Shown here: in pieces, positions 1 through 64,000 of the stretch
Position numbering within the stretch: position 1 is the first letter of the stretch
How the letters are laid out: every line of letters starts with the position of its first letter
The notes under the pieces: generated by a model
The model's input: the letters and a program-made list of their open reading frames with translations, nothing else
Databases searched by the model: none
Told to the model about the DNA's origin: nothing
Source: Psammoneis japonica
Taxonomy: Eukaryota
Reading direction: 5' to 3'
Length of the DNA stretch: 64,000 nucleotides
Assembly: GCA_008632985.1 (NCBI GenBank)
Contig: QPGO01000061.1
Span: 310,001-374,000, forward strand
Program-made: the position numbers and the translations under genes

Positions 1-984
1 GAATTACCTCGTCCGCCACCAATTATCCGGAAAGTAGTAGCAGCGCAACGGCGTGCGGCATTTGATCCAGACGAAGCAGGAAAGGAGAACGTTCGGTTAA
101 GAGAAGAGCTTGAGAGAGTGAATCAGTTACTTAATAATACATCACATGCCGCCAATGAACTAAAAGCACAGCTGAAAGACAAGGCCAAACAGTTGGAAGA
201 CTGCGTGGCGCGGGAAGACGAGATTGCAGAGATGGGTGGACTGAGCCGGGAGAACCTGACAAGCAGCAAGTGGCATGAAGACCATAGCAAAATGGCAAAA
301 CATCTCTGGGGTGTCGGATCATTTAAGGAAACAATGTGCTACATCACAAAAGTTTGGTTTCCTGATGTAGAGGAAAAACATGGAAAGGGAAAGGAGCACT
401 TTACCGAGGCGGAAGAGGTTCTTATATGCATGATGACGATACATCGAGATTATCGGGTCGCAACGTTGGGATCGATTTGGCATCGCGATGGCAACAGTTG
501 GTTTCCAAGAGTGGCACAGAAGTGGATGCCTCGCCTTGGTCAAGTTGGGCTTTACATGTCAATACTTGATTTGGACTTGATGCTGGATTACATACCAGCG
601 CATGTCGCATCGTGTAACAACGTGCCTCATTCTAGCACCAGCGATCCACCTCAATACACATCATACATCACGGCGACCGTGCCTAGAAAGTTCAAAGACA
701 AGGGGCATGAAAGAATCGCGGCGATTGTTGATGGCAAAATATTTATGACAGACACCGTGCGAGTCTGTACTGCTATTGATCGCTTGCTGTACAGCGAGAA
801 AACTGATTCAAGCGGCGGCCTTTTAATGACGTGGTCAGCTCCAACCAGTTTAGTATTTGAGCACACTGGTCTCTACTTTGGGCGATGCCCTGAGAACAGA
901 TTAATAGATTGTGGGGAACGGTTGACCCTGGCCAAATTTTGTTTGCGAACGAGCCATACTAGTGCTAGTTCTGGTAAAAGATGA
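1..984 (+). pseudogene. Truncated PIF/Harbinger-ISL2EU-like transposase (HTH_Tnp_4-like plus N-terminal half of DDE_Tnp_4)
   Basis: Frame is open from position 1. HTH-like segment FTEAEEVLICMM...LGSIW...KW, then IAAIVDGK...LYSEK...TWSAP...YFGRCPE, matching the first catalytic Asp region. No second D (DRGF) or E is seen before the stop at 984. Confidence 0.6.
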
Positions 985-1018
985 AGTAAGTAAACGTAAT
1001 ACAAATTACGAGCTGCAG

Positions 1019-4000
1019 TCAGCTAGACTCTTTTCCCTCTGCGATTTTTTGTAGATCCGCCACTTTCTTCTTTGCTCTGTTATCCCGAGCTGTTTCTTTT
1101 CTCTTTCGAGCGGCTAATTTCTTTTCTTCAAATTCTTCAAAGTGAGATTTGTTAGCCGGATGCAGATTTGGATCCGGGGCATGGTATGGGGCATAGAGAT
1201 TGGCACGCCCTTGCGAGTAGTTGATGGCATGATGCAGATACGGGAAATGACCACTGGGTATAACATCTCGAACATACGCATCATCAATTACTCGCGTGAA
1301 GACGCCTTCGCTCGACCATCGAAGCGATTTGATTCCTTCATCCTCACCCACCTCAGCAATGTCATAGTGCTTCCCAACAAGGTGTTTTGGGCAGATCATC
1401 TCATTGCCATTAGGATACAAGCAAGATGTGTTGTTGAAATTCTTGTCCCCGCATACTTGATCATCTTCTTCAATTTTTAGCAGACGGTCCTTTTGGCGGA
1501 TTATGGACGGGTCCGTCACGTGCGTCAGTTGCTTCAACAAACGATCGCGGCAAGGCTTTGTAATTTCAGCATAGTGAGAGAGGAGCGTCCTTGGCAGGTT
1601 TCCTGCCTTCACTTCTTGGTGCAAGCGCTCTAGCATCTCCAATTGCTGACGCTTTGAGTCGAGAGACTCATTCGGCCCGCCCTTGCCTTCGAGCTTTTCC
1701 TTGTTCATGTTTCTTATCTTGTCCAAAGTCACCCGATGAGCGAAGTCTCGCTCTGTCTCTGTCAGTTCGGCCCTCTTTCTAGCCTTTGCAACCATTGCCT
1801 CTGTATTGGCGCATATTTGTATTGTCGGAGTTCCATCGTCGGCTTCATTTTGAGCTGCCATCTCAATGTTTTCATCTTCGTGATACCTTTCTCTGGAACC
1901 GTGCGTCTCAAAGAATGCCAGAGTCGCTCTTCCCTCAGCTTTTACCTCCTTCTCCACTTTGCTAGACTCAAAAGCTCCGGCCTCAAAAGGGATGGGATAC
2001 GACTGATATGGTTTAATGGACTCCGGCATTGCTTCGGCAAGTGTGTCTGTGGTCCATTCTGTGTGCGCTTGTGCCAAGTAGATTGGACCTCCGATAAAAG
2101 CCAGGGAATGAGAGCAACCGTCTACGATGGGACACTCGCACCGAGAGCCAGGATATGGAATGTAGTCACCCGTCTCTTTCTCAAATGCAGAATACACCCA
2201 GTATGGATCCGATTTCTGGGACGGGGTCATTAGAATTCGAAACAGCAAAACGCTGCGGCCTGTTTCCTTGTGCCTTCCCTCTGTCACGGAGAAGGTGGAT
2301 ACGTTACAGTTGCCACCGTCAACACGTCGACAAGCACGATACCTCACACCATTTCGTTTTTTCTGATATATTTTATTGTTGATTGATTCGTCATTAATCT
2401 TCATAACTTTCCGTGCCGTGTGCATCACCTTTTTTTGATCCCATTGCCATTGCTCTCCTGCCGGAGGTAGTATGACCTGTTCAATTGAGAATGTTCCGGA
2501 ATCTTTACGCGACTCTGACAAGGAGCGTGGAACCGGCTGCAACCCGTTGGACCGTTTCATCTTATCTAAAGTGGCTCGTGCTGCTTCCTCAAGACGAGGC
2601 CGTGGGATGGTGCCAGCATGAGATGGTGGGAGGGTGCGCCGCTCCTGCAAAAAGGCTCTTATGCGGTTGACGTCAAGGAATCCAAGAGGAATTCCGCCAT
2701 TGTGTGGATCAACGTTGAGCTCAGCTAAGTGACTTATCATGTATCGGTTGTCATATAGAGGATATGGAATCCTCTCCTGTTCAATTGGTTTCCCTCCCCT
2801 TGCCCATATTTCCATCGACAGTAACTGATGATAGTCCGTGTCGCTCACGCCATTACTTTGAAGAAGGCTACCGAGAATAGCCGCGGGCGACTTTTCATAT
2901 CCAAGGCATCTTCCCCATCCTTCACCATTGTCCTCCGAAAACTGTGGGCGATCATATAGAGGCACTAGCTCAATGGCACCGTACGCATCCTTACTCGGCA
3001 GTTTCGACACGTCAATGTTGTTGGATCCTTCCTTTGGCGACAACCTGAAGACGGGGTGACCAAGGAACATGTTCATAGTACACTCTGCTTCTTCTGCAAA
3101 TCCTTTAGCAGGTTTCCCTCCATCATCAATGCCATGTGCTTTTGGCGGCCACTTGAAATTTGTTTCAATATCTGCGAGAAACTTTTTCTTATCAGTCGTA
3201 TTTACGTATCCTTCCATCGTCTCTGAAAAAGGCAAACTGTCTGGCTTGACATTGTAGTCACAACCACGAAAAGCAGGAATGGCATACTTGAAATCCTTCC
3301 AACGGCCACCTCCAGCACTCTCACGAGCATCGATATCAGCCGCCACCCATACAGCAGTCACCATTGTGGGGGTTTAAGTTGGTGATCCATTTCTCACCAT
3401 TGTACCCATACACGTCGCCATCCTCAGATTCTATATATGTGACAATCCCCAAATTTTGCATCTCCACGCACTGCGCTTCAGCTTCAATGGCAGCTTGCAT
3501 ATACGGGATTCCTTCTCAGTCGAATACTTTCTTGATCAGGAGCATAATGTCACCTCTTGGACAAACAATACTTTTCCACCTGTTCAGCACCTCGAGTCTA
3601 TCTTGTTCTGGCCGGTTCTGCTGAAGAAGAAACAATATCCTATCTTCAACAGGTCTTTTTCTGGCTCTACGCTTTGCATCAGTTCGCCATTTGAGCGGGT
3701 TGTGAGCGCCGTCAAAAACGTATACGGCTTCAATGCCGTTTTGTTTGTAAAGTCTGTTGTGACGCTGTACCAAAAGTTTTGCTGCTTGACCAACAGGTGT
3801 CTTCGGTGAGGCATACACTTGCCTTGCCGCTATTGGGTCGAGGAGGATCTTGTAAAGAGGAATGGACACGTCAATTGCAACCGTTTCTCCTCTAAGTTGC
3901 GACAAATTGTTCTTGGGTTTGTCATCGATCATGTCAAACTCGGGCCGGTGCACAATATCAAGATATAGGTTGTCGATGGTCATGGTCGCTACATCAGGTA

Positions 4001-4148
4001 CAGCAAGCCCAGAACTGATAGAGGCGCCAGTGGTGACGGGCTCCTGTTGACGGTAATGGAGATACACGTCTTCGGGTAGGTTGGGATGGGTCGAGCCGTA
4101 ATAAGAGCCGGTTAGTGCCGATACTTCCTGAGCCCGTGGAAAGCGCAC
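1019..4148 (-). pseudogene. XPG/Exo1-family (PIN-like) nuclease fused to a SWIM zinc finger; interrupted by a stop and a frameshift
   Basis: XPG-N motifs VAIDVS and YVFDG in 3516..4148. Reading through TGA at 3516-3518 gives XPG-I GIPYMQAAIEAEAQC...ESEDGD. After a frameshift near 3360 come the H3TH-like GCDY and SWIM CECPIVDGCSH in ORF 1019..3364. Confidence 0.7.
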
Positions 4149-4589
4149 GATAAAGGATGTGACTTACCCGATAAAAATCTCTTAGTTTCTATTGTTAAGA
4201 GCGCAAGTGGTGTCGGCGAGAGCAAGCTTCTTGTTGAACAGTGGTAACATCAAAAGAGGATGTCGCTAGCGGCCGTGGTTATGTCGTGGTAAAAAAATTC
4301 TGGCTGTGGAGGTGTCACAGCAATTCAGCCGCGCAGCGCGAAACAGGTTGCGTCTATACCGCATGCTTCTCTTGTTGGCCAAGTTATGCCTGTGACATCT
4401 CTTTTTTTTATTCTCTCTATCAAAAACTGAATCCGAATCTTCAAAGATAGGGGCATCATCGAAAGTGTTTGCTAAAATAGTGGCGCAGCAGCGGTTTTGC
4501 CTTTTGCTTGAAACGGTGTTAAACACCACCATCATCAACAACAACAACAACAAGTAGCGACGTGAAAGCAACAACAGATTGGAGCGATC

Positions 4590-6113
4590 ATGATTGTATC
4601 ATCAACAATTTCAAGACCGTTTCTTCTTCTTGGCACTTATTCGAATCATTATAATGTTCGCAACGCTTATCTTGCGCAGACGACTGCCCTCCTTCTCAGC
4701 AATAAAAATGACAATGTTGTCGTCTCAACGTCAGAATTATCTTTTCGAGCCAGATCGGTTGTTTACATGGGCAGTGCCATGATGCTTCATTTTGGTGGTT
4801 ATGAATTTATGCGCAATTCATGTCTCAGTCTCTTGACGAGTGATACATTGGGTAGTATTCTTTCTCATGCCGCCGTCTTTCCCCTGCTCAATGGTCTCAT
4901 TTCACCCTTTGGAATTGTAATGTTGGTGGCGTATTCGAGAATTTTGGAAAAATCGGGTCCCCGTACGGCATTGCGACAATCGAGTTGGTGCAGTGTGGCA
5001 TTTATTCTGACAACCGTGACGATTTTGTATGCATCACAACAATACCAGTGGCATGCGGTAGTGTCTCAACTCGTGATTGGCTTGGCCTTTTTGTTTCAAA
5101 ATACCTATCAACATTTGCTCTACACACAACATTGGAGCTTTGTGAGTTCCATTGTATCACCACAAGAGGGAAACAAGTGGTTTTCGGTATTAAATGGTTG
5201 CATTAGTCTCTTTTGCAGTCTTGTGGGGAGTTCCATTCACTTTATCGTTCCCCAAACGGGTTTGTTGGGACTCATGATGCTTGCGGCCGTGTTTTTATCC
5301 GCATCGCTCGTGTGTGGAGATCGAGCCTATCAATTGGCAGAACAACACGGCTTTGATCCAGACGAACACAACAAAATGCAAACTAGTAGTACTGGTGACG
5401 ACAATAATAAGAACCACCCAAACAAGGAGGAGAACCGAGTGACCAAGACTGTCAAGTTGTTTCGACGAACTCCAACCTTGCAAGCCTTATTGATGGAAGC
5501 TATATCCTACCAATGCCTGTCAACCATTCTCAACGTGGCATTTGTGCGGTCCTTAAAGGAAACAATTACAAATGATATTGCTCGATCCGCCTTTACGGGA
5601 CGTTTTTATTCGCTCATTAATGCCATGTCGACGGCGATTCAATTCTTTTTAATGCCATTTATATTGAAACGAGCCGAACAATCGACACTATGGAGAGTCA
5701 CACCCATTCTGCCATTGCTCTTTTGCGTTTTGCAAGTTGTCTTGCAATCTCATCAACTCTCCCTCACAGTGTTGGCGGCTGCCTTTTTTATAACCAAATT
5801 GACGGATTATGCGTTTCGGAGTGTCACTTACATTTTGGTTTACCAACCACTTGACTTTGAGGGTCGGTATTTGGGAAAAGAAACCATTGGACTCTTTGGT
5901 GGACGCTTGGGGAAATCGGGCATGTCCTTGCTGTTGAGCGGAATGACCGTGTTGGGATTGGCAAACATGAGCAACCTGACTCAAATGGCCTTGGCGTTTA
6001 GTGGCGTATGGACATGGTCGTGTCATTGGTTGGCACGGCTTGTTCCGTCCCGTACCGAGACACAACGCTTTGTCGAGGAACGGAACGAACGACAAGAGAA
6101 AAAGCAACGTTGA
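4590..6113 (+). CDS. NTT/TLC-like (ADP/ATP carrier-related) MFS membrane transporter
   Basis: 507 aa with many TM segments; C-terminal DYAFRSV..LVYQPLDFEGRYLGKETIGLFGGRLGKSG resembles NTT-family motifs. Confidence 0.7.
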   Translation: MIVSSTISRPFLLLGTYSNHYNVRNAYLAQTTALLLSNKNDNVVVSTSELSFRARSVVYMGSAMMLHFGGYEFMRNSCLSLLTSDTLGSILSHAAVFPLLNGLISPFGIVMLVAYSRILEKSGPRTALRQSSWCSVAFILTTVTILYASQQYQWHAVVSQLVIGLAFLFQNTYQHLLYTQHWSFVSSIVSPQEGNKWFSVLNGCISLFCSLVGSSIHFIVPQTGLLGLMMLAAVFLSASLVCGDRAYQLAEQHGFDPDEHNKMQTSSTGDDNNKNHPNKEENRVTKTVKLFRRTPTLQALLMEAISYQCLSTILNVAFVRSLKETITNDIARSAFTGRFYSLINAMSTAIQFFLMPFILKRAEQSTLWRVTPILPLLFCVLQVVLQSHQLSLTVLAAAFFITKLTDYAFRSVTYILVYQPLDFEGRYLGKETIGLFGGRLGKSGMSLLLSGMTVLGLANMSNLTQMALAFSGVWTWSCHWLARLVPSRTETQRFVEERNERQEKKQR

Positions 6114-7289
6114 GAATGAAAAACTTTCAAACGCGCTTCATGTTTGTCTTGTCACAATAGCATCCAGACGTTCGCAAATGACGTGGGCGACGTGTCTTTG
6201 GCTTTTATTATTGCTGCCTTCTCCAATCTTTATGAATGCCCAAACTTTTTGCAGTGGATTTCAATGGGTCAGTCTGTCCGCTCACATTGACCAACCCCGT
6301 TTGGAAATGTCATCTTTATCAAAAGTCATGATTGGTGCCACCGCAATAACATCGTTCTGCACTTCTTTATATCTTCAACAGTGTCCTTGTGTCTATTCAT
6401 CCTCTAGACGGATGGCCTGCTGTTACCCCAACGTTGGCTGGATCAGAAGCACTAGTTCTCTACTTATTTTAGCCGTGTGCATGGTGCGTTGGATGCTGAT
6501 ACATGCATCCCCTATATGATTGTGGCACTGTGATTGGTGCAAACGAGTTTGAAATTCAGTCGGCTACGGGAACGCGAATAAACACTTGGCAGTCAATCAA
6601 TCTCTAGAGAGTCTAGTTTGCGTAACGCTTTCGTTTAATAGCTCCCAAGCGTACAGAACAGGCTGGTCCGTGTTGGAAGTATTATTGTGGTTTGCTTGCC
6701 GTGCAACAAAAAGGTCACGTTTAGTCCTTTTGCCATGATGTTTTGGCACTTGGCATACAAATCATCATGGTTCTCCGTGTTTGGGTGCGTTGGATGTACG
6801 GTAGGGATCGCGAACGTCCGCGGATCGTTCCAAAACACAACCCTGTTCGTACTCGATTGCACGAGTGTAATTGTAGGATATGGCGAGATAATTCATTTGC
6901 TCTTTTGGTTGTAAGAATACACGATAAAGTTGTTGTTCAAATGTCAAAATACCGGAATTCAGGCTTAGGTTGTCCCTTTGCAGCGTAAAAACCAATGGGA
7001 CCGGTAAAATACGTGTAACCACAGCTCAGCGCTTTAACAAACCTTGAAGTAGTCCGTGCTAAGTTTAGGGTAATTGAACATGTTTCCAAAGATGTGATTG
7101 TATCCATCTAATGGCAGTGCTTTTCGTCTGTGAAGTATTGATCATCATTCGAAAAACGCAGTGGGGGGGAGATCATTGTCCGAAGCACAGATGGTCGAGA
7201 AAGGGTCAACCTTGGCATCATACTTCTAGAAAAGCCTTGTCAGCGACCCGAAAGGGTTTAGAGTCTTGCGCTTTGGTTAAAGTCTCATG

Positions 7290-9113
7290 CTACGAGAGAG
7301 CAACAAGCACAAGTCTCATGCTACTGAGCTCGGAAGCGTTTTTTGTCGTGCCATGTGTACGCGACCATACATCCATGTCGTCGCCTAGCGCTACATCGGG
7401 CGACCACCCGCAGCAGCAGAGTCTTATTGGTTCATTGTCTGGCAAGGATATCCACAATCCCAGTGCAGTCCATGCGGCAATGGTAACGATACTGAGTAGA
7501 TAACTTGGCAGATAGACTCGTGCAACAACCGCCGCCGTGTCTGCCATGGCGGGTTGTTGCGATTTGAGCAACACCACCACAATGAGTGCACCCGGCAATG
7601 CCGAATTGATTATAATCACCAATTTGGCTAAATTGGGACCTTGCCATAGATTGGCATATCCAGTAGTGCACAAGAGAAACCACAATGGCGGGAGTGACAA
7701 GGAGTCGACTCGTAATGAACCACACGAGTGGTTTGCGGCTTTGCCAAGACCGTTCTGTGCCGGAGGATGGTGATGAGCCATGGTGATGACGAGAGAGCTG
7801 TAGTAATCGCCTTGACTTTTTCGAATGGATTGACGAAAACGGACAATGGAGGATCGTCGTCGTAATTGGTTTGGTCCAAAGTTGGGGTCCGACATGATTG
7901 GAGATTCATGAAGAATCTCATCATCGTCGCTCCTCTCCATAGGAGTATTGTCTTTTTTACAAGAAGGATTGTCTCCGCTTTCTTTCTCTTCTACCGCTTG
8001 GCCTTCTCCACTCTCTTCGTCGTGTCGTCCCTCTTTGGATGCAAACGATGGTTCTTCTAATTCTTGATCGTTAGGAGCGTGACTCGAATCGTCCGTGTTA
8101 TCTCTCCACAATCATCCCCGGTATTGTTGTTGTTGTAATCGACCATGCACTCCTCTTCCACTGTGCCATCATCGTGCTCTTGTTGTTCATTCTCTTGTTG
8201 TTGTTCTGGAGGAACAAGACTAGCCGCCACCACCATTGTACTAATGGGCGAGGATGCTACCCAAGGTTTGAATGCGGCGCCGAGAAATCTCAAATACCCC
8301 CGGATCAAACAAGGCCTTTTGCAAGGGGGGGATACAGCCGTGATGAATCCAACACCATGGCTAGAAACCCGGACTCGTGCAGGTCTGCTTGATTCCTCTC
8401 CATATAGTTTCAAAAATGCCGCCATTGTTGTTGTTGTTGCTTGTATTGACTGTAACGACTTGTCGGTATCCAAAACTCCAAAAGAGCAAACTCCACGCAA
8501 AAAAGTATAGAAAAATCATTGTGTTGGAGTTTGCAACACAGGACGCGTACAAATCAGCGGCAGAATTATTGTCGTCCGTAGTAGTACCAAATGCACGGTA
8601 CACCACCTTGTATTCACACAGGGACGGAAAAATGAGAATGGGCAAGGCACGATATTGGGAAAGGTTGCTGCAATGCGAAGCGTTTCAAAGTTCTCTTTTG
8701 TAAATGGAATGGAATCGCCATGACCGTGGCGGTCAGGTACTAATTCCCAGTACGCCAAAAGCCGCCAACAAGACAAACCAATAGCTGCCAATTGTGGATG
8801 CTGTTACGGAATTGGCAATGGTGGAGTAAATCAGTGGTAGAACTAAAACGTGAAAACCAAACCGTGCCACGGTCCCGACCGCCTTGGAGGGAAGCAACGG
8901 TGCTTTGCGAGGGACTGTGTCAAAAAAAAAAAGAGTTGCAGCATGTGTTTTAGTCCTTCGATCCTTCATATGTAAGAACAATATAAACAGTTGTACAAGA
9001 ACCAAACAAACACTCTTACACTTTACAGCACAGTACCCGACAGCTCCAATCACATAGACTTTGCCGACGCTCTGTGCCGAAGCGAGAATCACAGATACCG
9101 TCGTGCTTGTCAT
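7290..9113 (-). pseudogene. Auxin-efflux-carrier (AEC/PIN-LIKES) family transporter, frameshifted
   Basis: SVGKVYVIGAVGY, LPLIYSTIA, FPNIV/PILIFPSLC and FLYFFAWSLLFWSFG plus C-terminal SALPGA...YLPSYLLSIVTIAAW are spread over several frames; intron near 8920-9020. Confidence 0.65.
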
Positions 9114-9429
9114 GATGTTTTCGTTTTCTTATGTATATCGGCAGAGAATCATGTCTTCTTGGTGAGTCTGCTGTGCTCCAAAAACTGAGAGCAAAATAGA
9201 AAATAAATCGAGCGGCTGTTGTGTCATGATGCTGTTTCACTTTGGACTTCGTTGGTCATTTTCTTTGCGAACCCTGACTCAGAACGCGAAGCACCATTTT
9301 TTAGTCCTATGAGTCGGAATCGCACATGCTGACGGACGGACGGAGGTTACCGGTAATCGGAACATGCGCATCATGCGGAGACGCATGTAGCATCGGCGAC
9401 GCCGTAACCAAACAGTCATTTCTCAACGA

Positions 9430-11550
9430 CAGTGGTTGTTGTTGACGACACTGAGACGACACACGCCATGTGTTCTGATTCAAGAGCCACCAGCAGTCTT
9501 TAGCAGTAATCTTGCTGCTGGCTGCTGCCTTTCAAGTGTTCTTCTTGCCAACAGCTGGAAAGCGTTCTTTGCAAGCAGGCCACCAAACCACGACACCAAT
9601 TGTCAACTCCACATGTCACACTCCATCCTGCAGGATTCCACTGTGGAGCATGCACAATCTCTGCCACAAGAACAAGACACCATCTTCATGGTTGCATGCA
9701 GCGCAGCAGGAGACCCCATCTTGTTCCACACAGCTGTGCAGCAGTTGGCGGCACACCACCCTTGTGGGGATGGGCTCCCGTGCTTGCCCCACTCTGGTGA
9801 TCCCCATCACAACTCTTCCAAAATCTCAATGTCAACACACTGACCTGGAATGGTTGGAAAAACCTTGACTTGGTTGAGAGCATCGAGTTGCTGGCTCCGC
9901 CTGCCAGAGCCGACTCTGTGGCAAAAACGAAGTTCCCCGTGCAATCACACCATTTCCACCTTTGCTTGCAAGCAGAGTCCAAGGCAAAGACTGCCAGCCA
10001 GCATCCAATCCATTGATTGTTCCCAAACAGGTTCCTCAAACATTTGCATCTCACCCCACTGCCCAAAGAAATCGTTTCACATGGCTTGCCTCCTTGGCGC
10101 CAAAGTTCCCATCAGCAAGCAAATGCCAAAGACACCAACAAGAAGCAAGACACAGCTTTCTCCCGCTGGAAACAGGATCTTGGTGAGATTGGACTTGGAG
10201 ATGACCCATCCATGGATGACCTCACTGTCTCCCAATTGCGCCGAACCCTTGGAGCCTTTGCAGCAGCAGCTGCCAGGGAAGGCAGAGACACTCCTCCAAA
10301 CGACTCAACATGCTGGTGGCAGGGGCCATCAGCACTGCCACAGATGATGTGGCATTGGCATTCAGGATTTGCAACAGGAAAAATCCACAACTTGACAAAG
10401 ATTGGCAAGCATCTTGCCTTCTGTTGTGGCACCAATGCTGAGGATGCAAGAACCAAGACGGTCAACAGAAACGACAAAAAGTGATCACAGCCACACTCCT
10501 CTGAGTCCTTGCCAGAAACTGTGTGACCTGCAAAGACACAGCCACAACATCAGCAATGCAGCAATCCTGCAAATGCTCCAAGACTGCTGGCAGTTGATGA
10601 GCCAAGCTGCTGACACTCAAGAGTCTCAGCTTCTTTTTCAAGATGGCAGAGAACTCTCACTTTCAGACCCAGACTTGGCCTCAGCAGACATGACATCCAT
10701 TGTGATCACTTTGACTGTGTCATGTGCTGTCTGCACCAATTGCAAGCTGTGGAGCCTGCAATCATCCACCATCCTGTCTGAGATGAGAGTGGCAGGAACA
10801 GCAATCAGAAAGTGGCATTTTGAATTTGGGGTGTGTGAAGCACACAAAATTGGAGCCCATTCCATTTGATCAGGAGCAGCAGTTGAAATGTGTCTCAACA
10901 ACACACCTGTGCATTCCGTCATGTTGGTTGGCATGTGGTCATTAGATGCCTTCCTTTTGCACATCCACAAACAAGTGCAACATTTCAGTGTCAGCATTTC
11001 ATCCCGCATGATCAAACACCAACACTTCTTCACAATCCCAGACTCCAATGCAGAAGATCCAAGAGCAAGAAATCACCATGAAGTCCAAGCCACTCACAAC
11101 AACAATGGCCCATGTCAAGTGCAACTCATGTCTGCAAAACAAGGCATGGAGGCTTTACACTGCACCCTGCCATTCCTTTGAATGAGAGCAGCTCTCCTTT
11201 GTTCCTCAGATTGGCAATCTTCTTGGCTGCCTCAGCTTTTTTTGTCAACAGCCAGGCAACTTTTTTCTTGTGCCAGGTTGCTGAAAGATGCTCCAGCTGA
11301 GTCTGGCAAAATGTTGATTTGTTGGCATTGAAGTTGTGTCTGTTTCTTGAGATTGTTGTCATCATCTTTTGATTTATGACTGAACAAAAGAGAGTGGCAA
11401 GTGGAAAAACCCTGTCCTTGTTGGTGTGCCAGACCCCACTGTGATGTGGCACCCCTTTTTGATCAGCACGTTTGACCCTCAACCAATGATGAGTGCACCC
11501 AAGCTGAACAGCAACTTGTTACCCAAGCCCATCACCACCTCACACGCGAC
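9430..11550 (+). mobile_element. Heavily mutated relic of a tyrosine-recombinase (DIRS/Ngaro-like) retroelement
   Basis: IGAHSI*SGAAVEMCLNNTPVHSVMLVGMWSLDAFLLHIHKQV (10850-10980) matches the YR C-terminal H-S-x-R...GRWxSDAFxxYIR pattern; the block is almost free of TpA and CpG. Boundaries approximate. Confidence 0.7.
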
Positions 11551-11692
11551 TTTCCCTCACCTTGGGTCATTGATGCCCGCGCAATATTTTCATTGTGTTT
11601 CAACAGCCCAGCCTGTTGACAAGTGGCCCTTAACTGCTTCTAGTTAGGCATCTATTTTTAACTGCAATGCAGCACTAATTCCTCATTGACGC

Positions 11693-13600
11693 TCAACATG
11701 CATGCGCGATGTGGGCGGTCCGTAAGTCCGTGATTTGACTGGAGTTAATGTGAGATGGTTTCGCTCGCCTAACCCGACACACCGTCGAACATCCCGACAA
11801 TGAAGCAGGGCGGTTTTTACTCTTTTCAACACGAGCTTCCGCCCTCATCCACCTCCTTAAGCCGACGGCCACTCCTCCCCGTTCGATTCGCTGGCCGGTC
11901 ATGTCATCGAGATAGGACTTTTGAATGAAGAGTCCATGCATGTGATTGGAAGGAAGCCTTGAGCAATGTTGACTAAAGTAAACATTTGATTGACCATAGC
12001 AAAGCTCAGGTAGTCTGGAGTTTCAACACGGATGTAGAAGTTCCAAAGTTCGAAACCACCTCATCTGCCGTTGTAGGAATCTCGTTTTGGTTGAACGACG
12101 TCCAAATGAGTCGTCCAGTCTCGCGAAAGTGCTGTTCCAGTGAGCATCATTTGCGGTTGGCTTTGCAGGCCCCGAATATAAGATAAAAGCTTCCAGAGGA
12201 CTGCAAATTGACCATTACATTTCGCTAAGTTCGAGAGCGCTTGGAACTGCGGTCCTATCCATGAGTTGTACACCATTCTTCAACGTGAGGCCACCATTTT
12301 CAGGGGTAGATTCAAACCTATCTTGCTCCACAAACCCCCCAGGGACGAAGCACTTTGTCAAAAGTCTGTGCAAACAACTCCGCCACCTTTGGAAACAGTG
12401 TCACACCACGGAGATTGTGCCACACATCGTTGCCCACAACATTATTTTCGTTCGCTGATGCTGGTGCGGGAAGAACGCCCAATGGATTGTGGCCAAAAAA
12501 GGCAGGCAGCGTGTTGATCATACCGTCAGAAAAGACAATGACGTTCAGATCAACATGATGACCTGTATAACGAAAACCAAACTGACCGCTTCCCTCCATA
12601 TCACCGTACACGCTAATATACGTCACAATGTCACCTCTGGGATGTACAGTGTTTTCCTCAAAAATGTCATTGATATAGTACGCTTTGATCACTTCTGGTT
12701 CTTCGGTGTTGAGATTTCCATATAGAGCAAGAGGAATTTCCTCGCAGAGCCACGTAGCGTTCATGTCAGTGTTGTTTCTGTTGATTTCGTTGCATTGTCT
12801 ATAGGTTTTGCCTTCCTGCTGTTGAGTATTATTATGTTGAGAATTATTGTGGGCCATTTGCAAGTCATATGCCGTTCCTCCGCTCGAAAATTCAACACAT
12901 ACTCCTTTACAATCTTCGGCATAGTGTTGGTACTGTCCCAGCAAAAGATTAGCTTGTTCTTGCTGAAGAAGCACCTGATAGGATTCCAGCGTCATTGCAG
13001 CAGACAAAACGCGATACAGGAGATCCTTCTGGTCAGCTGTCAAGAGACTCACGGCCAAGCCGTACTTGGGAATCAGACATTGTTGAACGATGGTACAAAC
13101 CAGCCAGTGCTTCTGTTGCAACGTAGCATCTTCATAGTAGGTGCGATCTTTGAATGGCTTCGAGAGACTGCTTACGAACTCGCCTAAGCGTTTTCTTGTC
13201 AGTTCGACATCCATCTGTTCAACTTCCTCTTCGTCGACTGTCCCGGCATTGCCATCATTGCGACTTGCTTGGGCCCATCCAAAGAGAGCTGCGAACAGCA
13301 GGGTAAGGATTACAAAAATGATGAGAAAGACTTGAGTAGCACTGAGGCGTCTAGTAGCCTTCGTTTCACTGGCTTCAGGAATGTCCTCTTCTTCTCGCAC
13401 CGAAATATCCTCCTCTACTAGTGGCTCCGCTTGTCGCACCGTCGGTTCAGGCTGGATGCATCGAAGTACCGTTGTGATGGGACGTCGCCGACATCATCAG
13501 GAAGCACGACGCCGCCGCCCTCTTCTTCGTCGCTGCTCATGATGTTGACGTCGCCGGCATCATCATCAGGAAGAGTGACACCCTCTTCTTCGTCGCTCAT
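11693..13600 (-). pseudogene. DUF3500-domain protein with N-terminal TM anchor, frameshifted
   Basis: FGFRYTGHHVDLN...PAFFGHNP motif in 12318..13439; FYIRVETPDY and NHMH motifs downstream in other frames; probable start at 13600 in another frame. Confidence 0.65.
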
Positions 13601-13932
13601 GATGCGGAGTTTTTACAGCTCTGAGTGACACAAACGTAGTCTTCCTTTCTCGAATTGCTATTTGCTCTTCTTTTTTGGAACGATTGATTTCATGGGATTC
13701 CAAAGATATTTTCCGGGTACCTATTTGATTTGGAATACATTCATCAACGAGGATGTTGAATGTTAAAAATCTTTCAACGCTGTCAACCTCAACGCAAGCC
13801 AGAAGCTGCATACAGCATGCGTTTTAGACTACGTGATGTTATCCGCTGTCGAAAGTCGAAAGATATGATGCCCGGCCGAGCGAAGAGGGAGCCAGGGGAG
13901 TCTATCGCAAATTCGCAAAGTTGGAAGTAGCC

Positions 13933-15306
13933 ATGCATTCTCACCGTTTCTCGGTCGTCCTCATCTGCTGTCTGCTGGTAGAGGCCCTAACGATGAGTAC
14001 CTCCGGCTCTGCTTTTAGTGGCAAACAAAGTGGGGGAGGGAAGAACCTCGTGGTGCTGAGCGATGGTACAGGCATGGAGCTCAAGGGAATGGATAAAAAC
14101 TCCAACGTTCTACGCCTTCTCCGTGTACTATCACGCAACGATGATGAGCAACGTGTTTACTACGATCCTGGTATTGGGACTGTCAAGAGTATCAATCCTT
14201 GGAGTATACTTCGAGCCAAGTTCAGCTCCGTTTTTGGTCTTGCTACCGGACAGGGATTGGATGAGGCTGTCCTTTCCGCTTATACATTCCTCATGACGAA
14301 CTATAAGGAAGGAGATCGCATCTACCTCTTTGGCTTCAGCCGTGGGGCATACACGATGCGCGTCCTTGCTGGATTCATTCATGTCGTTGGACTTCTTCAC
14401 CAAGACCAAGAGAACATTCTCCCATATGCTCTCGTTGCCTACAAGGAAGCAGGAAATGAATACGGCGGAATACCTAAAGACTATCGTTCCTCAATACCAA
14501 AAGAAAAGTTAAAGGCTGAAGCGGAGGCCAAGCGATTGGGAAAGCTTTCCGGAGCGCGACAAGTCGATATTCACTTTGTTGGCGTATGGGACACTGTCAA
14601 CTCGGTTGTTGTGCCTCGGCCCGATCGGTTTTTTATTCCATCGATTCAGAAGCTCCCATACACGAGAGGCAATCCCTCTGTGACGAATTTCCGTCATGCT
14701 TGTGCCATTGATGAGAGACGTCGAATGTTCCGTGTCAATAAATGGTTGTTTCCAAATGGTGAAAAGGTGTCGACCGAGGACGGCCGCGTGCTTAAAACTT
14801 CGACCAAACAGGTATGGTTTCCGGGTTGTCATGGCGATGTTGGCGGCGGATGGGCAGAGGAGAGGAGCGGATTAGCCAAACATGCCATGAAATGGATGGT
14901 TGACGAGGCGACTCAGGAAGGAATAAAGATTGACAATGATTTGTACAAGAAAATCTGTCTTGGTGAGGGAGAATGCGGACCTACAGTCATTGCCGGCGAT
15001 GTAGCTTGTTCACCTCCCAATTCACTTGGCCCGATCAACCACTCTCTCACCTTGGCTTGGAAACCTCTTGAGATCTTTCCAAAAGGAACCATGTGGAAAG
15101 AATGGAACCTCCGGTGGTCATTCCTTGGGTTTTACATTCCATGGGCCGAACCGCGCCCAATCCCTGCTCATCATGAGCTTCATTTTTCCGTCCGCGAGCG
15201 CATGGAAGGAGATCCCACGTACCGTCCGCCCAACGTGATGGCGTACTTGAAAGAGGTCGAGGAGAGTGACTCCCGGGCTCCAACAGAAGTGACACCTCTG
15301 GCCTAA
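13933..15306 (+). CDS. DUF2235 / Tle1-like alpha/beta hydrolase with putative signal peptide
   Basis: LVVLSDGT, YYDPGIGT, LFGFSRGAY, VGVWDTV, RHACAIDERR and VWFPGCHGDVGGG motifs; intronless; ATG at 13933. Confidence 0.9.
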   Translation: MHSHRFSVVLICCLLVEALTMSTSGSAFSGKQSGGGKNLVVLSDGTGMELKGMDKNSNVLRLLRVLSRNDDEQRVYYDPGIGTVKSINPWSILRAKFSSVFGLATGQGLDEAVLSAYTFLMTNYKEGDRIYLFGFSRGAYTMRVLAGFIHVVGLLHQDQENILPYALVAYKEAGNEYGGIPKDYRSSIPKEKLKAEAEAKRLGKLSGARQVDIHFVGVWDTVNSVVVPRPDRFFIPSIQKLPYTRGNPSVTNFRHACAIDERRRMFRVNKWLFPNGEKVSTEDGRVLKTSTKQVWFPGCHGDVGGGWAEERSGLAKHAMKWMVDEATQEGIKIDNDLYKKICLGEGECGPTVIAGDVACSPPNSLGPINHSLTLAWKPLEIFPKGTMWKEWNLRWSFLGFYIPWAEPRPIPAHHELHFSVRERMEGDPTYRPPNVMAYLKEVEESDSRAPTEVTPLA

Positions 15307-15399
15307 GTGTTTCCAAATAAGTTCCTAACTTCATATGCATAGTCACGACGACACATAAAATTGATAGCGAGAAGTTGTCACCTGTTCTCTGATGCCTAA

Positions 15400-18300
15400 G
15401 GTCGGAGATGTTGTCCTGCATGAGTGCTGATGATGACGATGTTGTCATGCGGTTTGTCTTGAGGCGGACTCCATTCAATGCAAGTCGTGTCGAATGCCTT
15501 TTTGTCGATTATTTTGGACTTCACCCAAGTTTTCTCTTGTGCTGGCTGGAAGCTGCACTTGCTCAAACAAAGAACAACGACCTTTCTGTTGCACTTGTCG
15601 GCCATTTTTCGGTTTAACGCAGTGTTTTGGCTTTTGTGTTTGGGCGGAGGATGTGGTGTGTTTTCTGTTTGTGAGTGCAACTCTCAAGGTCACAAAACTT
15701 TTAATGTGTCACAGCACATGATGGCGTTAAGAACAACAAGATGGTCAATGAAGCTGCCAAATGCCATGCTGCTCAGTTCTGTGCCACAATGCCAGACACT
15801 GCCCCCCTCATGCAGGACGTTTCTTCTCCAAACAGTTGCAGGTCACTGGCACTTAGAGTGTCCTCGACAAATGAGAGAGTTCAGTCAGTTGGCTCTTCTC
15901 TTTCTTGTCTTGAGCAATGAAAATTTGCACCAAGGCAAATGCAGCATTGCTGCTCACAATGGCAAGTTGGAGAAGCAGATTCTGCCAAAGGATTCTGCTG
16001 CCCTTGCTGACTCAAGTGGTGGGCAGCTCACCTTTCTTGCCAAACACCTTCTCCTTGACCGGACATGCGCTGCCTTGTGCCACAACTTCTGCAGGATGAT
16101 TTTCTGCTGCCAATCTCATTGAAAAGTTGCCAGGGTGTTCTCAGTCTTCTTGCTGCCAGCCTGGCTTGGCTGCCAGCTGCTCACTGTTCTCATTGTGAAC
16201 CCTGCTGGTTTGTGGTGCAAAATGCTTTCTTTTTTTTTTCACAGAAGCTTGGTTCAAGTGCCAGTGGTGGCCCAGCACTGGCCTGCTGCACAGGAGGGCT
16301 GGTGCTAGATGCAACATTGAGATGGAGGCCCCAGCACAGCCAACCAACATGGGAGCTTGCATTTGCCAGCTGGCTGCACTGCTTGTCAAATTAACAACAC
16401 ATCCACAATCTGTGGTTGCCTTGTTGATGCAGCTGTGCCACCAGGGTGGCCTGGCAACTCTTCTCTGGTGGACCCCAGCAAACTCCACAGAGAGAGAGAG
16501 AGAGAGTGGCAATCATTGAGGAGCTGATGCAGAACACTCCTGAGTGCATGAGAGCATGGGTGAACTACATTGGCATGGCAAGGAATTTGCACAGAAAAAA
16601 GTGCAAGGGGTGCAGCAACAGTTGGAGCATGAGCTTGGGCTCAATTGGCCTCAGAGAATGGACAATGACATTTGACATGTGGGGTGAAGTTCTGATTGTT
16701 TCATTTTTTCCCTGTCAAGTGACGGCTTTTGGGATGATGCTGAGTGACACAAACACCATTTGGTGGCATGGCAAGCGGCAATCTTTGAGTCACTCATTTG
16801 TTTGGTTGAAAAACTGGGTGCAGTCCAGCCACAATGATGCACCAACAGCTGCACAAAAGAGCTGCAAACTCTCTTCAATTCAGAAATCTACAAGAGCCAC
16901 TGGAAGGTGCTCCTCTGAGCTTGCGCTGGCAGAATGACAATGCTGAATGAGCACAAAACTTTGAGAAAGCTGGAGAGTTGAGAGAGATGCATTTTTTACA
17001 AGGACTTGCAATGTGTGCTCCTTGCACTCCTCATCAAATTTGTTGTGGCATCAGCATGACAGAAACCATGCCAAAGTCACAAAGATTAAAGCTGCAGCCC
17101 TCGTTGCTGGTCACTTTTCTTGGAGAGAACATGCCCCCAAATCCAGGCCCAAGAGCACACAGCAACTGGTGGCCCAGCTTTCAACATGCACACACACACA
17201 CACACACAGTGCCTGGGTGCCTGCTCTCTTGCTTGGTGGTCATGTGCCTTCTGGTCTCATGTCTGCAACAAGACTTCCTCTCAAGCACAAATCAGTCTGG
17301 AGCAATGTCAGCCACCAGCATGACAGAAAAGTTGGAGCAGCAGTGCCAGCCCCACAGGTGGCAAGTGCTGGTTGGCCTGGATGACTGTCACTTGTGAAGT
17401 CATGCTCTGATGCAGTCCTGTGGCATGTGATGTTTTGAGGGTGAGACATTCCAGCCAATTTTGCCTCTGTTGATTTTTGTTTTGGTTGACAAGCCACTTC
17501 CAACAATGTGCTCACACACCCACCACATTGCAGCCAGCATCCCCACCCTCACTTTGCTTGCCACTCCAAATGACACAACACTCTTGTTGTTTGTCCTCAC
17601 CTTGCATCTGGTCCTGGCTTCTTGTGATCCAGCCAAGAGAAAGCTGCAGCATCCTCACACACAGCTTTTTGCTGTTTGGGCCATGTTCAAAAAATGCACT
17701 TTGCAGAAAGAGCTCAACAAACACAGCTTGGTGCCCCTGCTGAAAGAAGGGTGAGCTGACCAGCACAGAAGAGGGAGTGGAGTGACAGTGCTGCAGCTGG
17801 GCCCTGTGCAAGGCTGTGTGCAGTCAGAAAGCCCAGAGCAGTGTGGCCTGCCAATGCCTTCAACCAAAAAATGACTTTGAGCCTTGACACCAGCTGTCTT
17901 CAATGAGTTGTTTTTACCCTTGTTTTCACTTGAGCAAACACTGTCTGCTTCAAACCAATCTTGAGCAGTTGAAAGGAAATCACACCTGCAACAACAAAAG
18001 GAGCAAGCTTGGAGTGTTCCAGGAAAGCACCAAGCAGGCCACCTGAGGTGCCGCTGTCCACAGTGCATCCAGGACAACAGCAGCACTCAGAAATCTAAGA
18101 ATTCACAACACAGCCACACCCAAAGTGGTGCAAATGAGAGCAGGAAAGAACTTGAGATTTTCCAGGTGAGAAGCACAAAAACTGATTTTTCCCCCCCTCC
18201 AACATGAACACCAGCTGATGGCTGCCTTCTCAGGAGGAGCAGCTGAAGGTGTGTTCCATTGTGCCACAGCAACCTTGAAGAAAAGAGCAGTTGTGTTCTG

Positions 18301-18689
18301 AGACAAAGGTGGGGGGTGGTCACCAGGTGCAGGTGGCACAGCAGCACTGACCATTGTTTTGACAATGATGTGCACAGAAGGCATTTGCCACATGGGGCAG
18401 CAAGTGCTTTGCCACCAACCAAGGACAACATTGTCAGAAATGATGATGCTTGCCCCCCAGCTTGTGCAAGCAGCAACAGGCAAGCTGTCCACAAATGAAG
18501 CCATCTGCTGTTTTGCACTTGCCCGTCTGTTTGTGATCAGCGCTGTTGCAAATGTTGCAATGAAACAAAGCCAGCAGCAGCAACAACAACCATGATTGTT
18601 CATTGCAGTCTCTGCTTTTTCTCAGTGCCATTGTTGGCAGTGCCCCATCTGTGAAAATGGGTGATGATTGCTGCATCATGGGAACCAAC
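15400..18689. other. Unidentified degenerate TpA/CpG-depleted block, left part (target of the Copia insertion)
   Basis: Roughly a dozen TpA in about 3.2 kb by hand count and few CpG; no recognisable domain; continues after the TSD at 25802. Confidence 0.6.
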
Positions 18690-18965
18690 TGACAGGATTT
18701 GAACAGGATTTGGATGCGCGCGAAGTGTCGCGCGCTGTTTAGTTTACCGCGCACAGTTTTGTGTGCTTTAGTTCCGCGCGTTCACGCGCGATGTAGTTTG
18801 CTTTCGAGCCACAAGGCTCACAAGAATAATAACAGTAGCCCGATTATACCGACTTACACGTCTTTCGGCTCCTGTAACGGTCTCTGAGCGGAGACTCATC
18901 TGCTATTTAGACAGCAGTAAGGAGTTATTGTTTGAATTCTTGCCATTTGCCTTCAATTTCTGTCA
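18690..18965 (+). repeat. 5' LTR
   Basis: TGACAGG...CTGTCA, 276 bp, 267/276 identical to the 3' LTR. Confidence 0.97.
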
Positions 18966-19912
18966 GATTAACAGTCTTGCTCATTGTCAACCCATTGAGC
19001 AACCGCCATCGTCGTCGGTGATTTACCAACGACGCTATTTCAATTCTACGTGGACCTCCGTATATATTCTACATACATCGGCAAGTCTACGCGCATTCAA
19101 TACCAGGGCATCGGCAGGAAGTTAACGTCACCGTCAAGTCTCCTTACCGCTGGATATCTGGATTGATTATACTACCTTTGATCGCTGAAGACTTATATTC
19201 AACGGTCATGTCCAAGTCTATCCTTGATCAACATCCCTTGGGTGCACCTGTTCCTCGGTCAACGGTCAAGAACCCTGCACATTCAAGGATCTTAGTCGCT
19301 GAAGACACATGCGCGCATGTGTGTGCATGTCTTCACGGCCAAGAACCTTTATCCACTCTTCGGACTGCGGTTTTGCTGCCACTCTACAAGCACACCGAGT
19401 CCATTGCACCTGATCCCACCCCGGACTGCTGGTGCTCCACAGTTCTGCTAGGTCCACGAGGACGACTGTGAGAGCAAGCAGCCGTGATTGCAGCCTGCGT
19501 TGGGGCGAGGGTGCTTTCCCGCGTTTGTTCGTTCGTCCACAGCGCCCAACGCCTGCGTCAACTGGCCAGCCTGATCGGGAAATCCAACCGACATAAAATG
19601 AGAACGGTTCGGGGGTCTTGTCCACCTCTGGTCAGCTTGCCTGCAGGGGTTTACAACCCGCCACTCTGCTTGCAAGCAACCCAAAGCGCCACCAGCTGCG
19701 GGTTCGGACGTGCCGGCACAACTCTACGGACCGGACAGGAAGTTTGGCACTTGACAACGAACGGGATGACAAAGCCCGGCAACTTCTGATTTTAAGATGG
19801 TTCAAGATTTCAAGTCAAGTCTGTTTCAAGTCAAGTCCATTCTCACCCAAGTTTCGAGTCTGCCTTCACTTCCCAACCAGAATTGACTGTCCTGACACCA
19901 CTTTTGTCTGCC

Positions 19913-22900
19913 ATGGTTCTCACTCGTCAGCAACAAACCGATGGTTTCGAGCACGTTGTTGGAACCGTGCTTGCCCAAGGTGCTGGGAGTCCTCTTCGTT
20001 TGGCTTTGGCCCAAGACGGCACGGACTCGCATCAGGAACTGTTCACGTTCATGCCGTCCCAAATCGACTCGCTTGAGTGCGACAACGGCACTGATGCAAT
20101 CCCTTTGCCCCGTGGTTGCAAGAACATGTCAGCAGCACCAGTTGGTCTGCACATTGTCAAAGCACACAAAGGTCTTGACGTTGCCAACGACTCCTCTTTG
20201 TTCACGCATGACGAGTTCCTTGCCCCGCCTCAGCCCCGACTGCATGTCTTCTGTGTCCATCGGCAGCTCACCCCTTGCACATCCACATGTCACCAACCAG
20301 ACCAAGGCACGCGACCCGGTGCGAGACTTCAAGCGAGGCATCAAGCGTGATCCCACCGCTTTCACGGCTCTCAAATCCGACAAGCAGCGGCACACTTGGC
20401 ACACCTCACTTGTGGCACAAGCCCATGCCCAAGACGTCGAGTGCATTCTAGACTCGTCGTACAAACCGACCAGCCCCGAAGACAAACTGCTCTTTGCTGA
20501 ACAGCAAAAGCACATGTTCGCCGTCTTCGAACGCATCCTTCTCACCGACAAGGGCAAGGCTCTCATTCGCGAAAATGTGGGGTCTTCTGACGCACAGACC
20601 GTCTGCCGCTCCTTGTCTGAGTGCGCGCTTGCCTCCACCCGCGCATCTGTCGAGTCCTCCACCCTGCTCACGCACCTCACCACCGCACGTCTTGGTGATG
20701 GCACTTGGAAAGGTCCGACCCACGGGTTCATCCTTCATTGGCAAGATCAGTTGCGCAAGTGCGAGGCACTCATCCCGGCCAGTGACCACTTCTCTGAAGG
20801 ACAGAAGCGCGTCATGCTCGAGAATGCCGTGCACCCTGTCGAGGAACTCCGTGCTGTCAAGAACCAAGCTGATCAGCATCGTACGCAGAGTGGCAAGAGC
20901 CTCACATGCGATCAATGCTGTGGCTTGCTCCTCTCCGCGGCAGCTCAGTGCGACAGCACGTTTCAACCCAAGACGACACCTCGAGCTCCCCGACGCGCCA
21001 CATGCGCACACGACGTCTGCTCCGAGGAACCGTCCGACGATGTGTTCTACGACATTGACAGCGACGTTGACGTCCTTCAAGCCAATGCTGCCTGCACCCG
21101 CGGTCCCAGCCTCACCGGTGTCCAATGGAGACGTCTCCCTCCCGACCACCAACGGCTCTGGGATTCGTTGCCCGATTCCTCCAAGGCGATCATCCTTGAG
21201 CATTCTCGTCCGCCTCCCCGCAACCCGCGAGCCAGCAACTGCCATGAGTCTGTTACGGCCAACCTTCACGACCAACACCTTGGGAGTGACGGTGATGTCA
21301 ACTTGTCCAACACGACTCCTGCTGACTGTGGTGACCCCGCTGCACATGTGGACGCCACTTCGGATAATCCCATCCTGGCGCACCTCACCAAGCGCAAGCC
21401 ACTGCCACCCGGTGATCTGCAACGTCTGTTGTCTCCTAACCAAGCCCCCAATGCCAGTCGACCGGGGCCATCCGCCGCTTCCTCTACCCCGCCAGCTTCT
21501 GCAGATGACATGGAACTTAACGGCCGCACTTGCCGCCGCGTCAACAACCACAATGTCATTTGCTCTGCCTCTGCTCATCGCTCCACACGCACTGGCGCTC
21601 TAGTCGATCGTGGGGCCAACGGCGGCATTGCTGGCGACGACGTTCGCGTCATTGCACGCACCTCTCGCCAAGTCGATGTTCAGGGCATTGACGATCATCA
21701 GTTGGTGGACATCCCCATTGTCACCGCTGGTGCCGTCATTGAGACCCAGCGTGGTCCCGTCATCGCCATCCTCCATCAGCACGCACACACGGGAAAGGGC
21801 AAGACCATCCATTCCTGCGGCCAGCTCGAATGGTGCAAACAGGATGTCAACGATCGCTCTGTCAAGGTGCCCAACGGCTTGCAACGCACTGCCACTCCTG
21901 ATGGCTATGTCATCCCCATTGACATCAAGGCTGGCCTGCCTCATGTTGCCATGCGACCTTACACTGACGCCGAATGGGACACCCTGCCCCATGTCATCCT
22001 CACCGGTGATGACACATGGGACCCTTCCGTCCTCGATCACTCTGTCACTGACGACGATCAGTGGTGCGACGCGATCTCTGACCTGCAGGACGATCCCACT
22101 GCCAACCTGTTTGACGAATGCGGCAACTGCCGTCACCGTGTCGTTGTCAACGAGACCATCTTGTCCGCTTCCTTGTCTGCCGATCACGCGTCCGCCCTCG
22201 ATGATCACCTCATTCCGAACGACGACGTGTTCTACGAGTGTCATCTGCATGCGATTGACCCCAAGGGCGATGACGTTCCACCTCCGGAGCGCACTGCACA
22301 GCCCAAGGACCCCCCTTCGAGTCTCTTCGGCCTTGCTTTGGCTTCCCACCTGCCGATGCGGTCCGTCGTACTTTTGACTGCACCACGCAGTGCGCCCGCA
22401 TGCCCGCCGGTGCACACCTTCGCAAGGCCTGCAAATCACCCAACCCCGCCCTCAATGTGCACCGCCGCAACGAGCCCATCGCCACTGACACCGTTCATGC
22501 CGACACCCCGGCCGTCGACTCTGGTTGCACCAGCGCCCAACTGTTTGTTGGCACCGAGTCTACCGTCACTGACGTCTACGGCACTAAGACGGACAAAGAG
22601 TTTGTCAACACACTCGAGGATCAGATCCGTGAACGTGGTGCCCCATCCAAACTCATTAGCGACCGTGCTCAAGTTGAGATCAGCAACAAAGTGCTCGGGA
22701 TCCTGCGCGCCCTCTTCATCTCCAGCTGGCAAAGTGAGCCTCACCAGCAACACCAAAACTTTGCCGAACGTCAACACCAGACCGTGAAGCGCATGGCGAA
22801 CACTGTCATGGACCGTTTTGGTTCGCCCCCCACACATGGCTGCTGGCGCTCATGCACGTGTGCTTCACACTCAACCACACAGCGTCCCCACGTCTCCACT

Positions 22901-25520
22901 GGCGCACGCCCCTCGAGACTCTCACTGGATCCACCCCGGACATCAGCCCATTGCTTCGCTTTCACTGGTGGGAACCAGTGCACTTCCACCTCGATGACTC
23001 CGATTGGCCGTCCGAATCCCGTGAGTTGCGTGGACGCTTCGTTGGCATTGCTGAGCACGTCGGCCACCAGATGACCTTCAAGATCTATCTGACGAGACTC
23101 AGAAGATCCTCTGCCGGTCCAACGTTCGCTCCGCCACCCCGATCCTGCCGTTCGAAACCTGCGTCTTGATCCTCCTGATGGGGAGCCACCTGAACCCATC
23201 ATCAAATCTCGCCATGACGACAACCCCGTCGATTCTCCTGATGGGGAGATCAGGACACCCAAGATGCCAGTTTTCGATCCGCAAGACATCATTGGACGTA
23301 CCTTCCTCATGCAGCCACAAGAGGATGGACAACGCCACAGAGCTCGCATCGTCAAGGCCGTTGAAGACCACGAATGGAAAGTGAACGGCAATCCTGAGCT
23401 CACTAAGTTCGTCTGCTCTGTCAACAATGACGAATACGAGGAAGTCCTTGCCCACAATGACATCATGAATCACATTGAGCGAGAAGACGAAGACACCACC
23501 ATTTGGAAATTTCGACGCATCGGTCACACGAAGGACCTCTGAAGCCTCACGACCCAACCTGGAAAGGCTCAAGCTACAACATCATGCTTGAATGGGAAAG
23601 TGGGGAGATCACGTCCGAGCCTCTTGCCATCATCGCCAAGGACGACCCCGTCACCTGTGCCATCTATGCACGAGAGAACGGACTCCTCGACACGGATGGC
23701 TGGAAGCGGTTCCGCACTATCGCGAGGCGCCAAAAGAAGCTATTTCGCATGGCCAACCAAGCCAAGCTTCGCTCCTTCCGCACTGCACCTCGCTACAAGT
23801 ACGGACACGAAGTTCCCCGGAACTACAAACACGCCATGTCACTAGACGAACGCAACGGCAACCGCAAGTGGGGAGACGCAACTAATCTCGAGTGGACCAA
23901 CTCACGAATACGAAGTCTTCCATGACTGCGGGCCCTTCAAGTCTTCCACTCCTCCTGCGGGACACAAGAAGATCCGAGTGCACCTGGTGTGCGACGTGAA
24001 ACACGACGGTCGCCACAAGGCACGACTCGTAGCCGACGGGCACCTCACGGACGTACCTGTCGACAGTGTCTACTCCGGAGCAGTCTCCCTCCGTGGCCTT
24101 CGGCTGATGATTTTCCTGGCCGAACTCAACGAGCTGGAGACATGGGCCACCGACATTGGCAATGCCTGCCTTGAAGCCACCACCAAGGAGAAGCTTTACA
24201 TTGTAGCTGGACCCGAATTTGGCAAACTCGAAGGACACATCCTTGTCATCCACAAGGCACTGCATGGACTGCGCAGCTCCGGTCTCCGCTGGCACGAGCG
24301 CTTCGCCGACTGCCTGCGAGCTGAAGGCTTCTTCCCCTGCCGCGCCGAACCCGACATTTGGATGCGCAGGAACGGCGACCACTGTGAATGCATTGCCGTT
24401 TATGTGGATGACCTCGCCATTGCCATGAAGGACCCTCAATCTTTCGTCGACACTCTCACGGAAAAGCACAAGTTCAAGCTCAAGGGCACGGGACCCATTG
24501 AGTTCCATCTGGGTTGCGACTTTTCTCGGGACCCCGACGGAACCTTGTGCCTGTCTCCGCGCAAGTACATCGAGCGCATGGTCGACAGCTGCGCCCGACT
24601 GTTTGGGGAGAAACCTGCCACCAACACCCTGTCACCTCTAGAGAAGGGTGACCACCCCGAACTGGACACTTCCGAACTGCTGGGATCCAATGGCATTCAC
24701 AAGTTCCAGTCTCTTGTTGGTTCACTCCAATGGGCAGTGTCCCTTGGTCGAATTGACATTGCCACGGCTGTCATGTCACTCTCTAGCTTCCGAGCTGCGC
24801 CCCGTCAAGGCCACTTGGATCGTGCCAAACGCGTCTGTGGGCACCTCTCCAAGATGCGACACGGTGCTCTCCGCGTTCGCACGGAAGAGCCCGACTGTTC
24901 GGATCTCCCTGCTCCGGCATGTGAATGGATGCATTCCGTGTGTGGTGAAGCAGAAGAGATGATCCCGAAGGACGCTCCACCGCCCCTTGGCAAGTTCGTC
25001 ACTGCCACCCACTACGTCGATGCAAACTTGTGCCATTGCATGCTCACCGGATGCTCTGTCATGGGAATGCTCCACTTCCTCAACAAATTCCCGGCTGATT
25101 GGTTCTCCAAGAAACAAGCCACCGTGGAGACTGCAACCTACGGATCTGAATTTGTTGCCGCAAGGAATTGTGTTGAGCAGATTGTCGACCTGCGCATCAC
25201 CCTGCGCTGCCTTGGCGTCCCGATCCGCAATGTTAGTTACATGTTCGGTGACAACAAGTCGGTTGCAGACAGTGCCACCATCCCGCACTCCAAGTTACAC
25301 AAGCGACACACCGCACTGTCGTTCCACCGTGTGCGTGAGGCAATTGCCTCTGGTTGCCTTGAGTTCCACTTCATCGAAGGCTCCCGCAACCCTGCTGACA
25401 TTCTCAGCAAGCATTGGGGTCACTCCCAAATCTGGGACCTTCTCCGCCCCCTCATGTTCTGGAACTTCATTCCATCCGAAGTCGAATCTGTTTCTGTGGC
25501 TCCTCAAGCAAACTGGGGAG
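19913..25520 (+). pseudogene. Copia gag-pol, frameshifted and Tyr-depleted
   Basis: gag FKRGIKRD; protease LVDRGANGG; integrase ATDTV..D, ISDRAQVE, SEPHQQHQN; RT KHDGRHKARLVA, YVDD; RNase H YVDANL, TYGSEF, FGDNKS, NPADILSK; several frameshifts. Confidence 0.95.
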
Positions 25521-25796
25521 TGACAGGATTTGAACAGGATTTGGATGCGCGCGAAGTGTCGCGCGCTGTTTAGTTTACCGCGCACAGTTTTGTGTGCTTT
25601 AGTTCCGCGCGTTCACGCGCGATGCAGTTTGCTTTCGAGCCACAAGGCTCACAAGAATAATGACAGTAGCCCGATTGTGCCGACTTGCACGTCTTTCGGC
25701 TCCTGCAACGGTCTCTGAGCGGAGACTCATCTGCCATTTAGACAGCAGCAAGGAGTCATTGTTTGAATTCTTGCCATTTGCCTTCAATTTCTGTCA
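25521..25796 (+). repeat. 3' LTR
   Basis: Copy of 18690-18965 with 9 substitutions, all at TpA sites. Confidence 0.97.
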
Positions 25797-25801
25797 CCAA
25801 C

Positions 25802-27480
25802 TTTTTGAGGGATGCAGGCTTTTGGGGTGTGCATCAGTGGAGAAGAAGGCTGCTCCATTTGTGGCCAGAACAAGCGCCATTGCAGCCCATGCTTTGGATG
25901 CTTTTTTGATTCTTTGAGCCCACAGAAGGTTTGGCAGTGCAGCTGCATGAGCCCCTGTTCCCTTTGGACCCACACAGGGTGAGATCTACCCAGACGCCAC
26001 TTGCATGCCCCAAAACTTTGACCCTGATGCTGAAAGAAACAATGACAGGAGAGCCAAGCTTGTGCCACTGAAAATCCCGCCAGCTGAGTTGACAATCCAC
26101 CCTGCATCTTTAAAATCCAGCAAGGGTGGCAACTTGACAGCAATGTGTGGCTGTGTGGACATGACCTTTGAAGTTGGCCCAGCACAAGATGGTGATTTGC
26201 GGCAGTTTTTCACTGATTTGAAGGGTGAGTTGTTGGCCAAAACATGCAAAAAGTCTTTGGACAGGGATGTCAAGGTTTCAAAGAAAGGCCAACACATGCA
26301 ATCTGAAGTTTTTGTGCAATGAATTTCAAAATGCAACAAGGAAGGAAGATGAGAAGACAGCTGTGACAGGCTGATCAAAGTCATTTGTGACAAGTGCTCT
26401 GCTTGAGTGCTTCAAAAACTTGAAGCACCAAAGCACAGCTGCCCCAGCCAAAGGAGAGGAGGCACAAACAAAAGTCCCACCCCCTCCAAAGGGAATCAAT
26501 GCCTGCAGCAATCACTGCCCCAGTGAATGAAGAAAGGTGCTGGCAGAGCCAACTTGAGCCTTCAAAGCAGTGCTGCTTCTGCATCAAGGAACCGACTCTT
26601 GCCTCAGACAAGCTTCTCAAGCTCAGGGCATGACTGCCCCCCCACTTTGAAGATGTGGTGCCTGCTGAGACTTCAGGAGCCATGACCAAAGACTTTTGCA
26701 CAACTGTGCACTTGAGCTGCTTGCCAATGAGTGCCATCATTGTGGGGTTCACTGCTGCAGCACCGACAGCTTTGCTCAAAGTTTCCAAGATGAAAACAAA
26801 CGCGGTGCTGCAAAAGAAACAAGGTTGGCTCTCATTTGCAAACACCCTGCAGCACCAAGACAAAAATGAAATGAACTTTGAGAATGACAAACTGATGAAC
26901 TTTGTTGAAACATTCTGTGCAGAGACCTCACAAAGCCAGCAGCTGGCTGTTGTTTGCCAACAGCAGCAAGCCCCCAAGAAGCATCAGAATTTGGGGAAAA
27001 GGCTTGCTCATGTTTTTTTTGACTCAGCACCCAGCTGCCACTGTCAACAATCACTGCCCAAGCTTCAAAATATGATGGCTGGAGCACCTCATGTCAGTGG
27101 ACAAGCTGAGTGGGCAAAGACCAAAATCCCGTCACAGACAGGGTGTTTGCCACCAGAGCCCGCCCCCCCCAAGAAGAGAAGCCTTCAAGTGTGGGAGCTG
27201 GCTGTGAAGTTCTTGTCAAAAAGGCAACAAGAAGCAAGCCCATTGACAAAAAGACCATTGAGAATCAAAGTGTTGCTGGCCTGTGTCCAGAGTTGCATGG
27301 CTGTTTTGCAGCAAACTTTGAACAAAAACTCTCGCACTGCTCTCAAAGTTTGCCAGTGCACACAGCACAGGAGTCCATGAGGAGCTCTCAGGATTTGTTC
27401 TTGTGATTTTCTCATGAAGAATGGAACAGGAAATCAGAAAATTGGTGAAAGGACCATTGAGATGCCACCCAGCAAAAAGT
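25802..27480. other. Unidentified degenerate TpA/CpG-depleted block, right part
   Basis: Same composition as 15400-18689 and contiguous with it across the TSD. Confidence 0.6.
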
Positions 27481-27795
27481 GACGCCGCCGGGATGCATCA
27501 TGGTGCCGCAGGTTTCATCGCTTGGATGGAAGGAGGTGTCTTTCTTGTGTTCGCGTCCGTTTGAATCAGGATTTTGGGGGCGGGTTCCCAACCCGGATAA
27601 CAAACGTTCCAAAAAAGATATTCCAAAGATCCATCAATTGCGACACAACATGTCGCTAATTCTTCGATGACGATGGCGGCGAAACACGAAATAGTAAGGC
27701 CAAGTCACAAAGCTCTCACAAGCCTAGAAATGACGAATGGTCCATGGAAGCACTGGTAAAGCCATCACAAAAGGCACTGCAAAAAAAAAAGCATC

Positions 27796-28389
27796 ATGAA
27801 GGTAATTTCTGGAGGTCAAACCGGCGCCGACCAGGCCGCGTTATTGGCGGCTCGACAAGTGGGCCTCGAGACGGGTGGCACCGCACCCGAAGGATTCCAA
27901 ACCGAACGAGGCCCCATGCTGGAACTCCGTGATGTCTATGGTCTCTCTGCAGAAGGAACGTGCCAGAGTCGAACCATAAAGAATGTTAATGACTCGGATG
28001 GCACCGTGGTTCTGCTTGTGCATGATGGATCGGACGGTAGTTCCAAAACCATTGGATGGGCAAGCAAGCGGTGCTGGGAGGACTCCTTTGAATCGAAATT
28101 TCAAGGCGGGCATCGACCTGTGCTGGTGTTGCATGCGGAGAATTTGGAGGAGGATCAGCTGTCTGAATCTGCCCTGAAAATTGTGGAGTTTGTGCGACGA
28201 TTCAACATTGGTACGCTCAATGTTGCCGGCCATCGACAGTCGGGTGCGTTTATTCCGCCATTCTACACGGGAAAAGCACCCTACGACTACCAACAACGCT
28301 GTTTTGATCTGTTGCTTCTTGCCTTCAAGTCACTTGTTAGAAACGACGAGGACGAGAGAAGCGAGAGGAAGAATGATGGAGCGGATTGA
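27796..28389 (+). CDS. Circularly permuted YpsA-type SLOG protein (the 'putative molybdenum carrier' family)
   Basis: ISGGQTGADQAAL..GG.AP.G...E.G, RT.KNV.DSDGT and LNVAGHR motifs. Confidence 0.85.
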   Translation: MKVISGGQTGADQAALLAARQVGLETGGTAPEGFQTERGPMLELRDVYGLSAEGTCQSRTIKNVNDSDGTVVLLVHDGSDGSSKTIGWASKRCWEDSFESKFQGGHRPVLVLHAENLEEDQLSESALKIVEFVRRFNIGTLNVAGHRQSGAFIPPFYTGKAPYDYQQRCFDLLLLAFKSLVRNDEDERSERKNDGAD

Positions 28390-29197
28390 GTTCCCCACTA
28401 TGCTATTCAACGAGGTTAACAATTGACGGTGTTGTATCGACATGGCACCACCACCAGCTGGTGCACCTTATGAACTATGCACCCGCAGTCAAACTCTGCG
28501 TCGGTCATGAATGAAAATGCCAACAAGTCGAAAAATGACATTATTATTACGTCGAAATAACCCGTTACTTATTGATGCAGGATGCAGGCGAGATTACTTG
28601 TTGTGACGTGAAATGACGTTCAAATCTGTTTTCCAAACCAGAGGAAGGCACGATGAGCATAAACGATAATATCCAGACCTCTTGCACGCAGTTTCAATAT
28701 GCGTATCGGACAGACAGCTACGGTCAAGGCAAGACTCGAAGGCGCACAAGTTTGCGTGCACAGAAACTCGACTCTCGCAAGCATTATATTACGAGATGAT
28801 GTAAAGAATGGGAATCTTTTGTAACTGGCGATGAACCTCGATAGTTGGACAAAGACGAAACGAAAACCACCAAGCAGAAAGGATGAAACCGACTGGGAAC
28901 GTGCGATATCTTTCGCGAAGAATGCTATTGTACCGTAGGTTCTTTCAGGAAAAGGTAAGGACAAAACTTTGTGCAGCAAACACCAGAAATTAGTGTCATG
29001 AATGATTATACTGTAAAGAAATGACTTGGCTAATATTTTAAGACCAAGAATGCTTTTTTTTCCCAAAGGGAGTTGGTGATCACGTGTATGAAGACTGTGC
29101 ATTTGCTTTGTAAGCAAGAAAAATAACATTGTTCTTGCAGCTTTCAAGTCGTCGGTTGTGCTGAGGGAGTGGTTCAGGGAGCTTCCAACGGCGCTGT

Positions 29198-32100
29198 TTA
29201 GGGACAGTCCGGTACCGAGCCATCACTAGAAGGGCTTCTGGGAGGGTCGACACAAACAGGAGCGGACGTTGGCCCATAGTTGGTAGAACTGCAATCGAAA
29301 TTGCCACCACCCGCGGCACCGTTGCAACAATAGTCGTCACCAGTTGTTTGGCAAGTGTAAATACCACCAACCGTGCTGCTTGCAACATCGGGACAAAATG
29401 GCAAATTCTGAACATTATCTCCAAAGGCGCAAAACGTTGATGGGTGCGGCGGAGTGTTTTGGTCCGCTTTAAGACAGCCTGTTCCGCATGTGGTGCTGCA
29501 CGTTGAAGTGCCGAGCGCTCCAAGTGCGACCTTGACGCATCCGCTGGTTGCAGGGCAGCATTTCGCTCTATTGTTGTTGTCGGTACTGACAATCTCGTAT
29601 GCATCATCACACAAAGTCTCTTTCGCTGTGGTGCATAGTCCTGAACCCTGACAGACAGAATTGACACAATCCTCGTTGGAAGCGCAATCAGTCTCGTCGT
29701 TGCACGAGGGGCATGGGTTATTACACCTTCCATTACTTGTATCGCACGCCGCCGAGCAGTCGCAGTCAAAGTTACAACTTTCGCCTTGGTTATTTCTTTT
29801 GGTCAAGCAAAAGTTTGAATCGCACTCACACTCGCAGGTATTCGGGTTGCAAGTTGCTCCCGCATTGTCACCAGGGCGTCCACCGCAGTCATTGTCTTGA
29901 CTGCAAGATTCGAGCAAGCCGTCGGCGTCAAACTTCGTCACGCATTGTCCAGTAGTAGGTGAATCAGAGGGAACTCCCGACGGAACATCACTTGGCAAGC
30001 TCGATGGAACGTCACTCGGTGACTGCGACGGAGTTTGGCTGGGCATGTCAGAAGGAGCATTCGACGGGATGCTGCTCGGCGCGCTTGATGGAACGTCACT
30101 TGGCATGAGTACTGTGGGACTTTGACTTGGTGAATCGGACGGAATTCCCGACGGTACGTTGCTCGGCGAGCTCGAAGGCATGTCACTCGGTGATTGCGAA
30201 GGAGTCTCGCTGGGCTGATCAGATGGAGCACTCGACGGGACGTCACTTGGTGTCGTTGACGGAACGCTCGAGGGAACGTCACTCGGCGTGCTGGAAGGCT
30301 CAACGCTAGGCATTGCCGATGGCACGTCGCTCGGAGCACCACTGGGCAACATACTAGGTTGACTGGAAGGAGTGTCACTGGGTACAGAAGATGGTTCCTG
30401 GCTAGGTGTATCAGACGGAACCCCCGACGGTACGTTGCTTGGCGAGGTAGAAGGCACACTGCTCGGTGATTCCGAAGGAGTCTCGCTGGGCTGATCAGAC
30501 GGAGCACTCGACGGGACGTTGCTTGGTGTCATCGATGGAACGCTTGACGGAATGTCACTTGGCATGCTTGAAGGCTCCATGCTAGGCATTGCTGATGGCA
30601 TGTCGCTCGGAGCACCACTGGGCAACATGCTAGGTTGACTGGAAGGCATGTCACTGGGTACAGAAGATGGTTCCTGGCTAGGTGTATCAGACGGAACCCC
30701 CGACGGTACGTTGCTTGGCGAGGTAGAAGGCATGCCACTCGGTGATTGCGAAGGAGTCTCGCTGGGCTGATCAGATGGAGCACTCGACGGGACGACACTT
30801 GGTGTCGTTGACGGAACGCTCGAGGGAATGTCACTCGGCGTGCTGGAAGGCTCAACGCTAGGCATTGCCGATGGCACGTCGCTCGGAGCACCACTGGGCA
30901 ACATACTAGGTTGACTGGAAGGAGTGTCACTGGGTACAGAAGATGGTTCCTGGCTAGGTGTATCAGACGGAACCCCCGACGGTACGTTGCTTGGCGAGGT
31001 AGAAGGCATGCCACTCGGTGATTGCGAAGGAGTCTCGCTGGGCTGATCAGATGGAGCACTCGACGGGACGACACTTGGTGTCGTTGACGGAACGCTCGAG
31101 GGAATGTCACTCGGCGTGCTGGAAGGCTCAACGCTAGGCATTGCCGATGGCATGTCGCTCGGAGCACCACTGGGCGACATGCTGGGTTGTTTGGAAGGCA
31201 TGTCACTGGGTACAGAAGATGGTTCCTGGCTAGGTGTATCAGACGGAACCCCCGACGGTACGTTGCTTGGCGAGGTAGAAGGCATGCCACTCGGTGATTG
31301 CGAAGGAGTCTCGCTGGGCTGATCAGATGGAGCACTCGACGGGACGGCACTTGGTGTCGTTGACGGAACGCTCGAGGGAATGTCACTCGGCGTGCTGGAA
31401 GGCTCAACGCTAGGCATTGCCGATGGCATGTCGCTCGGAGCACCACTGGGCGACACACTAGGTGACTGGAAGGATGTCACTGGGTACAGAAGATGGTTCC
31501 TGGCTAGGTGTATCAGACGGAACCCCCGATGGTACGTTGCTTGGCGAGGTAGAAGGCGCACTGCTCGGTGATTCCGAAGGAGTCTCGCTGGGCTGATCAG
31601 ACGGAGCACTCGACGGGACGTTGCTTGGTGTCGTCGATGGAACGCTCGAGGGAACGTCACTCGGCATGCTTGAAGGCTCCGTGCTAGGCATTGCTGATGG
31701 CATGTTACTCGGAGCGCTGCTGGGCAACACGCTAGGTTGACTGGAAGGAGTGTCACTGGGTACAGAAGATGGTGCCTGGCTAGGTGACTCAGACGGAACT
31801 CCCGACGGTTCATTGCTTGGAGAGTTCGAAGGCGCTTCGCTCGGGGATTGCGATGGATTCTCGCTGGGCTGATATGAAGGAGCACTCGATGGGACGTTAC
31901 TTGGTGTCATCGATGGGGCGCTCGACGGAACGTCACTCGGCGTGCTGGAAGGCTCAGCAGTGGGCGTTGCTGATGGCATGTCACTCGGAGCACTGCTGGG
32001 CGACATGCTGGGTTGTTTGGAAGGCATGTCACTGGGTATAGAAGATGGTTCTTGGCTGGGTGTGTCAGACGGAACTCCCGTCGGTACATTGCTTGGCGAG

Positions 32101-33329
32101 CTCGAAGGCATGCTGCTCGGTGATTGCGAAGGATTTTCACTGGGCTGATCAGACGGAGCATTCGATGGTACGCTGCTTGGCATCATCGATGGAACGCCCG
32201 ACGGAACATTACTGGGCACACCTGTGGGATCATCGCTGGGCACTGCTGATGGGATCGCACTCGGAGCACCACTGGGCGACATGCTGGGTTTTCCAGTGGG
32301 TGCCTCACTGGGGACCGAAGATGGTGCCTGGCTGGGTGCATCAGTCGGAACCCCCAAGGGTGCGTCACTTGGCGAGCTCGAAGGAGTGTTGCTTGGTGAT
32401 TGCGAAGGATTCTCACTGGGTAGGTTAGATGGAGCACTCGACGGGACGTTACTTGGTGTCAATTGGCTTGGTGTTTGAGAGGGAACATCGCTTGGTGAGC
32501 TCGAAAGAATGGCACTCGGTGACTGCGACGGAGTCTGGATGCTTGGCACGTAAGAAGGAGCGCTCGAGGGTGCGCCACTTGGTGTGGACGATGGCACGTC
32601 TGATGGAGCTTCGTTGGGTGTTCTCGTGGGAGCTTCGCTGGGAGCCGCTGACGGCGTGGCACTAGAACCACTGGTTGGCGACTCACTTGGCTGACTGGAC
32701 GGGGCGTTGCTCATCCCGGATGTTGGTGACTGGCTCGGCGTTTGAGAGGGAACGTCGCTAGGAATTGCTGATGGTATCTTACTCGGAGCGCCAGTGAGTG
32801 ACTCACTTGGTCGACTGGACGGCACGTCCGATGGTTCGTCACTTGGTGTGCCAGAGGGAGCGGCCGATGGGACGCCAGGGTCGGGCAGGAGACGAGACGG
32901 CACTTCAGAAGGCACGTCAGAAGGAGCTAAACTCGGCTCAGCGGTAGGATCAATGTCCGGCAGTCTGGTAGACGGTCGTAGGGTGGGCCTCGGTTTGGGC
33001 CTCCAGGTGAGCCTGACAGGCCGCCTCAAGAATCCTTTTCCCTTTCCTTTGGCTTTCTTCGGAGGACCCCGTTTGGGAGGGCCCCTCTTGGGACGCCTCC
33101 TCCTTCCCTTGCCTCCCTTTCCCTTTGCTCTTCGTTGAAAAGAACCGGGAGGTTTGTTGTTTCCGCCTTCTCCCCCTTTGATTCTTCCGCCTGTTCTTCC
33201 TTTCGAAATCTTTCTCTTTGTCGTATTTCCTCTCCCTACTTTGCCGCGATTGAGAATGTTATTCTGACCAAAACCGAACACCGAGCAAGCCATGAAGGCT
33301 GAGAATAGCACCAGAGTGAAAAATCGCAT
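29198..33329 (-). CDS. Secreted Pro/Ser-rich mucin-like protein with basic N-region and Cys-rich C-terminal domain (one frameshift near 31470)
   Basis: Signal peptide MRFFTLVLFSAFMACSVFG; K/R/G-rich segment; PSxx repeats; Cys-rich tail. Two 1-bp deletions relative to neighbouring repeat units near 31462-31475. Confidence 0.8.
30130..32200 (-). repeat. Coding tandem repeat, 276-bp (92-aa) higher-order unit
   Basis: Anchor TCACTCGGC at 30279, 30831, 31107, 31383, 31657 and 31933 (spacing 552, 276, 276, 274, 276). Confidence 0.9.
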
Positions 33330-34759
33330 CGTTGCTGTTGTCGATTCTTCAATTGATGCAAAAAGTGAGAATCTCTACTGTACAGAAAAATGTGTTGGCG
33401 TGTGCTTCCGACTTGGCGCCGCATGAAACGAGAACACGCATACACGGTATTGGCCCTTACTAAGTAGAAAGGACACATCTATATCTTGTTATGTCATACG
33501 TTGTACGTGCGTTAAAACAATGACAAGACATAAACGACTTAAGGGGATTTTCCAGAGATAGCCAAGATGGGCAATGTTAGGGCGGGAACAGCAGAGGAGA
33601 AAAAGGGAAAAAGAAAGAAAAAAGAGGAGAAAGGGATTGGAGACTGCCTTTTTTCCAATTAAAAGTAAAAACATAAAAAATCGTCGCTCTTTTTGCAGCA
33701 TTTGCGATACATTTTGAATCCCCATCTTCGACGCTCTTGTGCTTGGGAGCTCGAGATTATCATTTACTGAAGGTGTTTTTAGAAGTGGCTTGGGAGCTCG
33801 AAGCTTTGGGCCAAATGCACCAGAATACTACAGGTATTTTGCAAAAAAGGCTTTCGTCACTTTCCCCTTTCCCTTTTTAGCCAATCAGAACCGAACAAAA
33901 CCCTCGTCTCTCCCGGCCGTGCGTCAACCGCAATAGTTCTCGCGTCGGCCAGGAGTCGAGTGTGAGTCGTCGTGCGGCGTGCGTGGTTGGCGCGCGCGCG
34001 CGGGAGTTTCCCGTTACCGTCAGGCCGCCGCCGCACGTTTTGCCGTTTCCGAAAAATGCCTCACATCACAATGGGCGACCAAACAATGTCGTAGCCGACT
34101 TGGGGACACTGAGCTCTGTTTCATTGCCATGTAAATATGGAAACTGTTGCCTCAATGTACTGGATTCATTTTGGGTTCGAAGAAAAAGCATTGCTAGAGA
34201 CGGCACAACTTCGTTCAGACTTTATATGTTGTTCGATGCGCGAAGCAACACTTTTCTTCTTCACTTTTTGTTATCTGTGCGTCGTCCATACCCATCCACA
34301 TCTGTTGTTGTATGCAGTTATACAAAGTGGGCGGTTAATGACATGGTATGAATAGTCTCACTACAGTGTCTGATGGCGAGGAAGGATGGTGTCAGGAAAC
34401 GAGAACCCTGCGATCACAAACCGTGTCATCACGGCGCAATACAGAGCATACAGTACGTTAATTTGTACGACTCGTCATAAAAAAAAAATGCGAAAGTGCA
34501 AAAGTCAACAACAAGAAGTGTAACAAGAACGTAGACGGAGAAGACACACACTATACTGTTGTTTCAGCCTGACGTCGACAACGATACTCATACGATATTC
34601 CTGGCAACAAGTCAGAAACAACAAACGTCGAAGCTGATCTGATACGATATTTCCGGAGCCATGAAGATCACTAGTTGTGTTCTGAGCTCGTTCGTATTCG
34701 TGGCATGCTATGGCAAGCTCATATACAGCGAAACTCTGGAGCAACGTGATTGGGCCCGT

Positions 34760-36944
34760 CCGGCCGCAATGTCACAATTGTCGGAGACAAGAGTTGTGTT
34801 GAGAAGTCTCCTGTTCTGACTTTGTCAATACCATCATTGGAGACAAGAGTTGCATTGGGGAGAATGGCTGCTCTGGACTGGCCGATGTCTCCATTGGAGA
34901 TGAGAGTTGCAATGACGGGGAGTATTCTGAGACCACCTGTTCTGAATTGTCTAGTGCTACTATCGGAGACAAGAGTTGTGATTTTATATTTGCCTGCGAT
35001 GGCCTGGTCAATACTACGATTAAAGACGGGAGCTGCAATTTCTTCTTTCTTGCAACTCTCAAAGGGATTCAGTGGTCAACAGTGGTTCTTGTAACGGACA
35101 AAGCTCTTGCGAGAACAAGTGGGGTCCGTGGTGGAGAGCGAGTCGTGCACTGAAGACCATGCCTGTGGTTTTCTGGATCATTCAACCATTCAAGAAAAGA
35201 GTTGCAACTCGGGCTTAGCTTGTGACGGACTTGTAGACTCAGTTGTTAAGCGTGGTCATGTAATGGTGACGGGGCATGCAAAGGACTGGTGAGGCGACGA
35301 TTCAAGACAACAGCTGCAACTGCGATGGGTGTTGCAGGTTTTGCTCTCATACCATCGTTCCCAAGAATCGTTGCAATGGGATAAGTGGCAGATGCAAATT
35401 GTGCCCGGCAAGTGCCATTGCCGATAGTAGCTGCAAATGGGAAGGAGCCTGCATAAAATTAACTGCTGACGTTGAGATTGGAGAAGACAGCTGCACTTCC
35501 CATGAATCCTGTTCAAGGCTCGAGGCTACCACGATCGGTGAGTACAGCTGCAGGGACTCTTACTCGTGCGTATCACTTAGGGATACCGATATATTGGACC
35601 AAAGCTGCAATCAAGGTCATCGCACTTGCGAAAACATGGTTGACTCGGTGGTTCGCAATCGAAGTTGCAATAATCAAGTAGCTTGTTGGCAAGTTACTAG
35701 CAGCACAATTGAAGACAGAAGCTGCAGTTGGGGCAGTCAGGCTTGTCAGAATCTTGACAATGCCAACATTAGAGGTGAGAGCTGCAATGGCGAACGTGCT
35801 TGCCAGGTGGTAAGTGACACCACAGTTGACGGAGGGAGCTGCAGGCGGTCGGAAGTTGCAGGCGGCTAGACAAGGCTACTATTAAAGATCAAAGCTGCAA
35901 TGGGATGGGCGCTTGCGGACGGATTGAAGACACAATTGTGGAAGGCTCTTCATGCAAGGGTCACAACGCCTGCCATCAACAAAGATATTCCGTCATCAAG
36001 ACCCGGAGCTGCGGGAACTCGGATAGTTGCAGACAGCTGGACAATACTACCATTAAAGATCAAAGCTGCAATGGGATGGGTGCTTGCGAATATCTTGTTA
36101 AGACATCGGTGGAAGGCTCGGCATGCAAGGGTCACAATGCCTGCCATGATGTAAGAGACTCCATCGTCAAGCAAGGGTCGTGCAACGGAAAAGATTCATG
36201 TGCCTTTCTTTTCGACACTACGGTTGAACGAGGCAGCTGCAACTGCGACGGCTGTTGTAGGTTCTGCTCTGATGCTTTCATACCGAAAAATCAGTGCAAT
36301 GACATTAGCAAGCCATGTGAGTTCTGTGCAAAGAATATCGGGACCGGAAGCTGCGATGGGTGGAGATACTTCCACGTACAACAAATACACAGCTTGCGTT
36401 CGAACACGAGATGCCAAGATTGGGAATGGCTCGTGCAATGGCGAAAGTGCATGTTCAGAGCTGATCAATCCTTCTATAGGAGACAACAGTTGCAACGCTT
36501 ACTTTGCTTGTTATGGGCATCGGGGTTCCCTGGAAGTCTTGCGACGAAACCCCACGCGGCTGTATAGGACTCGTCAACACCACCATTAAACACAACAGCT
36601 GCAATGGAAACAAAGCATGTCGTGTTCAACAGACGTCGTTGGTTCAGAATGGTTCTTGCAACAGAAGCGCTGCATGCTCTCTGCTTGTCAATACTACGAT
36701 CAAAAAGGAAAGCTGCAACGGATTGTACGCATGCAAGGGTCAAAAAGACTCCATCGTGAATAATGGGTCTTGCAACGGTAGCCGCGCTTGTCCGGGTTTG
36801 GTTGGTGCCAGGATTGGTCCCAAGAGCTGCAACTGCCCAGGCTGCTGCAAGAGCTGCTCCCACAAAACAGTGCCTCCTAACCAGTGCAATGCCGCCGATG
36901 GTGCTGGTCTGGTGGATGGTACCTGCAGGTTCTGCAAGAAGTAA
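34760..36944 (+). pseudogene. Cys-rich ~17-aa repeat (xIxxxSCNGxxAC) protein, multiply frameshifted
   Basis: The repeat recurs across ORFs 35276, 35905 and 36504; a cap motif SCNCxGCCxxC...VPxNxCN occurs three times. Confidence 0.7.
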
Positions 36945-37849
36945 GCACGGCTGAAGATAGTTCTCTGCATGTGCTTCATAATAATAGTAGATGGTGTTTG
37001 TGGATATTGGCAGCAACCTCCAATGATGAGATTTCGATGTTCTTCATGGCGGAAGCTGCCCTGATGCCACAGGCATGGATTCACGGTGATTAAGTAGTAG
37101 GTTGATAAGTTTCATGTCCTTTGTCAACAAGCGCGTTCCTCCAGAAAATGGCGTAGAGTGACATTCAAGAGTACCACCAACAATAAGAAACCACCCTAAC
37201 CCGACCTCTACTCTAGTAGAGCTGCCGTGAAACGCTGACGCCAAGCACACGCGAGTGAGTACCTACGGTAGCTTCAGTGTGCAGCTATGTTCTACTAGCT
37301 AGAGCAGGCAGAACTTAGCTATTCTCTCTAGGGGGAGAGCAAAACGAAAGCCACTATCGACCGAATCAGTCGCAGTCAAATGCATTATCGGTGAAACTCA
37401 TGTTATGTATTATACACATGTAGTGATTTTTCTTGTGCGTGTTGCCGGCAGGAAGAATCAAAAGATTGTTGTAAAGGATCGTCAACGACTCTAGCATTTC
37501 CGTGCTTTTCGCCTACGCAACCGCGTTTCCAGCATTCTCAAGGAGTGAAAAGGGGTATTTGTCCATGGTGATCCCTCTATATTGTTCCGCTTTGTAACGC
37601 CAATGCATTTTGTTTGTTAGTTATCAAGACCCGCTGCTTCATCACGAACAACGGGAAGTTCTCGGGACGATTTTATCTCTCGTGCCAAAAATCTTGGAGG
37701 TACCTCTTTTTAGTGAATAGCACCTCCATGTATAAAATAAACCAGTCTCGTGTGTTTTGGTTCTTATTCCACATCAATCAACATGTTTTCGGTAGCCAAT
37801 GTTGACGAAAAGTCTTGTTCATCATCATCTCGTACAAAGATTGCATCCG

Positions 37850-39169
37850 TCAGCGCTCCATCCGACTCGACAGAGTCATGGCTCGATGACCACCAATATT
37901 GTTTTGAATACCTTGTTCGGAAATCAATACGGGTCTTGGTGGTTCTGGCGGTGGTGTGTCCTTGTCTGGAAAGGACGACGACGAGTCCGAGAAGGATGGA
38001 TCGTTCTTGTCCTTGGATGGATCTTGATCGTTTTCACCATCTTGCTCTTGAGCGTCGTCTTGTTCTTGACTCGTGACTTGTTGAGAATACATCAATACGT
38101 GTGGCTTGGTTTTGAGGAGTTGATAAATGGTATCCAAATCCGCGTCTTGGGCACTTGCGGCGGTCAAAAAGGGAAAGAGTCCATCGCGCAAATCCCGTGT
38201 ATCCACCGCTCGTGGTTCGGCTCGCACCAACGCCGCCATGGAACTGGCCAATCCAAATTGAGCCGCAATGTCAATCGGTAACCGTCCTTCCAAATCCACC
38301 ATGCGACCCGCATCGGGATCGGCGTGTGCCAAGAGTATAATGAGTTGCGCATTTCCAGAACAGGCCGCCAAGAGAAGTGGGTCTTGCCGTCCTCATTGCG
38401 AATGCGAGTCTGACCGGGACACTTGGTCAAAGCGTGCGACACGACGACGGGGGACACTGCAGTTCAACTACCGAATGAAGCACGGGTTGCTCTGGATGAA
38501 TCGAAGCCATAGCAACCACCAATATTTCCCACAGTTCGTCTCGCTCTTGTGTATTGCGTTCAAAGCGTTGCACAAGCCATGCAAAGGCGTAATACCACTC
38601 TTGTTGCGACTTAGAACAACTCGACGAGAATTACTGCTGCTCTCCTCCAAGAGCAATAATCGAATGGTAGATGGAGACACTGAATCGTTGTGACACGCAC
38701 AGTTGAGCGGCGTATTGCCATGAACATCACGACAGTTCACACTTTTTCGATGTGCCTGTATCAAGACTCGCGCTGTATCGGTATCCCGGACCATGTGCAA
38801 TGCCAATTGGCCTTGATGGCTTGTTTGTTTGACAGTTCCCGAACACATTCGGAGAATTTTTGTTGCAATTTCGGAATTATTACAAAAATGCAACACGTTG
38901 TGGCCATCACTGTCAAGTGAATAAAGAGCATCCTCGTGGGCATGTAGAAAAGCATCAAACACTTGTGTTGTTATACCATCCTTTTGTAGGGCCAGCATGA
39001 ACGGACTCGGTTCGACATTGTGACAGTACAGCGCTGCTTCTTCTGGAACACTATGCAAGCGAGCGTGTACCAAATTCCAAGGCACTTGTTCCAGTTCCAA
39101 GAGCTCCTTCAGAGAACGAGGATCCTCTTCTTGTTGTTGATGATGTATTATTGAAAAGAGACTTCCCAT
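37850..39169 (-). CDS. Ankyrin-repeat-like protein (frameshifted)
   Basis: DSDGHNVLH, GQLALH, DVHGNTPLNCAC, NKSGITPLH and DLEGRLPIDIA repeats; C-terminal FPFLTAA...DLDTIYQLLK. Confidence 0.7.
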
Positions 39170-39622
39170 GGTTGTTGTTGTTTTTGTGGAGCAACAGCAA
39201 CAGTAAGTAGAGACCATAACAATGAGTTGAAGTGTCTTTGGGGCAGATGAGAATGCGAGCACGCGGTTGAATGACGACACTCAACTACTGCACCCCTGAA
39301 CAGTTGATTGAACGTTGTAGACGTTAATTTTAACACCGATCAGGGGTGACTCAACTCGTCTCAGCGAACCGCGCGCGCGAGATTCTTCGGAGATTCTCGT
39401 TTTGTATAGGGTTCTCGTGATGCGAACTCGTTGGTCGACACGCGCGCGACACACGCGAATACGTCAGTTTTGTGCGATGGACAGACGCCCTGTGACGTGT
39501 TTCTGATCTGAATTTCCCGCCACATCTCTACGCAAGAATCCGTACAAGATTTACGTAGAAACCGAATGCAAATTTTCTCACACATCACGCATTCAAACAT
39601 TACAAATTGTGAACAATACACC

Positions 39623-40507
39623 ATGGCAATCATGAGATCACTGTTATTTTGCCTAACTTCTTTGAGCGCCGCCAGTGCGTTGGTAACAGTGCCACCACCA
39701 CCCGAAGCGGCGGTTAGTGTCAATGTGGACATTCGAAAAGCGTTCAATGAAATCAAGTCTCATCCGTCGGCCGTCAAGAATGGTATTACCAGTTACATTC
39801 AATCCGTTCAAACACTCAACGAGGACTTGGCCGAGGTGCTTCCACTCGATGCTGTGAGTCTGGAAAAACCACAAAATCTCCAAACGTTTGTTCGTAGTGC
39901 GCCAGTGGACAAGCACAAGTCAATGTCAATGGCGAACCTGTTTTAGTTAATGTGGAATCGACCAAGGGAACACTCGACATTACAGTGTCATCGAACCTAT
40001 TACCCAAAATCCCATTCATGGCTCCAGTCGTTGACTCCACACGAGTACAAGAAGAAACTGGTGTTGTTTCCATTAGTGAAGAAATTGCTGCTCCCACCAC
40101 AGACAACAACAAAAAATCCGTCCTTCGCATTGGTGACTACGATTTGACCTTGTACAATTGGAGAAGGACTCGTGGCCGCCGTGGTGGCTGCCTATGCGAC
40201 ATCGTTTGGATTTTATACGTACCAAAACGAACAAAGTGCGGCTAGCAAAAAGAAGAAAAAGGCTGCACCAAAAGTCGAAGAAAAGACTGCCGCACCGAAA
40301 GACGCCCCAAAAGTGGAAGCAAAGACTGAACCAAAAGAAGAACAGTCAGAACCACTCGTTACCGAAGCTACCGCGACGGATATTCCTACTAGGCTGGAAA
40401 AGGTAAAGAAAGAAGAAATACCCGAGGAACAAGATGATGAGGAAACGGGACGGGGACGAAGGCTCAAGCGTTGGATGGGACTCAAACGCGAGGAAGTCAC
40501 AAAGTAA
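39623..40507 (+). CDS. Unknown, probably plastid-targeted protein with one TM segment (frameshifted)
   Basis: Signal peptide ending in ASAL; coding-like sequence continues over three frames to 40507. Confidence 0.45.
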
Positions 40508-40579
40508 GACAATACATTCTAGCTACTACACATTATATTGTCATCGTCTCAGAAATATATACGGTACGACATCATGACG

Positions 40580-41521
40580 CTAATCGGTCTCTTGAATATA
40601 TGAGAAGTCTTCTTGAAGTGATCCATCCGAATCGAAACGTCGGCTTACCACGATTCTACCATTGCTTGACCCACGAATCACGTCCAACGTAGCGCCTGAA
40701 AAACCCACTGTTATGTTTCCGGGAAGCACTAAATTTTCCTTTTCGTCATGATCTTCATTCATACCATCCTCAGATGGCTCTTGCATGGAAGGAAAGGCAT
40801 CGTTTCGAATGTCGGTTCCAATGAGACGAGACACGGTGCGTCCGTCCAGTCCACCACCGTCTGCAATGGTACCCCTGCTACTCGTGGAGGAAGTTCTTCG
40901 TTCCAGCACCATAGTGATTGGATTCAAAATGTTCAAGCCTTTTTCTTGAAACTCTAAATCCATCATGATGCGCAATCGTTGTTCGTCTTTCAATCCAAAC
41001 GTAGTTTCGACTCGTTTTCTTTTGGGCTGTTTGTTATTAGAAGGCAAGTCGTACTCGAGAGCCACAACCTTATTGTCGCCGAAACCAGCAATGCGACTCA
41101 GTTCCGCACGTTCCACCGATTTGGTAGTTTCGAGATTATCCACCCCACAACCGACAGCTGGCAAAACCTTTACAGTTTGTCGTTCCAATACAAACGTTTC
41201 GCCTTTTTCGGAGAGTTGTTCCGAAGAAATCACTTCCAAATAGGATGGTACTTGACCCCATTCGACAAGATCTTTGGGTACCAAGTATTCTGGAATTGAT
41301 ATCAAAGAACCCGTGGAAGAATCAAAGGTGGCGGATAACCCAGCAAAATCACCGCCATATGTTGTGTCTTTGTGCGTCATGTCGTCGTAAGAAAGCTTTC
41401 GGTTAGGCAACGTGGCAAAGAGTGCTGGTCGTGCGAATAATCTCCTGGAAGTAGTTGAAAGAAAGGCCAACGTCGATCGAGGGAGCATCACCACGACGCT
41501 GATAGTATAGGAAAGCTTCAT
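40580..41521 (-). CDS. Unknown, probably plastid-targeted protein
   Basis: 313-aa intact ORF; leader ending TLAF followed by a transit-like segment. Confidence 0.7.
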   Translation of the reverse strand: MKLSYTISVVVMLPRSTLAFLSTTSRRLFARPALFATLPNRKLSYDDMTHKDTTYGGDFAGLSATFDSSTGSLISIPEYLVPKDLVEWGQVPSYLEVISSEQLSEKGETFVLERQTVKVLPAVGCGVDNLETTKSVERAELSRIAGFGDNKVVALEYDLPSNNKQPKRKRVETTFGLKDEQRLRIMMDLEFQEKGLNILNPITMVLERRTSSTSSRGTIADGGGLDGRTVSRLIGTDIRNDAFPSMQEPSEDGMNEDHDEKENLVLPGNITVGFSGATLDVIRGSSNGRIVVSRRFDSDGSLQEDFSYIQETD

Positions 41522-42135
41522 GAGTGTGTCAATTATGGAAATGGTTGTTTCTTTACGCCATGGCCTTCAACCTTGAACGATTCTCGAGAGATAAGAGGGA
41601 GAAACGAACAGATGAGATGAATGAGGTCGCGGAGTCGCGGAACCCGGACTATTCGTCCTTCCGTCAGCCGAAAGGAGTTGATCCGTGACTCTGTTGATCC
41701 GACCCAAGACCGCTTTTCGCAACCACAAAACATGTTGCGACGACCAACATGCCAACATTTTGGGGAAATAGCAACACACGACAATGAAGAAAAAACGCAA
41801 GAATGGCGTCGAATATTGAAACTTTGGCAAAGACAAAGATATGCACAATGATCAATTCTGTACGGTAAGAACTAGTAGCAGATAGATATACAAACAACCA
41901 GAGTATAGTGACGATTTACATCTTTCTTCTAATGTTATTATCTATCAAAATAAATTACTCCTATGCAGGCAAGAATGAAAGGATTTTCTCCTTTGGTGTA
42001 TTATACAAAGTGATCCACATGGCGTAGCAACCGCCATTAGATTCATGTGTAGGCCCGCCGGCACCCACCGACGAAGAAAATTCCCGTGACATTGTTGTGC
42101 AAAAGCAGTTTTGATCAGCCACGACTTGACACCCT

Positions 42136-42483
42136 TTATCGCCGAGTCTTTTCCAAGACTTTGGCAACACTACGGATACGGAGCTTGAGGGTCGATTGAT
42201 CCATGTACTGGTCTCTTGTGCGGGCAGCAAGGTAGAGAAGCTCTTCCATTTTCTTGGACATGACGGGGATCTTTTCCACCATTTCCGGTCGAGTAATCAT
42301 ACCGTGCATCACGTGACGGATGCACTTGACCATGCGACGACGATCACAAAGGTCGTTTCTTGGGTTTTGCCACTTGTCGGACGTGTCGGTAACAACCACT
42401 TGGCCATTCTGAACAAAGGAGGCACGTCGCTTCTTGACAACGTGGGTGGTGGGCTTTTCAAGTCTCGTGACGGTGGGGCACAT
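42136..42483 (-). CDS. Small KIX-domain (KIX_2/Med15-like) protein
   Basis: WQ...D..RRRMV..I...K.EELLY..A.T...YMD.STLK.R pattern. Confidence 0.7.
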   Translation of the reverse strand: MCPTVTRLEKPTTHVVKKRRASFVQNGQVVVTDTSDKWQNPRNDLCDRRRMVKCIRHVMHGMITRPEMVEKIPVMSKKMEELLYLAARTRDQYMDQSTLKLRIRSVAKVLEKTRR

Positions 42484-44876
42484 TTTGCTCTGGCGTTTTT
42501 TTACAAACTCGTGTGTGTGAAAGTTGTTTCAATTTGATTTTTGTGAGAGGAAGGGGGTGACTGAATGAAGTCTTGGCGAAGTCACGAGCTAACCGGATTC
42601 TCACCGCACAGAAAGATTTATCGTCGGCGCCAACATTTAATGGTCATTGGATTTCTGGTACAATGCTACGTAGACAGTACGGCGGCGCGGAATCGGATTT
42701 GCGCACGACTGACGCTCCCGGAGCCGTAGAATGATACCAGCTTCTACTGGAGCTGGTTGAGTCGTACTTTAGGCTCATTAGGGGGCGGAATCAGTGCGGG
42801 CAATCGTTTTTCCAGTCATTTTGCCAAATCATCTTGTTTCACATGTAGAGGAGACATTGGAAACAGTGTCAGTGTCGCTCTTCGTTGCATGACCGGCAGT
42901 ACAAGAATTGTGGATGCGGTTGTGCACAGCTGCAGTGAACGATATGCGACGTCTTTCACGCGTGTAGCTAGATAGAGTGCAAACGAGAAATCAGTCTTTT
43001 TCAATGACCTTTTCTAAACGGCCTGAGAAGGCACTGTTTAATATCTACTCTACTCTCTAGCTAGCTAGCTAGCAACTACAGGTGGCACCTTGCAGAGATG
43101 AAAATCATCATAGTCAATCCGTTCATTGCTCCCGGAACGAAATTCGAACAGAAGTAAACGTCACTCCTGGGCCTCTCGACAAGCTTTGCAGCAACTTGCC
43201 ATGTACACCCACGTCAGCAACTATAACACACTGCTGTAACGTGGCGATAAGCTTTCGAAAAGGAACAAAAAAGAACAAAACGAGGTCCCATCCACCTGTT
43301 TGCTTCGTGAACCAAGTTGGATTCTTCTTGATAAGTGGGCCTCAAAAGAACAACAAAGAATTCGCGTCGTGCTGTTCCCACCCAAAAGTCAGGGCGTCCA
43401 TCCTTGTTTCGGCAACTACAGTGGTAGCATAAATGTTTCACACTCGTCGGAGCTTCCGACGCGCAAGGCGGGTTGATTCGCTTACACGAAAAAACCTCCA
43501 GAAAGTGTCCTTCTCTCCTCCCTTTTGTATGAAATTTTGCTCCAGCAACATTTTTGCTAGCATACCGTGGTTAATAATTGCACATTCATCGCCCGAAACT
43601 CCCGACATGAGCCTCATAAACAAACGATAAAAAGGTGCTCTTGTGCGGCCATTTGACACAACTTGAGGTGCTTCGATTCGCTTCGTTGGAAAGCCTGGGC
43701 ATGTACGGGGACTACCGACGCGTTGAGCCGTGATCCCGGACACGAAAAGCCTCACCAACAAGTCTCTCTTCCAATCATGAAACAAAAGCCAAAAAATTGT
43801 ACCATTATCTACTGAATTCGTTTTCGCAGCGTACGAAACAAGAACTGGAGAATGTCGAAAACGGCATCGCTGCTGTCGCAACTCACAAACGCCAAGAGAG
43901 AGCGCTGTCACAGTATTCATTTCGCACTGAGCGACACCGAGACTCAGTCCTCAATCTTAAATGTCTGCTTTGATTGTGCATCTTTCACCCAAATGAAAGC
44001 ACAGCCATTCATGTGTATTGACCGCGATTTTGAAACGAAACCGAGTCTCAACCCACAGCTCACAGGAGCGTCTGGCGTCTGAAAACCAATTCTGATGTCA
44101 TGGAAATTTGCACTTCTCAGGAGCGGTTTGAAGGGGGCTACGCTTGTTTAGATCATCATGAGCTGCAAACCAATCTACCGTATGAATACCGGCAGCGACG
44201 GTAGAAGTAGTGTATCGGTAAGGATCCTGGAGGTGGTGCCGTACAGTACTGTTGCGGATTTGAGATATGATTGCTGTATTTTAGTTTGGCCATTTGGGCG
44301 CAGCTTGCGTCTTTTTCCGTTGATGTCGGCATATTCGTTTACAGAGGAATGGATTGAATTTTCGAAATATTTAGAGTCATTATTGAGATGCCAGCGACAA
44401 AAGGGGTTGTGCGTAGCACCTACAACAAGGATACCAGGAATGATGACCTTGAAGGCAATAATGTCTCTTCATAATGGTCATTTTTCACGATTACGTCATT
44501 ATTGATTATATCAGATCTTTAAGACATACATTTATTTGTGTCTCTGTTAAATGTTCAAATTTGTGACCGAGCAAAAAGTCACTGATTTTTGCCACGAGTG
44601 GAACTGTCGCCGGATTGAAGCTTGCAGACATTGCTTATTGTCAAATCATCTTCCAAATACCTCAACGTTATTGCCAACCACTTACAAGATGGAGTCTACA
44701 TCACAAGGAGAAATGGGGTGCAGTTGCGCAAAAGGTTGCTTATACCAGTCGAATGACGACTCCATGAGGAGTGCGACTGAAAGTCATTCGTGCGGTAGGA
44801 GAGCGTCGATCTTTTCAAACGACAACAATGATGGGTCTGCTAGCTGCAATGCCTTGAAGAGCGTAAACGCAAGGAT

Positions 44877-47800
44877 GTGTTGTCGTTTCAGTCATCAACG
44901 ACGGCAACACGACTCAAGAGTGCTTCAGTGGCATCCATCTTTTTGACGATTCTCTTGCTAGCACTCACAGCACCGCTTGCTGTTTCGGAACGGATTCGTG
45001 ACCCATCAACTCCTTGGCTCGTCACAGGCGGAGACGCCGTCATGGACGTTCCAAAGTCGGTCCGACAGTTTAGTGCTTCTCAAGAAGAGCTTGACAAGTG
45101 CTATTCTGCCCTGGCGAGGCGAGATCTCGATAATGATGATCGCATGAACAGACCCGAGTTTCTCCTCGTGACGGACGATTTGTCGAATGATTTCTTTTCG
45201 ACGCAGTCAACCTTTCGACAAATGCCTTCCGTGCTAAAGGCAACCTTTCTTCGGTTATATCTGAGTGGGATCTCGGATTCAAGAGAAATGTCTATCAATG
45301 TTTTTGGAGTAAAAGAGGGACAACAAGCATCTCCAGAACAAAAAGACTACTTGGACGGGTTGTGCAATAAAATTTTGGGTGCAATTCAAGAGGCGGCTGT
45401 GCAAACCTTGGCACCCACTGTATCATCTACGCCTGCTCCATCTACATCAGAAACCGAAGCGCCGACAGCAGAGCCAACCGTGGCGCCAACAGACGAACCA
45501 ACCACCGAATCTTCCCAGACGCAACCTCCCAATTTCAGGGGGTCACCACCACCCTCCAACTCACCGGCACCCACCGTCACTGCGTCTCCAACGATAACTG
45601 CATCGCCGACTCCTTCTCCCAATCAAGCATTAGCCACTGTTTCGCCAGCACCCACGATAACGCCTGAACCCACCTCGACTCCTTCACCTACGACAACGGC
45701 GGAAGCAGCGACACCTTCGCCCGTAGGAACGTCTGAACCAGGAGCCACTTCTTCACCCACCGTCACAGCGTCGCCCGCAGGACCGTCTGAACCAGGAGCC
45801 ACTTCTTCACCCACCGTCACAGCGTCGCCAACGTCTACGCCAAGACCAACCGTCACTGGGTCTCCAACGTTTACATCTAAACCAACTTCCACTTCTTCAC
45901 CCACCGTCACAGCGTCGCCAACATCTACGCCAAGACCAACCTTAACTGGGTCTCCAACGTTTACACCTAAACCAACTTCCATTCCTTCATCGACAGGCAC
46001 GACGTCGCCAACAAGTACTCCTAGCCCAACCCTTACGGCATCGCCAACCGCTACACCAAGGCCATCGCTACGAGGAACCTTTCCGCCCACGATAACGGCA
46101 GTTCCAACCATTACAGCGGCACCATCCTCGACACCCGTACCCACGTTGGCTCCCTCCCGAGTTGTAGATAGTAACTCCACTTCGTTTGGTCCCATCACTC
46201 CAGAATCCTGTAGTCAAGCATTGATTGATTCGGATAGTGACGAGAACAACTCGTTGAGTCGAGAAGAGTACGTAGCCTTTGTCAGGATTTTGTCGGGCGG
46301 CGCATTTACGGGAATGTCCTTTTCCGACTTGCCCCTCTTGTTAAAAGCGCTCTTTGTCGACTTGGCCAATGCAAGTGACAATGTGTTTGGACAAGTGTCT
46401 CAAGAAATTGATATTACCGGTGTACGCGATGATTCAAATGAGGCATCGTCAGAACAATTGGATTTCTTGTTGGAAGTTTGCACCGAAACAACCAACACAT
46501 ACAATACAGCCTCGACACCGCAAACGACGCAGGGAGGGTCTCCTCCGACATTGGCACCCACTGTGACTCTTGGTCCCACGATACAAGCGGAACCCAAGTC
46601 TGGTGGTGACGATGGATTGAGTGCGGGTGCTATTGCGGGTATCGTCTTGGCGTTTGTCTTTGGATACCTGATTGCCTTGTTGCTTTGTTTGTACTTTCGA
46701 GAGAAGCGACGCAAGAATCGAGAAGGAGAAGAAGAACCTGCGGTTGCCGCTGTTGCTGACATTGAAGAAGGCTCTGGAAGCGATAGTGGCAGCGAAATCG
46801 GTAGTGACAGTGACAGCAGCAGTAGTGCTAGCATCAGCAGTGACAGCGACAGCAGCAGCAGTGCAAGCATCAGCGATAGCAGCAGTAGTGCAAGCATTAC
46901 CAGTGACAGTGACGACGATTCAGCCCTACTATTGCCAGTTGTTGCTGGTGGCGTTGCTGCAGCGTCAGTTCCTTTGATTAGTGTCGGAGCACCGCGCATG
47001 AAAGATGTGTATTCAAAACCAATTGCTGTGGAAGGTAGCTACGAGCCTCCACAATTTCCAAAGACAGAAGAGGAGGAGAACTTCCTCGACGAAAGTATGT
47101 CGAGAAATGTAATGTTTACAAACCTGAGCGACGCGGAAAAGATGGCTCTCATTACCGCCTTTCAGAAGTTTGTGACATCCGAAGACTCGGAAATTATCCA
47201 ACAGGGGGAGACGCACGACTTTGTGTACTTATTGGAATCCGGCAGTGTCAGGATGGAAGTCAATGAAGACGAAGTCGGAGAGGCCAATAGCGGGGATATT
47301 CTGGGAGATCTCTCGTTTTTGCACAACTTGCCTTGTCCTACAAGTTATATTGCGGACGGAATGTGCGTGTTTTGGCGAATGGATCAAAAGACATTTAGAT
47401 CCATTGTCCAATCCGTAGATACGCGCGAAGACTACCAAAAGATTGAGCTTCTTCGGGGCGTGCCGTTTTTGGACGCCTTGGATGAAGGGGAGCTGGAGAA
47501 ACTGGCCAAAGTTCTTGTTCCGCGACCTTTTAACGAAGGAGATGATGTCGTTGAAGAAGACGGAGAGCAAGCGCTTTTCATCATCAGCGAAGGAACGGTT
47601 GTTTCAGAGGAATCCGGAGAGTCGTTGGGCCCCGGACAGTGGTTCGGAGAAGAAGCTCTCATGTCCGATGAAGCATACATTGAAGACGTGACTGCGTCAT
47701 CTGACGGGATGTGCTATTCTGTCGATAGGGACACATTTGACGAAACATTGGGACCTTTGATTCAATTGATATTAAAGGCAGAAGAAAAGCGCACTTTGGT

Positions 47801-50091
47801 AAGTCGCGTAAATGATTTGTGTTCACTGCTTTGTTCTTGAACATTCCAGGTTAATCGCTGTCGTTGTTTGTCGCATACATGGCTATAGCCAAGGTTGCTT
47901 TTTTTGCGGAGCACAACCTTGACAGAGTCGACCTGGAAGCACTGACCGATTTCATCACCTACAAGAAATACAACGCAGGATCCATCGTTATAGAGGAAAG
48001 GGAGGACACGGAGCCAAAGCTCTACTTGGTCCGCGGAGGATTGGTAAAGACGACATCGTCAATTGGGGAGCACAATGCAACTGTGTCCAAGGGGGGACAC
48101 TTTGGAGAAGAGCACTTTCGAGAAAATGGACTCGCTGTGTGCCCTTCCAACTACACAGTTAGGGTCGTTGAAGATGCTACTCTGGGTTTCTTGAGCATTA
48201 GAGACGCCCTCACGATTGTGGAAGCAAAAGAAAGCGAAACGAGAATATCCGAATATGAAGATGCACACGAGGTTGCGTATGAAGATTTGGAGCCGCTGCA
48301 GATACTGGGCGAAGGTACCTTTGGCCAAGTGTGGCTTTGCACATCTTCACCTGACCAGCCCTACGCGCTGAAGGTTCAGAGCAAGTACGAGTTGGTTCAG
48401 GGGGGACAGGCCGCTGCTGCAGTGAGAGAGAAAAAGACCCTTTCAGAAATGAAGAGTCCCTTCATTGTGGAGCTGCTCACAACGTACCAAGACCAAGCTC
48501 TTGTGGCTTTCCTTCTCGAATTCGTCCAAGGTGGAGAGTTGTATTCTGTGGTGCACAGCGATACCTCTCATGGCATTCCTGAAGAGAATGCTAAATTTTA
48601 TGCGGCTGGTGTTTTGGAAGCCTTGAATTACATGCACCGTCGCCATATTGTCCACCGCAACGTCAAACCTGAAAACATTTTGATTCGGATGGACGGGTAT
48701 CCCGTCTTGGCCGATTTCGGCTTTGGTGCGTTCGTATGGATTGCTTGCCTCAGGATTCGTTTCATGACTTGCTTGTTCAAGTGTCGACTCATTTTGTTTT
48801 CTGATCGTCTCTTCGCTTTCTATCTTCATTTCATCCAACAGCTAAGGTTGTGAAGAACAAGACTTACACGCTGTGTGGGTCGCCTCTCTACGTTGCACCT
48901 GAGGTGCTCCTGAATACAGGTGAGTCTGCTTATACGTGAGGTCAATGTGGTGCCGGCAGCAATGGTGAATCTAACGTTCCCTTTCAATTTGATTTTGCAG
49001 GTCACGACTTGGCGGTCGACTTTTGGTCATTTGGCGTGTTGCTATTCGAGATGATTGCTGGGTACACACCATTCATGGATGAGGAGGGTCTTGACCACAC
49101 GACCATCTTCCAGCGTATAATTGAGGGTAACTACCTCTTCCCCGAGAACAGCTGCATGAGTCCCGAAGCTGAAGATTTGGTTAGCTTTCTGCTCGTCACG
49201 GATCCCACGAGGCGACTGGGTTCCTTGTCAGGAGGTACCATGGGTATTTACAACTGTCAATGGTTTGACGATATGGACTTTGAGTCACTTCGCCGGCAAG
49301 AACTTGAGAGCCCGTGGAAGCCACAGATCAACGAAAAATACAACATTGACACTTCCAACTTTCGAACAATGGACAACGTTGAAGACAAACTCACCATGGA
49401 ATACCCGGCATTGGCTTCGACTGACGAGGAAGCCTTTGTTGACTTTGCGCCAATCGCTGAAGTGTCTTCCGAATACAGTGGCTCTTCAGACGAAGACTCG
49501 TCATCCTTTGTCGACTCTGACGAGGAATCGGATGCCGATTCTTCGGACTATTCTCTTGGAGACGACGAAACGCCCCATGATCGCTCGGTGGACGCAACTC
49601 GCGCTTCATCCGTGGGTGCCCTGTCCTACGACGACCCGGATCAATCTGATGACGAGACGCCTGGAGCAGAATCAACCACCTCCTCATCCGCCTCATCCTA
49701 TATGGAGTCGATTGACGAAGAAGAAGAGATCAGCAGCAGCGGCAGCAGCAGCGGTAGCGAGGTCATTTACGATGACAAGGACTCGGTATCATCCGCTTCG
49801 TCTTACTCAAGAGATGATCAGAGCTATGACGATGATGAAAGCTATAGCGATGACGAAAGCTTCAGTGACGATGGTTCCTCGTTGGAAACCGATTCTAACG
49901 TTGATCAGGGAAGAACTAAGTCTCGCCCCGGAAGTGGCATGGAGGAGGACGATGATTACGATTCACACCCCACAAGCGCGTCGTACAGCACGCCTTCCAA
50001 TTTGACAGACCCATCCGACATTAGGTCGTCCATGTCTCGAAGCACAAACAACGCCAGCACTTTCAATCCATCTTCTCTGTCGTCGTCATAG
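44877..50091 (+). CDS. Single-pass membrane protein: EF-hand-like ectodomains, Pro/Thr stalk, TM, three cNMP-binding domains and an AGC (PKG/PKA-like) kinase with acidic tail
   Basis: TM GLSAGAIAGIVLAFVFGYLIALLLCLYF; cNMP motifs (GDLSFL, FGEEAL, FGEEHF); GEGTFG, YALK, DFGFAK..TYTLCGSPLYVAPE. Introns start at 47799 (acceptor uncertain), 48726-48841 and 48920-49000. Start codon unresolved. Confidence 0.88.
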
Positions 50092-51355
50092 AGACAATAA
50101 TATGATTGAGGTAGTTCTAATAGTTAATGATGTGAACACTCTCCTCTTGATTGGCACATGGTATTATGGAAAGCGCCAAGATGATGTGGGCAGCAAATTG
50201 TTGGGACAGCGTTTTGATGTGCTGTGAAACAAAGCATTGGCGGAAATATGCACAGAATTGATCAGCACTCCTATACTATCGGTGTATCACGGATCTGATG
50301 AGATGCCCCACAAAGAATCTGAATTCATAAGATGCGCGCTTACTTGTCTTCTCTCCCTCTCTTACCGACAGTGCAAGACTTCCAAGGAGATGGAGATGTC
50401 GTTTTTAGACTACAACTAGAGCGCGTCCTAGTGGAACCCCCCATCTGGGTTCCGCACAACGCAAGCCACATGTCACGAATCTGGACCTTGAAGGCGGAAA
50501 ATTTGTTGAACAATACGAGGAGACTCCTCCCTGCCTCTACATTCATTGAACTTTGAAAGCCAAGGAAATCCGGTCTCGTCTAGGAAAGCCACCGAGACCC
50601 TTGCAATGCATTCAAATCCATGTTTGTTCCCTCCATTTGTAGTTAGCGCTTCTAAAAACCAGCACCTTTAAAATCCAATCATGCATGAAATCTTAGCAAT
50701 AGCCATATACCCCCTTTAGTAATACCAGTAACCTTAGCCATGACCCCTCAATAGACTAGCCGCATAACCCGCCGTTGTGGGTTAGGTAGGGCCATATCGT
50801 GTATGGCTCGTGGCTACAGTATCGTTTTTTTTTTTCGAAATGGTGCGAGGTGCGGGGACAGGATACATTTTTCATTTTTATTCGGTCTCGTATATCGTTC
50901 TTCTATTTCAAAAGGATTGCCGAGAAAACGAATGCTCGAGTACGTATGTAACATAAATCACGTGACATCATCCCCTTTTAACGGTCGACCGTTGAGTTCG
51001 GAATTTTCTGTCTTGGACGCTCACATTTTGCTATTTCGAGCTAGAACGATGCAACAATGCTGTACGAGTGCTGGCAAGAGTAAAACGTACGATTCCTACA
51101 AATTTCATCAAATCCAGATCTTCAAGAAATCAGATTTGGAATCGGAGTGGCGTTAAGTGGAAATTTCAAATTTCAAGACCAAGCACCGACGAAACAAGAA
51201 TGATTTGCGGTGCATAAAACCACATCTTGTGTGCCATTTCATCACGTTACAAGGAACGAACTGGGAGAAACCACAGGCATCAGCTCAAACATTTCAGAAC
51301 AGGGAGAGCAAGAAAAACAAAAAGCAATTCGTAGCGCCCTCTTTCAAACAAGATC

Positions 51356-54300
51356 ATGAACAACAAGTCCCTCACCTCGTTGCTGCGACTGCTTCCCGTT
51401 TTTGCCTTATTCTGGGCATACCAAGGCTTACCATTTGCAGACGCATCCTATAATATCGTCAAGAACAAGCCCTCCTTCCTCCGAACACGAGAACTCCAAG
51501 CTAATCCGTGCGACAATGCGACCGAACAAATCCTTGAGATTCTCGTCTTGGTGGAGCACACGGGCGAGCCACTCAACGTGACAGACGCAGAGATCAATGC
51601 TCTTGAAGACGCTTTTGCCACGTCCTACAATCAGACCGCCAGAAACTCCTGTGGTAACGATGGAGGCTTTCGAGTCATTGACAGCGTGACCATTGAAAGA
51701 GAAGTCACCTCTGGACTTACCGTAGGAGAAAACGCCACACGTCGAGTTGCAACAACGAGGCAAACAAATGATATTCGTGTTGAGTTTACCTATCTCTACA
51801 GAGTTTCTCTGCGCTGCCTCGGCTGTACCAGCGAATCTCGGCTTTTTAGCACAGATCAAAATGGGACTAGAAGAGAAATGGAAATGCTCAACGATAATGT
51901 CGACCGCAGCCAAGACAAAGAACAGGAACTTCAAGCACAAAAAGGAGGCATCAAGGGATTGAAACAAGACAGATCTTTATCGCTTACCAAGAAGAGCCCT
52001 GAAGAAGATTCGAAGGCTGGAATGATTAAGCTACGCAAACCCTCAAGAACTAGCAAGACCAAGCTTACCATTGACAAAGAAACTGATTTCGCTGTCGAAG
52101 CTCGTCAAGATGAGGATCAGTGTCTCTGTGTGGCTCCGTTTGCTGAAAACTTTCTTGAGACCTTCAACACTGTGATTGAAGGATTAGTTACCGTCGGTAT
52201 CCTCAGCCATGTGGACTCGGCCGATGCCGTTTACGAGTTGGCGCCTGTCGATTGTGGCCCTGAAACCGTGTTTCAATCCGTTGTTTCGGTCACACATACG
52301 GGTGATCCAAGTGCAATTACTCAAGGTGAAATTGTGGCTTTGCAGGATGGCTATCGAGAAACGTACAATGACTTAAATGCTTTGAATGGCGAAATTTGCG
52401 ATCTCTTGTTCAGGGTGCTTGAAACTGTTGACATCGATCCGAACCCCAGCGATACACTTTCGCCTACAACACCTCCCACACCACCTCCTGCTGGAGGTGG
52501 CAGCCCTGTCCCAACTCGTGCACCAACCCTTCCGCCAACGCGCCCGCCGACTTCTGCGCCTACATTCTCCCCAGAAGGGGGGCGGCGTGTCTTCTCGTTT
52601 CTTTACAGAAGCACAGGCCGATGTAGAGGATGTGCTTCTCGGTCCAACCTTTTTGATGATGTTAGTGGTCGGCGGGTACTACAAGAATCACTGCCATGGA
52701 CGGAAGAACCAAGATTCCTTCAGACAAACAACACCCTTAACGACACTTGTTTCTGTCCGATTGATGCTGAACTCCGAGCGCCCGGTGAAGTAGAGTTTCA
52801 GAGAGAGTTCGAAGAGACAATTGAGATATTGAGGGAAAGGGGTGTCATTCAGAGTGTTGATCCGAACGTCATTGTTGAAGATTTGGTGCCTGCTCCTGTC
52901 GTACCCACTCCAATAATCACCCCTGCTCCAAGTCGATTTTTCACCCCCTTTCCCAGTGCCGTGACCCCAGCCCCTTCTGTTGCAAGCACCCCATCTCCAA
53001 CAACAGGTACGACTCCAGTTCCCACGGCAGCTACCACACCTGCTCCTACGACGGCGACGACTCCAGCTCCTACGGTAGCTACCACACCCGCTCCTACAAC
53101 TTCAACGACTCCAGCTCCGACGGTAGCTACCACACCCGCTCCTACGACGGCGACAACCCCAGCTCCTACGGTAGCGACGACACCCGCTCCTACAACGACC
53201 ACAACTCCAGCTCCTACGGTAGCGACCACACCCGCTCCTACGACGGCCACGACTCCAGCTCCTACCGTAGGAACCACACCCGCTCCTACGACTTCTACAA
53301 CTGCTGCTCCTACGGTAGGAACCACACCCGCTCCTACGACCTCAACGACTCCAGCTCCTACGGTAGCAACCACACCCGCCCCTACGACCTCGACGACTCC
53401 AGCTCCTACGGTAGCAACCACACCCGCCCCTACGACCTCGACGACTCCAGCTCCGACGGTAGCAACTACACCCGCTCCTACGACCTCAACGACTCCAGCT
53501 CCCACGGTAGCAACCACACCCGCACCTACCACCTCGACGACTCCAGCTCCTACGGTAGCAACCACACCCGCACCTACCACCTCGACGACTCCAGCTCCTA
53601 CGGTTGCAACTACACCCTCTCCTTCGACCTCGACGACTCCAGCTCCGACTGTTGCAACCACACCAGCTCCTACGACTTTAACGACTCCAGCTCCCACAGT
53701 AGCAACCACACCCGAACCTACGACCTCGACGACTCCAGCTCCGACGGTAGCAACTACACCTGCTCCTACAACCTCGACGACTCCAGCTCCTACGGTTGCA
53801 ACTACACCTGCTCCTACGACATCAACGACACCAGCTCCTACGCCGTCGACCACTCCAGCTCCTACGCCGTCACTGACACCTGCTCCAACACCGAGTCCGA
53901 CTTCCTCTCCATCGCTGACACCGAGTCCATCTCCAGCGCCTTCACCGTCACCAGCTCTCTCTCCCACTCCGAGTCCAACACCAGCGCCTACGCCGTCACC
54001 CACAACTGCTCCAACCCCGATTCCGACTCCCTCTCCATCACCGACCTTATCGCCAACACAATCGCAAGCACCGTCCACAAGCCAAGCTCCGTCACTTCCT
54101 CCAGATGAACAAAATGATCTCGTGACTTGCGTTTCCGTCATTGATGAATCAGACAATTTTTCCAATTTGACAATCACGCTGAAATGGGCTGAGCTGAGGC
54201 AGGCCTTTCCCGACCGCCCATTCTGTCTTCTACAACCTAACCTCCCTGAGCCTGGTCCTTTCGGGGATTTCCTTTTCCGTCCAATTGATTTTCAAAATGA

Positions 54301-55780
54301 CCCAAAGGTTATCGATGAAGAAGTTTTTCGGGATGAGGGAGTTCCTCCGTCTTCTGATTGGTTTGGTCTCTGCGAACTGGACGGCCAGCGTCAGATGGGT
54401 ATTACAAATGTTGCTCTCTTCGTTGACAACTCTGGGAGCATGGACAATTCGACCGTCCAGCTGTCTTTGGATCAGTTCATCGCCAACGTGGCTTCAGCTG
54501 GTATGAAGATTGTCACCGGAGACTTCAATAACAATGAGGATTGGATTGATCCATGCTTGACGACCTCTTTATTGTCCCCATCGGCAGTTCCCTCGGCAAC
54601 TCCATCCATGGCTCCAACTCCAATTCCACTTTTGCCCGACGGTCCCTGGCAACTAGTAGGAGATATCTTGAATGGAGCTGATGATGAAGATTTTTTTGGA
54701 TCCTCCGTTTCGATTTCAAGAGATGGAAACATAATGGCGGTGGGCGCACCGGAGGCTGCTTTTGGGCCCAACATAGGTCCCGGTTATGTGGTGGTGTATC
54801 GATTTGACGAATCAGCCAATGAGTGGACACAACTTGGTCAAGTGTTGACAGGTGATGCTGATAGAGATCGTTTTGGTCGGTCCGTGGCTTTGAATGGTAA
54901 CGGTACTGTGATTGCGGTTGGAGCACCAGGCCCAATCGCTGAATTTGTTCGGGTTTTTGAACTAAATTCAAACGATCAATGGGATCAACGCGGGAACGAC
55001 ATTCCTGGGGAATCTGGAACTGATTTTGGCATTTCCGTGTCATTGTCAGATGACGGAGATATTGTTGCCGTTGGGACACAGATCGGCGATATTGTTCAGG
55101 TCTTTCAGTTCATCAGCGCAACCGGGTGGGGTCAATTGGGAGATGACATATCAGAGGGTGCCCAGTTTGGTTCCGCTTTTGGATTTTCAGTGTCCTTGAG
55201 CAGCTTGGGAAGCATTGTTTGCATTGGCGCTCCTTTCTACGAAGACGCAGGCAATGAAGTCGGCGCGGTATTTGTATTTGAATACAACGGTGCATCATGG
55301 GAATTTCTAGGCAATCCAAATCCCATTCTAGGGAACTCCACAGGGCCTCTATTCAACTTTGGGTCGTCTGTTTCTCTCGATAGCAACGGTCGGGTCCTTG
55401 CTGCCGCCGGCTCGGGCGCTGTTGTTGTATATTTCTATTCAAGTGTGACATCGCAATGGACACGTGTTCTATATACTGAAGCTACTTCGCTTGCTGCGTA
55501 CGGTCCGGTGGTATCTGTTAGTGGAAATGGAAATGTCGTTGCGGTGGGCAGCGGTGGTTTTAGTTCCGCGGGTCAAGTTTCAATATTCCAATACGACGAA
55601 AGTATAACAGAGTGGGATTTAATCGGAGATCCTATAAATGGGACAAGTGCATCTGACTTTTTTGGATCATCCATTTCATTGTCGGAGGACGGAAGCATTG
55701 TTGGTGCTGGCGCACCGCAACGGGATGCAAATGGCTTGGATAACTCTGGCTCTGCGTATGTGTTCACCGTCAATCCATAG
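51356..55780 (+). CDS. Large secreted mucin-like protein: two related N-terminal domains, TTPAPT repeats, vWA-like domain and FG-GAP beta-propeller
   Basis: 1474-aa ORF with signal peptide; 8/16-aa Pro/Thr repeats; FVDNSGSM; multiple FGxSVSLSxDG..AVGAP repeats. Confidence 0.9.
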   Translation: MNNKSLTSLLRLLPVFALFWAYQGLPFADASYNIVKNKPSFLRTRELQANPCDNATEQILEILVLVEHTGEPLNVTDAEINALEDAFATSYNQTARNSCGNDGGFRVIDSVTIEREVTSGLTVGENATRRVATTRQTNDIRVEFTYLYRVSLRCLGCTSESRLFSTDQNGTRREMEMLNDNVDRSQDKEQELQAQKGGIKGLKQDRSLSLTKKSPEEDSKAGMIKLRKPSRTSKTKLTIDKETDFAVEARQDEDQCLCVAPFAENFLETFNTVIEGLVTVGILSHVDSADAVYELAPVDCGPETVFQSVVSVTHTGDPSAITQGEIVALQDGYRETYNDLNALNGEICDLLFRVLETVDIDPNPSDTLSPTTPPTPPPAGGGSPVPTRAPTLPPTRPPTSAPTFSPEGGRRVFSFLYRSTGRCRGCASRSNLFDDVSGRRVLQESLPWTEEPRFLQTNNTLNDTCFCPIDAELRAPGEVEFQREFEETIEILRERGVIQSVDPNVIVEDLVPAPVVPTPIITPAPSRFFTPFPSAVTPAPSVASTPSPTTGTTPVPTAATTPAPTTATTPAPTVATTPAPTTSTTPAPTVATTPAPTTATTPAPTVATTPAPTTTTTPAPTVATTPAPTTATTPAPTVGTTPAPTTSTTAAPTVGTTPAPTTSTTPAPTVATTPAPTTSTTPAPTVATTPAPTTSTTPAPTVATTPAPTTSTTPAPTVATTPAPTTSTTPAPTVATTPAPTTSTTPAPTVATTPSPSTSTTPAPTVATTPAPTTLTTPAPTVATTPEPTTSTTPAPTVATTPAPTTSTTPAPTVATTPAPTTSTTPAPTPSTTPAPTPSLTPAPTPSPTSSPSLTPSPSPAPSPSPALSPTPSPTPAPTPSPTTAPTPIPTPSPSPTLSPTQSQAPSTSQAPSLPPDEQNDLVTCVSVIDESDNFSNLTITLKWAELRQAFPDRPFCLLQPNLPEPGPFGDFLFRPIDFQNDPKVIDEEVFRDEGVPPSSDWFGLCELDGQRQMGITNVALFVDNSGSMDNSTVQLSLDQFIANVASAGMKIVTGDFNNNEDWIDPCLTTSLLSPSAVPSATPSMAPTPIPLLPDGPWQLVGDILNGADDEDFFGSSVSISRDGNIMAVGAPEAAFGPNIGPGYVVVYRFDESANEWTQLGQVLTGDADRDRFGRSVALNGNGTVIAVGAPGPIAEFVRVFELNSNDQWDQRGNDIPGESGTDFGISVSLSDDGDIVAVGTQIGDIVQVFQFISATGWGQLGDDISEGAQFGSAFGFSVSLSSLGSIVCIGAPFYEDAGNEVGAVFVFEYNGASWEFLGNPNPILGNSTGPLFNFGSSVSLDSNGRVLAAAGSGAVVVYFYSSVTSQWTRVLYTEATSLAAYGPVVSVSGNGNVVAVGSGGFSSAGQVSIFQYDESITEWDLIGDPINGTSASDFFGSSISLSEDGSIVGAGAPQRDANGLDNSGSAYVFTVNP

Positions 55781-55869
55781 TGGCTAATCTAGTCATCTCG
55801 TGTAGCATAAAATTCAAGAGTTGCGTGTTGTGCTTTTGTCACTCACCAAGCCCGCCGCCACCACAATAA

Positions 55870-58230
55870 CGACAATGGTTGGGCCATGGCAGCCGCCGGC
55901 TCAGGGCTGTTATATATTTCTATTCAAGTGTGACATCGCAATGGACACGTGCTCTATACTGGGCTGCGTTTGAGCTTGACGGCATCTACAGTGGAACTTG
56001 AAGTGTTGTTGCAGTGGGCAGCATTGGATCAATTAAAAAGTGGGTAAAGTTGCAATGTCCCAAAACAACAAAAGTACAACAGGATGGATTAAATGAAGAG
56101 CCCATTGCTGGGACAGATCCAAGTGTCTCTTTTGGGAAGATCCATGTCATTGTCAGAGGATGGAAGCATTGTCAGTGTTGGCTCATTGGGGAGTGATGCC
56201 AATGGATTGTCTGACTCCAGTGAGCAAATGACAAACTAAATGTGAACAGTGTTGTGGAAAAGAGGTGCTTTTAAAGCCAAGCAAAGAAGATGTGTCTGCA
56301 GACAGGAAGTGTTGTGCGCACCGCATTGCTCCCATCATGTCACCGGGGGGGGGGTGACCAACTGATGTGGTCATGAGTGGAAAGGGTTGCCAAAAATGAT
56401 TTGAAGAAGAAGCAAGAATGGGCTGAGAGTCATTTGTCAATTGTTGCTCACAGCTGGGCCATGTTCATGAGAAGAAAGAGTCTGCTTCTGCTGGGAAAAG
56501 TGACAACAAAACAGTTGAGCAGGGGGGAAGCAGGAGGTGCTTTGGTGCACTGCCCAACTCCTCTGCAGACAACATGTGTGCAAAAGTGCTCCACAACATT
56601 TGGACACCCTCAGTGCAACACCAGTGACTGGCTCTGGGTCCAACAAACTACAGTTGTCCATCAAGGCTGCACAGCCCAAAAAATCAGCACCTTTGTTCAT
56701 TTTCAGCACCTTTAAAAAAGATCCAGCACCATTTCAAAAACAGAGCACCTTCAAATGCACTTGTTTTTCACACATGTTTTGTGAGAAATTGACTGAAATT
56801 AGCCACATTGTTGCCAAATTGTGACTCATCTGTGGAAAAACAGTCCTGTTTGTTGAATGCAATGGATGAGCTCCAGTGTCCAAGTCTCACATTTTGATGC
56901 TGGAGTGCCTCCGTTGCATTTGACGAACAGCATTTGTGCGATTGTTGTGTTGTTGTTCCATTGGGTGCTGTGTGCAGGCAGTGGCTTGGAATTTGTCAGA
57001 ATGCAGAAAGTTTTCAAGGTGCTGAAAATTTAAAAAAAAAGCAATGACATGATTTTCTTTTGAAGCAATGATTTTTAAAGGTGCCAAGTGCAAATTTGTC
57101 ATTTGCAGCCACTCCTGCAACTCCAGCTCCCTCTGGCAAGGTAAAACTTCAAGTGGTTCTTTTGGCAATTTTGTGTCCTTGTCTTGTGATGGCAGTGTCA
57201 TGGCTGTCAGAGCAAACAATCAATGGTCCTCTTCTTCCAAGCCCTGCTGTGCTGTGTTGTTGTGCAATGATGCAATCCAATTGCCCAACAATGGACGCAG
57301 TTTGGCCAAGAATTTGTTGGACAAGCCAGCGGCAGTGCTTTTGGTGAGTCTGTTTCATCAAATTGCAGTGGCACAATTCTTGCAGTTGGAGCTGATGAAA
57401 ATGAAAGTGGCAGAGTGAATGCCAGCCATGTCCAGGTGTTTGAACACAACTCAGCATTGAATTGTTGTTTGGTCCAACTTGGTGGTGACATTGTTTGACA
57501 AGATGCTGGTGTGATGAATTTGGTTTTTCTGCACTGCTCTTGGACACGGGAGACATTCTCTTGCTGTGGGAGCTCATTTGGATGACATGGAAAATGACAC
57601 CCAGATGACCATGGCTTCTCATCCCGAAGCTAACTTGGACAAAACACTCACCAGCCAAGCCAACAACTGCACTGGGTTTCCCATTTCCTTGAATTCACAG
57701 GGAACCACCATCAGCATTGAAAGGGATGCAGGTCAAGCATTGGCACACAGTGCAACACTGCATTGTCAAAATGGCAAATTGTGGATGATTGGCTTTTCTC
57801 TTGATGACAGCACCTTGATTGTGGCTGCAGGTGCATGCAGAGACAACAAGAGAGTTCTTGCTGTTTGTGCAACTGCTCAACATTGAAATGGAGTGAATGT
57901 GGCCAAACATTTTGACACAACAGTCTGACAATGGTTTTGGGTGGTCAGTGTCATTGAGTGGCAATGGAAACGTCTTGGTGGTTGGCAGTTGTTGGCATGA
58001 CATCAATGGACTGGTCCATGTGGGTCAAGTTTGAATCTTTCAGCATGACAGGGCAATGCAGATGAAGGAAGCAAGTTGAAGATCCTCTAAATGGTGAGAC
58101 TGAAGACAATGGTTCAGGTGTTCTGTGTCCTTGTAGAACGACGGAAGCATTGTTGGAGTTGGTTCACGGGGGGCTGACGTCAACGGTGACAAGTCTGGAT
58201 CTGTGTGAGAATTGTATTTTGCATTTCATC
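55870..58230 (+). pseudogene. Degenerate, TpA/CpG-depleted paralog(s) of the FG-GAP propeller region
   Basis: 55915-55955 nearly matches 55430-55470; relics FGNFVSLSCDGSVMAV, FGWSVSLSGNGNVLVVG and DGSIVGVG...NGDKSGSV. Confidence 0.75.
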
Positions 58231-58544
58231 CATTTTTTTGCATCAATCGTGTGACTGCAATGCTGAATGTTGAATTTCAAATGACCCATGGTTTCGCAAG
58301 TTGCGGCAACAAAATGAGACCGTTGAAGTTGTTTTTACCATCTCGAGAGGCATTGAGGTGATTTACAATTGCTGCATTAGTCCATCATATGCGGAGAGAC
58401 GCAGCTAGTTGTCCAGAAATACTTTGGCACCTGCCACCAGCTAAAAATGCTACGTGCAGCTAACAAGATTCCTGAGCTTCTAGCGCTGTAGGTCGCACAA
58501 TCTGTTTGTAGATGCGGCGTTCGTTGTAAGAAACCAACGCTTTT

Positions 58545-58838
58545 GTTCTATTGTAGTCTCACTGATGCTTTTCATCATTTCCGTCTTGGCATGGAACAAA
58601 CTACTCAATCGATGAGCCTGACCCATCCACCCAAACAAGACGGTATAATAAATCACGGCAACCACGGTGCCACATTAATAATGTTTCCAAACAACATGAC
58701 CAGTCCTTGTTGTATGAGCGAGCCACCGTTCTCACCAATACGCGAACCCAGTACATCAATCGCAGCCCTGCCCTTTACTTTGGATTTCTCGTCGAGTGGA
58801 ATGCACACCAGTTGTGTCGTGGGATCAAAGAGGGCGTC
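58545..58838 (-). pseudogene. C-terminal fragment of an NTT1-type ATP/ADP transporter
   Basis: ALFDPTTQLVCIPLDEKSKVKGRAAIDVLGSRIGENGGSLIQQGL, then frameshifted VAVIYYTVLFGW...RLSSLF. Confidence 0.8.
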
Positions 58839-59099
58839 CGATCATCATGGTTGTGTTCAAACACGTTAACTCCATTATCACCGAAGAGGGTAGTGTGCAA
58901 CAAAACTGTCGAAGCGCCTTAAAGGCACATCGTGTCCCCAACAATTGTTGCTCCCGGGACTTCCATTGTAGTTTCGCCAATGATATCTACATGGCTCGTC
59001 ACCCATTCCTCATTCAAGGAGTCAATTTGATAAAGTCGCGGGCCGAGAGGGGCTAAACTTGTCGTCTACTATACAATTGAAGGGTTGCCGGTTGTGTTT

Positions 59100-59890
59100 T
59101 TGTCATTAGCCGTAGTCACCACAATAGGGACAATGATCGGGTCATGGCTGCCAACGGAACAGAGTGGAATCGACTGATATGGACAGGTCATTGTTGGATA
59201 ATCAGATTCCATCACTTTTGGGCGTTCTGTTTCTTTGAATAAGGTCTGGAAAATATTGTTTGTGTTGGTGCGCAGATGAACTCTACGACGATTCATTGAA
59301 GCAACATTTTGGTCATACCGCCGTGTATGAATACATTGTGACAACATGGGAAAGTTTGGGCAATCCAATCAAAGTCAATGTTCCTGGTGGCGTGAACAAT
59401 GTTAGCCGCTTCGGGACTTTTCTTTCACTCTTTGATAGTGGCTTATTCATGGCTGTTGGTTCTTTAAATGATGAGGCAGTTGTGTACTACTGTTCCGACT
59501 CGACAAATGGATTGGATGCACAAGTTGAACAGACTTTAGCAAGTGAGCAACCAGGCGATGGCTTGTTGGTCGAGCGGTGTCTTTGTGAGTGTCAATGGAA
59601 ATGTCGTCGCGGTATGGCGCCAGCCCCTTTCACAATGTCACTGGATTTTATTTGGTGACGCGGGTCCGCGGGTCAAGTTGTCATGTTCCAATAGGATGCA
59701 AAGTGTTTGATTTGTGTGGAAGCAAGTGGGCAATCCAACAAATATATGATGGTACCGCTGACAATGGTCGTTTTGGTGAGTCGCGCTCTCCTTATCGGAG
59801 GACGAAAAGTGTGGCACTGTAGCTGGATAGCACCCAAAGCCCAAGACGGCGTTGCGGTTCCGTGTACCAGTATGCGTACACCGTCAATAT
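59100..59890 (+). pseudogene. Frameshifted FG-GAP propeller paralog fragment (not TpA-depleted)
   Basis: FGRSVSLN, VYEY...WESLGNPI and FGTFLSL...FMAVGS motifs. Confidence 0.6.
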
Positions 59891-60277
59891 AAGAGGATGT
59901 ATCGGTGTTCAGACAATGCCAATGCAAAACTACCCGCCACCAAACCGCAAGCACCACAATACGTACAAACCGGCAGTGAGCTTATTTTGAAAAAGAAAAA
60001 AATATAAGTAAACAAACAGCAACAACCACACACCAACAATAAAAGACATTCACAGTACAAAACTCATGATGGAAATGGGATGACGAATGCCCGCATGAAT
60101 CCAACTAACTCCCGATTTCCCAAGTTCACCTACAGTAACGACAACGAACATCATGATGATGATGTATGTAAGAAAGAGAAACAGCGGGCGCGCGCACAAA
60201 TCGGATGCATGACGTCACACTTCCTGCGTAGCGGCCGGCCATTCAATAGCCCTACCGTACTGTACAGCAGGTAGGCC

Positions 60278-60654
60278 CTCTAGTGGTTATCCGTACAGAT
60301 ATCATATTTGGGGTAAATATGATATCAATATGATACTCCAATCCCAAACGCCACCACTATTTTTCCAATGATCCCTAATTGTTTTGCCGTTGATAGCAAA
60401 GCGTTAAACACCGCAGGGCATAGGGGCGTATGGTTAACATAAGGGAAAAGCGATCGGAAGAAGCATTTGAAGGCTTCTGCATACATAAGAAATGAGTTCG
60501 TTGCAGTCGGGGGCCACGAATCAATCGTCGGCACGCTATTTTTCGCGCGAAAATATGATATTTCATATGATATCTCGTAGAATCAGTACCAGGATCGCCG
60601 TAGCCAGGAATATCATATATGATATCATGATACTTGTACGGATAACCACTAGAG
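60278..60654. mobile_element. MITE-like element, 377 bp
   Basis: Perfect 20-bp TIR CTCTAGTGGTTATCCGTACA (60278-60297; reverse complement at 60635-60654); subterminal GATATCATAT motifs; flanks TAGGCC and TAGGCA. Confidence 0.8.
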
Positions 60655-61343
60655 TAGGCAGGGCCCCAATCACTCAATTCCGCCGACGCAACAACACCAA
60701 CACATGCAAACCCATTAGGCCCTAGCAGTGCACGCCCATGATGGACAAAGTGCTTCCATTCGTTCTAGCCCTTACGCGTCTGCTTTTTTTTAATTATTAT
60801 GGTTGGTGCATGTTTATTGTGTCGCTCGGCATAATAACAACATATGAAAAATCAGTGCAGTGCAATATCCGAGCGATTCGTAGATACCCAGGAATATGGA
60901 ATTTGATTGGCTGAAACACGTCACAGTTACAGATGGGGCAATACTATCTTATCGCGGTCGACCGTTGAGCTCACAATATTTCAGTTGCAGACGCTCACAA
61001 TTACTCGATCACCAGCACGATGCAATACGAGTGCTTGCAACAGCAAAACGTATGATTCTTAAAATTTTCATCAAATCCAGATCTTCAAGGAATCAAAATT
61101 GGAATCGGATTGGCGTTAAATGGCAATGTCGAATTTCAAGACCAATCACCGACGACGACGAAACAAGAATGGTTTGCGGTGCACAAAACCACGTCTGGTT
61201 TATCATTTCTTCATGTTGTCGTGCACGGAATGAACTCGGAAACAAGCACAAGCATCAGTGTAAAGAGTGTTGAACAAGAGAATAACAACCAAAAGCGATA
61301 CGCACCGGTCTCGTTCAACCGCATCCCACAATAAGACAAGATC

Positions 61344-64000
61344 ATGAACATCAAGTCCCTCCCTTCGTTGTTGCGACTGTCTCCCGTTCTTGCCTTATTC
61401 TCGGCATACCCATGCTTGCCACTTGCAGATGCATCAAACAATATCTTCCTCCGACCACAGAGTCGACAAGTCAATCCGTGCGACAATGCGACCGAACAAG
61501 TACTCGAGATCTCCGTCTTGGTGGAGCACACGGGTGAGCCACTCAACGTGACAGATGCAGAGCTGAATGCTCTTGAAGACGCCTTTGCCACGTCCTACAA
61601 TCAGACCGCCAGAAACTCCTGTGGCAACGATGGAGGCTTTCGAGTCATTGGCAGCGTAACCATTGACAGAGAAGTCACCTCTGGACTTACCGTTGGTGAA
61701 AATGCCACACGTCGAGTTGCAACAACGAGGCAGACGAATGATATTCGTGTTGAGTTTACCTATATTTACAGAGTATCCCTTCGCTGCCTTGGTTGTACCA
61801 GCGATTCTCAACTTTTTTCCACAGACGAAAACAGGGCTAGAAGGCAAATGGAAATGCTCAATGACAATGTATCCGGCAGCCAAGAGAAAGAACAAGACCT
61901 TTCAGCCCCAAAAGGAGGAGTAAAGGGATTGAGGCCCAACAGATCTTTATTGCTTACCAAGAAGAGCCCTGAAGAAGATCCCAAGGCCGGCATGATAAAG
62001 CTACGCAAGCCCTCAAGAACTAGCAAGACCAAGCTAACCAGTGATGAAGAAATTGATTTCGCTGTCGAAGCTCGTCAAGATGAGGATCAGTGTCGATGCG
62101 TGGCTCCGTTTGCTGAAGACTTTCTCGAGACATTCAACACTGTGATTGAAGGATTAGTTACCGTCGGTATCCTCACCAATGTGGACTCGGCCGATGCCGT
62201 GTACGAGTTGGCACCTGTCGATTGTGGCCCTGAAACCTTGTTTCAATCCGTTGTTTCGGTCATCCATACGGGCGATCCAAGCGCAATTACTCAAGGTGAA
62301 CTTGTGGCTTTGCAGGATGGCTATCGTGAAACATACAACGAATTGAATGCTTTGAATGGCGAAATTTGCGATATTTTGTTCAGGGTGCTTGAAACTGTTG
62401 AGATCGATACGAACCCCAGCGATACACTTTCTCCTACAACACGTCCCACACTACCTCCTACTGGAGGTGGCAGCCCTGTCCCAACCCGTGCTCCAACCCT
62501 TCCACCAACGCGCCCGCCAACTTCTGCGCCTACTTTCGCCCCGGCAGGGGGGCGGCGTGTCTTCACGTTTCTTTACAGATGCACAGGCCGATGCAGAGGA
62601 TGTTCCTCCCGGTCCAACCTTTTTGATGATGTAAGCGGTCGTCGGTTACTACAAGAATCACTGCCATGGGCGGTAGAACCAAGATTCCTTCAATCAAACA
62701 GCACTCTTAATGACACTTGTTTCTGTCCGATTGATGCTGAACTCCGAGCGCCCGGTGAAGTAGAGTTTCAGAGAGAGTTCGAAGATACAATTGAGATACT
62801 GCGAGAAAATGGTGTTATTCAGAGTATTGATCCAAACGTCATTGTTGAAGATTTGGTGCCTGCTCCTGTCGTACCCACTCCAATAATCACCCCTGCTCCG
62901 AGTCGTTTTTTTACCCCCTTTCCCAGTGCCTTGACGCCAGCCCCGTCTTTTGCAAGCACCCCATCTCCAACAACGGGTACGACTCCAGCTCCGACGGTAG
63001 CAACTACACCCGCTCCTACCTCGGGTACGACTCCAGCTCCTACGGTAGCAACCACGCCCACTCCTACGACGGGTACGACTCCAGCTCCTACGGTAGCCAC
63101 CACACCCGCTCCTACGATGACCACAACTCCAGCTCCGACGGTAGCAACCACACCCGCTCCTACGACGATCACAACTCCAGCTCCGACGGTAGTAACCACA
63201 CCCGCTCCTACGATGACCACAACTCCAGCACCTACGGTAGCAACCACACCCGCTCCTACGACTTCAACAACTGCAGCTCCTACGGTAGTAACCACACCCG
63301 CTCCTACGACCTCGACGACACCAGCTCCTACGGCAGCAACCACACCCGCACCTACGACCTCGACGACTCCAGCTCCGACGGTAGCAACTACACCTGCTCC
63401 TACGACCTCGACGACTCCAGCTCCGACGGTAGCAATTTCACCTGCTCCTACGCCGTCAACGACTCCAGCTCCTACGGTAACAACCACATCTGCTCCTACG
63501 CCTTCGACGACTCCAGCTCCTACGCCGTCACTGACACCTGCTCCAACCCCGAGTCCGACTTCCTCTCCATCGCTGACACCAAGTCCATCTCCAGCGCCTC
63601 CACCGTCGCCTGCTCCGTCTCCGACTCCGATTCCTACGCCAGCGCCTACGCCGTCACCGACAACTGCTCCAACCCCCATTCCGACTCCCTCTCCATCACC
63701 TACCTTATCGCCAACACAATCGCCAGCCCCCTCCACAAGCCAATCTCCGTCACTTCCTCCTGATGAACAAAATGATCTTGTGACTTGTGTGTCCGTCATT
63801 GATGAATCAGACGTTCCGGATGTGACAATCACGCTGAAATGGGCCGAGCTGAGGCAGGCTTTTCCAGACCGTCCATTATGTCTTTTACAACCTAACCTCC
63901 CTGAGCCTGGCCCTTTCGGGGATGACCTCTTCCGTCCAATTGATTTTCAAAATGACCCTAAGGTTATCGATGAAGAAGTTTTTCGGGATGAGGGAGTTCC
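61344..64000 (+). CDS. Tandem paralog of 51356..55780, running off the window end
   Basis: ATG at 61344; high identity to 51356 onward; upstream region about 60915-61343 is also homologous to about 50958-51355; shorter repeat stalk. Confidence 0.9.

Follow-up and report, generated by a model that had tools for sequence, protein, structure and literature searches.

Introduction

The closest described counterpart of the process analyzed here is the hypermutation of TpA in integrated NCLDV and virophage DNA of the rhizarian Bigelowiella natans (10.64898/2026.01.13.699255). As reported in that preprint, a TpA-only spectrum arose de novo in mutation-accumulation lines, with an absolute rate effect of ~1000-fold that was on in some lines only; TpA-depleted clusters are enriched for transposon domains, and ADAT2 is proposed as the candidate enzyme (10.64898/2026.01.13.699255). 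Natural A-to-I activity on DNA has been described for amphioxus ADAT2/3, which prefers GAA and hairpin loops and deaminates C too. According to that report, among natural ADAT2 proteins only the amphioxus one has been shown to deaminate adenine in DNA; orthologs that lack DNA activity share its key Asn (PMC10354150). In diatoms, CG-methylated transposon islands and DNMT5 are described in connection with 5mC deamination (PMC9998398). Our literature search, covering papers available without subscription, found the TpA signature only in the Bigelowiella preprint and none for diatoms.

Here we examine a 64,000-nucleotide stretch (the window) of contig QPGO01000061.1 from the diatom Psammoneis japonica. 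A first-pass annotation of the window had proposed a nested age series in which the loss of TpA precedes that of CpG and represents a separate, active process.

Results

A young Copia element lies within an older block

The features of the locus are listed in Table 1. As annotated, the host block lacks both dinucleotides: its left half holds 11 TA (observed/expected ratio [o/e], 0.06) and 13 CG (o/e, 0.07) at 15640 to 18689, and its right half holds 3 TA (o/e, 0.03) and 11 CG (o/e, 0.11) at 25797 to 27470, all with P values of <1e-21 against the window background (TA o/e, 0.56; CG o/e, 0.97). The inserted Copia (18690 to 25796) was described as TpA poor and CpG rich, which is true of its interior (19500 to 25500; 50 TA, o/e of 0.18, P of 1e-21; 442 CG, o/e of 0.92, P of 0.14) but not of its first ~600 bp, where TpA is kept (TA o/e, 0.76 to 1.22 at 18801 to 19200). 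The nesting itself is real, since the 5-bp target duplication flanks both ends and a paralog (L033) is continuous across the insertion point. Certain 1-bp gaps in the gag-pol region may be assembly errors.

Table 1. Features of the nested locus and of similar blocks in the window
Feature	Position	Strand	Observation
Host block, left half, older	15400..18689		TpA and CpG almost absent; paralogs weak (70-75%)
Left margin	15400..15640		2 TA, 11 CG: TpA poor, CpG retained
Target-site duplication, left copy (CCAAC)	18685..18689	+	
5' LTR, 276 bp	18690..18965	+	15 TA retained
Protected promoter zone (5' LTR and leader)	18690..19290	+	TA sites lost, 24% vs 73% in body; no private CpG loss
Ty1/copia gag-pol region, several frames	19896..25573	+	RVT_2 in 23846-25570
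3' LTR	25521..25796	+	6 TA retained; 9 differences from 5' LTR (4 TG, 5 CA), 0 CpG differences
Target-site duplication, right copy (CCAAC)	25797..25801	+	
Host block, right half, older	25797..27480		Joined to left half in paralog L033
Right margin	27480..27600		CpG back at 27483, first TA at 27598; alone not significant
Second block without TpA and CpG	9500..11500		
Third block without TpA and CpG	56000..58300		Overlaps decayed copy of FG-GAP repeat host gene

None of 30 open reading frames from the three blocks matched Pfam at the curated cutoff, and a search of the genome itself for relatives of the host block returned just fragments of 70 to 75% identity and one 43-bp match. An assembly artifact was ruled out: contigs from run X1, which may be the same sample as the assembly source, match the host block over 4.0, 2.5, and 3.2 kb (8, 6, and 4 differences, respectively). 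Runs X2 and X3, with little coverage of the block, were left out.

TpA changes to TpG or CpA after insertion

Across 265 TA sites in 36 copies of the Copia family, TA was counted 3,459 times, TG 3,372 times, CA 2,404 times, and CG just 14 times, and both products were present at 221 of the sites. Conserved Tyr residues of the gag-pol region are frequently Cys or His among the copies. Namely, at 19 columns that are Tyr in 2,063 of 2,176 cases among 120 homologs, the copies carry 242 Cys, 209 Tyr, and 111 His residues. In-frame stops comprise five TGA and no TAA or TAG. The replacement of Tyr by Cys or His, together with the absence of TAA and TAG stops, fixes the polarity as TA to TG/CA; the site counts and the Tyr polarity also rule out CG as the ancestral state. 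Thus, the process turns Tyr into Cys or His and creates no stop codons.

The LTRs of a single copy differ, with changes on both strands; therefore, TpA changes arise after insertion. In 36 LTR pairs, the 5' LTR alone retained TA 214 times and the 3' LTR alone 33 times; a further 57 comparisons paired TG with CA, the outcome of two independent hits. Doubly hit sites were concordant in 151 cases, against 134 predicted under independence, and per-site loss ranged from 0 to 100%, beyond what the flanking base accounts for; some changes were therefore inherited or converted.

TpA is lost about 20 times faster than CpG

The annotation held TpA loss to be much the faster of the two, and the copies bear this out. 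Across the 36 copies, 63% of TpA sites and 5% of 531 CpG sites have been lost, a median rate ratio of 21 (range, 8 to 38). The LTR pairs, all from this one family, differ in 304 of 640 TA-site comparisons and in 44 of 748 CG-site comparisons; in the pair within the window, all nine differences set TpA against TpG or CpA. Of 464 kb sampled, 43% is TA void, with 72 kb TA void yet not CG void and 1.8 kb the reverse. A cross-family age series, built on few and nonindependent pairs, gave TA o/e values of 0.06 to 0.20 at every divergence, while CG o/e fell from ~0.8 to 0.3 to 0.5, not monotonically. The rate difference alone accounts for the nested series: it follows that young elements lose TpA first and that both dinucleotides are gone in old blocks.

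The change is specific to TpA, context dependent, and strand symmetric

Excess mutation is restricted to A:T>G:C transitions at TpA. Other A>G changes occur at 2 to 8 per 1,000 site-copies, whereas the TpA hazard is ~0.3 to 1.4 per strand, a relative rate ~100-fold higher. The per-strand hazard is 0.6 to 1.4 at TAY and 0.25 to 0.65 at TAR. TAY is the best target and TAA the worst; by sequence, A>G in TAY is indistinguishable from T>C in RTA. Relative to normal DNA, residual TA in old blocks is 0 at ATAC and GTAC, 0.007 at ATAT, 0.11 at CTAG, 0.22 at CTAA, and 0.47 at TTAA; TTTA/TAAA sites retain 67% of TA versus 28 to 30% at other sites. A TadA-like TACG motif was rejected, as TACG (0.82) does not exceed TACC (0.84) or TACT (0.93), and no confirmation was obtained for a TAY preference of evolved TadA. 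The Tyr of the reverse transcriptase YVDD motif is retained in 34 of 36 copies; context is a more likely reason than selection, given the high retention at TTTA/TAAA sites and the fact that conserved Tyr residues as a whole disappear no more slowly or quickly than average.

Plus- and minus-strand hazards are symmetric (0.84/0.73 at TAY and 0.39/0.33 at TAR). Across the 36 copies, we found no strand coordination within 25 bp (0.530 versus 0.520) and no processive tracts. Any transcriptional strand bias is small at most, with 423 TG versus 343 CA at GTAC and even or reversed proportions at CTAG, TTAA, and ATAT.

TpA and CpG losses share their targets

TpA change and CpG decay are excluded together from the promoter zone. 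Both losses spare the first 600 bp in 21 of 34 copies and enter it in the other 13: CpG loss there amounts to 17/514 in the 13 open copies versus 5/826 in the 21 protected ones (odds ratio, 5.6; P, 2e-4), with similar loss in the body. Open promoters do not mark one subfamily, as both products occur at 22 of 28 leader sites and, of 60 common single-nucleotide polymorphisms, none follows the open/protected class. The two losses also covary among copies (partial r, 0.42; P, 0.01). TpA loss shows no relation to CpG density within 5 to 100 bp (rho, -0.05 to 0.07). Where a copy has lost a CpG, TA loss close by is slightly raised (mean Z, 0.13 within 10 bp); a repair-coupled process would produce this as well. 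Among 80 related metagenome Copia loci, 9 combine a CG o/e of <0.4 with a TA o/e of 0.47 to 0.93; in related elements elsewhere, CpG thus decays even though TpA is not lost. The proposal of a process separate from CpG decay therefore stands for its chemistry, which is strictly TpA directed and independent of CpG density, but not for its targeting, which is shared; as for its active nature, we infer an enzyme rather than observe one.

The annotation had also described both margins as TpA poor with CpG kept. This fits the left margin (no TA and 7 CG at 15400 to 15510, P of 0.03; P of 0.009 for 15400 to 15640, an interval picked after inspection), whereas the right margin is within chance (27480 to 27670; 3 TA versus 6.8 expected; P, 0.095; an equally low TA count is seen in 13% of background windows). 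That TpA loss spreads further than CpG loss was not established, as 43 edges gave an offset of +50 bp with an interval of -40 to +90. In any case, a 20-fold rate difference within a zone that is only partly occupied would itself leave a narrow TA-poor margin.

Candidate enzymes in the genome

Among the deaminase genes of the genome, which resemble a housekeeping set, we found no dedicated TpA enzyme. They comprise ADAT2 (L157), TadA with an N-terminal extension (L154), and dCMP-, guanine-, and RibD-type deaminases; ADAT2 carries HAE, PCxxC, and the key Asn. There are two genes of the ADAR/ADAT1 fold, and the one searched has homologs across centric and pennate diatoms, so it is not peculiar to this genome. 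Searches for Tet/JBP and MT-A70 gave no match in this genome or in any control genome. Six IMS-domain matches fall at about five genes, and DNMT-domain matches number 27. At L169, a chromodomain adjoins a DNMT domain.

Discussion

Our results suggest that a host enzyme probably deaminates the adenine of TpA in silenced, CpG-methylated DNA, ~20 times faster than CpG decays. After a repeat inserts, its TpA sites step singly to TpG or CpA on either strand, within the same chromatin zones as CpG decay, which would mark 5mC chromatin here as it is known to do in other diatoms. The enzyme, favoring TAY and acting least on TAA, may leave hypoxanthine that is read as G during replication; it could be recruited to silenced DNA and serve as a defense.

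Alternatively, a symmetric mark at TpA in silenced DNA (methylated A or oxidized T) could miscode or deaminate, in the manner of 5mC at CpG. Like CpG, TpA is a palindrome; its strands are hit equally and singly in the same domains as CpG decay, and the data accommodate T>C in RTA and A>G in TAY equally. However, passive decay 20 times above 5mC deamination would require an unusually labile base, and no Tet/JBP or MT-A70 match was obtained, although the control genomes likewise gave none, so that true absence does not follow; we regard this explanation as unlikely. Slightly less likely still is a by-product of 5mC, in which repair of T:G mismatches by an error-prone Y-family polymerase restores CpG and miswrites nearby TpA. 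Shared targeting, the slight rise in TA loss beside lost CpGs, a weak spatial co-loss within <400 bp, and the IMS-domain genes are consistent with it. Polymerase eta produces A>G at WA motifs, with TA favored, and its motif includes AA. Here, ApA is not raised (2.9 to 7.6 per 1,000, like CA and GA), strand-coordinated tracts are absent, TpA loss is unrelated to local CpG density, and the nine metagenome loci decayed at CpG while keeping TpA.

The strong form of the original proposal, a targeting of its own that reaches past methylated domains, seems improbable. TpA loss does extend ~110 to 250 bp further out at both edges of this block, 29/43 and 28/43 edges are positive, and pooling gives a best offset of +50 bp, which simulated null data (-10 to +20) do not reach. 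Yet the bootstrap interval includes zero, a zero offset fits 1.6 log units worse, and promoter protection is common to both losses. Finally, we give almost no credence to fungal-type RIP run backwards (CA/TG to TA), RNA editing or reverse transcriptase error, or a sequencing artifact. Diatoms possess a RID-related DNMT4 (PMC9998398), and a chromodomain lies beside a DNMT domain here; these explanations are refuted by the Tyr polarity without TAA/TAG stops, the TA-site counts, the postinsertion LTR differences on both strands, and the match between run contigs and assembly.

Enzymatic deamination of TpA being the preferred reading, a broader and more tentative one is that diatoms and chlorarachniophytes share an undescribed, 5mC-recruited defense enzyme deaminating TAY on double-stranded DNA, an A:T-directed counterpart of RIP; it may have rewritten about two-fifths of this genome, with each transposon copy keeping a permanent trace of its promoter's past state, open or shut. 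With our findings, the signature now covers transposons and a second lineage of eukaryotes, and it is tied to CpG-decay domains. The mechanism is testable in diatoms, for which DNMT5 knockouts exist (PMC9998398). If correct, it implies a natural DNA adenine deaminase with >100-fold TpA specificity, which would matter for mutagenesis and base editing. LTR dating, transition/transversion ratios, and GC content are badly biased in such genomes, as all nine differences in the 276-bp LTR here come from the TpA process. The two-speed TpA/CpG clock ranks repeat ages, and TpA retention provides a per-copy map of past promoter state.

Comparison with known systems

Like ascomycete RIP, the process makes dinucleotide-specific transitions on both strands that accumulate in repeats after insertion. 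Its direction is opposite, however, since RIP, which is triggered by duplication, premeiotic, and RID/DNMT4 dependent, makes TpA (C:G>T:A, mostly CpA to TpA), and stop codons and strand-coordinated runs are not produced here. Tandem host gene duplicates also escape, which sets the process apart from RIP: at least four linked copies, ~85% identical over 2.6 to 3.0 kb, have TA o/e values of 0.61 to 0.70. In contrast to polymerase eta mutagenesis, AA is not raised and strand-coordinated clusters are absent; unlike APOBEC/ADAR editing of retroelements, the changes are not confined to one strand, do not leave the LTRs identical after insertion, and form no processive clusters. Diatom 5mC deamination shares the domains and the protected promoter zone and also ends in TG/CA, but it acts on C:G, is ~20 times slower, and occurs elsewhere without TpA loss. 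Amphioxus ADAT2/3 has a counterpart here in an ADAT2 with the same Asn; repeat targeting is not part of what that report shows.

The nearest match remains Bigelowiella: in both, TpA changes only to TpG/CpA, on both strands, in integrated foreign or silent DNA, and the blocks here are sharp, with genes spared. One decayed host gene copy here is also hit by TpA loss. The hosts and targets differ, a rhizarian with viral DNA there and, here, a diatom in which LTR retrotransposons and one dead gene copy are hit. The main text of the preprint mentions no diatoms, CpG, LTRs, or retrotransposons and, as far as covered, gives no flanking-base motif. The rate order relative to CpG decay, the cotargeting with promoter protection, and the flanking-base motif are thus new here.

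Structure of the nested element and its host block

The first-pass annotation described a young Copia element nested in older host DNA lacking both TpA and CpG. The host block indeed retains only 11 TA and 13 CG in its left half and 3 TA and 11 CG in its right half (P < 1e-21 for each against the window background). The element itself is TpA-poor yet CpG-rich (interior observed/expected ratio [o/e] of 0.18 for TA and 0.92 for CG), and its 276-bp LTRs share 96.7% identity. Since a host-block paralog, L033, aligns over both halves with the junction at the target duplication, the nesting is proven. Named homologs of the Copia protein and of one host gene come from diatoms, pointing to a diatom host; own-genome and Pfam searches yielded no name for the host-block family.

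Features of the window and their coordinates
Feature	Position	Basis or remark
Ty1/copia element	18690-25796	276-bp LTRs, RVT_2 domain, CCAAC target duplication
Host block, left half	15640-18689	
Host block, right half	25797-27470	
Genes beside the host block	12318-13493, 13837-15306, 27760-28389	Bacteria-typical domains DUF3500, Tle1-like alpha/beta hydrolase, cpYpsA SLOG
Tandem array	29900-32500	276-bp unit, about 8 units
FG-GAP repeat genes	50982-53554, 60955-63524	More copies on the same contig
Decayed copy of FG-GAP repeat gene	56000-58300	Both dinucleotides lost

Contigs from sequencing run X1, possibly the sample of the 91.4-Mb source assembly itself, differ from that assembly at 4 to 8 positions per 2.5 to 4 kb of the host block, which excludes a consensus-calling artefact as the source of the pattern. 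Of the 12 differences listed for positions 15440-26896, TA/CA accounts for 2, and CG is involved in 4 (one inside an adjacent swap). If these are alleles, both processes are still working there; they may be assembly errors.

TpA is lost before CpG

All nine differing sites of the window's LTR pair are TA in the 5' LTR, with TG (4) or CA (5) in the 3' LTR. From 396 candidate Copia relatives in the genome, 40 were scored and 38 taken, leaving out the window's own match and one truncated copy; the sample is therefore skewed to young copies resembling the window's. With the latter included, two LTRs were found in 38 copies and an intact target duplication in 36; L047, L037, and L056 were dropped. 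Over 36 copies, 265 TA sites read TA 3459, TG 3372, CA 2404, and CG 14 times (63% lost), compared with a 5% loss at 531 CG sites, and the per-copy ratio of TpA to CpG loss rates has a median of 21 (range, 8 to 38). Between the LTRs of each copy (36 pairs, one family), differences affect 304/640 TA sites, 44/748 CG sites, and 53/7117 remaining columns, 27 of the last from L044 alone. Within a contiguous 464 kb, TA-void DNA makes up 43% and CG-void DNA 28%; 72 kb is void of TA only, against 1.8 kb void of CG only. None of the 136 windows (of 384) with a CG o/e below 0.3 has a TA o/e above 0.35. The copy, LTR-pair, and 464-kb counts thus show that the annotation was correct in placing TpA loss before, and much faster than, CpG loss, and the rate difference suffices to explain the age order of the nested series.

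TA still stands at 0.61 to 0.70 in linked host-gene copies that share about 85% identity across 3 kb; therefore, duplication alone is no trigger, although the decayed copy at 56000-58300 lacks both dinucleotides. The FG-GAP repeat genes, a tandem family with 24-bp arrays and ~86% identity, have normal TA and CG. In one 960-bp self-alignment of the 276-bp array, 15 differences are TA-type, 37 CG-type, and 32 TG/CA swaps, perhaps reflecting partial hypermutation.

Chemistry of the TpA change

Both TG and CA occur at 221 of the 265 TA sites, making TA the hub of the changes. Nineteen columns hold a Tyr that is conserved among 120 outside homologs; there, the genome copies encode Cys 242 times, Tyr 209 times, and His 111 times. 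Their in-frame stops are five TGA and no other kind. This polarity from Tyr to Cys/His, together with the TGA-only stops, excludes RIP. Outside TpA, A>G changes number 2 to 8 per 1000 site-copies, without excess at AA, and CpG C>T changes 17 to 24; the TpA hazard per strand is 0.25 to 1.4, maximal with a pyrimidine after A. Old blocks independently confirm this flanking-base motif: relative to normal density, RTAC is gone, TTAA is kept at 47%, and CTAA/TTAG at 22%. Both strands change alike, and the 36 copies revealed neither coordinated runs on one strand nor dependence of TA loss on local CpG density.

Metagenome relatives often pair CpG decay with normal TpA, 9/80 loci combining CG below 0.4 with TA of 0.47 to 0.93; hence, TpA loss is no automatic outcome of CpG decay, and the view that it is not a by-product of the latter holds for the chemistry. 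TA loss is slightly raised near CpGs lost in the same copy (mean Z of 0.13 and 0.09 within 10 to 25 bp), which speaks against full independence of the two processes.

Shared targeting and promoter protection

In targeting, the two processes are not separate. TA and CG losses co-vary over copies (partial r 0.42, P 0.01, other private changes allowed for), and the same 600-bp zone is spared by both. In 34 copies (L039 and L044, with replaced segments, were left out), the leader is protected in 21, including the window's Copia (TA loss mostly 4 to 18%), and open in 13 (43 to 89%), whatever the loss in the body. Over the first 600 bp, 5/826 CpGs are lost in protected copies and 17/514 in open ones (odds ratio 5.6, P 2e-4); in the body, the two classes have similar CpG loss (3.3% and 4.0%, respectively). 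The open copies acquired their mutations independently and do not make up a subfamily, ruling out subfamily descent of open promoters. Other diatoms are described as having DNMT5-dependent CG methylation on transposon islands (PMC9998398), and we infer that the TpA process acts within this same kind of silenced chromatin.

Promoter protection follows the upstream flank: the higher the CpG o/e of that flank, the greater the TA loss in the 5' LTR (rho 0.58, P 3e-4, n=34, from the relatives L034-L071 and the window's copy). For leader TA loss, rho is 0.44 with the upstream flank and 0.16, no link, with the downstream flank; body TA loss has no link to the upstream flank. Promoters of copies inside CpG-void blocks stay unmutated, as if fully decayed blocks could no longer seed silencing. 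The upstream kilobase is TA-void (o/e < 0.15) in 29/38 copies versus 43% of sampled DNA, which would fit elements either landing or persisting in old, already mutated blocks.

Block edges

TpA-poor edges retaining CpG had been noted on both sides of the host block. On the left, TpA loss extends ~110 to 250 bp past CpG loss (P 0.009 to 0.03, in a region picked after looking); on the right, the offset of ~115 bp lies within chance (P 0.095), and the observation is confirmed in all other respects. An initial segmentation of 43 edges put the median offset at +84 bp (null, +12; 29/43 positive). When the edges were pooled, the best likelihood fit was +50 bp (bootstrap interval, -40 to +90; null, -10 to +20), 1.6 log units better than zero offset. 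As the bootstrap interval takes in zero, the proposal that TpA loss spreads further is unproven. A margin of up to ~100 bp beyond CpG loss is possible; the same TA-poor edge would arise without extra spreading if the faster process worked in a margin that is occupied only in part. Of the original interpretation, then, speed and separate chemistry stand, spread is unproven, and separate targeting was wrong.

Candidate mechanisms

Enzymatic adenine deamination at TAY within methylated, silenced chromatin is our best reading, and we lean slightly toward it. Deaminases found in own-genome searches form a housekeeping-like set; the genome's ADAT2 has HAE, PCxxC, and an Asn equivalent to TadA D108N. 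According to PMC10354150, amphioxus ADAT2 prefers GAA, and ADAT2 orthologs with the same Asn are without DNA activity. We consider a base mark at TpA an unlikely cause; the same searches gave no match for Tet/JBP or MT-A70, with control genomes uninformative. They also gave 27 DNMT-domain matches, one adjoining a chromodomain. Error-prone repair, with six Y-polymerase matches, is ranked lower still. No enzyme candidate stands out among the deaminase, DNMT, and Y-polymerase matches.

Five C5-methyltransferase genes (L166, L167, L168, L172, and L175), some carrying stops, lie in TA-void DNA (o/e TA 0.03 to 0.11, CG 0.24 to 0.74); they are multi-copy and probably mobile or viral targets of the same TpA process. 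One open frame at another locus (L156:313-1785) joins a guanine-deaminase-like domain to a 2OG-Fe(II) dioxygenase.

Comparison with other organisms

Our literature search found no published report of the TpA signature in diatoms. In P0072, one of the 120 outside proteins, the 30 positions that are Tyr in the reference include 5 Cys and 6 His, and Arg is intact; L100, one of the 80 metagenome loci, has an overall TA o/e of 0.35, with TA down to 0.00 and CG to 0.06 in one 400-bp window. Both are possible cases of the process in other organisms, and collapsed assemblies would hide more. In mutation-accumulation lines of Bigelowiella natans, two viral inserts gained 231 mutations, of which 230 were A:T>G:C at TpA, ~1000 times the background rate (10.64898/2026.01.13.699255). 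The main text of that preprint leaves diatoms, CpG, and LTRs unmentioned, its supplements may hold flanking contexts, and its authors propose ADAT2 as the enzyme.

What the first reader, a model, noticed from the sequence alone, without database searches (positions are those of the whole stretch)
18690..25796. Reverse-RIP-like hypermutation: all 9 LTR-LTR differences are TpA to TpG/CpA
Seen by hand alignment: the 5' LTR has 15 TpA. Nine are changed in the 3' LTR: A>G at 25662, 25677, 25679, 25687 and T>C at 25625, 25706, 25735, 25749, 25757. There are no other differences and about 21 CpG are all intact. Established: LTRs are identical at insertion, fungal RIP makes CpA>TpA, and 5mC decay makes CpG>TpG; neither fits once protein evidence fixes the direction. 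Inference: a DNA-level, both-strand A>G mutator specific for TpA acts on repeats, possibly an undescribed genome-defence system. Candidates are a TadA/ADAT-like DNA adenine deaminase, a mutagenic A/T modification, or Pol-eta-type error-prone patch repair (known for A>G at WA). No responsible enzyme gene is recognisable in this window.
Basis: partly seen in the sequence, partly recalled or inferred. Interest (0 to 1): 0.95.

Follow-up and report, generated by a model that had tools for sequence, protein, structure and literature searches.

The report
TpA-to-TpG/CpA hypermutation in a diatom genome
A diatom-type retrotransposon and several neighbouring DNA blocks have had nearly every TA dinucleotide changed to TG or CA, which looks like an undescribed mutation process running opposite to fungal RIP.

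Summary
Two 276-nt LTRs with a CCAAC target-site duplication differ at 9 sites. All 9 are TA in the 5' LTR and TG (4) or CA (5) in the 3' LTR, and all 21 CpG are intact.

The direction is TA>TG/CA. In the element's own reading frames, 18 of 32 conserved Tyr are now Cys or His. None of 25 conserved His has become Tyr. Other genomic copies still carry TAT where this copy has TGT.

It is very unlikely to be an assembly artefact. Read-derived contigs reproduce the neighbouring TA-free blocks. Three metagenome contigs of related Copia elements show the same pairing of TA loss with Tyr>Cys/His; the other 77 do not.

The finding is larger than reported. Four sharply bounded blocks (about 9.5-11.5, 15.65-18.69, 25.8-27.5 and 56.0-58.1 kb) have lost nearly all TA and nearly all CG. 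One lies inside an FG-GAP repeat array with normal flanks, so the change happened in place.

Both strands are hit about equally, without strand runs. The enzyme is unknown. Seven literature searches found no precedent.

The parts
18685..18689 (+). Target-site duplication CCAAC, 5' copy
18690..18965 (+). 5' LTR, 276 nt, 15 TA and 21 CG; this is the unmutated state
18966..19200 (+). Leader after the 5' LTR. TA density is normal to high (9 per 100 bp). Together with the 5' LTR it forms a spared island of about 510 bp.
19201..25520 (+). Element interior with TA nearly gone (0-2 per 100 bp from 19200; 50 TA in 6021 bp counted over 19500-25520) and CG normal. Several frames on both strands are open because TAA and TAG have been removed.
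19896..22787 (+). Gag-protease open frame (963 codons). It has no Pfam hit but is 40-50% identical to diatom Copia polyproteins. Of 16 conserved Tyr, 7 are now Cys and 2 are now His.
23846..25570 (+). RT/RNase H open frame (Pfam RVT_2, E 6e-26). Of 16 conserved Tyr, 6 are now Cys and 3 are now His. Also two Val>Ala (GTA>GCA) and one Ile>Met (ATA>ATG).
25521..25796 (+). 3' LTR. 9 of its 15 TA sites are changed: TG at 25662, 25677, 25679, 25687; CA at 25625, 25706, 25735, 25749, 25757.
25797..25801 (+). Target-site duplication CCAAC, 3' copy
9500..11500 (.). Block A. TA is 0-2 per 500 bp throughout. CG is partly lost in the first half (8-10 per 500) and nearly gone in the second (1-2 per 500).
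   Evidence: reproduced in read contigs
15650..18689 (.). Block B. TA and CG are each 0-3 per 500 bp and TG+CA is about 115 per 500 bp. It ends exactly at the LTR insertion site.
   Evidence: read contig 16230-18683 with 6 differences
25797..27500 (.). Block C, the continuation of block B on the other side of the element. B and C were one older block of about 4.8 kb that the insertion split.
   Evidence: read contig 25796-28500 with 3 differences
55990..58100 (+). Block D, a TA- and CG-free stretch inside a tandem FG-GAP repeat array. It is frameshifted. Normal repeat copies lie on both sides (up to 55746 and from 58112).

Best explanation
A heritable, DNA-level hypermutation acts in place on delimited chromosomal domains of this diatom-type genome. 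It converts 5'-TA-3' into TG or CA, an A:T>G:C transition on either strand. The LTR pair caught it part-way. The interior and 3' LTR of one copy of a very abundant Copia family are mutated: about 85% of interior TA and 9 of 15 TA in the 3' LTR. The 5' LTR and about 235 bp of leader are spared. Older domains (blocks A-D) have also lost their CpG, most simply by ordinary 5-methylcytosine decay or a second activity. SHOWN: the pattern; its direction; that both strands are hit about equally without strand runs; that it is copy-specific; that it is fast relative to background (no other LTR difference); that it occurs in place in non-retroelement DNA; that related elements in other assemblies show it. 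INFERRED (my commitment, about 0.45 for the full mechanism): the chemical step is enzymatic deamination of adenine to hypoxanthine at TpA, read as G at the next replication. The enzyme would be recruited to silenced or transcribed-repeat chromatin. It shows a mild preference for A and against G two bases 5' of the edited A. Sparing of the first 300-500 bp downstream of the LTR promoter, with both strands hit further downstream, resembles the topography of AID-driven somatic hypermutation. That suggests access through transcription-opened DNA. The narrower claim, that this is a real in-place TA>TG/CA hypermutation, I put at about 0.85.
For: Pattern: 9 of 9 LTR differences are of this type (P 6e-10). 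Direction: 18 of 32 conserved Tyr are now Cys or His, while conserved His is kept at 25 of 25 and Cys at 3 of 3 (Fisher P 1.6e-4 for the RT part alone). Also GTA>GCA twice and ATA>ATG once. Other genomic copies carry TAT at codon 366 (place 24942, 17 contigs) where the window has TGT. Copy-specific: 13 of the 22 listed variant places inside the element are TA against TG/CA, in both senses. At 22981/22982 the same 7 contigs read TG where the window reads CA. Read support: contigs of run X1 at word depth about 56 cover blocks A, B and C with 0-8 differences. Depth there equals depth in the flanks, whereas a heterozygous indel at 12141 sits at 28.8 of 62. Independent assemblies: L078 has 3 TA in 2766 bp and 11 of 16 conserved Tyr changed; L056 has 6 of 14; L072 has 5 of 16. 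The other 77 of 80 loci have 0-1. ENA protein P0074 has 7 of 19 changed, against 0-2 in the other 119. In place: block D has both borders inside a homologous FG-GAP repeat array. Both strands: 19 TG and 25 CA among 44 events. TG and CA counts are 352 and 360 in block B and 178 and 183 in block C, and a runs test shows no excess clustering compared with normal DNA. Context: in the interior, TA preceded by A (ATAN) survives at 0.00-0.14 of the reference density, against 0.14-0.41 for other contexts. In the blocks, TTAA, CTAA and GTAA make up 24 of the 32 survivors. G at position -2 is disfavoured, 19 against 8 informative sites (P 0.05). AA is not targeted (Lys kept at 16 of 17 columns).
Against: No enzyme, inosine or modified base has been observed, so the deaminase step is pure inference. 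No naturally occurring DNA adenine deaminase is known to me (recalled). The lack of strand-coordinated runs (7 runs among 12 ordered RT events, counted by hand) differs from processive single-strand deaminases such as APOBEC, ADAR and RIP. It would fit site-by-site events on duplex DNA, or a mutagenic mark, equally well. Blocks A-C are single-copy at 80% likeness or more, so a repeat trigger is not shown. Sparing of the 5' LTR and leader is unexplained and could equally come from gene conversion by an unmutated copy. The direction for the LTR sites themselves is inferred from the adjoining interior, not from an outgroup LTR: one search lists only 40 of 442 variant places, and none lies in an LTR. 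Run X1 comes from one sample, which may be the assembly's own source, and its platform is not on record.
Confidence: 0.45

Rival explanations
1. Mark-driven decay. Silent domains carry a TpA-specific base modification, either an oxidised or otherwise modified thymine or a modified adenine. It miscodes at replication or repair, so TA decays to CA/TG in the way 5mCpG decays to TpG/CpA. Mutation would then be a by-product of an epigenetic mark and not the purpose of an editing enzyme.
For: Both self-complementary pyrimidine-purine dinucleotides (TA and CG) vanish in the same sharply bounded domains. Events are independent site by site and symmetric between strands, as expected for a symmetric mark. 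From recall only: dinoflagellate DNA carries 5-hydroxymethyluracil preferentially at TpA and TpC, and 5-formyluracil can mispair with G.
Against: Speed. About 85% of interior TA is lost, yet there is no other substitution in 552 nt of LTR and no CpG loss in the element. By my own rough estimate that requires a rate hundreds of times above background, far more than 5mC decay achieves. TA loss and CG loss are also uncoupled: the element and L078 lose TA but keep CG. No such modification is reported for diatoms in the papers I searched.
Confidence: 0.22
2. Editing before integration. A deaminase packaged with the retrotransposon edits its RNA and/or cDNA at U/T-A during reverse transcription, in the manner of APOBEC3 on retroviruses. 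The copy would then arrive already mutated.
For: The topography matches a cDNA single-strand exposure gradient. The 5' LTR and the leader next to the primer-binding site are spared, the interior is heavily hit, and the 3' LTR is hit independently. The CA (T>C) share rises from 5' to 3': 3 of 12 in gag-protease, 5 of 12 in RT, 5 of 9 in the 3' LTR. That trend is not significant. Hypermutation is specific to each copy.
Against: Both A>G and T>C occur in every copy. Changes made in RNA U3 or early minus-strand U3 would be copied into both LTRs, yet 4 A>G changes are private to the 3' LTR. This model cannot explain block D, which is mutated in place inside a gene's repeat array, nor blocks A-C, which have no retroelement features.
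Confidence: 0.1
3. Conventional polarity. The 3' LTR is ancestral, and the 5' LTR plus leader suffered RIP-like CpA>TpA (TpG>TpA) mutation.
For: A pairwise LTR comparison cannot give direction by itself. The 5' LTR and leader are TA-rich (34 TA in about 510 bp). Many diatoms encode DNMT4 enzymes related to fungal RID (passages of PMC9998398).
Against: The same element's coding region shows the opposite polarity. Conserved Tyr is lost to Cys or His at 18 of 32 columns. None of 25 conserved His and none of 3 conserved Cys has become Tyr, and no TAA or TAG stops are created. The mutated DNA is GC-enriched and TA-free, not AT-rich. This reading would need two opposite processes acting in one element.
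Confidence: 0.03
4. Technical artefact: miscalling of modified bases or mis-polishing of a high-copy repeat in a long-read assembly.
For: The window carries homopolymer-length errors relative to read contigs (12334, 22309, 23136), so it probably derives from long reads. The LTR sequences themselves are not bridged by any read contig.
Against: k-mer contigs of run X1 (word depth about 56) reproduce blocks A-C almost exactly, while disagreeing with the window at homopolymers. They are therefore not copies of the assembly. The same signature, tied to Tyr>Cys/His, appears in three unrelated metagenome contigs and one ENA protein. Polishing with multi-mapped reads would make the two LTRs alike, not different.
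Confidence: 0.05

Closest known systems
Repeat-induced point mutation (RIP) of Neurospora and other fungi
   Same: A DNA-level hypermutation of mobile-element copies that acts in place and is dinucleotide-specific. It hits both strands, can approach saturation, has sharp domain borders and inactivates coding capacity.
   Different: The chemistry and polarity are opposite. RIP makes C:G>T:A (CpA>TpA) and AT-rich, stop-rich DNA. Here A:T>G:C (TpA>TpG/CpA) makes GC-richer DNA without TAA or TAG stops. RIP tracts are strand-coordinated, but no strand runs are seen here. A repeat trigger is not shown, since blocks A-C are single-copy.
APOBEC3 G>A hypermutation of retroviruses and LTR retrotransposons
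   Same: Individual retroelement copies are hypermutated in a fixed dinucleotide context, with a spared region near the 5' end.
   Different: APOBEC3 deaminates cytosine on minus-strand cDNA only, giving one-strand G>A. Here the change is A:T>G:C on both strands, and it also occurs in non-retroelement DNA in place.
ADAR or ADAT/TadA-type adenosine deamination (RNA hyperediting; U-A context of TadA/ADAT, recalled)
   Same: The outcome is A>G, and a 5' U/T neighbour is preferred.
   Different: Those enzymes act on RNA. Only sense-strand A>G could be inherited through reverse transcription. Here T>C is equally common, and a chromosomal gene segment is affected. A 3' C, the tRNA-like UAC context, is not required: ATAT and ATAA are the most depleted contexts.
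5-methylcytosine decay (CpG>TpG/CpA) in methylated transposons
   Same: The end products are the same (TG/CA), and a self-complementary dinucleotide is targeted on both strands. It very likely accounts for the CG loss in blocks A-D and in loci such as L005 and L049.
   Different: It cannot change TA. In the element all CpG are intact while TA is nearly gone.
AID-driven somatic hypermutation
   Same: Both strands are hit and the domain is bounded. It starts a few hundred bp downstream of a promoter, and the promoter-proximal part is spared.
   Different: AID deaminates C at WRC hotspots at low density. Here TA is hit near saturation and the change is in the germline: depth in the blocks equals depth in the flanks.
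Very-short-patch repair bias in E. coli (T:G>C:G, CTAG depletion; recalled)
   Same: It is a known way for T>C changes at TA-containing words to accumulate.
   Different: It is a slow genome-wide bias tied to one methylase site. It is not a domain-limited, saturating change at all TA.

Membership tests
Ty1/copia LTR retrotransposon (diatom Copia lineage) | Two direct LTRs with TG...CA ends and a short target-site duplication | tested here: met
   276-nt LTRs and a 5-bp CCAAC duplication
Ty1/copia LTR retrotransposon (diatom Copia lineage) | Copia-type reverse transcriptase (Pfam RVT_2) with diatom relatives | tested here: met
   RVT_2 at E 6e-26. Relatives at 63-70% identity include a record named Cylindrotheca fusiformis. 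The gag-protease part matches records named Nitzschia inconspicua and Nitzschia sp..
Ty1/copia LTR retrotransposon (diatom Copia lineage) | Integrase (rve) domain between protease and RT | tested here: inconclusive
   No Pfam hit in any frame over 22274-23925. The region is frameshifted, and other copies carry extra bases at 22309, 22828, 23083, 23136, 23522 and 23903.
RIP (fungal repeat-induced point mutation) | C:G>T:A transitions, typically CpA>TpA, giving AT-rich, TpA-rich DNA | tested here: not met
   The polarity is the reverse. TA is depleted to 0.06-0.22 of expectation and GC is raised.
RIP (fungal repeat-induced point mutation) | Triggered by sequence duplication; all copies above a length threshold are hit | tested here: inconclusive
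   The Copia family is very abundant (14581 contigs laid). But blocks A-C have no second copy at 80% likeness or more, and the 5' LTR is spared while its twin is hit.
RIP (fungal repeat-induced point mutation) | Premeiotic timing and dependence on a RID/DNMT4-type enzyme | not testable with these tools
   No genome is held for this window. Diatom DNMT4 is reported as related to RID, with unknown function (passages of PMC9998398).
APOBEC-type cDNA editing | Single-strand bias (plus-strand G>A only), confined to reverse-transcribed DNA | tested here: not met
   The changes are A>G and T>C, 19 against 25. Block D is mutated in place inside a gene array.
ADAR-type hyperediting fixed by retrotransposition | A>G on the sense strand only, in clusters | tested here: not met
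   Every hypermutated copy except L072 carries both TG and CA outcomes. L072 has 5 of 5 CA. There is no run clustering.
5mC-deamination decay | Loss of CpG to TpG/CpA | tested here: not met
   For the LTR and element changes: 21 of 21 CpG are intact and interior CG is at 0.8-1.0 of expectation. The feature is met only for the additional CG loss in blocks A-D.
Pol-eta-type WA mutagenesis | A>G at both TA and AA, at low density | tested here: not met
   AA codons are unaffected (Lys 16 of 17, Asn 6 of 8 with the two exceptions at a frame edge). TA loss approaches saturation.
TadA/ADAT-like deaminase acting on DNA | Presence of the enzyme; hypoxanthine in DNA; T-A-C context preference | not testable with these tools
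   No deaminase gene is in the window. The only hit, DYW_deaminase at 16 bits with E 0.0096, is below cut-off, lies in a Cys/His-rich translation of block A, and shows no catalytic His-x-Glu motif (motif recalled). The context test is mixed: the chosen strand has C at +1 in 21 of 44 events against 10 of 44 for the other strand, but ATAT and ATAA are the most depleted contexts.

The most novel reading that the evidence does not exclude
Diatoms possess a dedicated, previously undescribed genome-defence or heterochromatin-linked mutator. It edits duplex or transcription-opened DNA specifically at TpA, changing A:T to G:C on either strand. It would be a natural DNA adenine editor (or an equally specific thymine-modifying system) working with polarity opposite to RIP. 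It inactivates transposons by erasing Tyr, Ile and Val codons and TATA-type motifs while removing stop codons and raising GC content.
Probability: 0.5. Interest if true: 0.95.

Novelty: categorically new. Interest (0 to 1): 0.88.

Why it matters
All known natural hypermutation systems that act on DNA deaminate cytosine: RIP, AID/APOBEC and the bacterial DddA-type toxins. Natural A:T>G:C hypermutation of chromosomal DNA has, to my knowledge and in seven full-text searches, not been described.

If an enzyme lies behind it, it would be the first natural DNA adenine editor, or a new mutagenic base modification. That bears directly on base-editing technology.

It would give a major phytoplankton group a transposon-control mechanism that nobody has looked for. 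It would explain GC-rich, stop-free, Cys/His-rich pseudo-ORFs that gene finders will call as proteins.

It would also mean that LTR-divergence dating and dinucleotide-based repeat screens, such as RIP indices, mis-read diatom genomes. The question is directly testable, because partly mutated copies and polymorphic sites exist in the sampled strain.

Tried and rejected
1. Whole-genome tally of LTR pairs: not possible, because no genome is held for this window.
2. Outgroup polarisation of the nine LTR sites: one search lists 40 of 442 variant places and none lies in an LTR.
3. Nucleotide-level polarisation with close relatives: none of the 80 metagenome loci exceeds 70% nucleotide identity to the window element or to L078, L056 or L072.
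5. Expression: no RNA holder was listed. Run X2 covers only 12103-15371 and 27660-28500 at high, uneven depth and gives no cover of the blocks. I draw no conclusion from this.
6. Identity of blocks A-C: 35 open frames scanned against Pfam gave only sub-threshold hits (PHD-1st_NSD 16.9 bits, DYW_deaminase 16.2 bits, Herpes_LMP2 14.2 bits). I reject these as Cys/His composition noise after reading the translations. tblastx against the rest of the window found nothing for A-C.
7. Strand-coordinated tracts: runs tests and TG-CA dispersion in the blocks and interior do not differ from normal DNA. The LTR order (C, GGGG, CCCC; 3 runs, P about 0.07 by hand count) is not significant.
8. GC-biased gene conversion: rejected, because only TA is affected and not A or T in other contexts.
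9. A genome-wide neutral bias: rejected, because non-coding stretches outside the blocks keep 13-37 TA per 500 bp.
10. Earlier findings of this scan: none, by place or by words.
11. Literature. (full-text searches) returned nothing on TpA>TpG hypermutation in diatoms or other algae. Maumus et al. 2009 (PMC2806351) has no occurrence of RIP, hypermut, dinucleotide or deaminat (term search only). The SPLASH preprint (PMC9258296) and PMC4504042 were checked by passages and are irrelevant. Subscription-only papers are not covered.
12. Taxon from a host gene: the DUF2235 gene gave mostly unnamed metagenome hits, and all the named ones were bacterial. The diatom assignment therefore rests on the named Copia relatives.


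Full report
1. THE OBSERVATION
The region 18690-25796 is one LTR retrotransposon. The repeat finder gives two 276-nt direct repeats at 18690-18965 and 25521-25796. They begin with TG and end with CA, and are flanked by the 5-bp duplication CCAAC. They differ at nine positions, without gaps. All nine are TA in the 5' LTR and TG (four) or CA (five) in the 3' LTR. TA falls from 15 to 6, and CG stays at 21 in both. The chance that nine random differences all fall in the 30 TA positions of 276 is 6e-10. The chance that all nine derived states lie on one LTR is 0.004.

2. THE ELEMENT
Pfam finds a Copia-type reverse transcriptase (RVT_2, E 6e-26) in the frame 23846-25570. A 963-codon frame at 19896-22787 has no Pfam hit. 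It is nevertheless 40-50% identical to polyproteins that include records named Nitzschia inconspicua and Nitzschia sp.. The RT part is 63-70% identical to 120 listed relatives, one of them named Cylindrotheca fusiformis. The host genes in the window have a eukaryotic look: a TLC ATP/ADP transporter, cNMP-dependent kinases, and FG-GAP and PT repeat proteins. I therefore treat the window as a pennate-diatom-type genome. This assignment rests only on those names.

3. DIRECTION OF CHANGE
I aligned the RT/RNase H frame with 78 relatives.
- The window copy differs at 32 of 318 columns that are at least 80% conserved.
- Nine of these differences are Tyr>Cys (6) or Tyr>His (3), so 9 of 16 conserved Tyr are lost.
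- There are also two Val>Ala (GTA>GCA) and one Ile>Met (ATA>ATG).
- All 16 conserved His and all 3 conserved Cys are kept.

In the gag-protease frame (60 relatives), 16 conserved Tyr give 7 Cys and 2 His with only 3 kept. All 9 conserved His are kept.

RIP-like CpA>TpA would do the opposite: His, Cys, Gln and Trp would become Tyr or stop codons. Lys and Asn (AA-containing) codons are untouched.

The same polarity shows inside the genome. At place 24942, 17 read contigs carry A, giving TAT (Tyr, the conserved residue), where the window has TGT.

4. IS IT REAL DNA?
No whole genome is held. One run, X1, holds 0.90 of the sampled words of 9001-19000. Its contigs, at word depth about 56, cover:
- 9263-10137 with 0 differences;
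- 10131-11796 with 1 difference;
- 12241-16239 with 8;
- 16230-18683 with 6;
- 25796-28500 with 3.

These contigs disagree with the window at homopolymers; for example they have two extra C at 12334, as does run X2. They are therefore not a copy of the assembly, and the assembly probably stems from long reads. The platform of X1 is not on record, and it comes from a single sample, which may be the source of the assembly.

Independent support comes from elsewhere. Among 80 metagenome loci that encode relatives, the three with the lowest TA odds ratio are exactly the three with many Tyr>Cys/His changes. L078 has 3 TA in 2766 bp and 11 of 16 Tyr changed. L056 has 6 of 14 changed. L072 has 5 of 16 changed. 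The other 77 loci have 0 or 1. One ENA protein, P0074, has 7 of 19 changed, against 0-2 in 119 others. The scan's peptide patterns include a Tyr that is mutated in the window copy, so hypermutated copies are probably under-sampled.

5. THE FINDING IS LARGER THAN REPORTED
A 500-bp tally and a 100-bp tally show four sharply bounded blocks in which both TA and CG are almost absent (0-3 each per 500 bp, against about 19 and 27 elsewhere). TG+CA rises there to 105-125 per 500 bp.
- A: about 9500-11500.
- B: about 15650-18689.
- C: 25797 to about 27500.
- D: about 55990-58100.

The sequence is complex, not simple repeats. B and C abut the element's target-site duplication. They were therefore one older block of about 4.8 kb into which the element inserted.

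The element differs from the blocks. Its interior from about 19200 to the 3' LTR has lost TA (50 TA in 6021 bp, 16% of the density in 77 unmutated relatives). It keeps normal CG (odds ratio 0.8-1.0). The first half of block A, and L078, also show TA loss with only partial CG loss. TA loss is therefore a separate and faster process. CG loss looks like the familiar decay of methylated CpG, which also occurs alone in other loci such as L005 and L049 (CG odds ratio 0.2, TA normal).

6. THE CHANGE HAPPENS IN PLACE
Block D is not a retroelement. It is a frameshifted stretch of the tandem FG-GAP repeats of the gene at 51335-55780. Normal repeat copies lie upstream (to 55746) and downstream (58112-58186). 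Copies inside the block show CG>CA/TG and TA>TG/CA against them. In the aligned unit, 10 of 13 CG and 4 of 10 TA of the normal copy are TG/CA in the block copy. The block copy has no CG at all there and 3 TA, none of them opposite a TG/CA of the normal copy. Both borders of the mutated domain fall inside homologous sequence, so the DNA was changed where it lies.

Depth in blocks A-C (56-63) equals depth in the flanks (54-58). A heterozygous indel sits at half depth. The state is therefore fixed in the germline of the sampled strain.

7. PROPERTIES OF THE PROCESS
(a) Specificity. Only TA is affected. Survival depends on the neighbours. TA preceded by A (ATAT, ATAC, ATAA, ATAG) survives at 0.00-0.14 of the reference density. 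Other contexts survive at 0.14-0.41. In the saturated blocks, TTAA, CTAA and GTAA make up 24 of the 32 survivors.

(b) Strands. Among 44 polarised events (35 codon-based in four hypermutated copies, plus 9 in the LTR), 19 are TG and 25 are CA. The edited A tends not to have G two bases upstream: 19 against 8 informative sites, P 0.05. Adding the gag-protease events gives, for the window element, 20 TG and 13 CA (my addition).

(c) No strand runs. TG and CA are balanced in B (352 and 360) and C (178 and 183). Runs tests do not differ from normal DNA.

(d) Copy-specific. The family is very abundant: 14581 contigs were laid, with summed depth about a thousand-fold above the flanks, which is not a copy number. 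Its copies differ mainly by transitions, 365 against 68 transversion places. Of the 22 listed places inside the element:
- 13 are TA against TG/CA. In 7 the window keeps TA and in 6 others keep it.
- 4 are CG against TG/CA.
- 5 are other changes.
At 22981/22982 the same seven contigs read TG where the window reads CA. That means two independent hits on one ancestral dinucleotide.

(e) Speed. There is no other difference in 2 x 276 nt of LTR and no CpG loss, while about 85% of interior TA is gone. By my rough estimate the rate is hundreds of times above background.

(f) Topography. The 5' LTR and about 235 bp of leader (18690 to about 19200) are an untouched island in a 12-kb stretch that is otherwise TA-free.

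(g) Consequences. TAA and TAG vanish, so long open frames appear in several frames and on both strands. GC rises to 55-59%, against about 48%. A TATA-like word in the LTR (GATTATACC) becomes GATTGTGCC.

8. MECHANISM
Shown: a real, in-place, TA-specific A:T>G:C hypermutation that hits both strands and is limited to domains.

Inferred: the chemical step. I commit to enzymatic deamination of adenine at TpA in DNA, read as G, at about 0.45. The reasons are the strict one-base outcome, the neighbour preference typical of base-flipping enzymes, the burst-like speed, and the independence from CpG loss. The spared promoter-proximal island followed by a domain hit on both strands recalls AID-type, transcription-opened access. 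That is a lead, not a result.

The main rival, at 0.22, is a mutagenic TpA-specific base modification in silent chromatin. Symmetry, site-by-site independence and co-occurrence with CpG decay favour it. Speed and the uncoupling from CG loss count against it.

Editing of RNA or cDNA before integration, at 0.10, fits the 5' to 3' topography and a weak, non-significant rise of T>C towards the 3' end (3 of 12, 5 of 12, 5 of 9). It fails on the A>G changes private to the 3' LTR and on block D.

RIP-like polarity (0.03) and artefact (0.05) are nearly excluded. The spared 5' island could also be a gene-conversion tract from an unmutated copy; I could not test this.

9. COMPARISON WITH KNOWN SYSTEMS
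It works like RIP in logic: mobile DNA is mutated in place, in a dinucleotide context, to saturation. It fails RIP's defining chemistry, and a repeat trigger is not shown, since blocks A-C are single-copy at 80% likeness or more.

It is not APOBEC-like, because both strands are hit and the change is not confined to cDNA. It is not ADAR-like, because T>C is equally common and chromosomal DNA is affected. It is not 5mC decay. It is not Pol-eta WA mutagenesis, because AA is spared and TA loss is near saturation.

Diatom DNMT4 enzymes related to fungal RID exist and have no known function (passages of PMC9998398). They might bear on the CG component but not on TA.

10. NOVELTY
Seven full-text searches and term searches in the main diatom retrotransposon paper (PMC2806351) found no description of TpA>TpG/CpA hypermutation in diatoms or any alga. 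Papers outside the library, and supplements, were not seen. I rate it categorically new, with the caveat that the mechanism is unknown.

11. LIMITS
- The direction at the nine LTR sites is inferred from the adjoining interior, not from outgroup LTRs.
- The LTR sequences rest on one assembly.
- Part of the frameshifts may be assembly errors at C-runs.
- No enzyme gene is in the window.

Noticed in passing
window 9500-11500, 15650-18689, 25797-27500, 55990-58100: Four sharply bounded blocks almost free of both TA and CG, with a TG/CA excess. They are complex sequence, not simple repeats. Read contigs reproduce blocks A-C; block D lay outside the stretch laid on reads (9001-28500). They have become part of the main finding.
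   Followed up: yes
window 51335-58190: The FG-GAP repeat gene (1481-codon frame, stop at 55780) continues as repeat units downstream: an unmutated stretch at 55873-55990, then hypermutated and frameshifted units (block D), then a normal-looking unit again at 58112-58186. The gene seems truncated by the mutated domain.
   Followed up: partly
window 13837-15306 (+): An intact 489-codon DUF2235 / T6SS_Tle1-like hydrolase gene. The best relative is 64% identical (unnamed, JGI). The rest are around 48% identical and mostly unnamed; the named ones among them are all bacterial (Alphaproteobacteria and Gammaproteobacteria). This may be a horizontal acquisition.
   Followed up: partly
window 12334, 22309, 23136 and other C-runs: Read contigs of X1 (and, at 12334, also X2) carry one or two more bases than the window in homopolymers. 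The window probably comes from an incompletely polished long-read assembly, so some frameshifts in the element may not be real.
   Followed up: partly
window 12103-15371 and 27660-28500: Run X2, labelled 'DNA?', covers only genic stretches at very high and uneven depth (400-1300). It behaves like an RNA library.
   Followed up: no
window 19896-25570, both strands: Many overlapping open frames of 200-960 codons in several frames and on both strands. This is a side effect of the loss of TAA and TAG. Gene finders would call them as Cys/His-rich proteins, as apparently happened for P0074.
   Followed up: partly
window 10396-10866 (+): Sub-threshold Pfam hit to DYW_deaminase (16.2 bits, E 0.0096, cut-off 24) in a translation of block A. 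No catalytic His-x-Glu motif (motif recalled) is visible. I judge it to be composition noise.
   Followed up: yes
window 27760-28389 (+): A gene of the circularly permuted YpsA SLOG family (E 2e-26) lies directly beside block C. I see no link to the finding.
   Followed up: no
window 52867-54000: Long tandem array with a 24/48-nt period (35 or more copies) inside the FG-GAP gene. It is GC-rich and has normal TA and CG.
   Followed up: no
window 16306, 16590, 17096, 25875, 26896: Inside blocks B and C the window and the X1 contigs differ at 11 listed places. Five of these are TA or CG against TG/CA, in both senses. The process, or its CpG part, may still be segregating in the strain.
   Followed up: partly

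Follow-up and report, generated by a model that had tools for sequence, protein, structure and literature searches.

A Ty1/copia LTR retrotransposon of the diatom CoDi-like type lies at 18690-25797 of the analysed window, a 64,000-nucleotide piece of Psammoneis japonica contig QPGO01000061.1, and the stretch at 19913-25520 makes up its coding interior. This element has almost certainly undergone TpA-specific hypermutation in the direction TA to CA or TG, and about three quarters of its ancestral TpA were lost to CpA or TpG. The mutation process is apparently undescribed and works as a mirror image of fungal RIP; a literature search for a description of TpA-erasing hypermutation found none.

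Structure of the element

The element is bounded by 277-bp LTRs and a 5-bp target duplication (Table 1). Its gag- and protease-like part is read in frame 2 to about 20077 and in frame 0 from about 20310, and contains the motif DRGANGG (21606-21626), of a type that we take to mark a protease; a Pfam search of this part gave no support for a protease. The integrase-like part includes ATDTVHAD at 22481-22504, and a Pfam match was absent from it, in the element and in the intact polyprotein P0122 alike. The reverse transcriptase/RNase H-like segment matched Pfam RVT_2 at residues 18-229 (E = 4.9e-26) and was 75% identical to P0122. The reading frame is broken at least seven times, where other copies of the family carry one or two extra bases. 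The purine-rich run occupies the position of a polypurine tract and may function as one.

Table 1. Features of the element and of the surrounding single-copy DNA in the window.
Feature	Position	Strand	Evidence
Second TpA-free patch	9507-11520		Dinucleotide counts
Single-copy DNA left of the insertion, almost TpA- and CpG-free	15865-18689		Dinucleotide counts; single-copy depth; 99.7% agreement with run X1 contigs
Target-site duplication CCAAC, left copy	18685-18689	+	Read from sequence; same 5 bases at 25798-25802
5' LTR, 277 bp, TG...CA ends	18690-18966	+	Repeat search, alignment, dinucleotide counts
Leader, 5' LTR to gag start	18967-19912	+	Dinucleotide counts, contig comparison
Gag-like and protease-like polyprotein part, ATG at 19913	19913-22330	+	Comparison with P0122
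Integrase-like part, frames 2, 1 and 0 in turn	22310-23135	+	Homology to residues 789-1064 of intact P0122
Linker part between integrase and reverse transcriptase, frames 2 then 1	23141-23892	+	Polyprotein comparison
Reverse transcriptase and C-terminal RNase H-like part, single frame, no stop	23903-25477	+	Pfam RVT_2, P0122 homology
Purine-rich run AACTGGGGAG, directly 5' of the 3' LTR	25509-25520	+	Sequence
3' LTR, 277 bp	25521-25797	+	Alignment to 5' LTR
Target-site duplication CCAAC, right copy	25798-25802	+	Sequence
TpA/CpG-free DNA right of the insertion, sharp right edge at 27483	25803-27483		Dinucleotide counts, contigs
Third TpA/CpG-free patch	56090-57971		Dinucleotide counts, homology

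The element resembles the CoDi Ty1/copia elements of diatoms in its LTRs, 5-bp target duplication, RVT_2 domain and, in its relatives, a polyprotein of ~1850 aa; in contrast to them, the copy at 18690-25797 is defective and TpA-depleted. Its best matches come from marine eukaryotes or metagenomes, and one carries the name Cylindrotheca. A search of the CoDi description (PMC2806351) by terms turned up no passage on such a TpA mutation pattern.

Loss of tyrosine codons and of TpA

The eight in-frame segments of the element were aligned to 77 full-length homologous polyproteins (1800-1960 aa, intact, from many sources), and columns at least 80% identical among the 77 were taken as conserved (756 columns). 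The element matched 670 of these and differed at 86, including 12 Tyr to Cys and 11 Tyr to His changes. At the 40 conserved Tyr columns it carried Tyr 13 times, Cys 12, His 11, Phe 3 and Trp once, so that 27 (68%) were changed, whereas every other residue was changed at no more than 19% of its conserved columns, the next most affected being Ile (6/32) and Val (8/50). The difference between Tyr (27/40) and all other residues (59/716) was highly significant (Fisher test, p = 2e-18). The Cys or His of the element was absent from all 77 homologues at 19 of the 23 columns concerned and was shared by one to six homologues at the other 4. When the reverse transcriptase/RNase H ORF alone was compared with 120 other homologues, 30 changes were found over 312 conserved columns, nine of them Tyr to Cys or His. 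Tyr codons numbered 20 of 1770 in the element and 71 of 1831 in the closest intact relative, L001; the corresponding counts were 50 and 17 for Cys and 88 and 73 for His. All Tyr codons start with TA, and CAY and TGY encode His and Cys, respectively; transitions at TpA thus turned conserved Tyr into His or Cys.

The same loss was seen in the DNA. The interior holds 46 TpA (o/e 0.18), a value outside the range of 0.33 to 1.00 found across 79 related metagenome loci, and TA across codon junctions occurs 16 times in the element versus 127 times in L001. In the DNA comparison with L001, which covered 1717 aligned codons at 63% identity with many aligned sites saturated, the element kept 12% of 233 TA sites, 69 being now CA and 46 TG, whereas dinucleotides other than TA were kept at 34-57%. 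In the reverse direction, L001 has only two CA and two TG at the 45 TA sites of the element (4 versus 115). AA>AG (40/281) was no commoner than AG>AA (31/233), indicating that a T before the A is required, and CpG was undepleted (o/e 0.93). The LTRs differ at nine positions, all nine being TpA in the 5' LTR and TpG (4) or CpA (5) in the 3' LTR; the 5' LTR is TpA-rich (15 TpA, o/e 0.81) and unmutated relative to the 3' LTR. TpA is also normal in the leader to about 19250 (19 TpA in 19000-19249) and lower beyond. Both strands are affected, as judged from Cys versus His (12 and 11), TG versus CA (46 and 69) and the LTR pair (4 and 5), and the excess of CA over TG (69:46; binomial p = 0.04) is a mild strand bias that would not be expected from a purely symmetric process. 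The CA-or-TG outcome depends weakly on flanking bases. At some places sister copies have CA where this copy has TG, or the reverse, and these paired alternates fit two different single steps from TA.

An earlier note on this DNA had proposed systematic replacement of Tyr by Cys or His and an ancestral TpA. The 14 peptide strings that it quoted were all found in the translated frames at 21774-25429, and both proposals were borne out, the former by the 23 of 40 Tyr columns, the latter by the Tyr conserved in 77 intact relatives, the 115 to 4 ratio against L001 and the paired alternates. Its further claim of Val to Ala and Ile to Thr or Met changes applies on a small scale: such changes exist but are few (Val>Ala at 3 of 50 conserved Val columns; one Ile>Thr and one Ile>Met at 32 conserved Ile columns), and the overall content of Val, Ala, Ile, Thr and Met is about equal to that of L001. 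Inactivation by missense rather than nonsense changes agrees with the 0 stops in 1770 in-frame codons but is incomplete, as there are at least seven frameshifts too. A change of TA to CA or TG cannot create stops and destroys TAA and TAG, which explains the long open frames in all phases.

The signature was also detected outside this family. At metagenome locus L070, which belongs to a different family, 16 conserved Tyr positions were Tyr 4 times, Cys 4 times and His 8 times, and of its 191 private changes, polarised by three relatives, 37 fell at TA (20 T>C, 17 A>G), compared with 4 of 182 on a control branch of similar length. The protein P0072 had Cys or His at 7 of 18 conserved Tyr columns. 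The signature was present in only one of the 120 proteins of the first search and in only one of the 79 metagenome relatives, the search for which is biased against mutated copies, one of its two patterns containing Tyr.

Inheritance of the mutated state and TpA-free single-copy DNA

Contigs of four sequencing runs (X1-X4) were compared with the window; all four derive from a single sample and could be the very data behind the assembly, so that they give no independent proof of the sequence. In run X1, 14142 contigs fall on the element, and the family is very abundant. Variable places by kind among these contigs were A>G 84, T>C 90, C>T 78, G>A 70 and ~40 transversions. The 31 listed variable places inside the element included 4 paired CA/TG alternates and 12 single differences of TA versus CA or TG, and some places are mostly TA by summed depth, for example 85% at 20118. 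Sister contigs were 98-100% identical across the interior, and long contigs of runs X2-X4 differed by 0-2.4%; in one such match 2 of 902 bases differed (20353-21254), a part of the window with only 5 TpA. Because the choice between CA and TG is only weakly flank-dependent, identical outcomes mean common descent, and most of what is mutated in the element recurs in its abundant sister copies. The element thus owes most of its changes to a progenitor that was already defective yet still multiplying, rather than to mutation at this locus.

The earlier note had named active members with the same Cys and His residues as evidence against its reading. Many sister copies do share the mutated sequence, but they also share the frame-breaking shorter state, which is common to 38-92% of summed depth at the frameshift places in the sequencing-run contigs; they therefore do not count as intact, active members, and the direction of change is unaffected. 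Three observations mark the insertion as young: the two copies of the target duplication are identical, the LTRs differ from each other at TpA sites alone, and the sample that was sequenced still contains an empty site, seen as a contig that joins 18683 to 25796 at flank depth. As the mutated state of the interior was inherited, this copy is silent on where and when the changes arose, and earlier cycles of reverse transcription could be their source.

Four single-copy stretches of the window, 7131 bp in total, had a TA o/e of 0.04 and a CG o/e of 0.07 (window background for TpA, 0.56). CA plus TG amounted to 228.9 per kb in the patches versus 150.7 in the background, and total pyrimidine-purine steps were unchanged (235.9 versus 244.3 per kb). 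The link between TpA and CpG loss was seen in the patches alone, and the left half of the second patch (9507-10472) has lost its TpA with about 20 CpG left. The third patch is homologous, in degenerate form, to the FG-GAP repeats of the neighbouring gene (51335-55777) and is a host-gene copy, not a retroelement; for patches 1 and 2, no Pfam match was found among 51 ORFs scanned, nor homology to other ORFs of the window. Contigs of run X1 reproduced the patches: ~3.7 kb on the left contained 9 differences, and ~2.2 kb on the right contained 3. The existence of TpA/CpG-poor single-copy patches, insertion site included, argues for a DNA-level process.

Possible mechanisms and related systems

We consider it reasonably probable, as a whole, that a defective CoDi-like copia element inherited TpA-specific transitions produced by a DNA-level process acting on the chromosome through a putative enzyme. 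TpA would be changed to CpA or TpG (T:A to C:G, on either strand) in double-stranded DNA of the chromosome, where this is silent or repeated, both strands being attacked. Candidate chemistries are enzymatic adenine deamination to hypoxanthine at TpA and thymine oxidation to 5-hydroxymethyl- or 5-formyl-uracil with subsequent mispairing with G, oxidised thymine being known to mispair in this way. The mutated, non-autonomous lineage would still be copied, presumably with proteins from intact elements. Ordinary decay of methylated CpG may follow more slowly, and completion of both processes would leave nearly every pyrimidine-purine step as CA or TG, as in the three single-copy patches of the window. 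According to passages of a study of dinoflagellates, 5hmU takes the place of thymine with a preference for TA and TC, is repeat-enriched and overlaps 5mC (PMC11572971). This system of TET/JBP thymine hydroxylases touches the same two dinucleotide classes and the same kind of DNA as are affected here, although it belongs to another lineage and those passages report no mutational footprint; by this likeness, a thymine-oxidation route would be plausible.

Like RIP in Neurospora and other fungi, the process riddles repeats with transitions of one dinucleotide on both strands, kills transposons and skews the dinucleotide profile; duplicated genes are also targets of RIP, and one patch here is a degenerate host-gene duplicate. 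However, RIP converts CpA/TpG to TpA, makes DNA AT-rich and creates stops, whereas here TpA becomes CpA/TpG, the DNA becomes GC-richer and no stops arise; moreover, the mutated lineage kept multiplying, and the organisms belong to different kingdoms. APOBEC3 hypermutation also leaves context-specific transitions across a retroelement that are inherited by integrated copies, possibly with a 5'-3' load difference, but the target of APOBEC3 is C on minus-strand cDNA alone, so that its G>A changes are strand-asymmetric, whereas here A:T pairs are changed near-equally on both strands and in non-retroelement DNA too. CpG decay through 5-methylcytosine deamination resembles the CG>TG/CA half of the patch pattern, and CpG o/e is ~0.2 in several related metagenome elements (L017, L004, L040, L006, L075, and L014). 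In contrast to the present process it leaves TpA alone, and the element has intact CpG with TpA mostly gone, indicating that the two processes are separable.

Editing during retrotransposition by a host restriction factor, for example an adenine deaminase of the TadA/ADAT type that attacks only U/TpA in single-stranded nucleic acid, is a possible though rather unlikely source of the changes. Genomic RNA (sense A>G) and minus-strand cDNA (sense T>C) would be edited, and edited copies, once integrated and remobilised in trans, would lose more TpA in each cycle. This would suit a retroelement of a very abundant family, a mutated state that is inherited and graded among copies, and the slight surplus of T>C over A>G (69:46). 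It would also suit a TpA loss that is low beside the 5' LTR and high further 3', the direction to be expected, on the model of APOBEC3G gradients in HIV, if the minus strand stays single-stranded most briefly around the primer-binding site, and a 3' LTR edited after plus-strand strong-stop copying could differ from the 5' LTR. However, TpA density near 19250 falls abruptly instead of along a gradient, RNA and cDNA would need near-equal editing rates to give 12 Cys and 11 His, and the TpA/CpG-free patches are single-copy, one a degenerate host-gene copy, and not obviously retro-derived; we also know of no TpA-specific editing deaminase of this kind in diatoms. It is very improbable that double-stranded RNA of the element was hyperedited by an ADAR-type enzyme and then reverse transcribed. 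ADAR editing is read as A>G in DNA or cDNA, one of the two changes seen, and retroelements can produce both sense and antisense RNA; nevertheless, reverse transcription of sense RNA alone would give A>G only and leave unexplained the T>C half, which is at least as frequent (69 versus 46; His 11 versus Cys 12). The 5' neighbour here is strictly T, without an excess of AA>AG, whereas ADARs accept A as well as U, and to our knowledge ADARs occur only in animals. The single-copy patches would be left unexplained, and the strand symmetry contradicts ADAR hyperediting.

If the direction were the opposite, RIP-like C>T changes at CpA/TpG would have made TpA in the 5' LTR and the relatives, the TpA-poor state being original. 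The LTR pair alone (TA versus CA/TG, 9/9) is exactly what fungal RIP would leave, but Tyr stands in the 77 intact polyproteins with the residue of the element in none at 19 of 23 Cys/His columns, the broken frames sit in the TpA-poor copy, the paired CA/TG alternates require a TA start, and the polarised changes of L070 run from TA to CA/TG. Contradicted on all four counts, the reversed direction has practically no chance of being correct. Native composition, selective avoidance of TpA/UpA (for codon usage or as protection from RNases) or gene conversion biased towards GC is scarcely credible: the clade is naturally C-rich (L001 ORF, C 0.314 and G 0.221) and TpA is somewhat under-represented window-wide, yet the changes abolish residues that every intact relative conserves and lower TpA beyond the range of the 79 relatives, and gene conversion of this type would raise all A/T>G/C changes, not TpA alone, and would not remove the CpG of the patches. 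Equally, we find it highly doubtful that base calling or assembly from long reads went wrong at TA and CG because of modified bases. Base modifications do cause systematic consensus errors in nanopore assemblies, the four runs share one sample and perhaps the data of the assembly, and only 68% of the sampled 31-mers of the element were present in the best run; missing 31-mers are, however, expected if the run lacks this insertion or has it in the heterozygous state, in keeping with the empty-site joint. Furthermore, the patches are reproduced by run X1 contigs (31-letter word depth ~56-62, longest 315 kb), which noisy reads would not do, and the same signature is found in an unrelated metagenome contig (L070) and an unrelated protein record (P0072).

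With the chromosomal process as the preferred explanation, the untouched 5' LTR and first ~300 bp of the leader, as opposed to the mutated 3' LTR, may be attributed, admittedly ad hoc, to gene conversion or cDNA recombination with another subfamily. Relative to abundant family contigs, the leader showed 5-9% divergence and 7-8 gaps, a divergence that supports the idea of such an exchange.

Structure of the element and loss of its tyrosines

The stretch 19913-25520 forms the inner, protein-coding portion of a Ty1/copia LTR retrotransposon that occupies 18690-25797. The element carries a copia-type reverse transcriptase (RT; Pfam RVT_2, PF07727; E = 5.9e-26 and 4.9e-26 in two scans) between LTRs that are 97% identical (see the table), with a 5 bp target-site duplication, CCAAC, on both sides and a purine run, a possible polypurine tract, immediately 5' of the 3' LTR. 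Rfam detected no tRNA in the window. The 22310-23135 part aligned with residues 789-1064 of P0122, the closest intact homologous polyprotein, upstream of the RVT_2 domain of that protein (residues 1338-1554). No integrase Pfam family matched this part of the element or P0122, and the D,D..E-like motifs of the integrase-like part are putative.

Features of the window and their coordinates
Feature	Position	Description	Basis
5' LTR	18690-18966	277 bp, TG...CA ends	Repeat search and alignment
3' LTR	25521-25797	277 bp, TG...CA ends	Repeat search and alignment
Patch 1	9507-11520	Almost no TpA or CpG	Dinucleotide counts, whole window
Patch 2	15865-18689 and 25803-27483	Almost no TpA or CpG; contains the element	Dinucleotide counts, whole window
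Patch 3	56090-57971	Almost no TpA or CpG	Dinucleotide counts, whole window
ORF directly left of a patch	13837-15303	T6SS Tle1-like phospholipase catalytic domain, E = 8e-83	
ORF beginning at a patch end	27760-28386	Circularly permuted YpsA SLOG family, E = 2e-26	
Minus-strand ORFs	29201-33374	Match Pfam PT (Pro/Thr) disordered repeat	
Tandem repeat	29928-32460	About ten copies of a 276-bp unit	
FG-GAP gene (large ORF)	51335-55777	Paralogue of 61335-64000	
Array in the FG-GAP gene	52868-54300	24-bp (8-residue) tandem array	
Degenerate FG-GAP homology	56090-59830	Downstream of the FG-GAP gene; partly TpA/CpG-free patch, partly normal DNA with stop codons	
Second large ORF	61335-64000	Paralogue of 51335-55777	
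Array in the second ORF	63000-64000	24-bp (8-residue) tandem array	

Protein searches listed 240 relatives with 54-75% identity, one labelled Cylindrotheca and nearly all the others unnamed sequences of marine or metagenome origin; identities were 65-75% to unnamed marine sequences and 66% to the Cylindrotheca-labelled one. Many relatives have an unbroken polyprotein of about 1850-1950 aa. P0122, the closest, shares 75% identity over the RT part and is encoded at 99.5% by the metagenome locus L001. Judged by similarity only, the element is probably a "diatom CoDi-like" copia. None of nine pattern matches in viral contigs was confirmed against the RT protein, and an exact 24-base LTR pattern had no match in metagenome contigs. 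The L001 contig opens (1-2537) with the final 207 codons of a different copy, and the ORF of the next copy runs from 2537, implying either tandem elements or a circular or permuted form of the contig.

The earlier note had claimed, on the basis of 14 peptide strings, that Tyr was systematically replaced by Cys or His in this element, together with Val to Ala and Ile to Thr or Met changes. All 14 strings were found in the translated frames. The element was split into eight stretches in frame with P0122 and aligned to 77 full-length homologues. Conservation reached at least 80% in 756 columns; the element agreed at 670 of these and differed at 86, and the differences included 12 Tyr>Cys and 11 Tyr>His. 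Tyr was retained in 13 of the 40 conserved Tyr columns, and any other residue was changed at no more than 19% of its own conserved columns (Fisher p = 2e-18 for the Tyr excess). At 19 of the 23 Tyr>Cys/His columns, the residue found in the element was absent from all 77 homologues. When the RT ORF alone was compared with 120 other homologues, 9 of the 30 changes at 312 conserved columns were Tyr>Cys/His. The replacement of Tyr by Cys or His is therefore real, affecting 23 of 40 conserved columns in the 77-homologue alignment. The Val and Ile changes exist, and the Val>Ala and Ile>Met cases show the expected codons (GCA and ATG), but they are few (Val>Ala at 3 of 50 conserved Val columns; Ile>Thr and Ile>Met each at 1 of 32 conserved Ile columns), and the overall content of Val, Ala, Ile, Thr, and Met was unchanged relative to L001.

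Direction and inheritance of the TpA changes

The TpA observed/expected ratio (o/e) was 0.18 in the element interior, 0.84 in L001, and 0.33-1.00 in 79 related loci. The codons of the element were threaded onto L001 (1717 codons, 63% nucleotide identity). At the 233 TA sites of L001, the element kept 12% and had CA at 69 and TG at 46, and other dinucleotides were kept at 34-57% in the same threading. In the reverse comparison, L001 had CA at 2 and TG at 2 of the 45 TA sites of the element. The imbalance (115 TA>CA/TG versus 4), together with the Tyr conserved in intact relatives, bears out the earlier proposal that TpA was ancestral and that the change ran from TA to CA or TG. A RIP-like CpA>TpA process, running in the reverse direction, was excluded, since it would need to create exactly the tyrosines that all intact relatives conserve. 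Relative to L001, Tyr codons fell from 71 to 20, TA across codon junctions from 127 to 16, and TTA, CTA, ATA, and GTA codons together from 52 to 10. AA>AG was not commoner than AG>AA between the element and L001, indicating that the rule was TpA and not A alone. The choice between CA and TG depended weakly on the flanking bases, and retained TpA was scarce in NTAT and ATAN contexts (3' T at 0.11 versus 0.34 in L001; 57 sites). GC skew was rejected as a mark of strand-specific editing because the clade as such has a C>G skew. A cluster at 23575-24204 holds 15 of the 60 TpA left between 19250 and 25797 and is common to abundant family contigs.

The two LTRs differ at 9 positions, all of them TA in the 5' LTR versus TG (4) or CA (5) in the 3' LTR, with no other difference. 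The 5' LTR and roughly the first 300 bp that follow it had normal TpA (14 and 19 in the two 250-bp bins from 18750). From 19250 onwards, as far as the element extends, each bin held 0-6. Across 18971-19598, long contigs of the small sequencing runs showed 5-9% divergence from the window and 7-8 gaps. Through cDNA recombination or gene conversion, another subfamily most likely donated the untouched 5' LTR and leader. Reverse transcription alone is expected to give two identical LTRs.

Read along its length, the element passes through frames 2, 0, 2, 1, 0, 2, 1, 2, amounting to seven frame changes, and none of its 1770 in-frame codons was a stop. Long open frames were found in every phase on both strands, as expected if TA>CA/TG removes TAA and TAG; the same change cannot create a stop, because TGA is derivable only from TAA, which is already one. 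When public reads were placed on the element, other family copies had 1-2 extra bases exactly at the places of frame change, and the shorter, frame-breaking state accounted for 38-92% of summed depth at the listed places. The view of the earlier note that missense rather than nonsense changes inactivated the element holds as far as stop codons are concerned, but it does not accommodate the seven frame changes or the fact that the mutated state was inherited.

The element was present in four sequencing runs from one sample, the deep run X1 and three small runs. In X1, word depth was 54-64 in the flanks, and the summed depth over the element, which does not equal copy number, was 70,000-108,000; 14,142 X1 contigs fell on the element, and in the three small runs roughly one contig in ten mapped to it. 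The element family is clearly very abundant. One X1 contig joined 18683 directly to 25796, indicating that the empty site is present in the sample and that the insertion is young or heterozygous.

Transitions strongly dominated the places at which other copies differ from the window copy (84 A>G, 90 T>C, 78 C>T, and 70 G>A), with transversions at about 40. Of 369 places, 41 were itemised, 31 of them inside the element: 8 have TA in other copies and CA or TG in the window copy, 4 have CA in other copies and TA in the window copy, 2 are CA versus CG, and 9 are other changes, with 4 linked pairs showing CA here versus TG elsewhere or the reverse. At position 20118, TA accounted for 85% of summed depth. 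The longest small-run contigs matched the window copy at 97.6-100% across the interior, for example with 2 differences in 902 bases at 20353-21254, where the window has 5 TpA versus roughly 40 predicted from the density in L001. Because the choice between CA and TG is weakly context-dependent, such near-identical copies imply common descent. It follows that the mutated, frameshifted sequence is a trait of a lineage and that the window copy is a recent insertion of that lineage; a defective element was hypermutated and still copied afterwards, presumably in trans.

TpA/CpG-free patches around the element

The larger finding, which the earlier note did not report, is DNA almost devoid of TpA and CpG, both flanking the element and at other places in the window. 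Three such regions were detected, and the element is inserted into one of them (patch 2). In the four patch cores (7131 bp), TA o/e was 0.04 and CG o/e was 0.07, versus 0.56 and 0.97 in the remaining window sequence. CA plus TG rose to 228.9 per kb in the cores versus 150.7 elsewhere, and the total of pyrimidine-purine steps was the same (235.9 versus 244.3 per kb), indicating that TA and CG were converted to CA or TG by transitions.

The patches were single-copy in X1. Contigs of this run reproduced the patch around the element with 9 differences in ~3.7 kb on the left and 3 in ~2.2 kb on the right; 4 of the nine listed differences were themselves TA or CG versus CA/TG. The empty-site contig has the same patch sequence, so the patch is older than the insertion. 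In the left half of patch 1, TpA is gone and about 20 CpG are left, and in the element TpA is mostly gone with CpG intact (o/e 0.93). TpA loss thus appears to have been faster or earlier, and CpG loss slower.

A protein-level check identified degenerate FG-GAP repeats in patch 3 that are related to the neighbouring FG-GAP gene. At least one patch thus stems from a duplicated host gene that has decayed, not from a retroelement. A purine/pyrimidine-recoded BLAST comparison of the patches with the window gave mostly noise, with E-values that are meaningless in a two-letter alphabet, and pointed only to the FG-GAP repeats of patch 3. Patches 1 and 2 matched no Pfam family (51 ORFs scanned, 22 of them from patches) and no Rfam family, contained no tandem repeats, and showed no homology to the 113 other window ORFs; the patches showed none to one another. 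Seven full-length queries found no copia homology in the window outside the element.

TAA and TAG are absent from the patches, and long spurious ORFs run on both strands. The degenerate FG-GAP homology that extends beyond patch 3 looks like a decayed tandem paralogue. The phospholipase-like ORF beside patch 2 lies in otherwise eukaryotic DNA.

Independent cases and candidate mechanisms

One of the 79 related metagenome loci, L070, carried the same signature. This locus is a 2363 bp marine metagenome contig from a different copia family (63% protein identity), and its TpA o/e was 0.33. Of 16 conserved Tyr positions, it keeps Tyr at 4 and has Cys at 4 and His at 8; the other loci had a median of 0 Cys/His at such positions. 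Changes were polarised with three relatives, L045, L044, and L041. The 191 private changes of L070 included 20 T>C and 17 A>G at TA, and the control branch, L041, had 3 T>C and 1 A>G at TA among 182. L045 and L044, which are 80% identical to L070, were unaffected. In the first search, P0072, one of 120 homologues of the RT ORF, had Cys or His at 7 of 18 conserved Tyr columns. One of the two peptide patterns used for fetching loci includes Tyr, so mutated copies were under-sampled.

Six further loci (L017, L004, L040, L006, L075, and L014) had a CpG o/e of about 0.16-0.24 and a TpA o/e of 0.49-0.64. This is the footprint expected of CpG methylation decay alone, which shows that losses of TpA and CpG are separable.

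Taken together, the data establish a transition process that is confined to TpA, yields CA and TG on both strands in similar numbers, and operated in the DNA of a retroelement as well as in silent single-copy DNA, where it went to completion. Such a process would act on chromosomal DNA through enzymatic change of one base of TpA. Adenine might be deaminated to hypoxanthine, which reads as G, or thymine might be oxidised to 5hmU or 5fU, which are able to pair with G. The thymine route has a parallel in another algal lineage, in that a study on dinoflagellates (PMC11572971) describes 5hmU as preferentially replacing thymine in TA and TC, as repeat-enriched, and as overlapping 5mC. Our tentative proposal, to which we give slightly less than an even chance, is that P. 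japonica and at least one other marine protist possess a chromatin-directed mutator that converts TpA to CpA or TpG on both strands wherever DNA is silent, repeated, or duplicated. Such a mutator would mirror fungal RIP without the creation of stops, may work through thymine (5hmU/5fU, with a TET/JBP-type oxidase) or adenine modification, and, with the decay of methylated CpG, would eliminate the two self-complementary pyrimidine-purine dinucleotides and leave "CA/TG-only" DNA as a lasting silencing scar. The main rival is a TpA-specific deaminase that edits the RNA and the minus-strand cDNA while the element retrotransposes. It would explain the element, and perhaps also why the LTRs are asymmetric, but would not readily explain the single-copy patches, and we consider it unlikely. 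Because the state of the window copy was inherited, the element by itself does not discriminate between chromosomal and cDNA-stage action.

Hypermutation aimed at transposons is known as RIP (C>T) in fungi and as APOBEC3 editing (C>T on cDNA) in vertebrates. RIP is duplication-triggered and premeiotic, involves a RID-type methyltransferase-like enzyme, and turns C:G into T:A, mostly CpA into TpA. The effect here is alike but the polarity is opposite: the DNA becomes GC-richer, no stops arise, and Tyr is lost instead of gained. That one patch is a degenerate gene duplicate is a suggestive likeness to RIP only. APOBEC enzymes target C:G pairs on one strand, whereas T:A pairs are affected here on both strands (12 Cys versus 11 His; 46 TG versus 69 CA). 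ADAR changes A to G on the transcribed strand with a preference for 5' U or A, whereas here T>C is at least as common and the neighbour is strictly T.

Diatoms are among the main groups of primary producers in the ocean. If true, transposon hypermutation through A:T>G:C changes at TpA would be new both in its chemistry and in the eukaryotic lineage concerned; it could become categorically new if the chemistry is confirmed, and otherwise belongs with transposon and repeat hypermutation. Searches of openly accessible full texts, and term look-ups in PMC2806351, bioRxiv 10.1101/2025.10.24.684338, and PMC3239186, turned up no account of hypermutation directed at TpA, whether in diatoms or in other organisms. 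The mutated lineage kept spreading, suggesting that the process, if a defence, blunts the proteins of an element without stopping copies that borrow from intact elements. False long ORFs on both strands may mislead gene prediction, and LTR-based dating is also at risk. Patches with neither TpA nor CpG could serve as a simple sequence-only marker of silent chromatin in such genomes, and the results open a test of T or A modification at TpA in diatoms.

Gene-dense eukaryotic DNA makes up the rest of the window, and the domains found in it are kinase, cNMP-binding, ankyrin, XPG, and FG-GAP. The two large paralogous ORFs lie about 10 kb apart with 86-91% protein identity, and the tandem arrays in both are GC-rich and almost ApT-free. 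The 276-bp repeats, which lie within the minus-strand Pro/Thr-type ORFs and are unrelated to the retrotransposon, make up a further GC-rich block, the second in the window.

Follow-up and report, generated by a model that had tools for sequence, protein, structure and literature searches.

Loss of TpA from the converted tracts of the window (the whole 64-kb stretch of DNA that was analysed) depends on the bases flanking the dinucleotide. The effect is local, within ±2 nt of TA, and incomplete; its direction is towards retention of TA preceded by T-pyrimidine or followed by purine-A (TYTA/TARA). This combined class fitted old converted blocks, a young converted mobile element and paired sites alike. 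All rules were picked after viewing the same 64 kb, a small sample, TTTA by the preliminary description of this DNA and both TCTA and the 3' C by the present analysis, and the p-values given below are therefore optimistic.

TpA survival in a copia LTR pair and in four old blocks

A Ty1/copia element with the target-site duplication CCAAC provided two states of one sequence in its LTRs.

18690..18965, plus strand: 5' LTR of the Ty1/copia element; all 15 TpA present ('before' state)
25521..25796, plus strand: 3' LTR of the same element; 9 of 15 TpA converted, 5 to CA and 4 to TG ('after' state)
18690..19299, plus strand: unconverted 5' portion of the element; 36 TpA, o/e 0.84
19300..25796, plus strand: young converted tract of the element; 59 TpA left, o/e 0.20; CpG o/e 0.90

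All nine positions at which the LTRs differ are TA in the 5' copy and CA (five) or TG (four) in the 3' copy. The four TTTA sites of the 5' LTR (18740, 18745, 18769 and 18908) are unchanged between the LTRs, and the TpA kept in the 3' LTR consist of these four and two others. Among the 11 remaining TpA, nine were changed, the exceptions being 18827 and 18836. These counts, which agree with those of the preliminary description, correspond to a retention of 4/4 against 2/11 (one-sided Fisher test, p=0.011) in a comparison that is independent of any composition background.

In the young tract CpG is intact and conversion is patchy. The copy is a dead one, with 25 of the 39 inferred tyrosines converted, invariant ones among them, and the frame split into several ORFs. 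The family is very abundant, as 13,983 pieces of one sample's contigs match 15401-25520 (run X1) and the summed depth reaches tens to hundreds of thousands, compared with 56-65 in the flank. Within 19300-21100, eight of 11 kept TpA are TYTA/TARA (p=0.006 versus lost sites), the corresponding count being 1/10 for sites that are TA-like in other copies and CA or TG here; these were the 10 lost sites usable among 40 variant places listed of 428 in one sample's contigs. TpA depletion was absent from 80 related copia loci of metagenomic origin (o/e at least 0.48, with a median of 0.70), which were used only as family-specific background.

The element lies in one of several older tracts that have lost most of their TA and CG.

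9510..11625, no strand assigned: old block A; TpA and CpG nearly gone, 5 TpA left, 2 of them TTTA/TAAA
15400..18689, no strand assigned: old block B1, which received the copia insertion; 13 TpA left, 5 of them TTTA/TAAA
25797..27597, no strand assigned: old block B2, continuing B1 past the copia insertion; 3 TpA left, 1 of them TTTAAA
56091..58335, no strand assigned: old block D; 12 TpA left, 7 of them TTTA/TAAA

In these four blocks TTTA/TAAA account for 15 of 33 surviving TpA; in unmutated background they account for 226 of 1634. Relative to a YR-normalised expectation of 13.6% the enrichment is significant (binomial p=9.5e-6; p approximately 1.5e-4 after correction for 16 flanking dinucleotides), and all seven old-block positions named in the preliminary description proved to be such sites. 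The enrichment (i) has the same direction in all four blocks, with p<0.05 in two of them taken singly (0.088, 0.014, 0.47 and 0.0007); (ii) survives trimming of 150-300 nt at block edges; (iii) persists without TTYRAA sites (p=0.0014-0.019); and (iv) is found whether the background comes from within ORFs (p=4e-6) or from outside them (p=2e-5). TTTAAA occurs five times in 9.4 kb of old blocks versus twice in 41.8 kb of background. Four TTTAAA are among the survivors of block D (TA at 56272, 56713, 57031 and 57076), and a recurring GCACC motif in this block adjoins four of the 15 old-block TTTA/TAAA sites.

Survival was estimated from expected original TpA counts, for which the background was drawn either from this window or from other species. 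In the old blocks it amounted to 0.31 for TTTA/TAAA versus 0.058 for sites without such a flank, and it rose as the run of T on the 5' side of TA grew longer, from 0.056 (no T) to 0.14 (one), 0.34 (two) and 0.49 (at least three). Sites with one protective flank had an estimated survival of 0.21, that is, about four in five were lost. A Pfam search with 20 ORFs from the old blocks yielded none above any family's threshold, and the block at 15401-18690 is at single-copy depth (56-65).

Class and range of the flank effect, and choice of strand

TCTA/TAGA were spared about as much as TTTA/TAAA. In a logistic model with region-by-context terms the odds ratio was 3.2 for a TT flank (p=0.009) and 4.1 for a TC flank (p=0.001), and the rule as originally framed for TTTA/TAAA is thus too narrow. 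The TYTA/TARA class comprises 22 of 33 surviving TpA in the old blocks (p=1.8e-7) and 25 of 59 remaining TpA in the young tract (p=1e-4). At paired sites 9/11 of the class were kept versus 11/43 of other TpA (p=0.001, a result which, like that on strand choice below, would fail strict multiple-test correction).

In the same model the 5' AA term was negative and not significant, AT content 3-8 nt from TA had no significant effect, and the term for AT among the four bases nearest to TA was borderline positive (p=0.056). Regional AT-richness was rejected as the cause, given that AT content had no influence farther out than the two nearest bases. The preliminary description had proposed an enzyme-like or DNA-shape preference that avoids A-tracts. 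The short range is what an enzyme-like preference would give; general avoidance of A-tracts does not hold, because AATA and AAATA survive at only 0.018-0.022 and TCTA/TAGA are spared.

Tyrosine codons of the element formed a data set that had not been used before. The four with an inferred TTTA context are the following.

24197..24199, plus strand: TAC codon of the KLY tyrosine, preceded by CTT (TTTA context); kept
24401..24403, plus strand: TAT codon of the YVDD tyrosine, preceded by GTT (TTTA context); kept
21561..21563, plus strand: counter-example codon TGC after ATT (TTTA to TTTG); Tyr in 84% of 31 relatives
22496..22498, plus strand: counter-example codon CAT after GTT (TTTA to TTCA); Tyr in 64% of 42 relatives

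The YVDD (24401) and KLY (24197) tyrosines are thus intact within TTTA, as had been noted; two of the four codons were converted, one to TTTG and one to TTCA. The earlier statement that TTTA/TAAA resist mutation holds in so far as retention depends on the flanks, but these sites are slowed only, as the old-block survival of 0.21 also indicates. Of 43 columns with mostly Tyr in relatives, 14 read Y in the window, 13 read C, 12 H, three F and one W; in a stricter set of 16 columns the counts were six Y, six C, three H and one F. The changes are from Y to C or H in 25 of 29 changed columns, and in these comparisons TA is the older state and CA or TG the derived one. An excess of TTTA retention was not seen among Tyr codons (2/4 versus 12/35 kept, p=0.45) or in the coding interior, where two were kept and about 11-21 originals are expected. 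Survival of TT-flanked and other TpA in the interior (19900-25520) was 0.10 and 0.17, respectively, when 28 related elements served as reference, and 0.12 and 0.18 with GC-matched relatives. These interior estimates were given little weight, being strongly background-dependent in a region of patchy conversion.

Of the 54 paired sites, 17 were converted to CA and 17 to TG. The edited A is followed by C in 22 of the 34 conversions. In 18 cases a 3' C was present at just one of the two adenines, which was edited in 14 of them and passed over in four (p=0.031, with the reservation on multiple testing made above). A retention effect of TACG, for which composition gave an estimate of 0.29-0.32 for CG-flanked TA, was not borne out by the Tyr-codon counts, with five TACG codons kept and six lost, versus six kept and 13 lost for other TAC (hand count). 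Counts of TTTG versus TTCA in the old blocks were discarded as a guide to the strand of the protected adenine, as they are confounded by CpG decay and composition.

A half-site rate model was superior to a uniform rate in the old blocks (LRT 39.3, 2 df, p=3e-9), and gave no significant improvement for the young tract (p=0.23). Survival in the old blocks was 0.058 with no flank and 0.21 with one, the square root of 0.058 being 0.24; for the young tract the two values were 0.21 and 0.39, and the square root of the former is 0.45.

Proposed mechanism and alternative explanations

The pattern is probably due to a DNA-level conversion of TpA to CpA or TpG, on either strand of silenced tracts, at a rate modulated by two bases on each side. 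Conversion would act within sharply bounded silenced tracts, where TTTA and TCTA (TAAA and TAGA on the other strand) would be converted roughly three to six times less often without being immune. Slower conversion at TYTA/TARA would cause these contexts to dominate the survivors of nearly saturated tracts. The simplest mechanism would be a substrate preference of the editing activity, which, as has been proposed for the same signature in Bigelowiella natans (see below), would most plausibly be a deaminase whose target is the A of 5'-TA-3'; adenine deamination would then be the chemistry. Both strands of a TA contribute one adenine that could be edited, and one of these two targets appears to be put out of action by a TT/AA flank. 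Such a one-strand, per-adenine model fits, as survival with one flank is near the square root of that with none and TTTAAA, with two flanks, is almost untouched. The motif may extend further, with T-A-C favoured and T-A-purine-A (equivalent to T-pyrimidine-T-A) refractory and the adenine of each strand judged separately, as expected of the fingerprint of an anticodon-loop-type (TadA/ADAT-like) adenine deaminase recruited to silenced DNA; we regard this extension as possible but doubtful.

The same survivors would be left if editing were blind to the flanks and the lesion, for instance hypoxanthine opposite T, were repaired better in T-pyrimidine and purine-A contexts, so that fewer changes became fixed. 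Nothing in the window directly contradicts this explanation. The data record fixed outcomes only, and the short range suits a glycosylase or an endonuclease as well as a deaminase. Repair would, however, need a second preference to produce the 3'-C strand bias (14/18), and we consider it unlikely; an enzyme rather than repair would be the source of the bias. Somewhat less credence is given to the view that there is no true context rule and that post hoc choice, a small sample and a composition mismatch between converted DNA and background created the effect. TTTA alone does fail on the fresh Tyr codons (2/4 versus 12/35), the coding interior retains two sites versus 11-21 expected originals, the half-site model fails to reach significance there when fitted to the young tract (p=0.23), and a TTTAAA-bearing motif is repeated in block D. 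This view is nevertheless difficult to reconcile with the old-block enrichment (p=9.5e-6, about 1.5e-4 after correction for 16 flanks), the agreement of 4/4 blocks, the monotonic response to T-run length and the robustness to three backgrounds and to trimming. It would also require that the originally-TA share of TTYR sites was 4-5 times that of any background, and the LTR pair reached p=0.011 without any background.

An effect of DNA shape, by which A- or T-tracts of any orientation beside TA exclude the enzyme, seems improbable. It would account for the climb of survival with T-run length, for the raised survival next to A-runs of at least three bases 5' of TA (four kept of 20.4 expected, 0.20) and for the borderline term for the four nearest bases (p=0.056). 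Yet 5' A-runs of one or two bases are below average (0.018-0.022), the 5' AA term is negative though not significant, TCTA/TAGA contain no A-tract and are spared at least as much as TTTA, and AT content is without influence at a distance of 3-8 nt. Very improbable, finally, is that TTTA/TAAA survivors were kept by selection on the YVDD and KLY tyrosines and on LTR signals, or are TpA that arose after the mutator had acted. Both coding examples are functionally important tyrosines, but they belong to a dead copy with a broken frame and 25 of 39 inferred tyrosines converted, and the old blocks match no protein family (Pfam, 20 ORFs). Ordinary substitution, as modelled, would supply new TpA of which 15-17% are TTTA/TAAA, not 45%.

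The single public account of TpA-erasing hypermutation is a 2026 preprint, which concerns another alga (bioRxiv 10.64898/2026.01.13.699255). If reproducible, the flank preference favoured here would be the first quantitative fingerprint of such an activity, one that ranks adenines as good or poor substrates and can be compared with candidate deaminases or repair enzymes. Should the extended motif be true, an enzyme of diatom genome defence might be identified by matching its in vitro specificity to the genomic scar. Surviving TpA in old blocks are a biased set, and hence TTTA, TCTA and TTTAAA found there need not be functional; estimates of tract conversion should allow for slow sites.

Comparison with known hypermutation and editing systems

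In repeat-induced point mutation (RIP) of Neurospora and other ascomycetes TpA is made from CpA, dinucleotide-specifically and on both strands, in bounded tracts of mobile elements. The conversion described here resembles RIP in its dinucleotide-specific transitions on both strands, within bounded tracts and in mobile elements. RIP was rejected as its source, since chemistry and direction are opposite: TpA is destroyed (TA to CA or TG). RIP is described as C-to-T mutation of highly homologous sequences (bioRxiv 10.64898/2026.01.13.699255, section 12). In the window, conversion has spared tandem arrays and a duplicate pair of 2.6 kb; the duplicated genes differ at 305 positions with an ordinary spectrum and are unusable as a before/after pair. 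These untouched repeats and the single-copy depth of 15401-18690 indicate that repetition alone is insufficient for targeting.

The preliminary description had proposed comparison with the signatures of DNA polymerase eta and of a TadA-derived editor. Polymerase eta makes errors at WA hotspots in somatic hypermutation, TA being a hotspot on both strands (PMC7884765), and shares with the present conversion the change of A to G where T precedes A. Its signature did not match: WA includes AA, yet AA/TT are not depleted, their o/e being 1.27 for old blocks and 1.08 for the young tract as compared with a background value of 1.16, and 9/9 LTR differences are at TA. ADAR-type RNA editing before reverse transcription was also rejected, as it would give identical edits in both LTRs, which differ at nine TpA, and the converted tract also extends into the flanking old block.

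TadA is reported to target adenine with a 5' U/T, its natural site being U33-A34-C35-G36, and TadA8e to have a minimal YA preference only (PMC10586758). Editing of adenines in DNA has been shown for one ADAT, the ADAT2 of amphioxus, and its preference is for GAA and not TA (PMC10354150). As with TadA/ADAT, a 5' T is obligatory here, every conversion being at TA. The C at +1 (chosen 14 times, passed over four times; p=0.031) may correspond to that of U-A-C-G; G at +2 had no effect among the Tyr codons.

TpA-restricted hypermutation has been described in integrated giant-virus and virophage DNA of Bigelowiella natans (Mettrop et al., bioRxiv 10.64898/2026.01.13.699255). According to this preprint nearly all changes are A:T to G:C, always at TpA and yielding TpG or CpA depending on the strand; foreign or repeat-like DNA is hit and normal genes are untouched; and TpA-poor sequences rich in CpA and TpG are enriched in reverse-transcriptase domains (bioRxiv 10.64898/2026.01.13.699255). 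The words 'context', 'flanking', 'trinucleotide' and 'tetranucleotide' are absent from its main text, which therefore describes no flank rule. A literature search found neither TpA loss in diatom repeats nor a flank rule, although supplementary Table S2 of the preprint may bear on this. Bigelowiella is a rhizarian alga, and the mutations measured there were new ones in culture lines; the evidence of the window is fossil and comes from diatom-type DNA, in whose older tracts TpA loss goes together with loss of CpG. As to confinement to mobile DNA, the old blocks are without recognisable origin. The two systems agree in the following: (i) changes are A:T to G:C transitions, as in 9/9 LTR differences and 25/29 changed Tyr columns; (ii) all paired changes are at TpA, with 17 to CA and 17 to TG, and TA is the only depleted dinucleotide (with CG in old blocks) while CA/TG are enriched; (iii) conversion spares neighbouring genes and is confined to tracts with sharp edges, TA o/e being 0.05 in old tracts and 0.20 in the young tract, compared with 0.57 in background.

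Converted tracts and direction of change

The mutator, a process that turns TpA into CpA or TpG on either strand, was traced in relation to the following features.

18690-25796: Ty1/copia LTR retrotransposon; the flank effect was found in its 3' half
18690-18965 and 25521-25796: LTRs of this element, 276 nt, with TG...CA ends and target duplication CCAAC
13837-15303 (forward strand) and 12321-13493 (reverse strand): intact genes between converted blocks, both with normal TpA content
30096-32325: 276-nt tandem array, unconverted
52868-54300: 24-nt tandem array, unconverted, located within a long ORF (TA o/e 1.43)
50982-53554 and 60955-63524: 2.6-kb duplicated gene pair, 86% identity, unconverted

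The copia element is nested in an older tract (15400-18689 and 25797-27597) in which both TpA and CpG were lost, and the same holds for two further tracts (9510-11625 and 56091-58335, the latter referred to as block D). In these old blocks, o/e was 0.05 for TA, 0.16 for CG and 1.80 for CA/TG. The young tract, which runs from around 19300 to the 3' terminus of copia, showed values of 0.20 (TA) and 0.90 (CG), and TA o/e of the remaining window was 0.57. The initial 500-600 nt or so of copia, including the 5' LTR, are unconverted (36 TpA, o/e 0.84). Conversion starts at about 19200-19300 with a sharp inner edge; the 3' LTR, identical in sequence to the 5' LTR, was converted. Matches of the RT/RNase H ORF were PF07727-bearing proteins (Pfam) of at most 70% identity, among them a named relative from the diatom Cylindrotheca fusiformis. 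Metagenome copia relatives L003, L007, L021 and L023 are CpG-poor (o/e 0.16-0.24) and have retained TpA (o/e 0.48-0.64); hence, CpG decay of copia elsewhere occurs without the TpA process.

The LTRs differ at nine positions, all of them TA in the 5' LTR and either CA (five) or TG (four) in the 3' LTR. At 16 columns with Tyr in at least 80% of 53 homologues, the window encodes six Y, six C, three H and one F; at 43 Tyr columns of the whole polyprotein, compared with 47 metagenomic relatives, it encodes 14 Y, 13 C, 12 H, three F and one W. The protein comparison thus identifies TA as the older state. Among contigs of the sequencing run containing this DNA, 372 of 423 variant places were transitions, and at 170 places the window has G or C and other copies A or T. 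The change in copia is a TpA to CpA/TpG process.

Contigs of one sequencing run with at least 80% likeness gave a depth of 56-65 for old block 15401-18690 and a summed depth of 41,000-315,000 for the adjoining copia. Given its single-copy depth, the block is not a present-day repeat, though it is fully converted. Being repeated is not sufficient to attract the mutator, as both tandem arrays and the duplicated pair (305 differences, ordinary spectrum) are unconverted. Of the two intact genes, one carries the catalytic domain of a T6SS Tle1-like phospholipase (DUF2235-type; E=8e-83) and one carries DUF3500. At 16306, a surviving TpA of the single-copy block, the window has T and the run's contig C (TA versus CA), perhaps because the mutator made strains or haplotypes differ at this site. 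In the short repeats at 56690-56760 in block D, AGCACC precedes T/A-rich runs (AGCACC-TTTAAAAAAG, AGCACC-ATTTCAAAAAC and AGCACC-TTCAAATGC); the repeats resemble copies of a single motif whose TTTAAA persisted in one copy and became TTCAAA elsewhere.

Survival of TTTA and TAAA sites

The preliminary description held that TTTA/TAAA sites resist the mutator. Its observations were confirmed: among the 15 TpA of the 5' LTR, all four TTTA sites were kept and nine of the other 11 converted (Fisher p=0.011), the YVDD and KLY tyrosines are unconverted in TTTA context, and each of the seven old-block positions that it named is TTTA or TAAA. These contexts account for 15 of 33 old-block survivors versus 226 of 1634 TpA in unmutated background. 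Survivors newly created by ordinary substitution would be 15-17% TTTA/TAAA, versus the observed 45%, and this origin was rejected.

As the mutator only interconverts pyrimidine-purine (YR) steps, counts were normalised by YR steps per flank context; the share of YR steps originally TA was borrowed from unmutated DNA, and expected original TpA counts depend on such backgrounds. In old blocks, 15 of an estimated 49 or so TT-/-AA-flanked sites were kept, a survival of 0.31, versus 18 of about 310 other sites (0.058; binomial p=9.5e-6). Survival rose with 5' T-run length from 0.056 (no T) through 0.14 (one) and 0.34 (two) to 0.49 (at least three). The effect had the same direction in all four old blocks and persisted when block edges were trimmed by 150-300 nt and TTYRAA sites removed (p=0.0014-0.019), or with ORF-only or non-ORF-only background. 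With the same background, young-tract survival was 0.39 for TT/AA-flanked sites versus 0.21 for others (p=0.054).

Resistance as such did not hold up. TTTA/TAAA conversion is slowed: 10 of about 47 old-block sites with TT or AA on a single side (one-flank sites) were kept, about four fifths being gone. At two positions the mutator has changed an inferred TTTA tyrosine codon (21561 to ATT TGC, 22496 to GTT CAT), and therefore retention in the Tyr set (TTTA 2/4, others 12/35) does not differ significantly. In the coding interior (19900-25520), two TT/AA-flanked TpA are left versus about 21 expected from 28 related elements, or about 11 if scaled up from the lower share of GC-matched relatives in the RT-RH region alone. 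Survival there was 0.10 versus 0.17 for others (all 28 relatives) or 0.12 versus 0.18 (GC-matched). Since conversion is patchy (15 TpA kept in 23400-24100 versus three in 20000-21000) and the background uncertain, this result is weak evidence against the rule and no refutation.

The TYTA/TARA class and a possible mechanism

TTTA is not special; the wider TYTA/TARA class (TTTA and TCTA, with TAAA and TAGA on the reverse strand) fits every data set, from a sample of 92 surviving TpA and 54 paired sites (TpA with inferred earlier state from the LTR pair and Tyr codons) in one 64-kb window, out of which every flank rule was chosen post hoc. TC-flanked survival ranked second in old blocks (0.22) and first in the young interior (0.46-0.54), and all four paired TCTA/TAGA sites were kept (p=0.015). 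In a logistic model with region-by-context terms, retention was favoured by a TC flank (odds ratio 4.1, p=0.001) and by a TT flank (odds ratio 3.2, p=0.009). The class comprised 22 of 33 old-block survivors versus 23.6% expected (p=1.8e-7) and 25 of 59 in the young tract (p=1e-4). Paired sites of the class were kept in 9/11 cases versus 11/43 for others (p=0.001). In 19300-21100, eight of 11 kept TpA belonged to the class versus one of 10 lost sites, scored from contigs of other copies among the variant places listed (p=0.006).

Flanking bases bias the mutator at short range, which suits the enzyme-like preference suggested in the preliminary description. Its other element, avoidance of A-tracts through DNA shape, was not supported, and neither was a general avoidance of AT-rich DNA: 5' A-runs of one or two bases survived worse than average (0.018-0.022), raised survival was limited to runs of at least three (four kept of about 20), and AT content 3-8 nt off the TA had no effect on retention in the logistic model.

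Each TpA offers two adenines, one per strand, loss of either destroying the site. Most likely, a TT/AA flank disables one of them. This model predicts near immunity for TTTAAA and, for one-flank sites, a survival that is the square root of the no-flank value. The one-flank values obtained were 0.21 versus sqrt(0.058) = 0.24 in old blocks and 0.39 versus 0.45 in the young tract; TTTAAA occurs five times in 9.4 kb of old blocks versus twice in 41.8 kb of background. The 34 paired conversions yielded balanced products (17 CA, 17 TG). In 22 of them a 3' C lies beside the converted adenine, and at sites with a 3' C next to a single adenine, that adenine was the one converted in 14 of 18 cases (p=0.031). 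Flank survival and 3' C bias together suggest an enzyme-like activity whose recognition would extend about two bases to either side of its target, and for which a 5' T would be obligatory, a 3' C favoured and a 3' purine-A (5' T-pyrimidine on the other strand) disfavoured. Context-dependent repair of lesions, instead of enzyme preference, would leave an identical fossil record; we consider it improbable. For the enzyme-like activity, the chemistry would be adenine deamination, as proposed in the Bigelowiella preprint (bioRxiv 10.64898/2026.01.13.699255).

Comparison with known signatures

The differences between the LTRs exclude RNA editing ahead of reverse transcription. RIP acts in the direction opposite to TpA to CpA/TpG. 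A TpA to CpA/TpG process was reported for integrated viral DNA of Bigelowiella natans (Mettrop et al., bioRxiv 10.64898/2026.01.13.699255). No description of the flank rule was found in the main text of that preprint or in the literature searched; provisionally, the flank bias is a useful refinement of a phenomenon new to the literature. Polymerase eta has WA hotspots (PMC7884765), but AA/TT is not depleted in converted DNA. Amphioxus ADAT2 edits DNA with an adenine preference for GAA (PMC10354150), which mismatches the TpA mutator. Natural TadA recognises U-A-C-G, and TadA8e has a merely weak YA preference (PMC10586758). The mutator's 5' T and 3' C lean towards the TadA motif, but no +2 G effect was observed among the Tyr codons.
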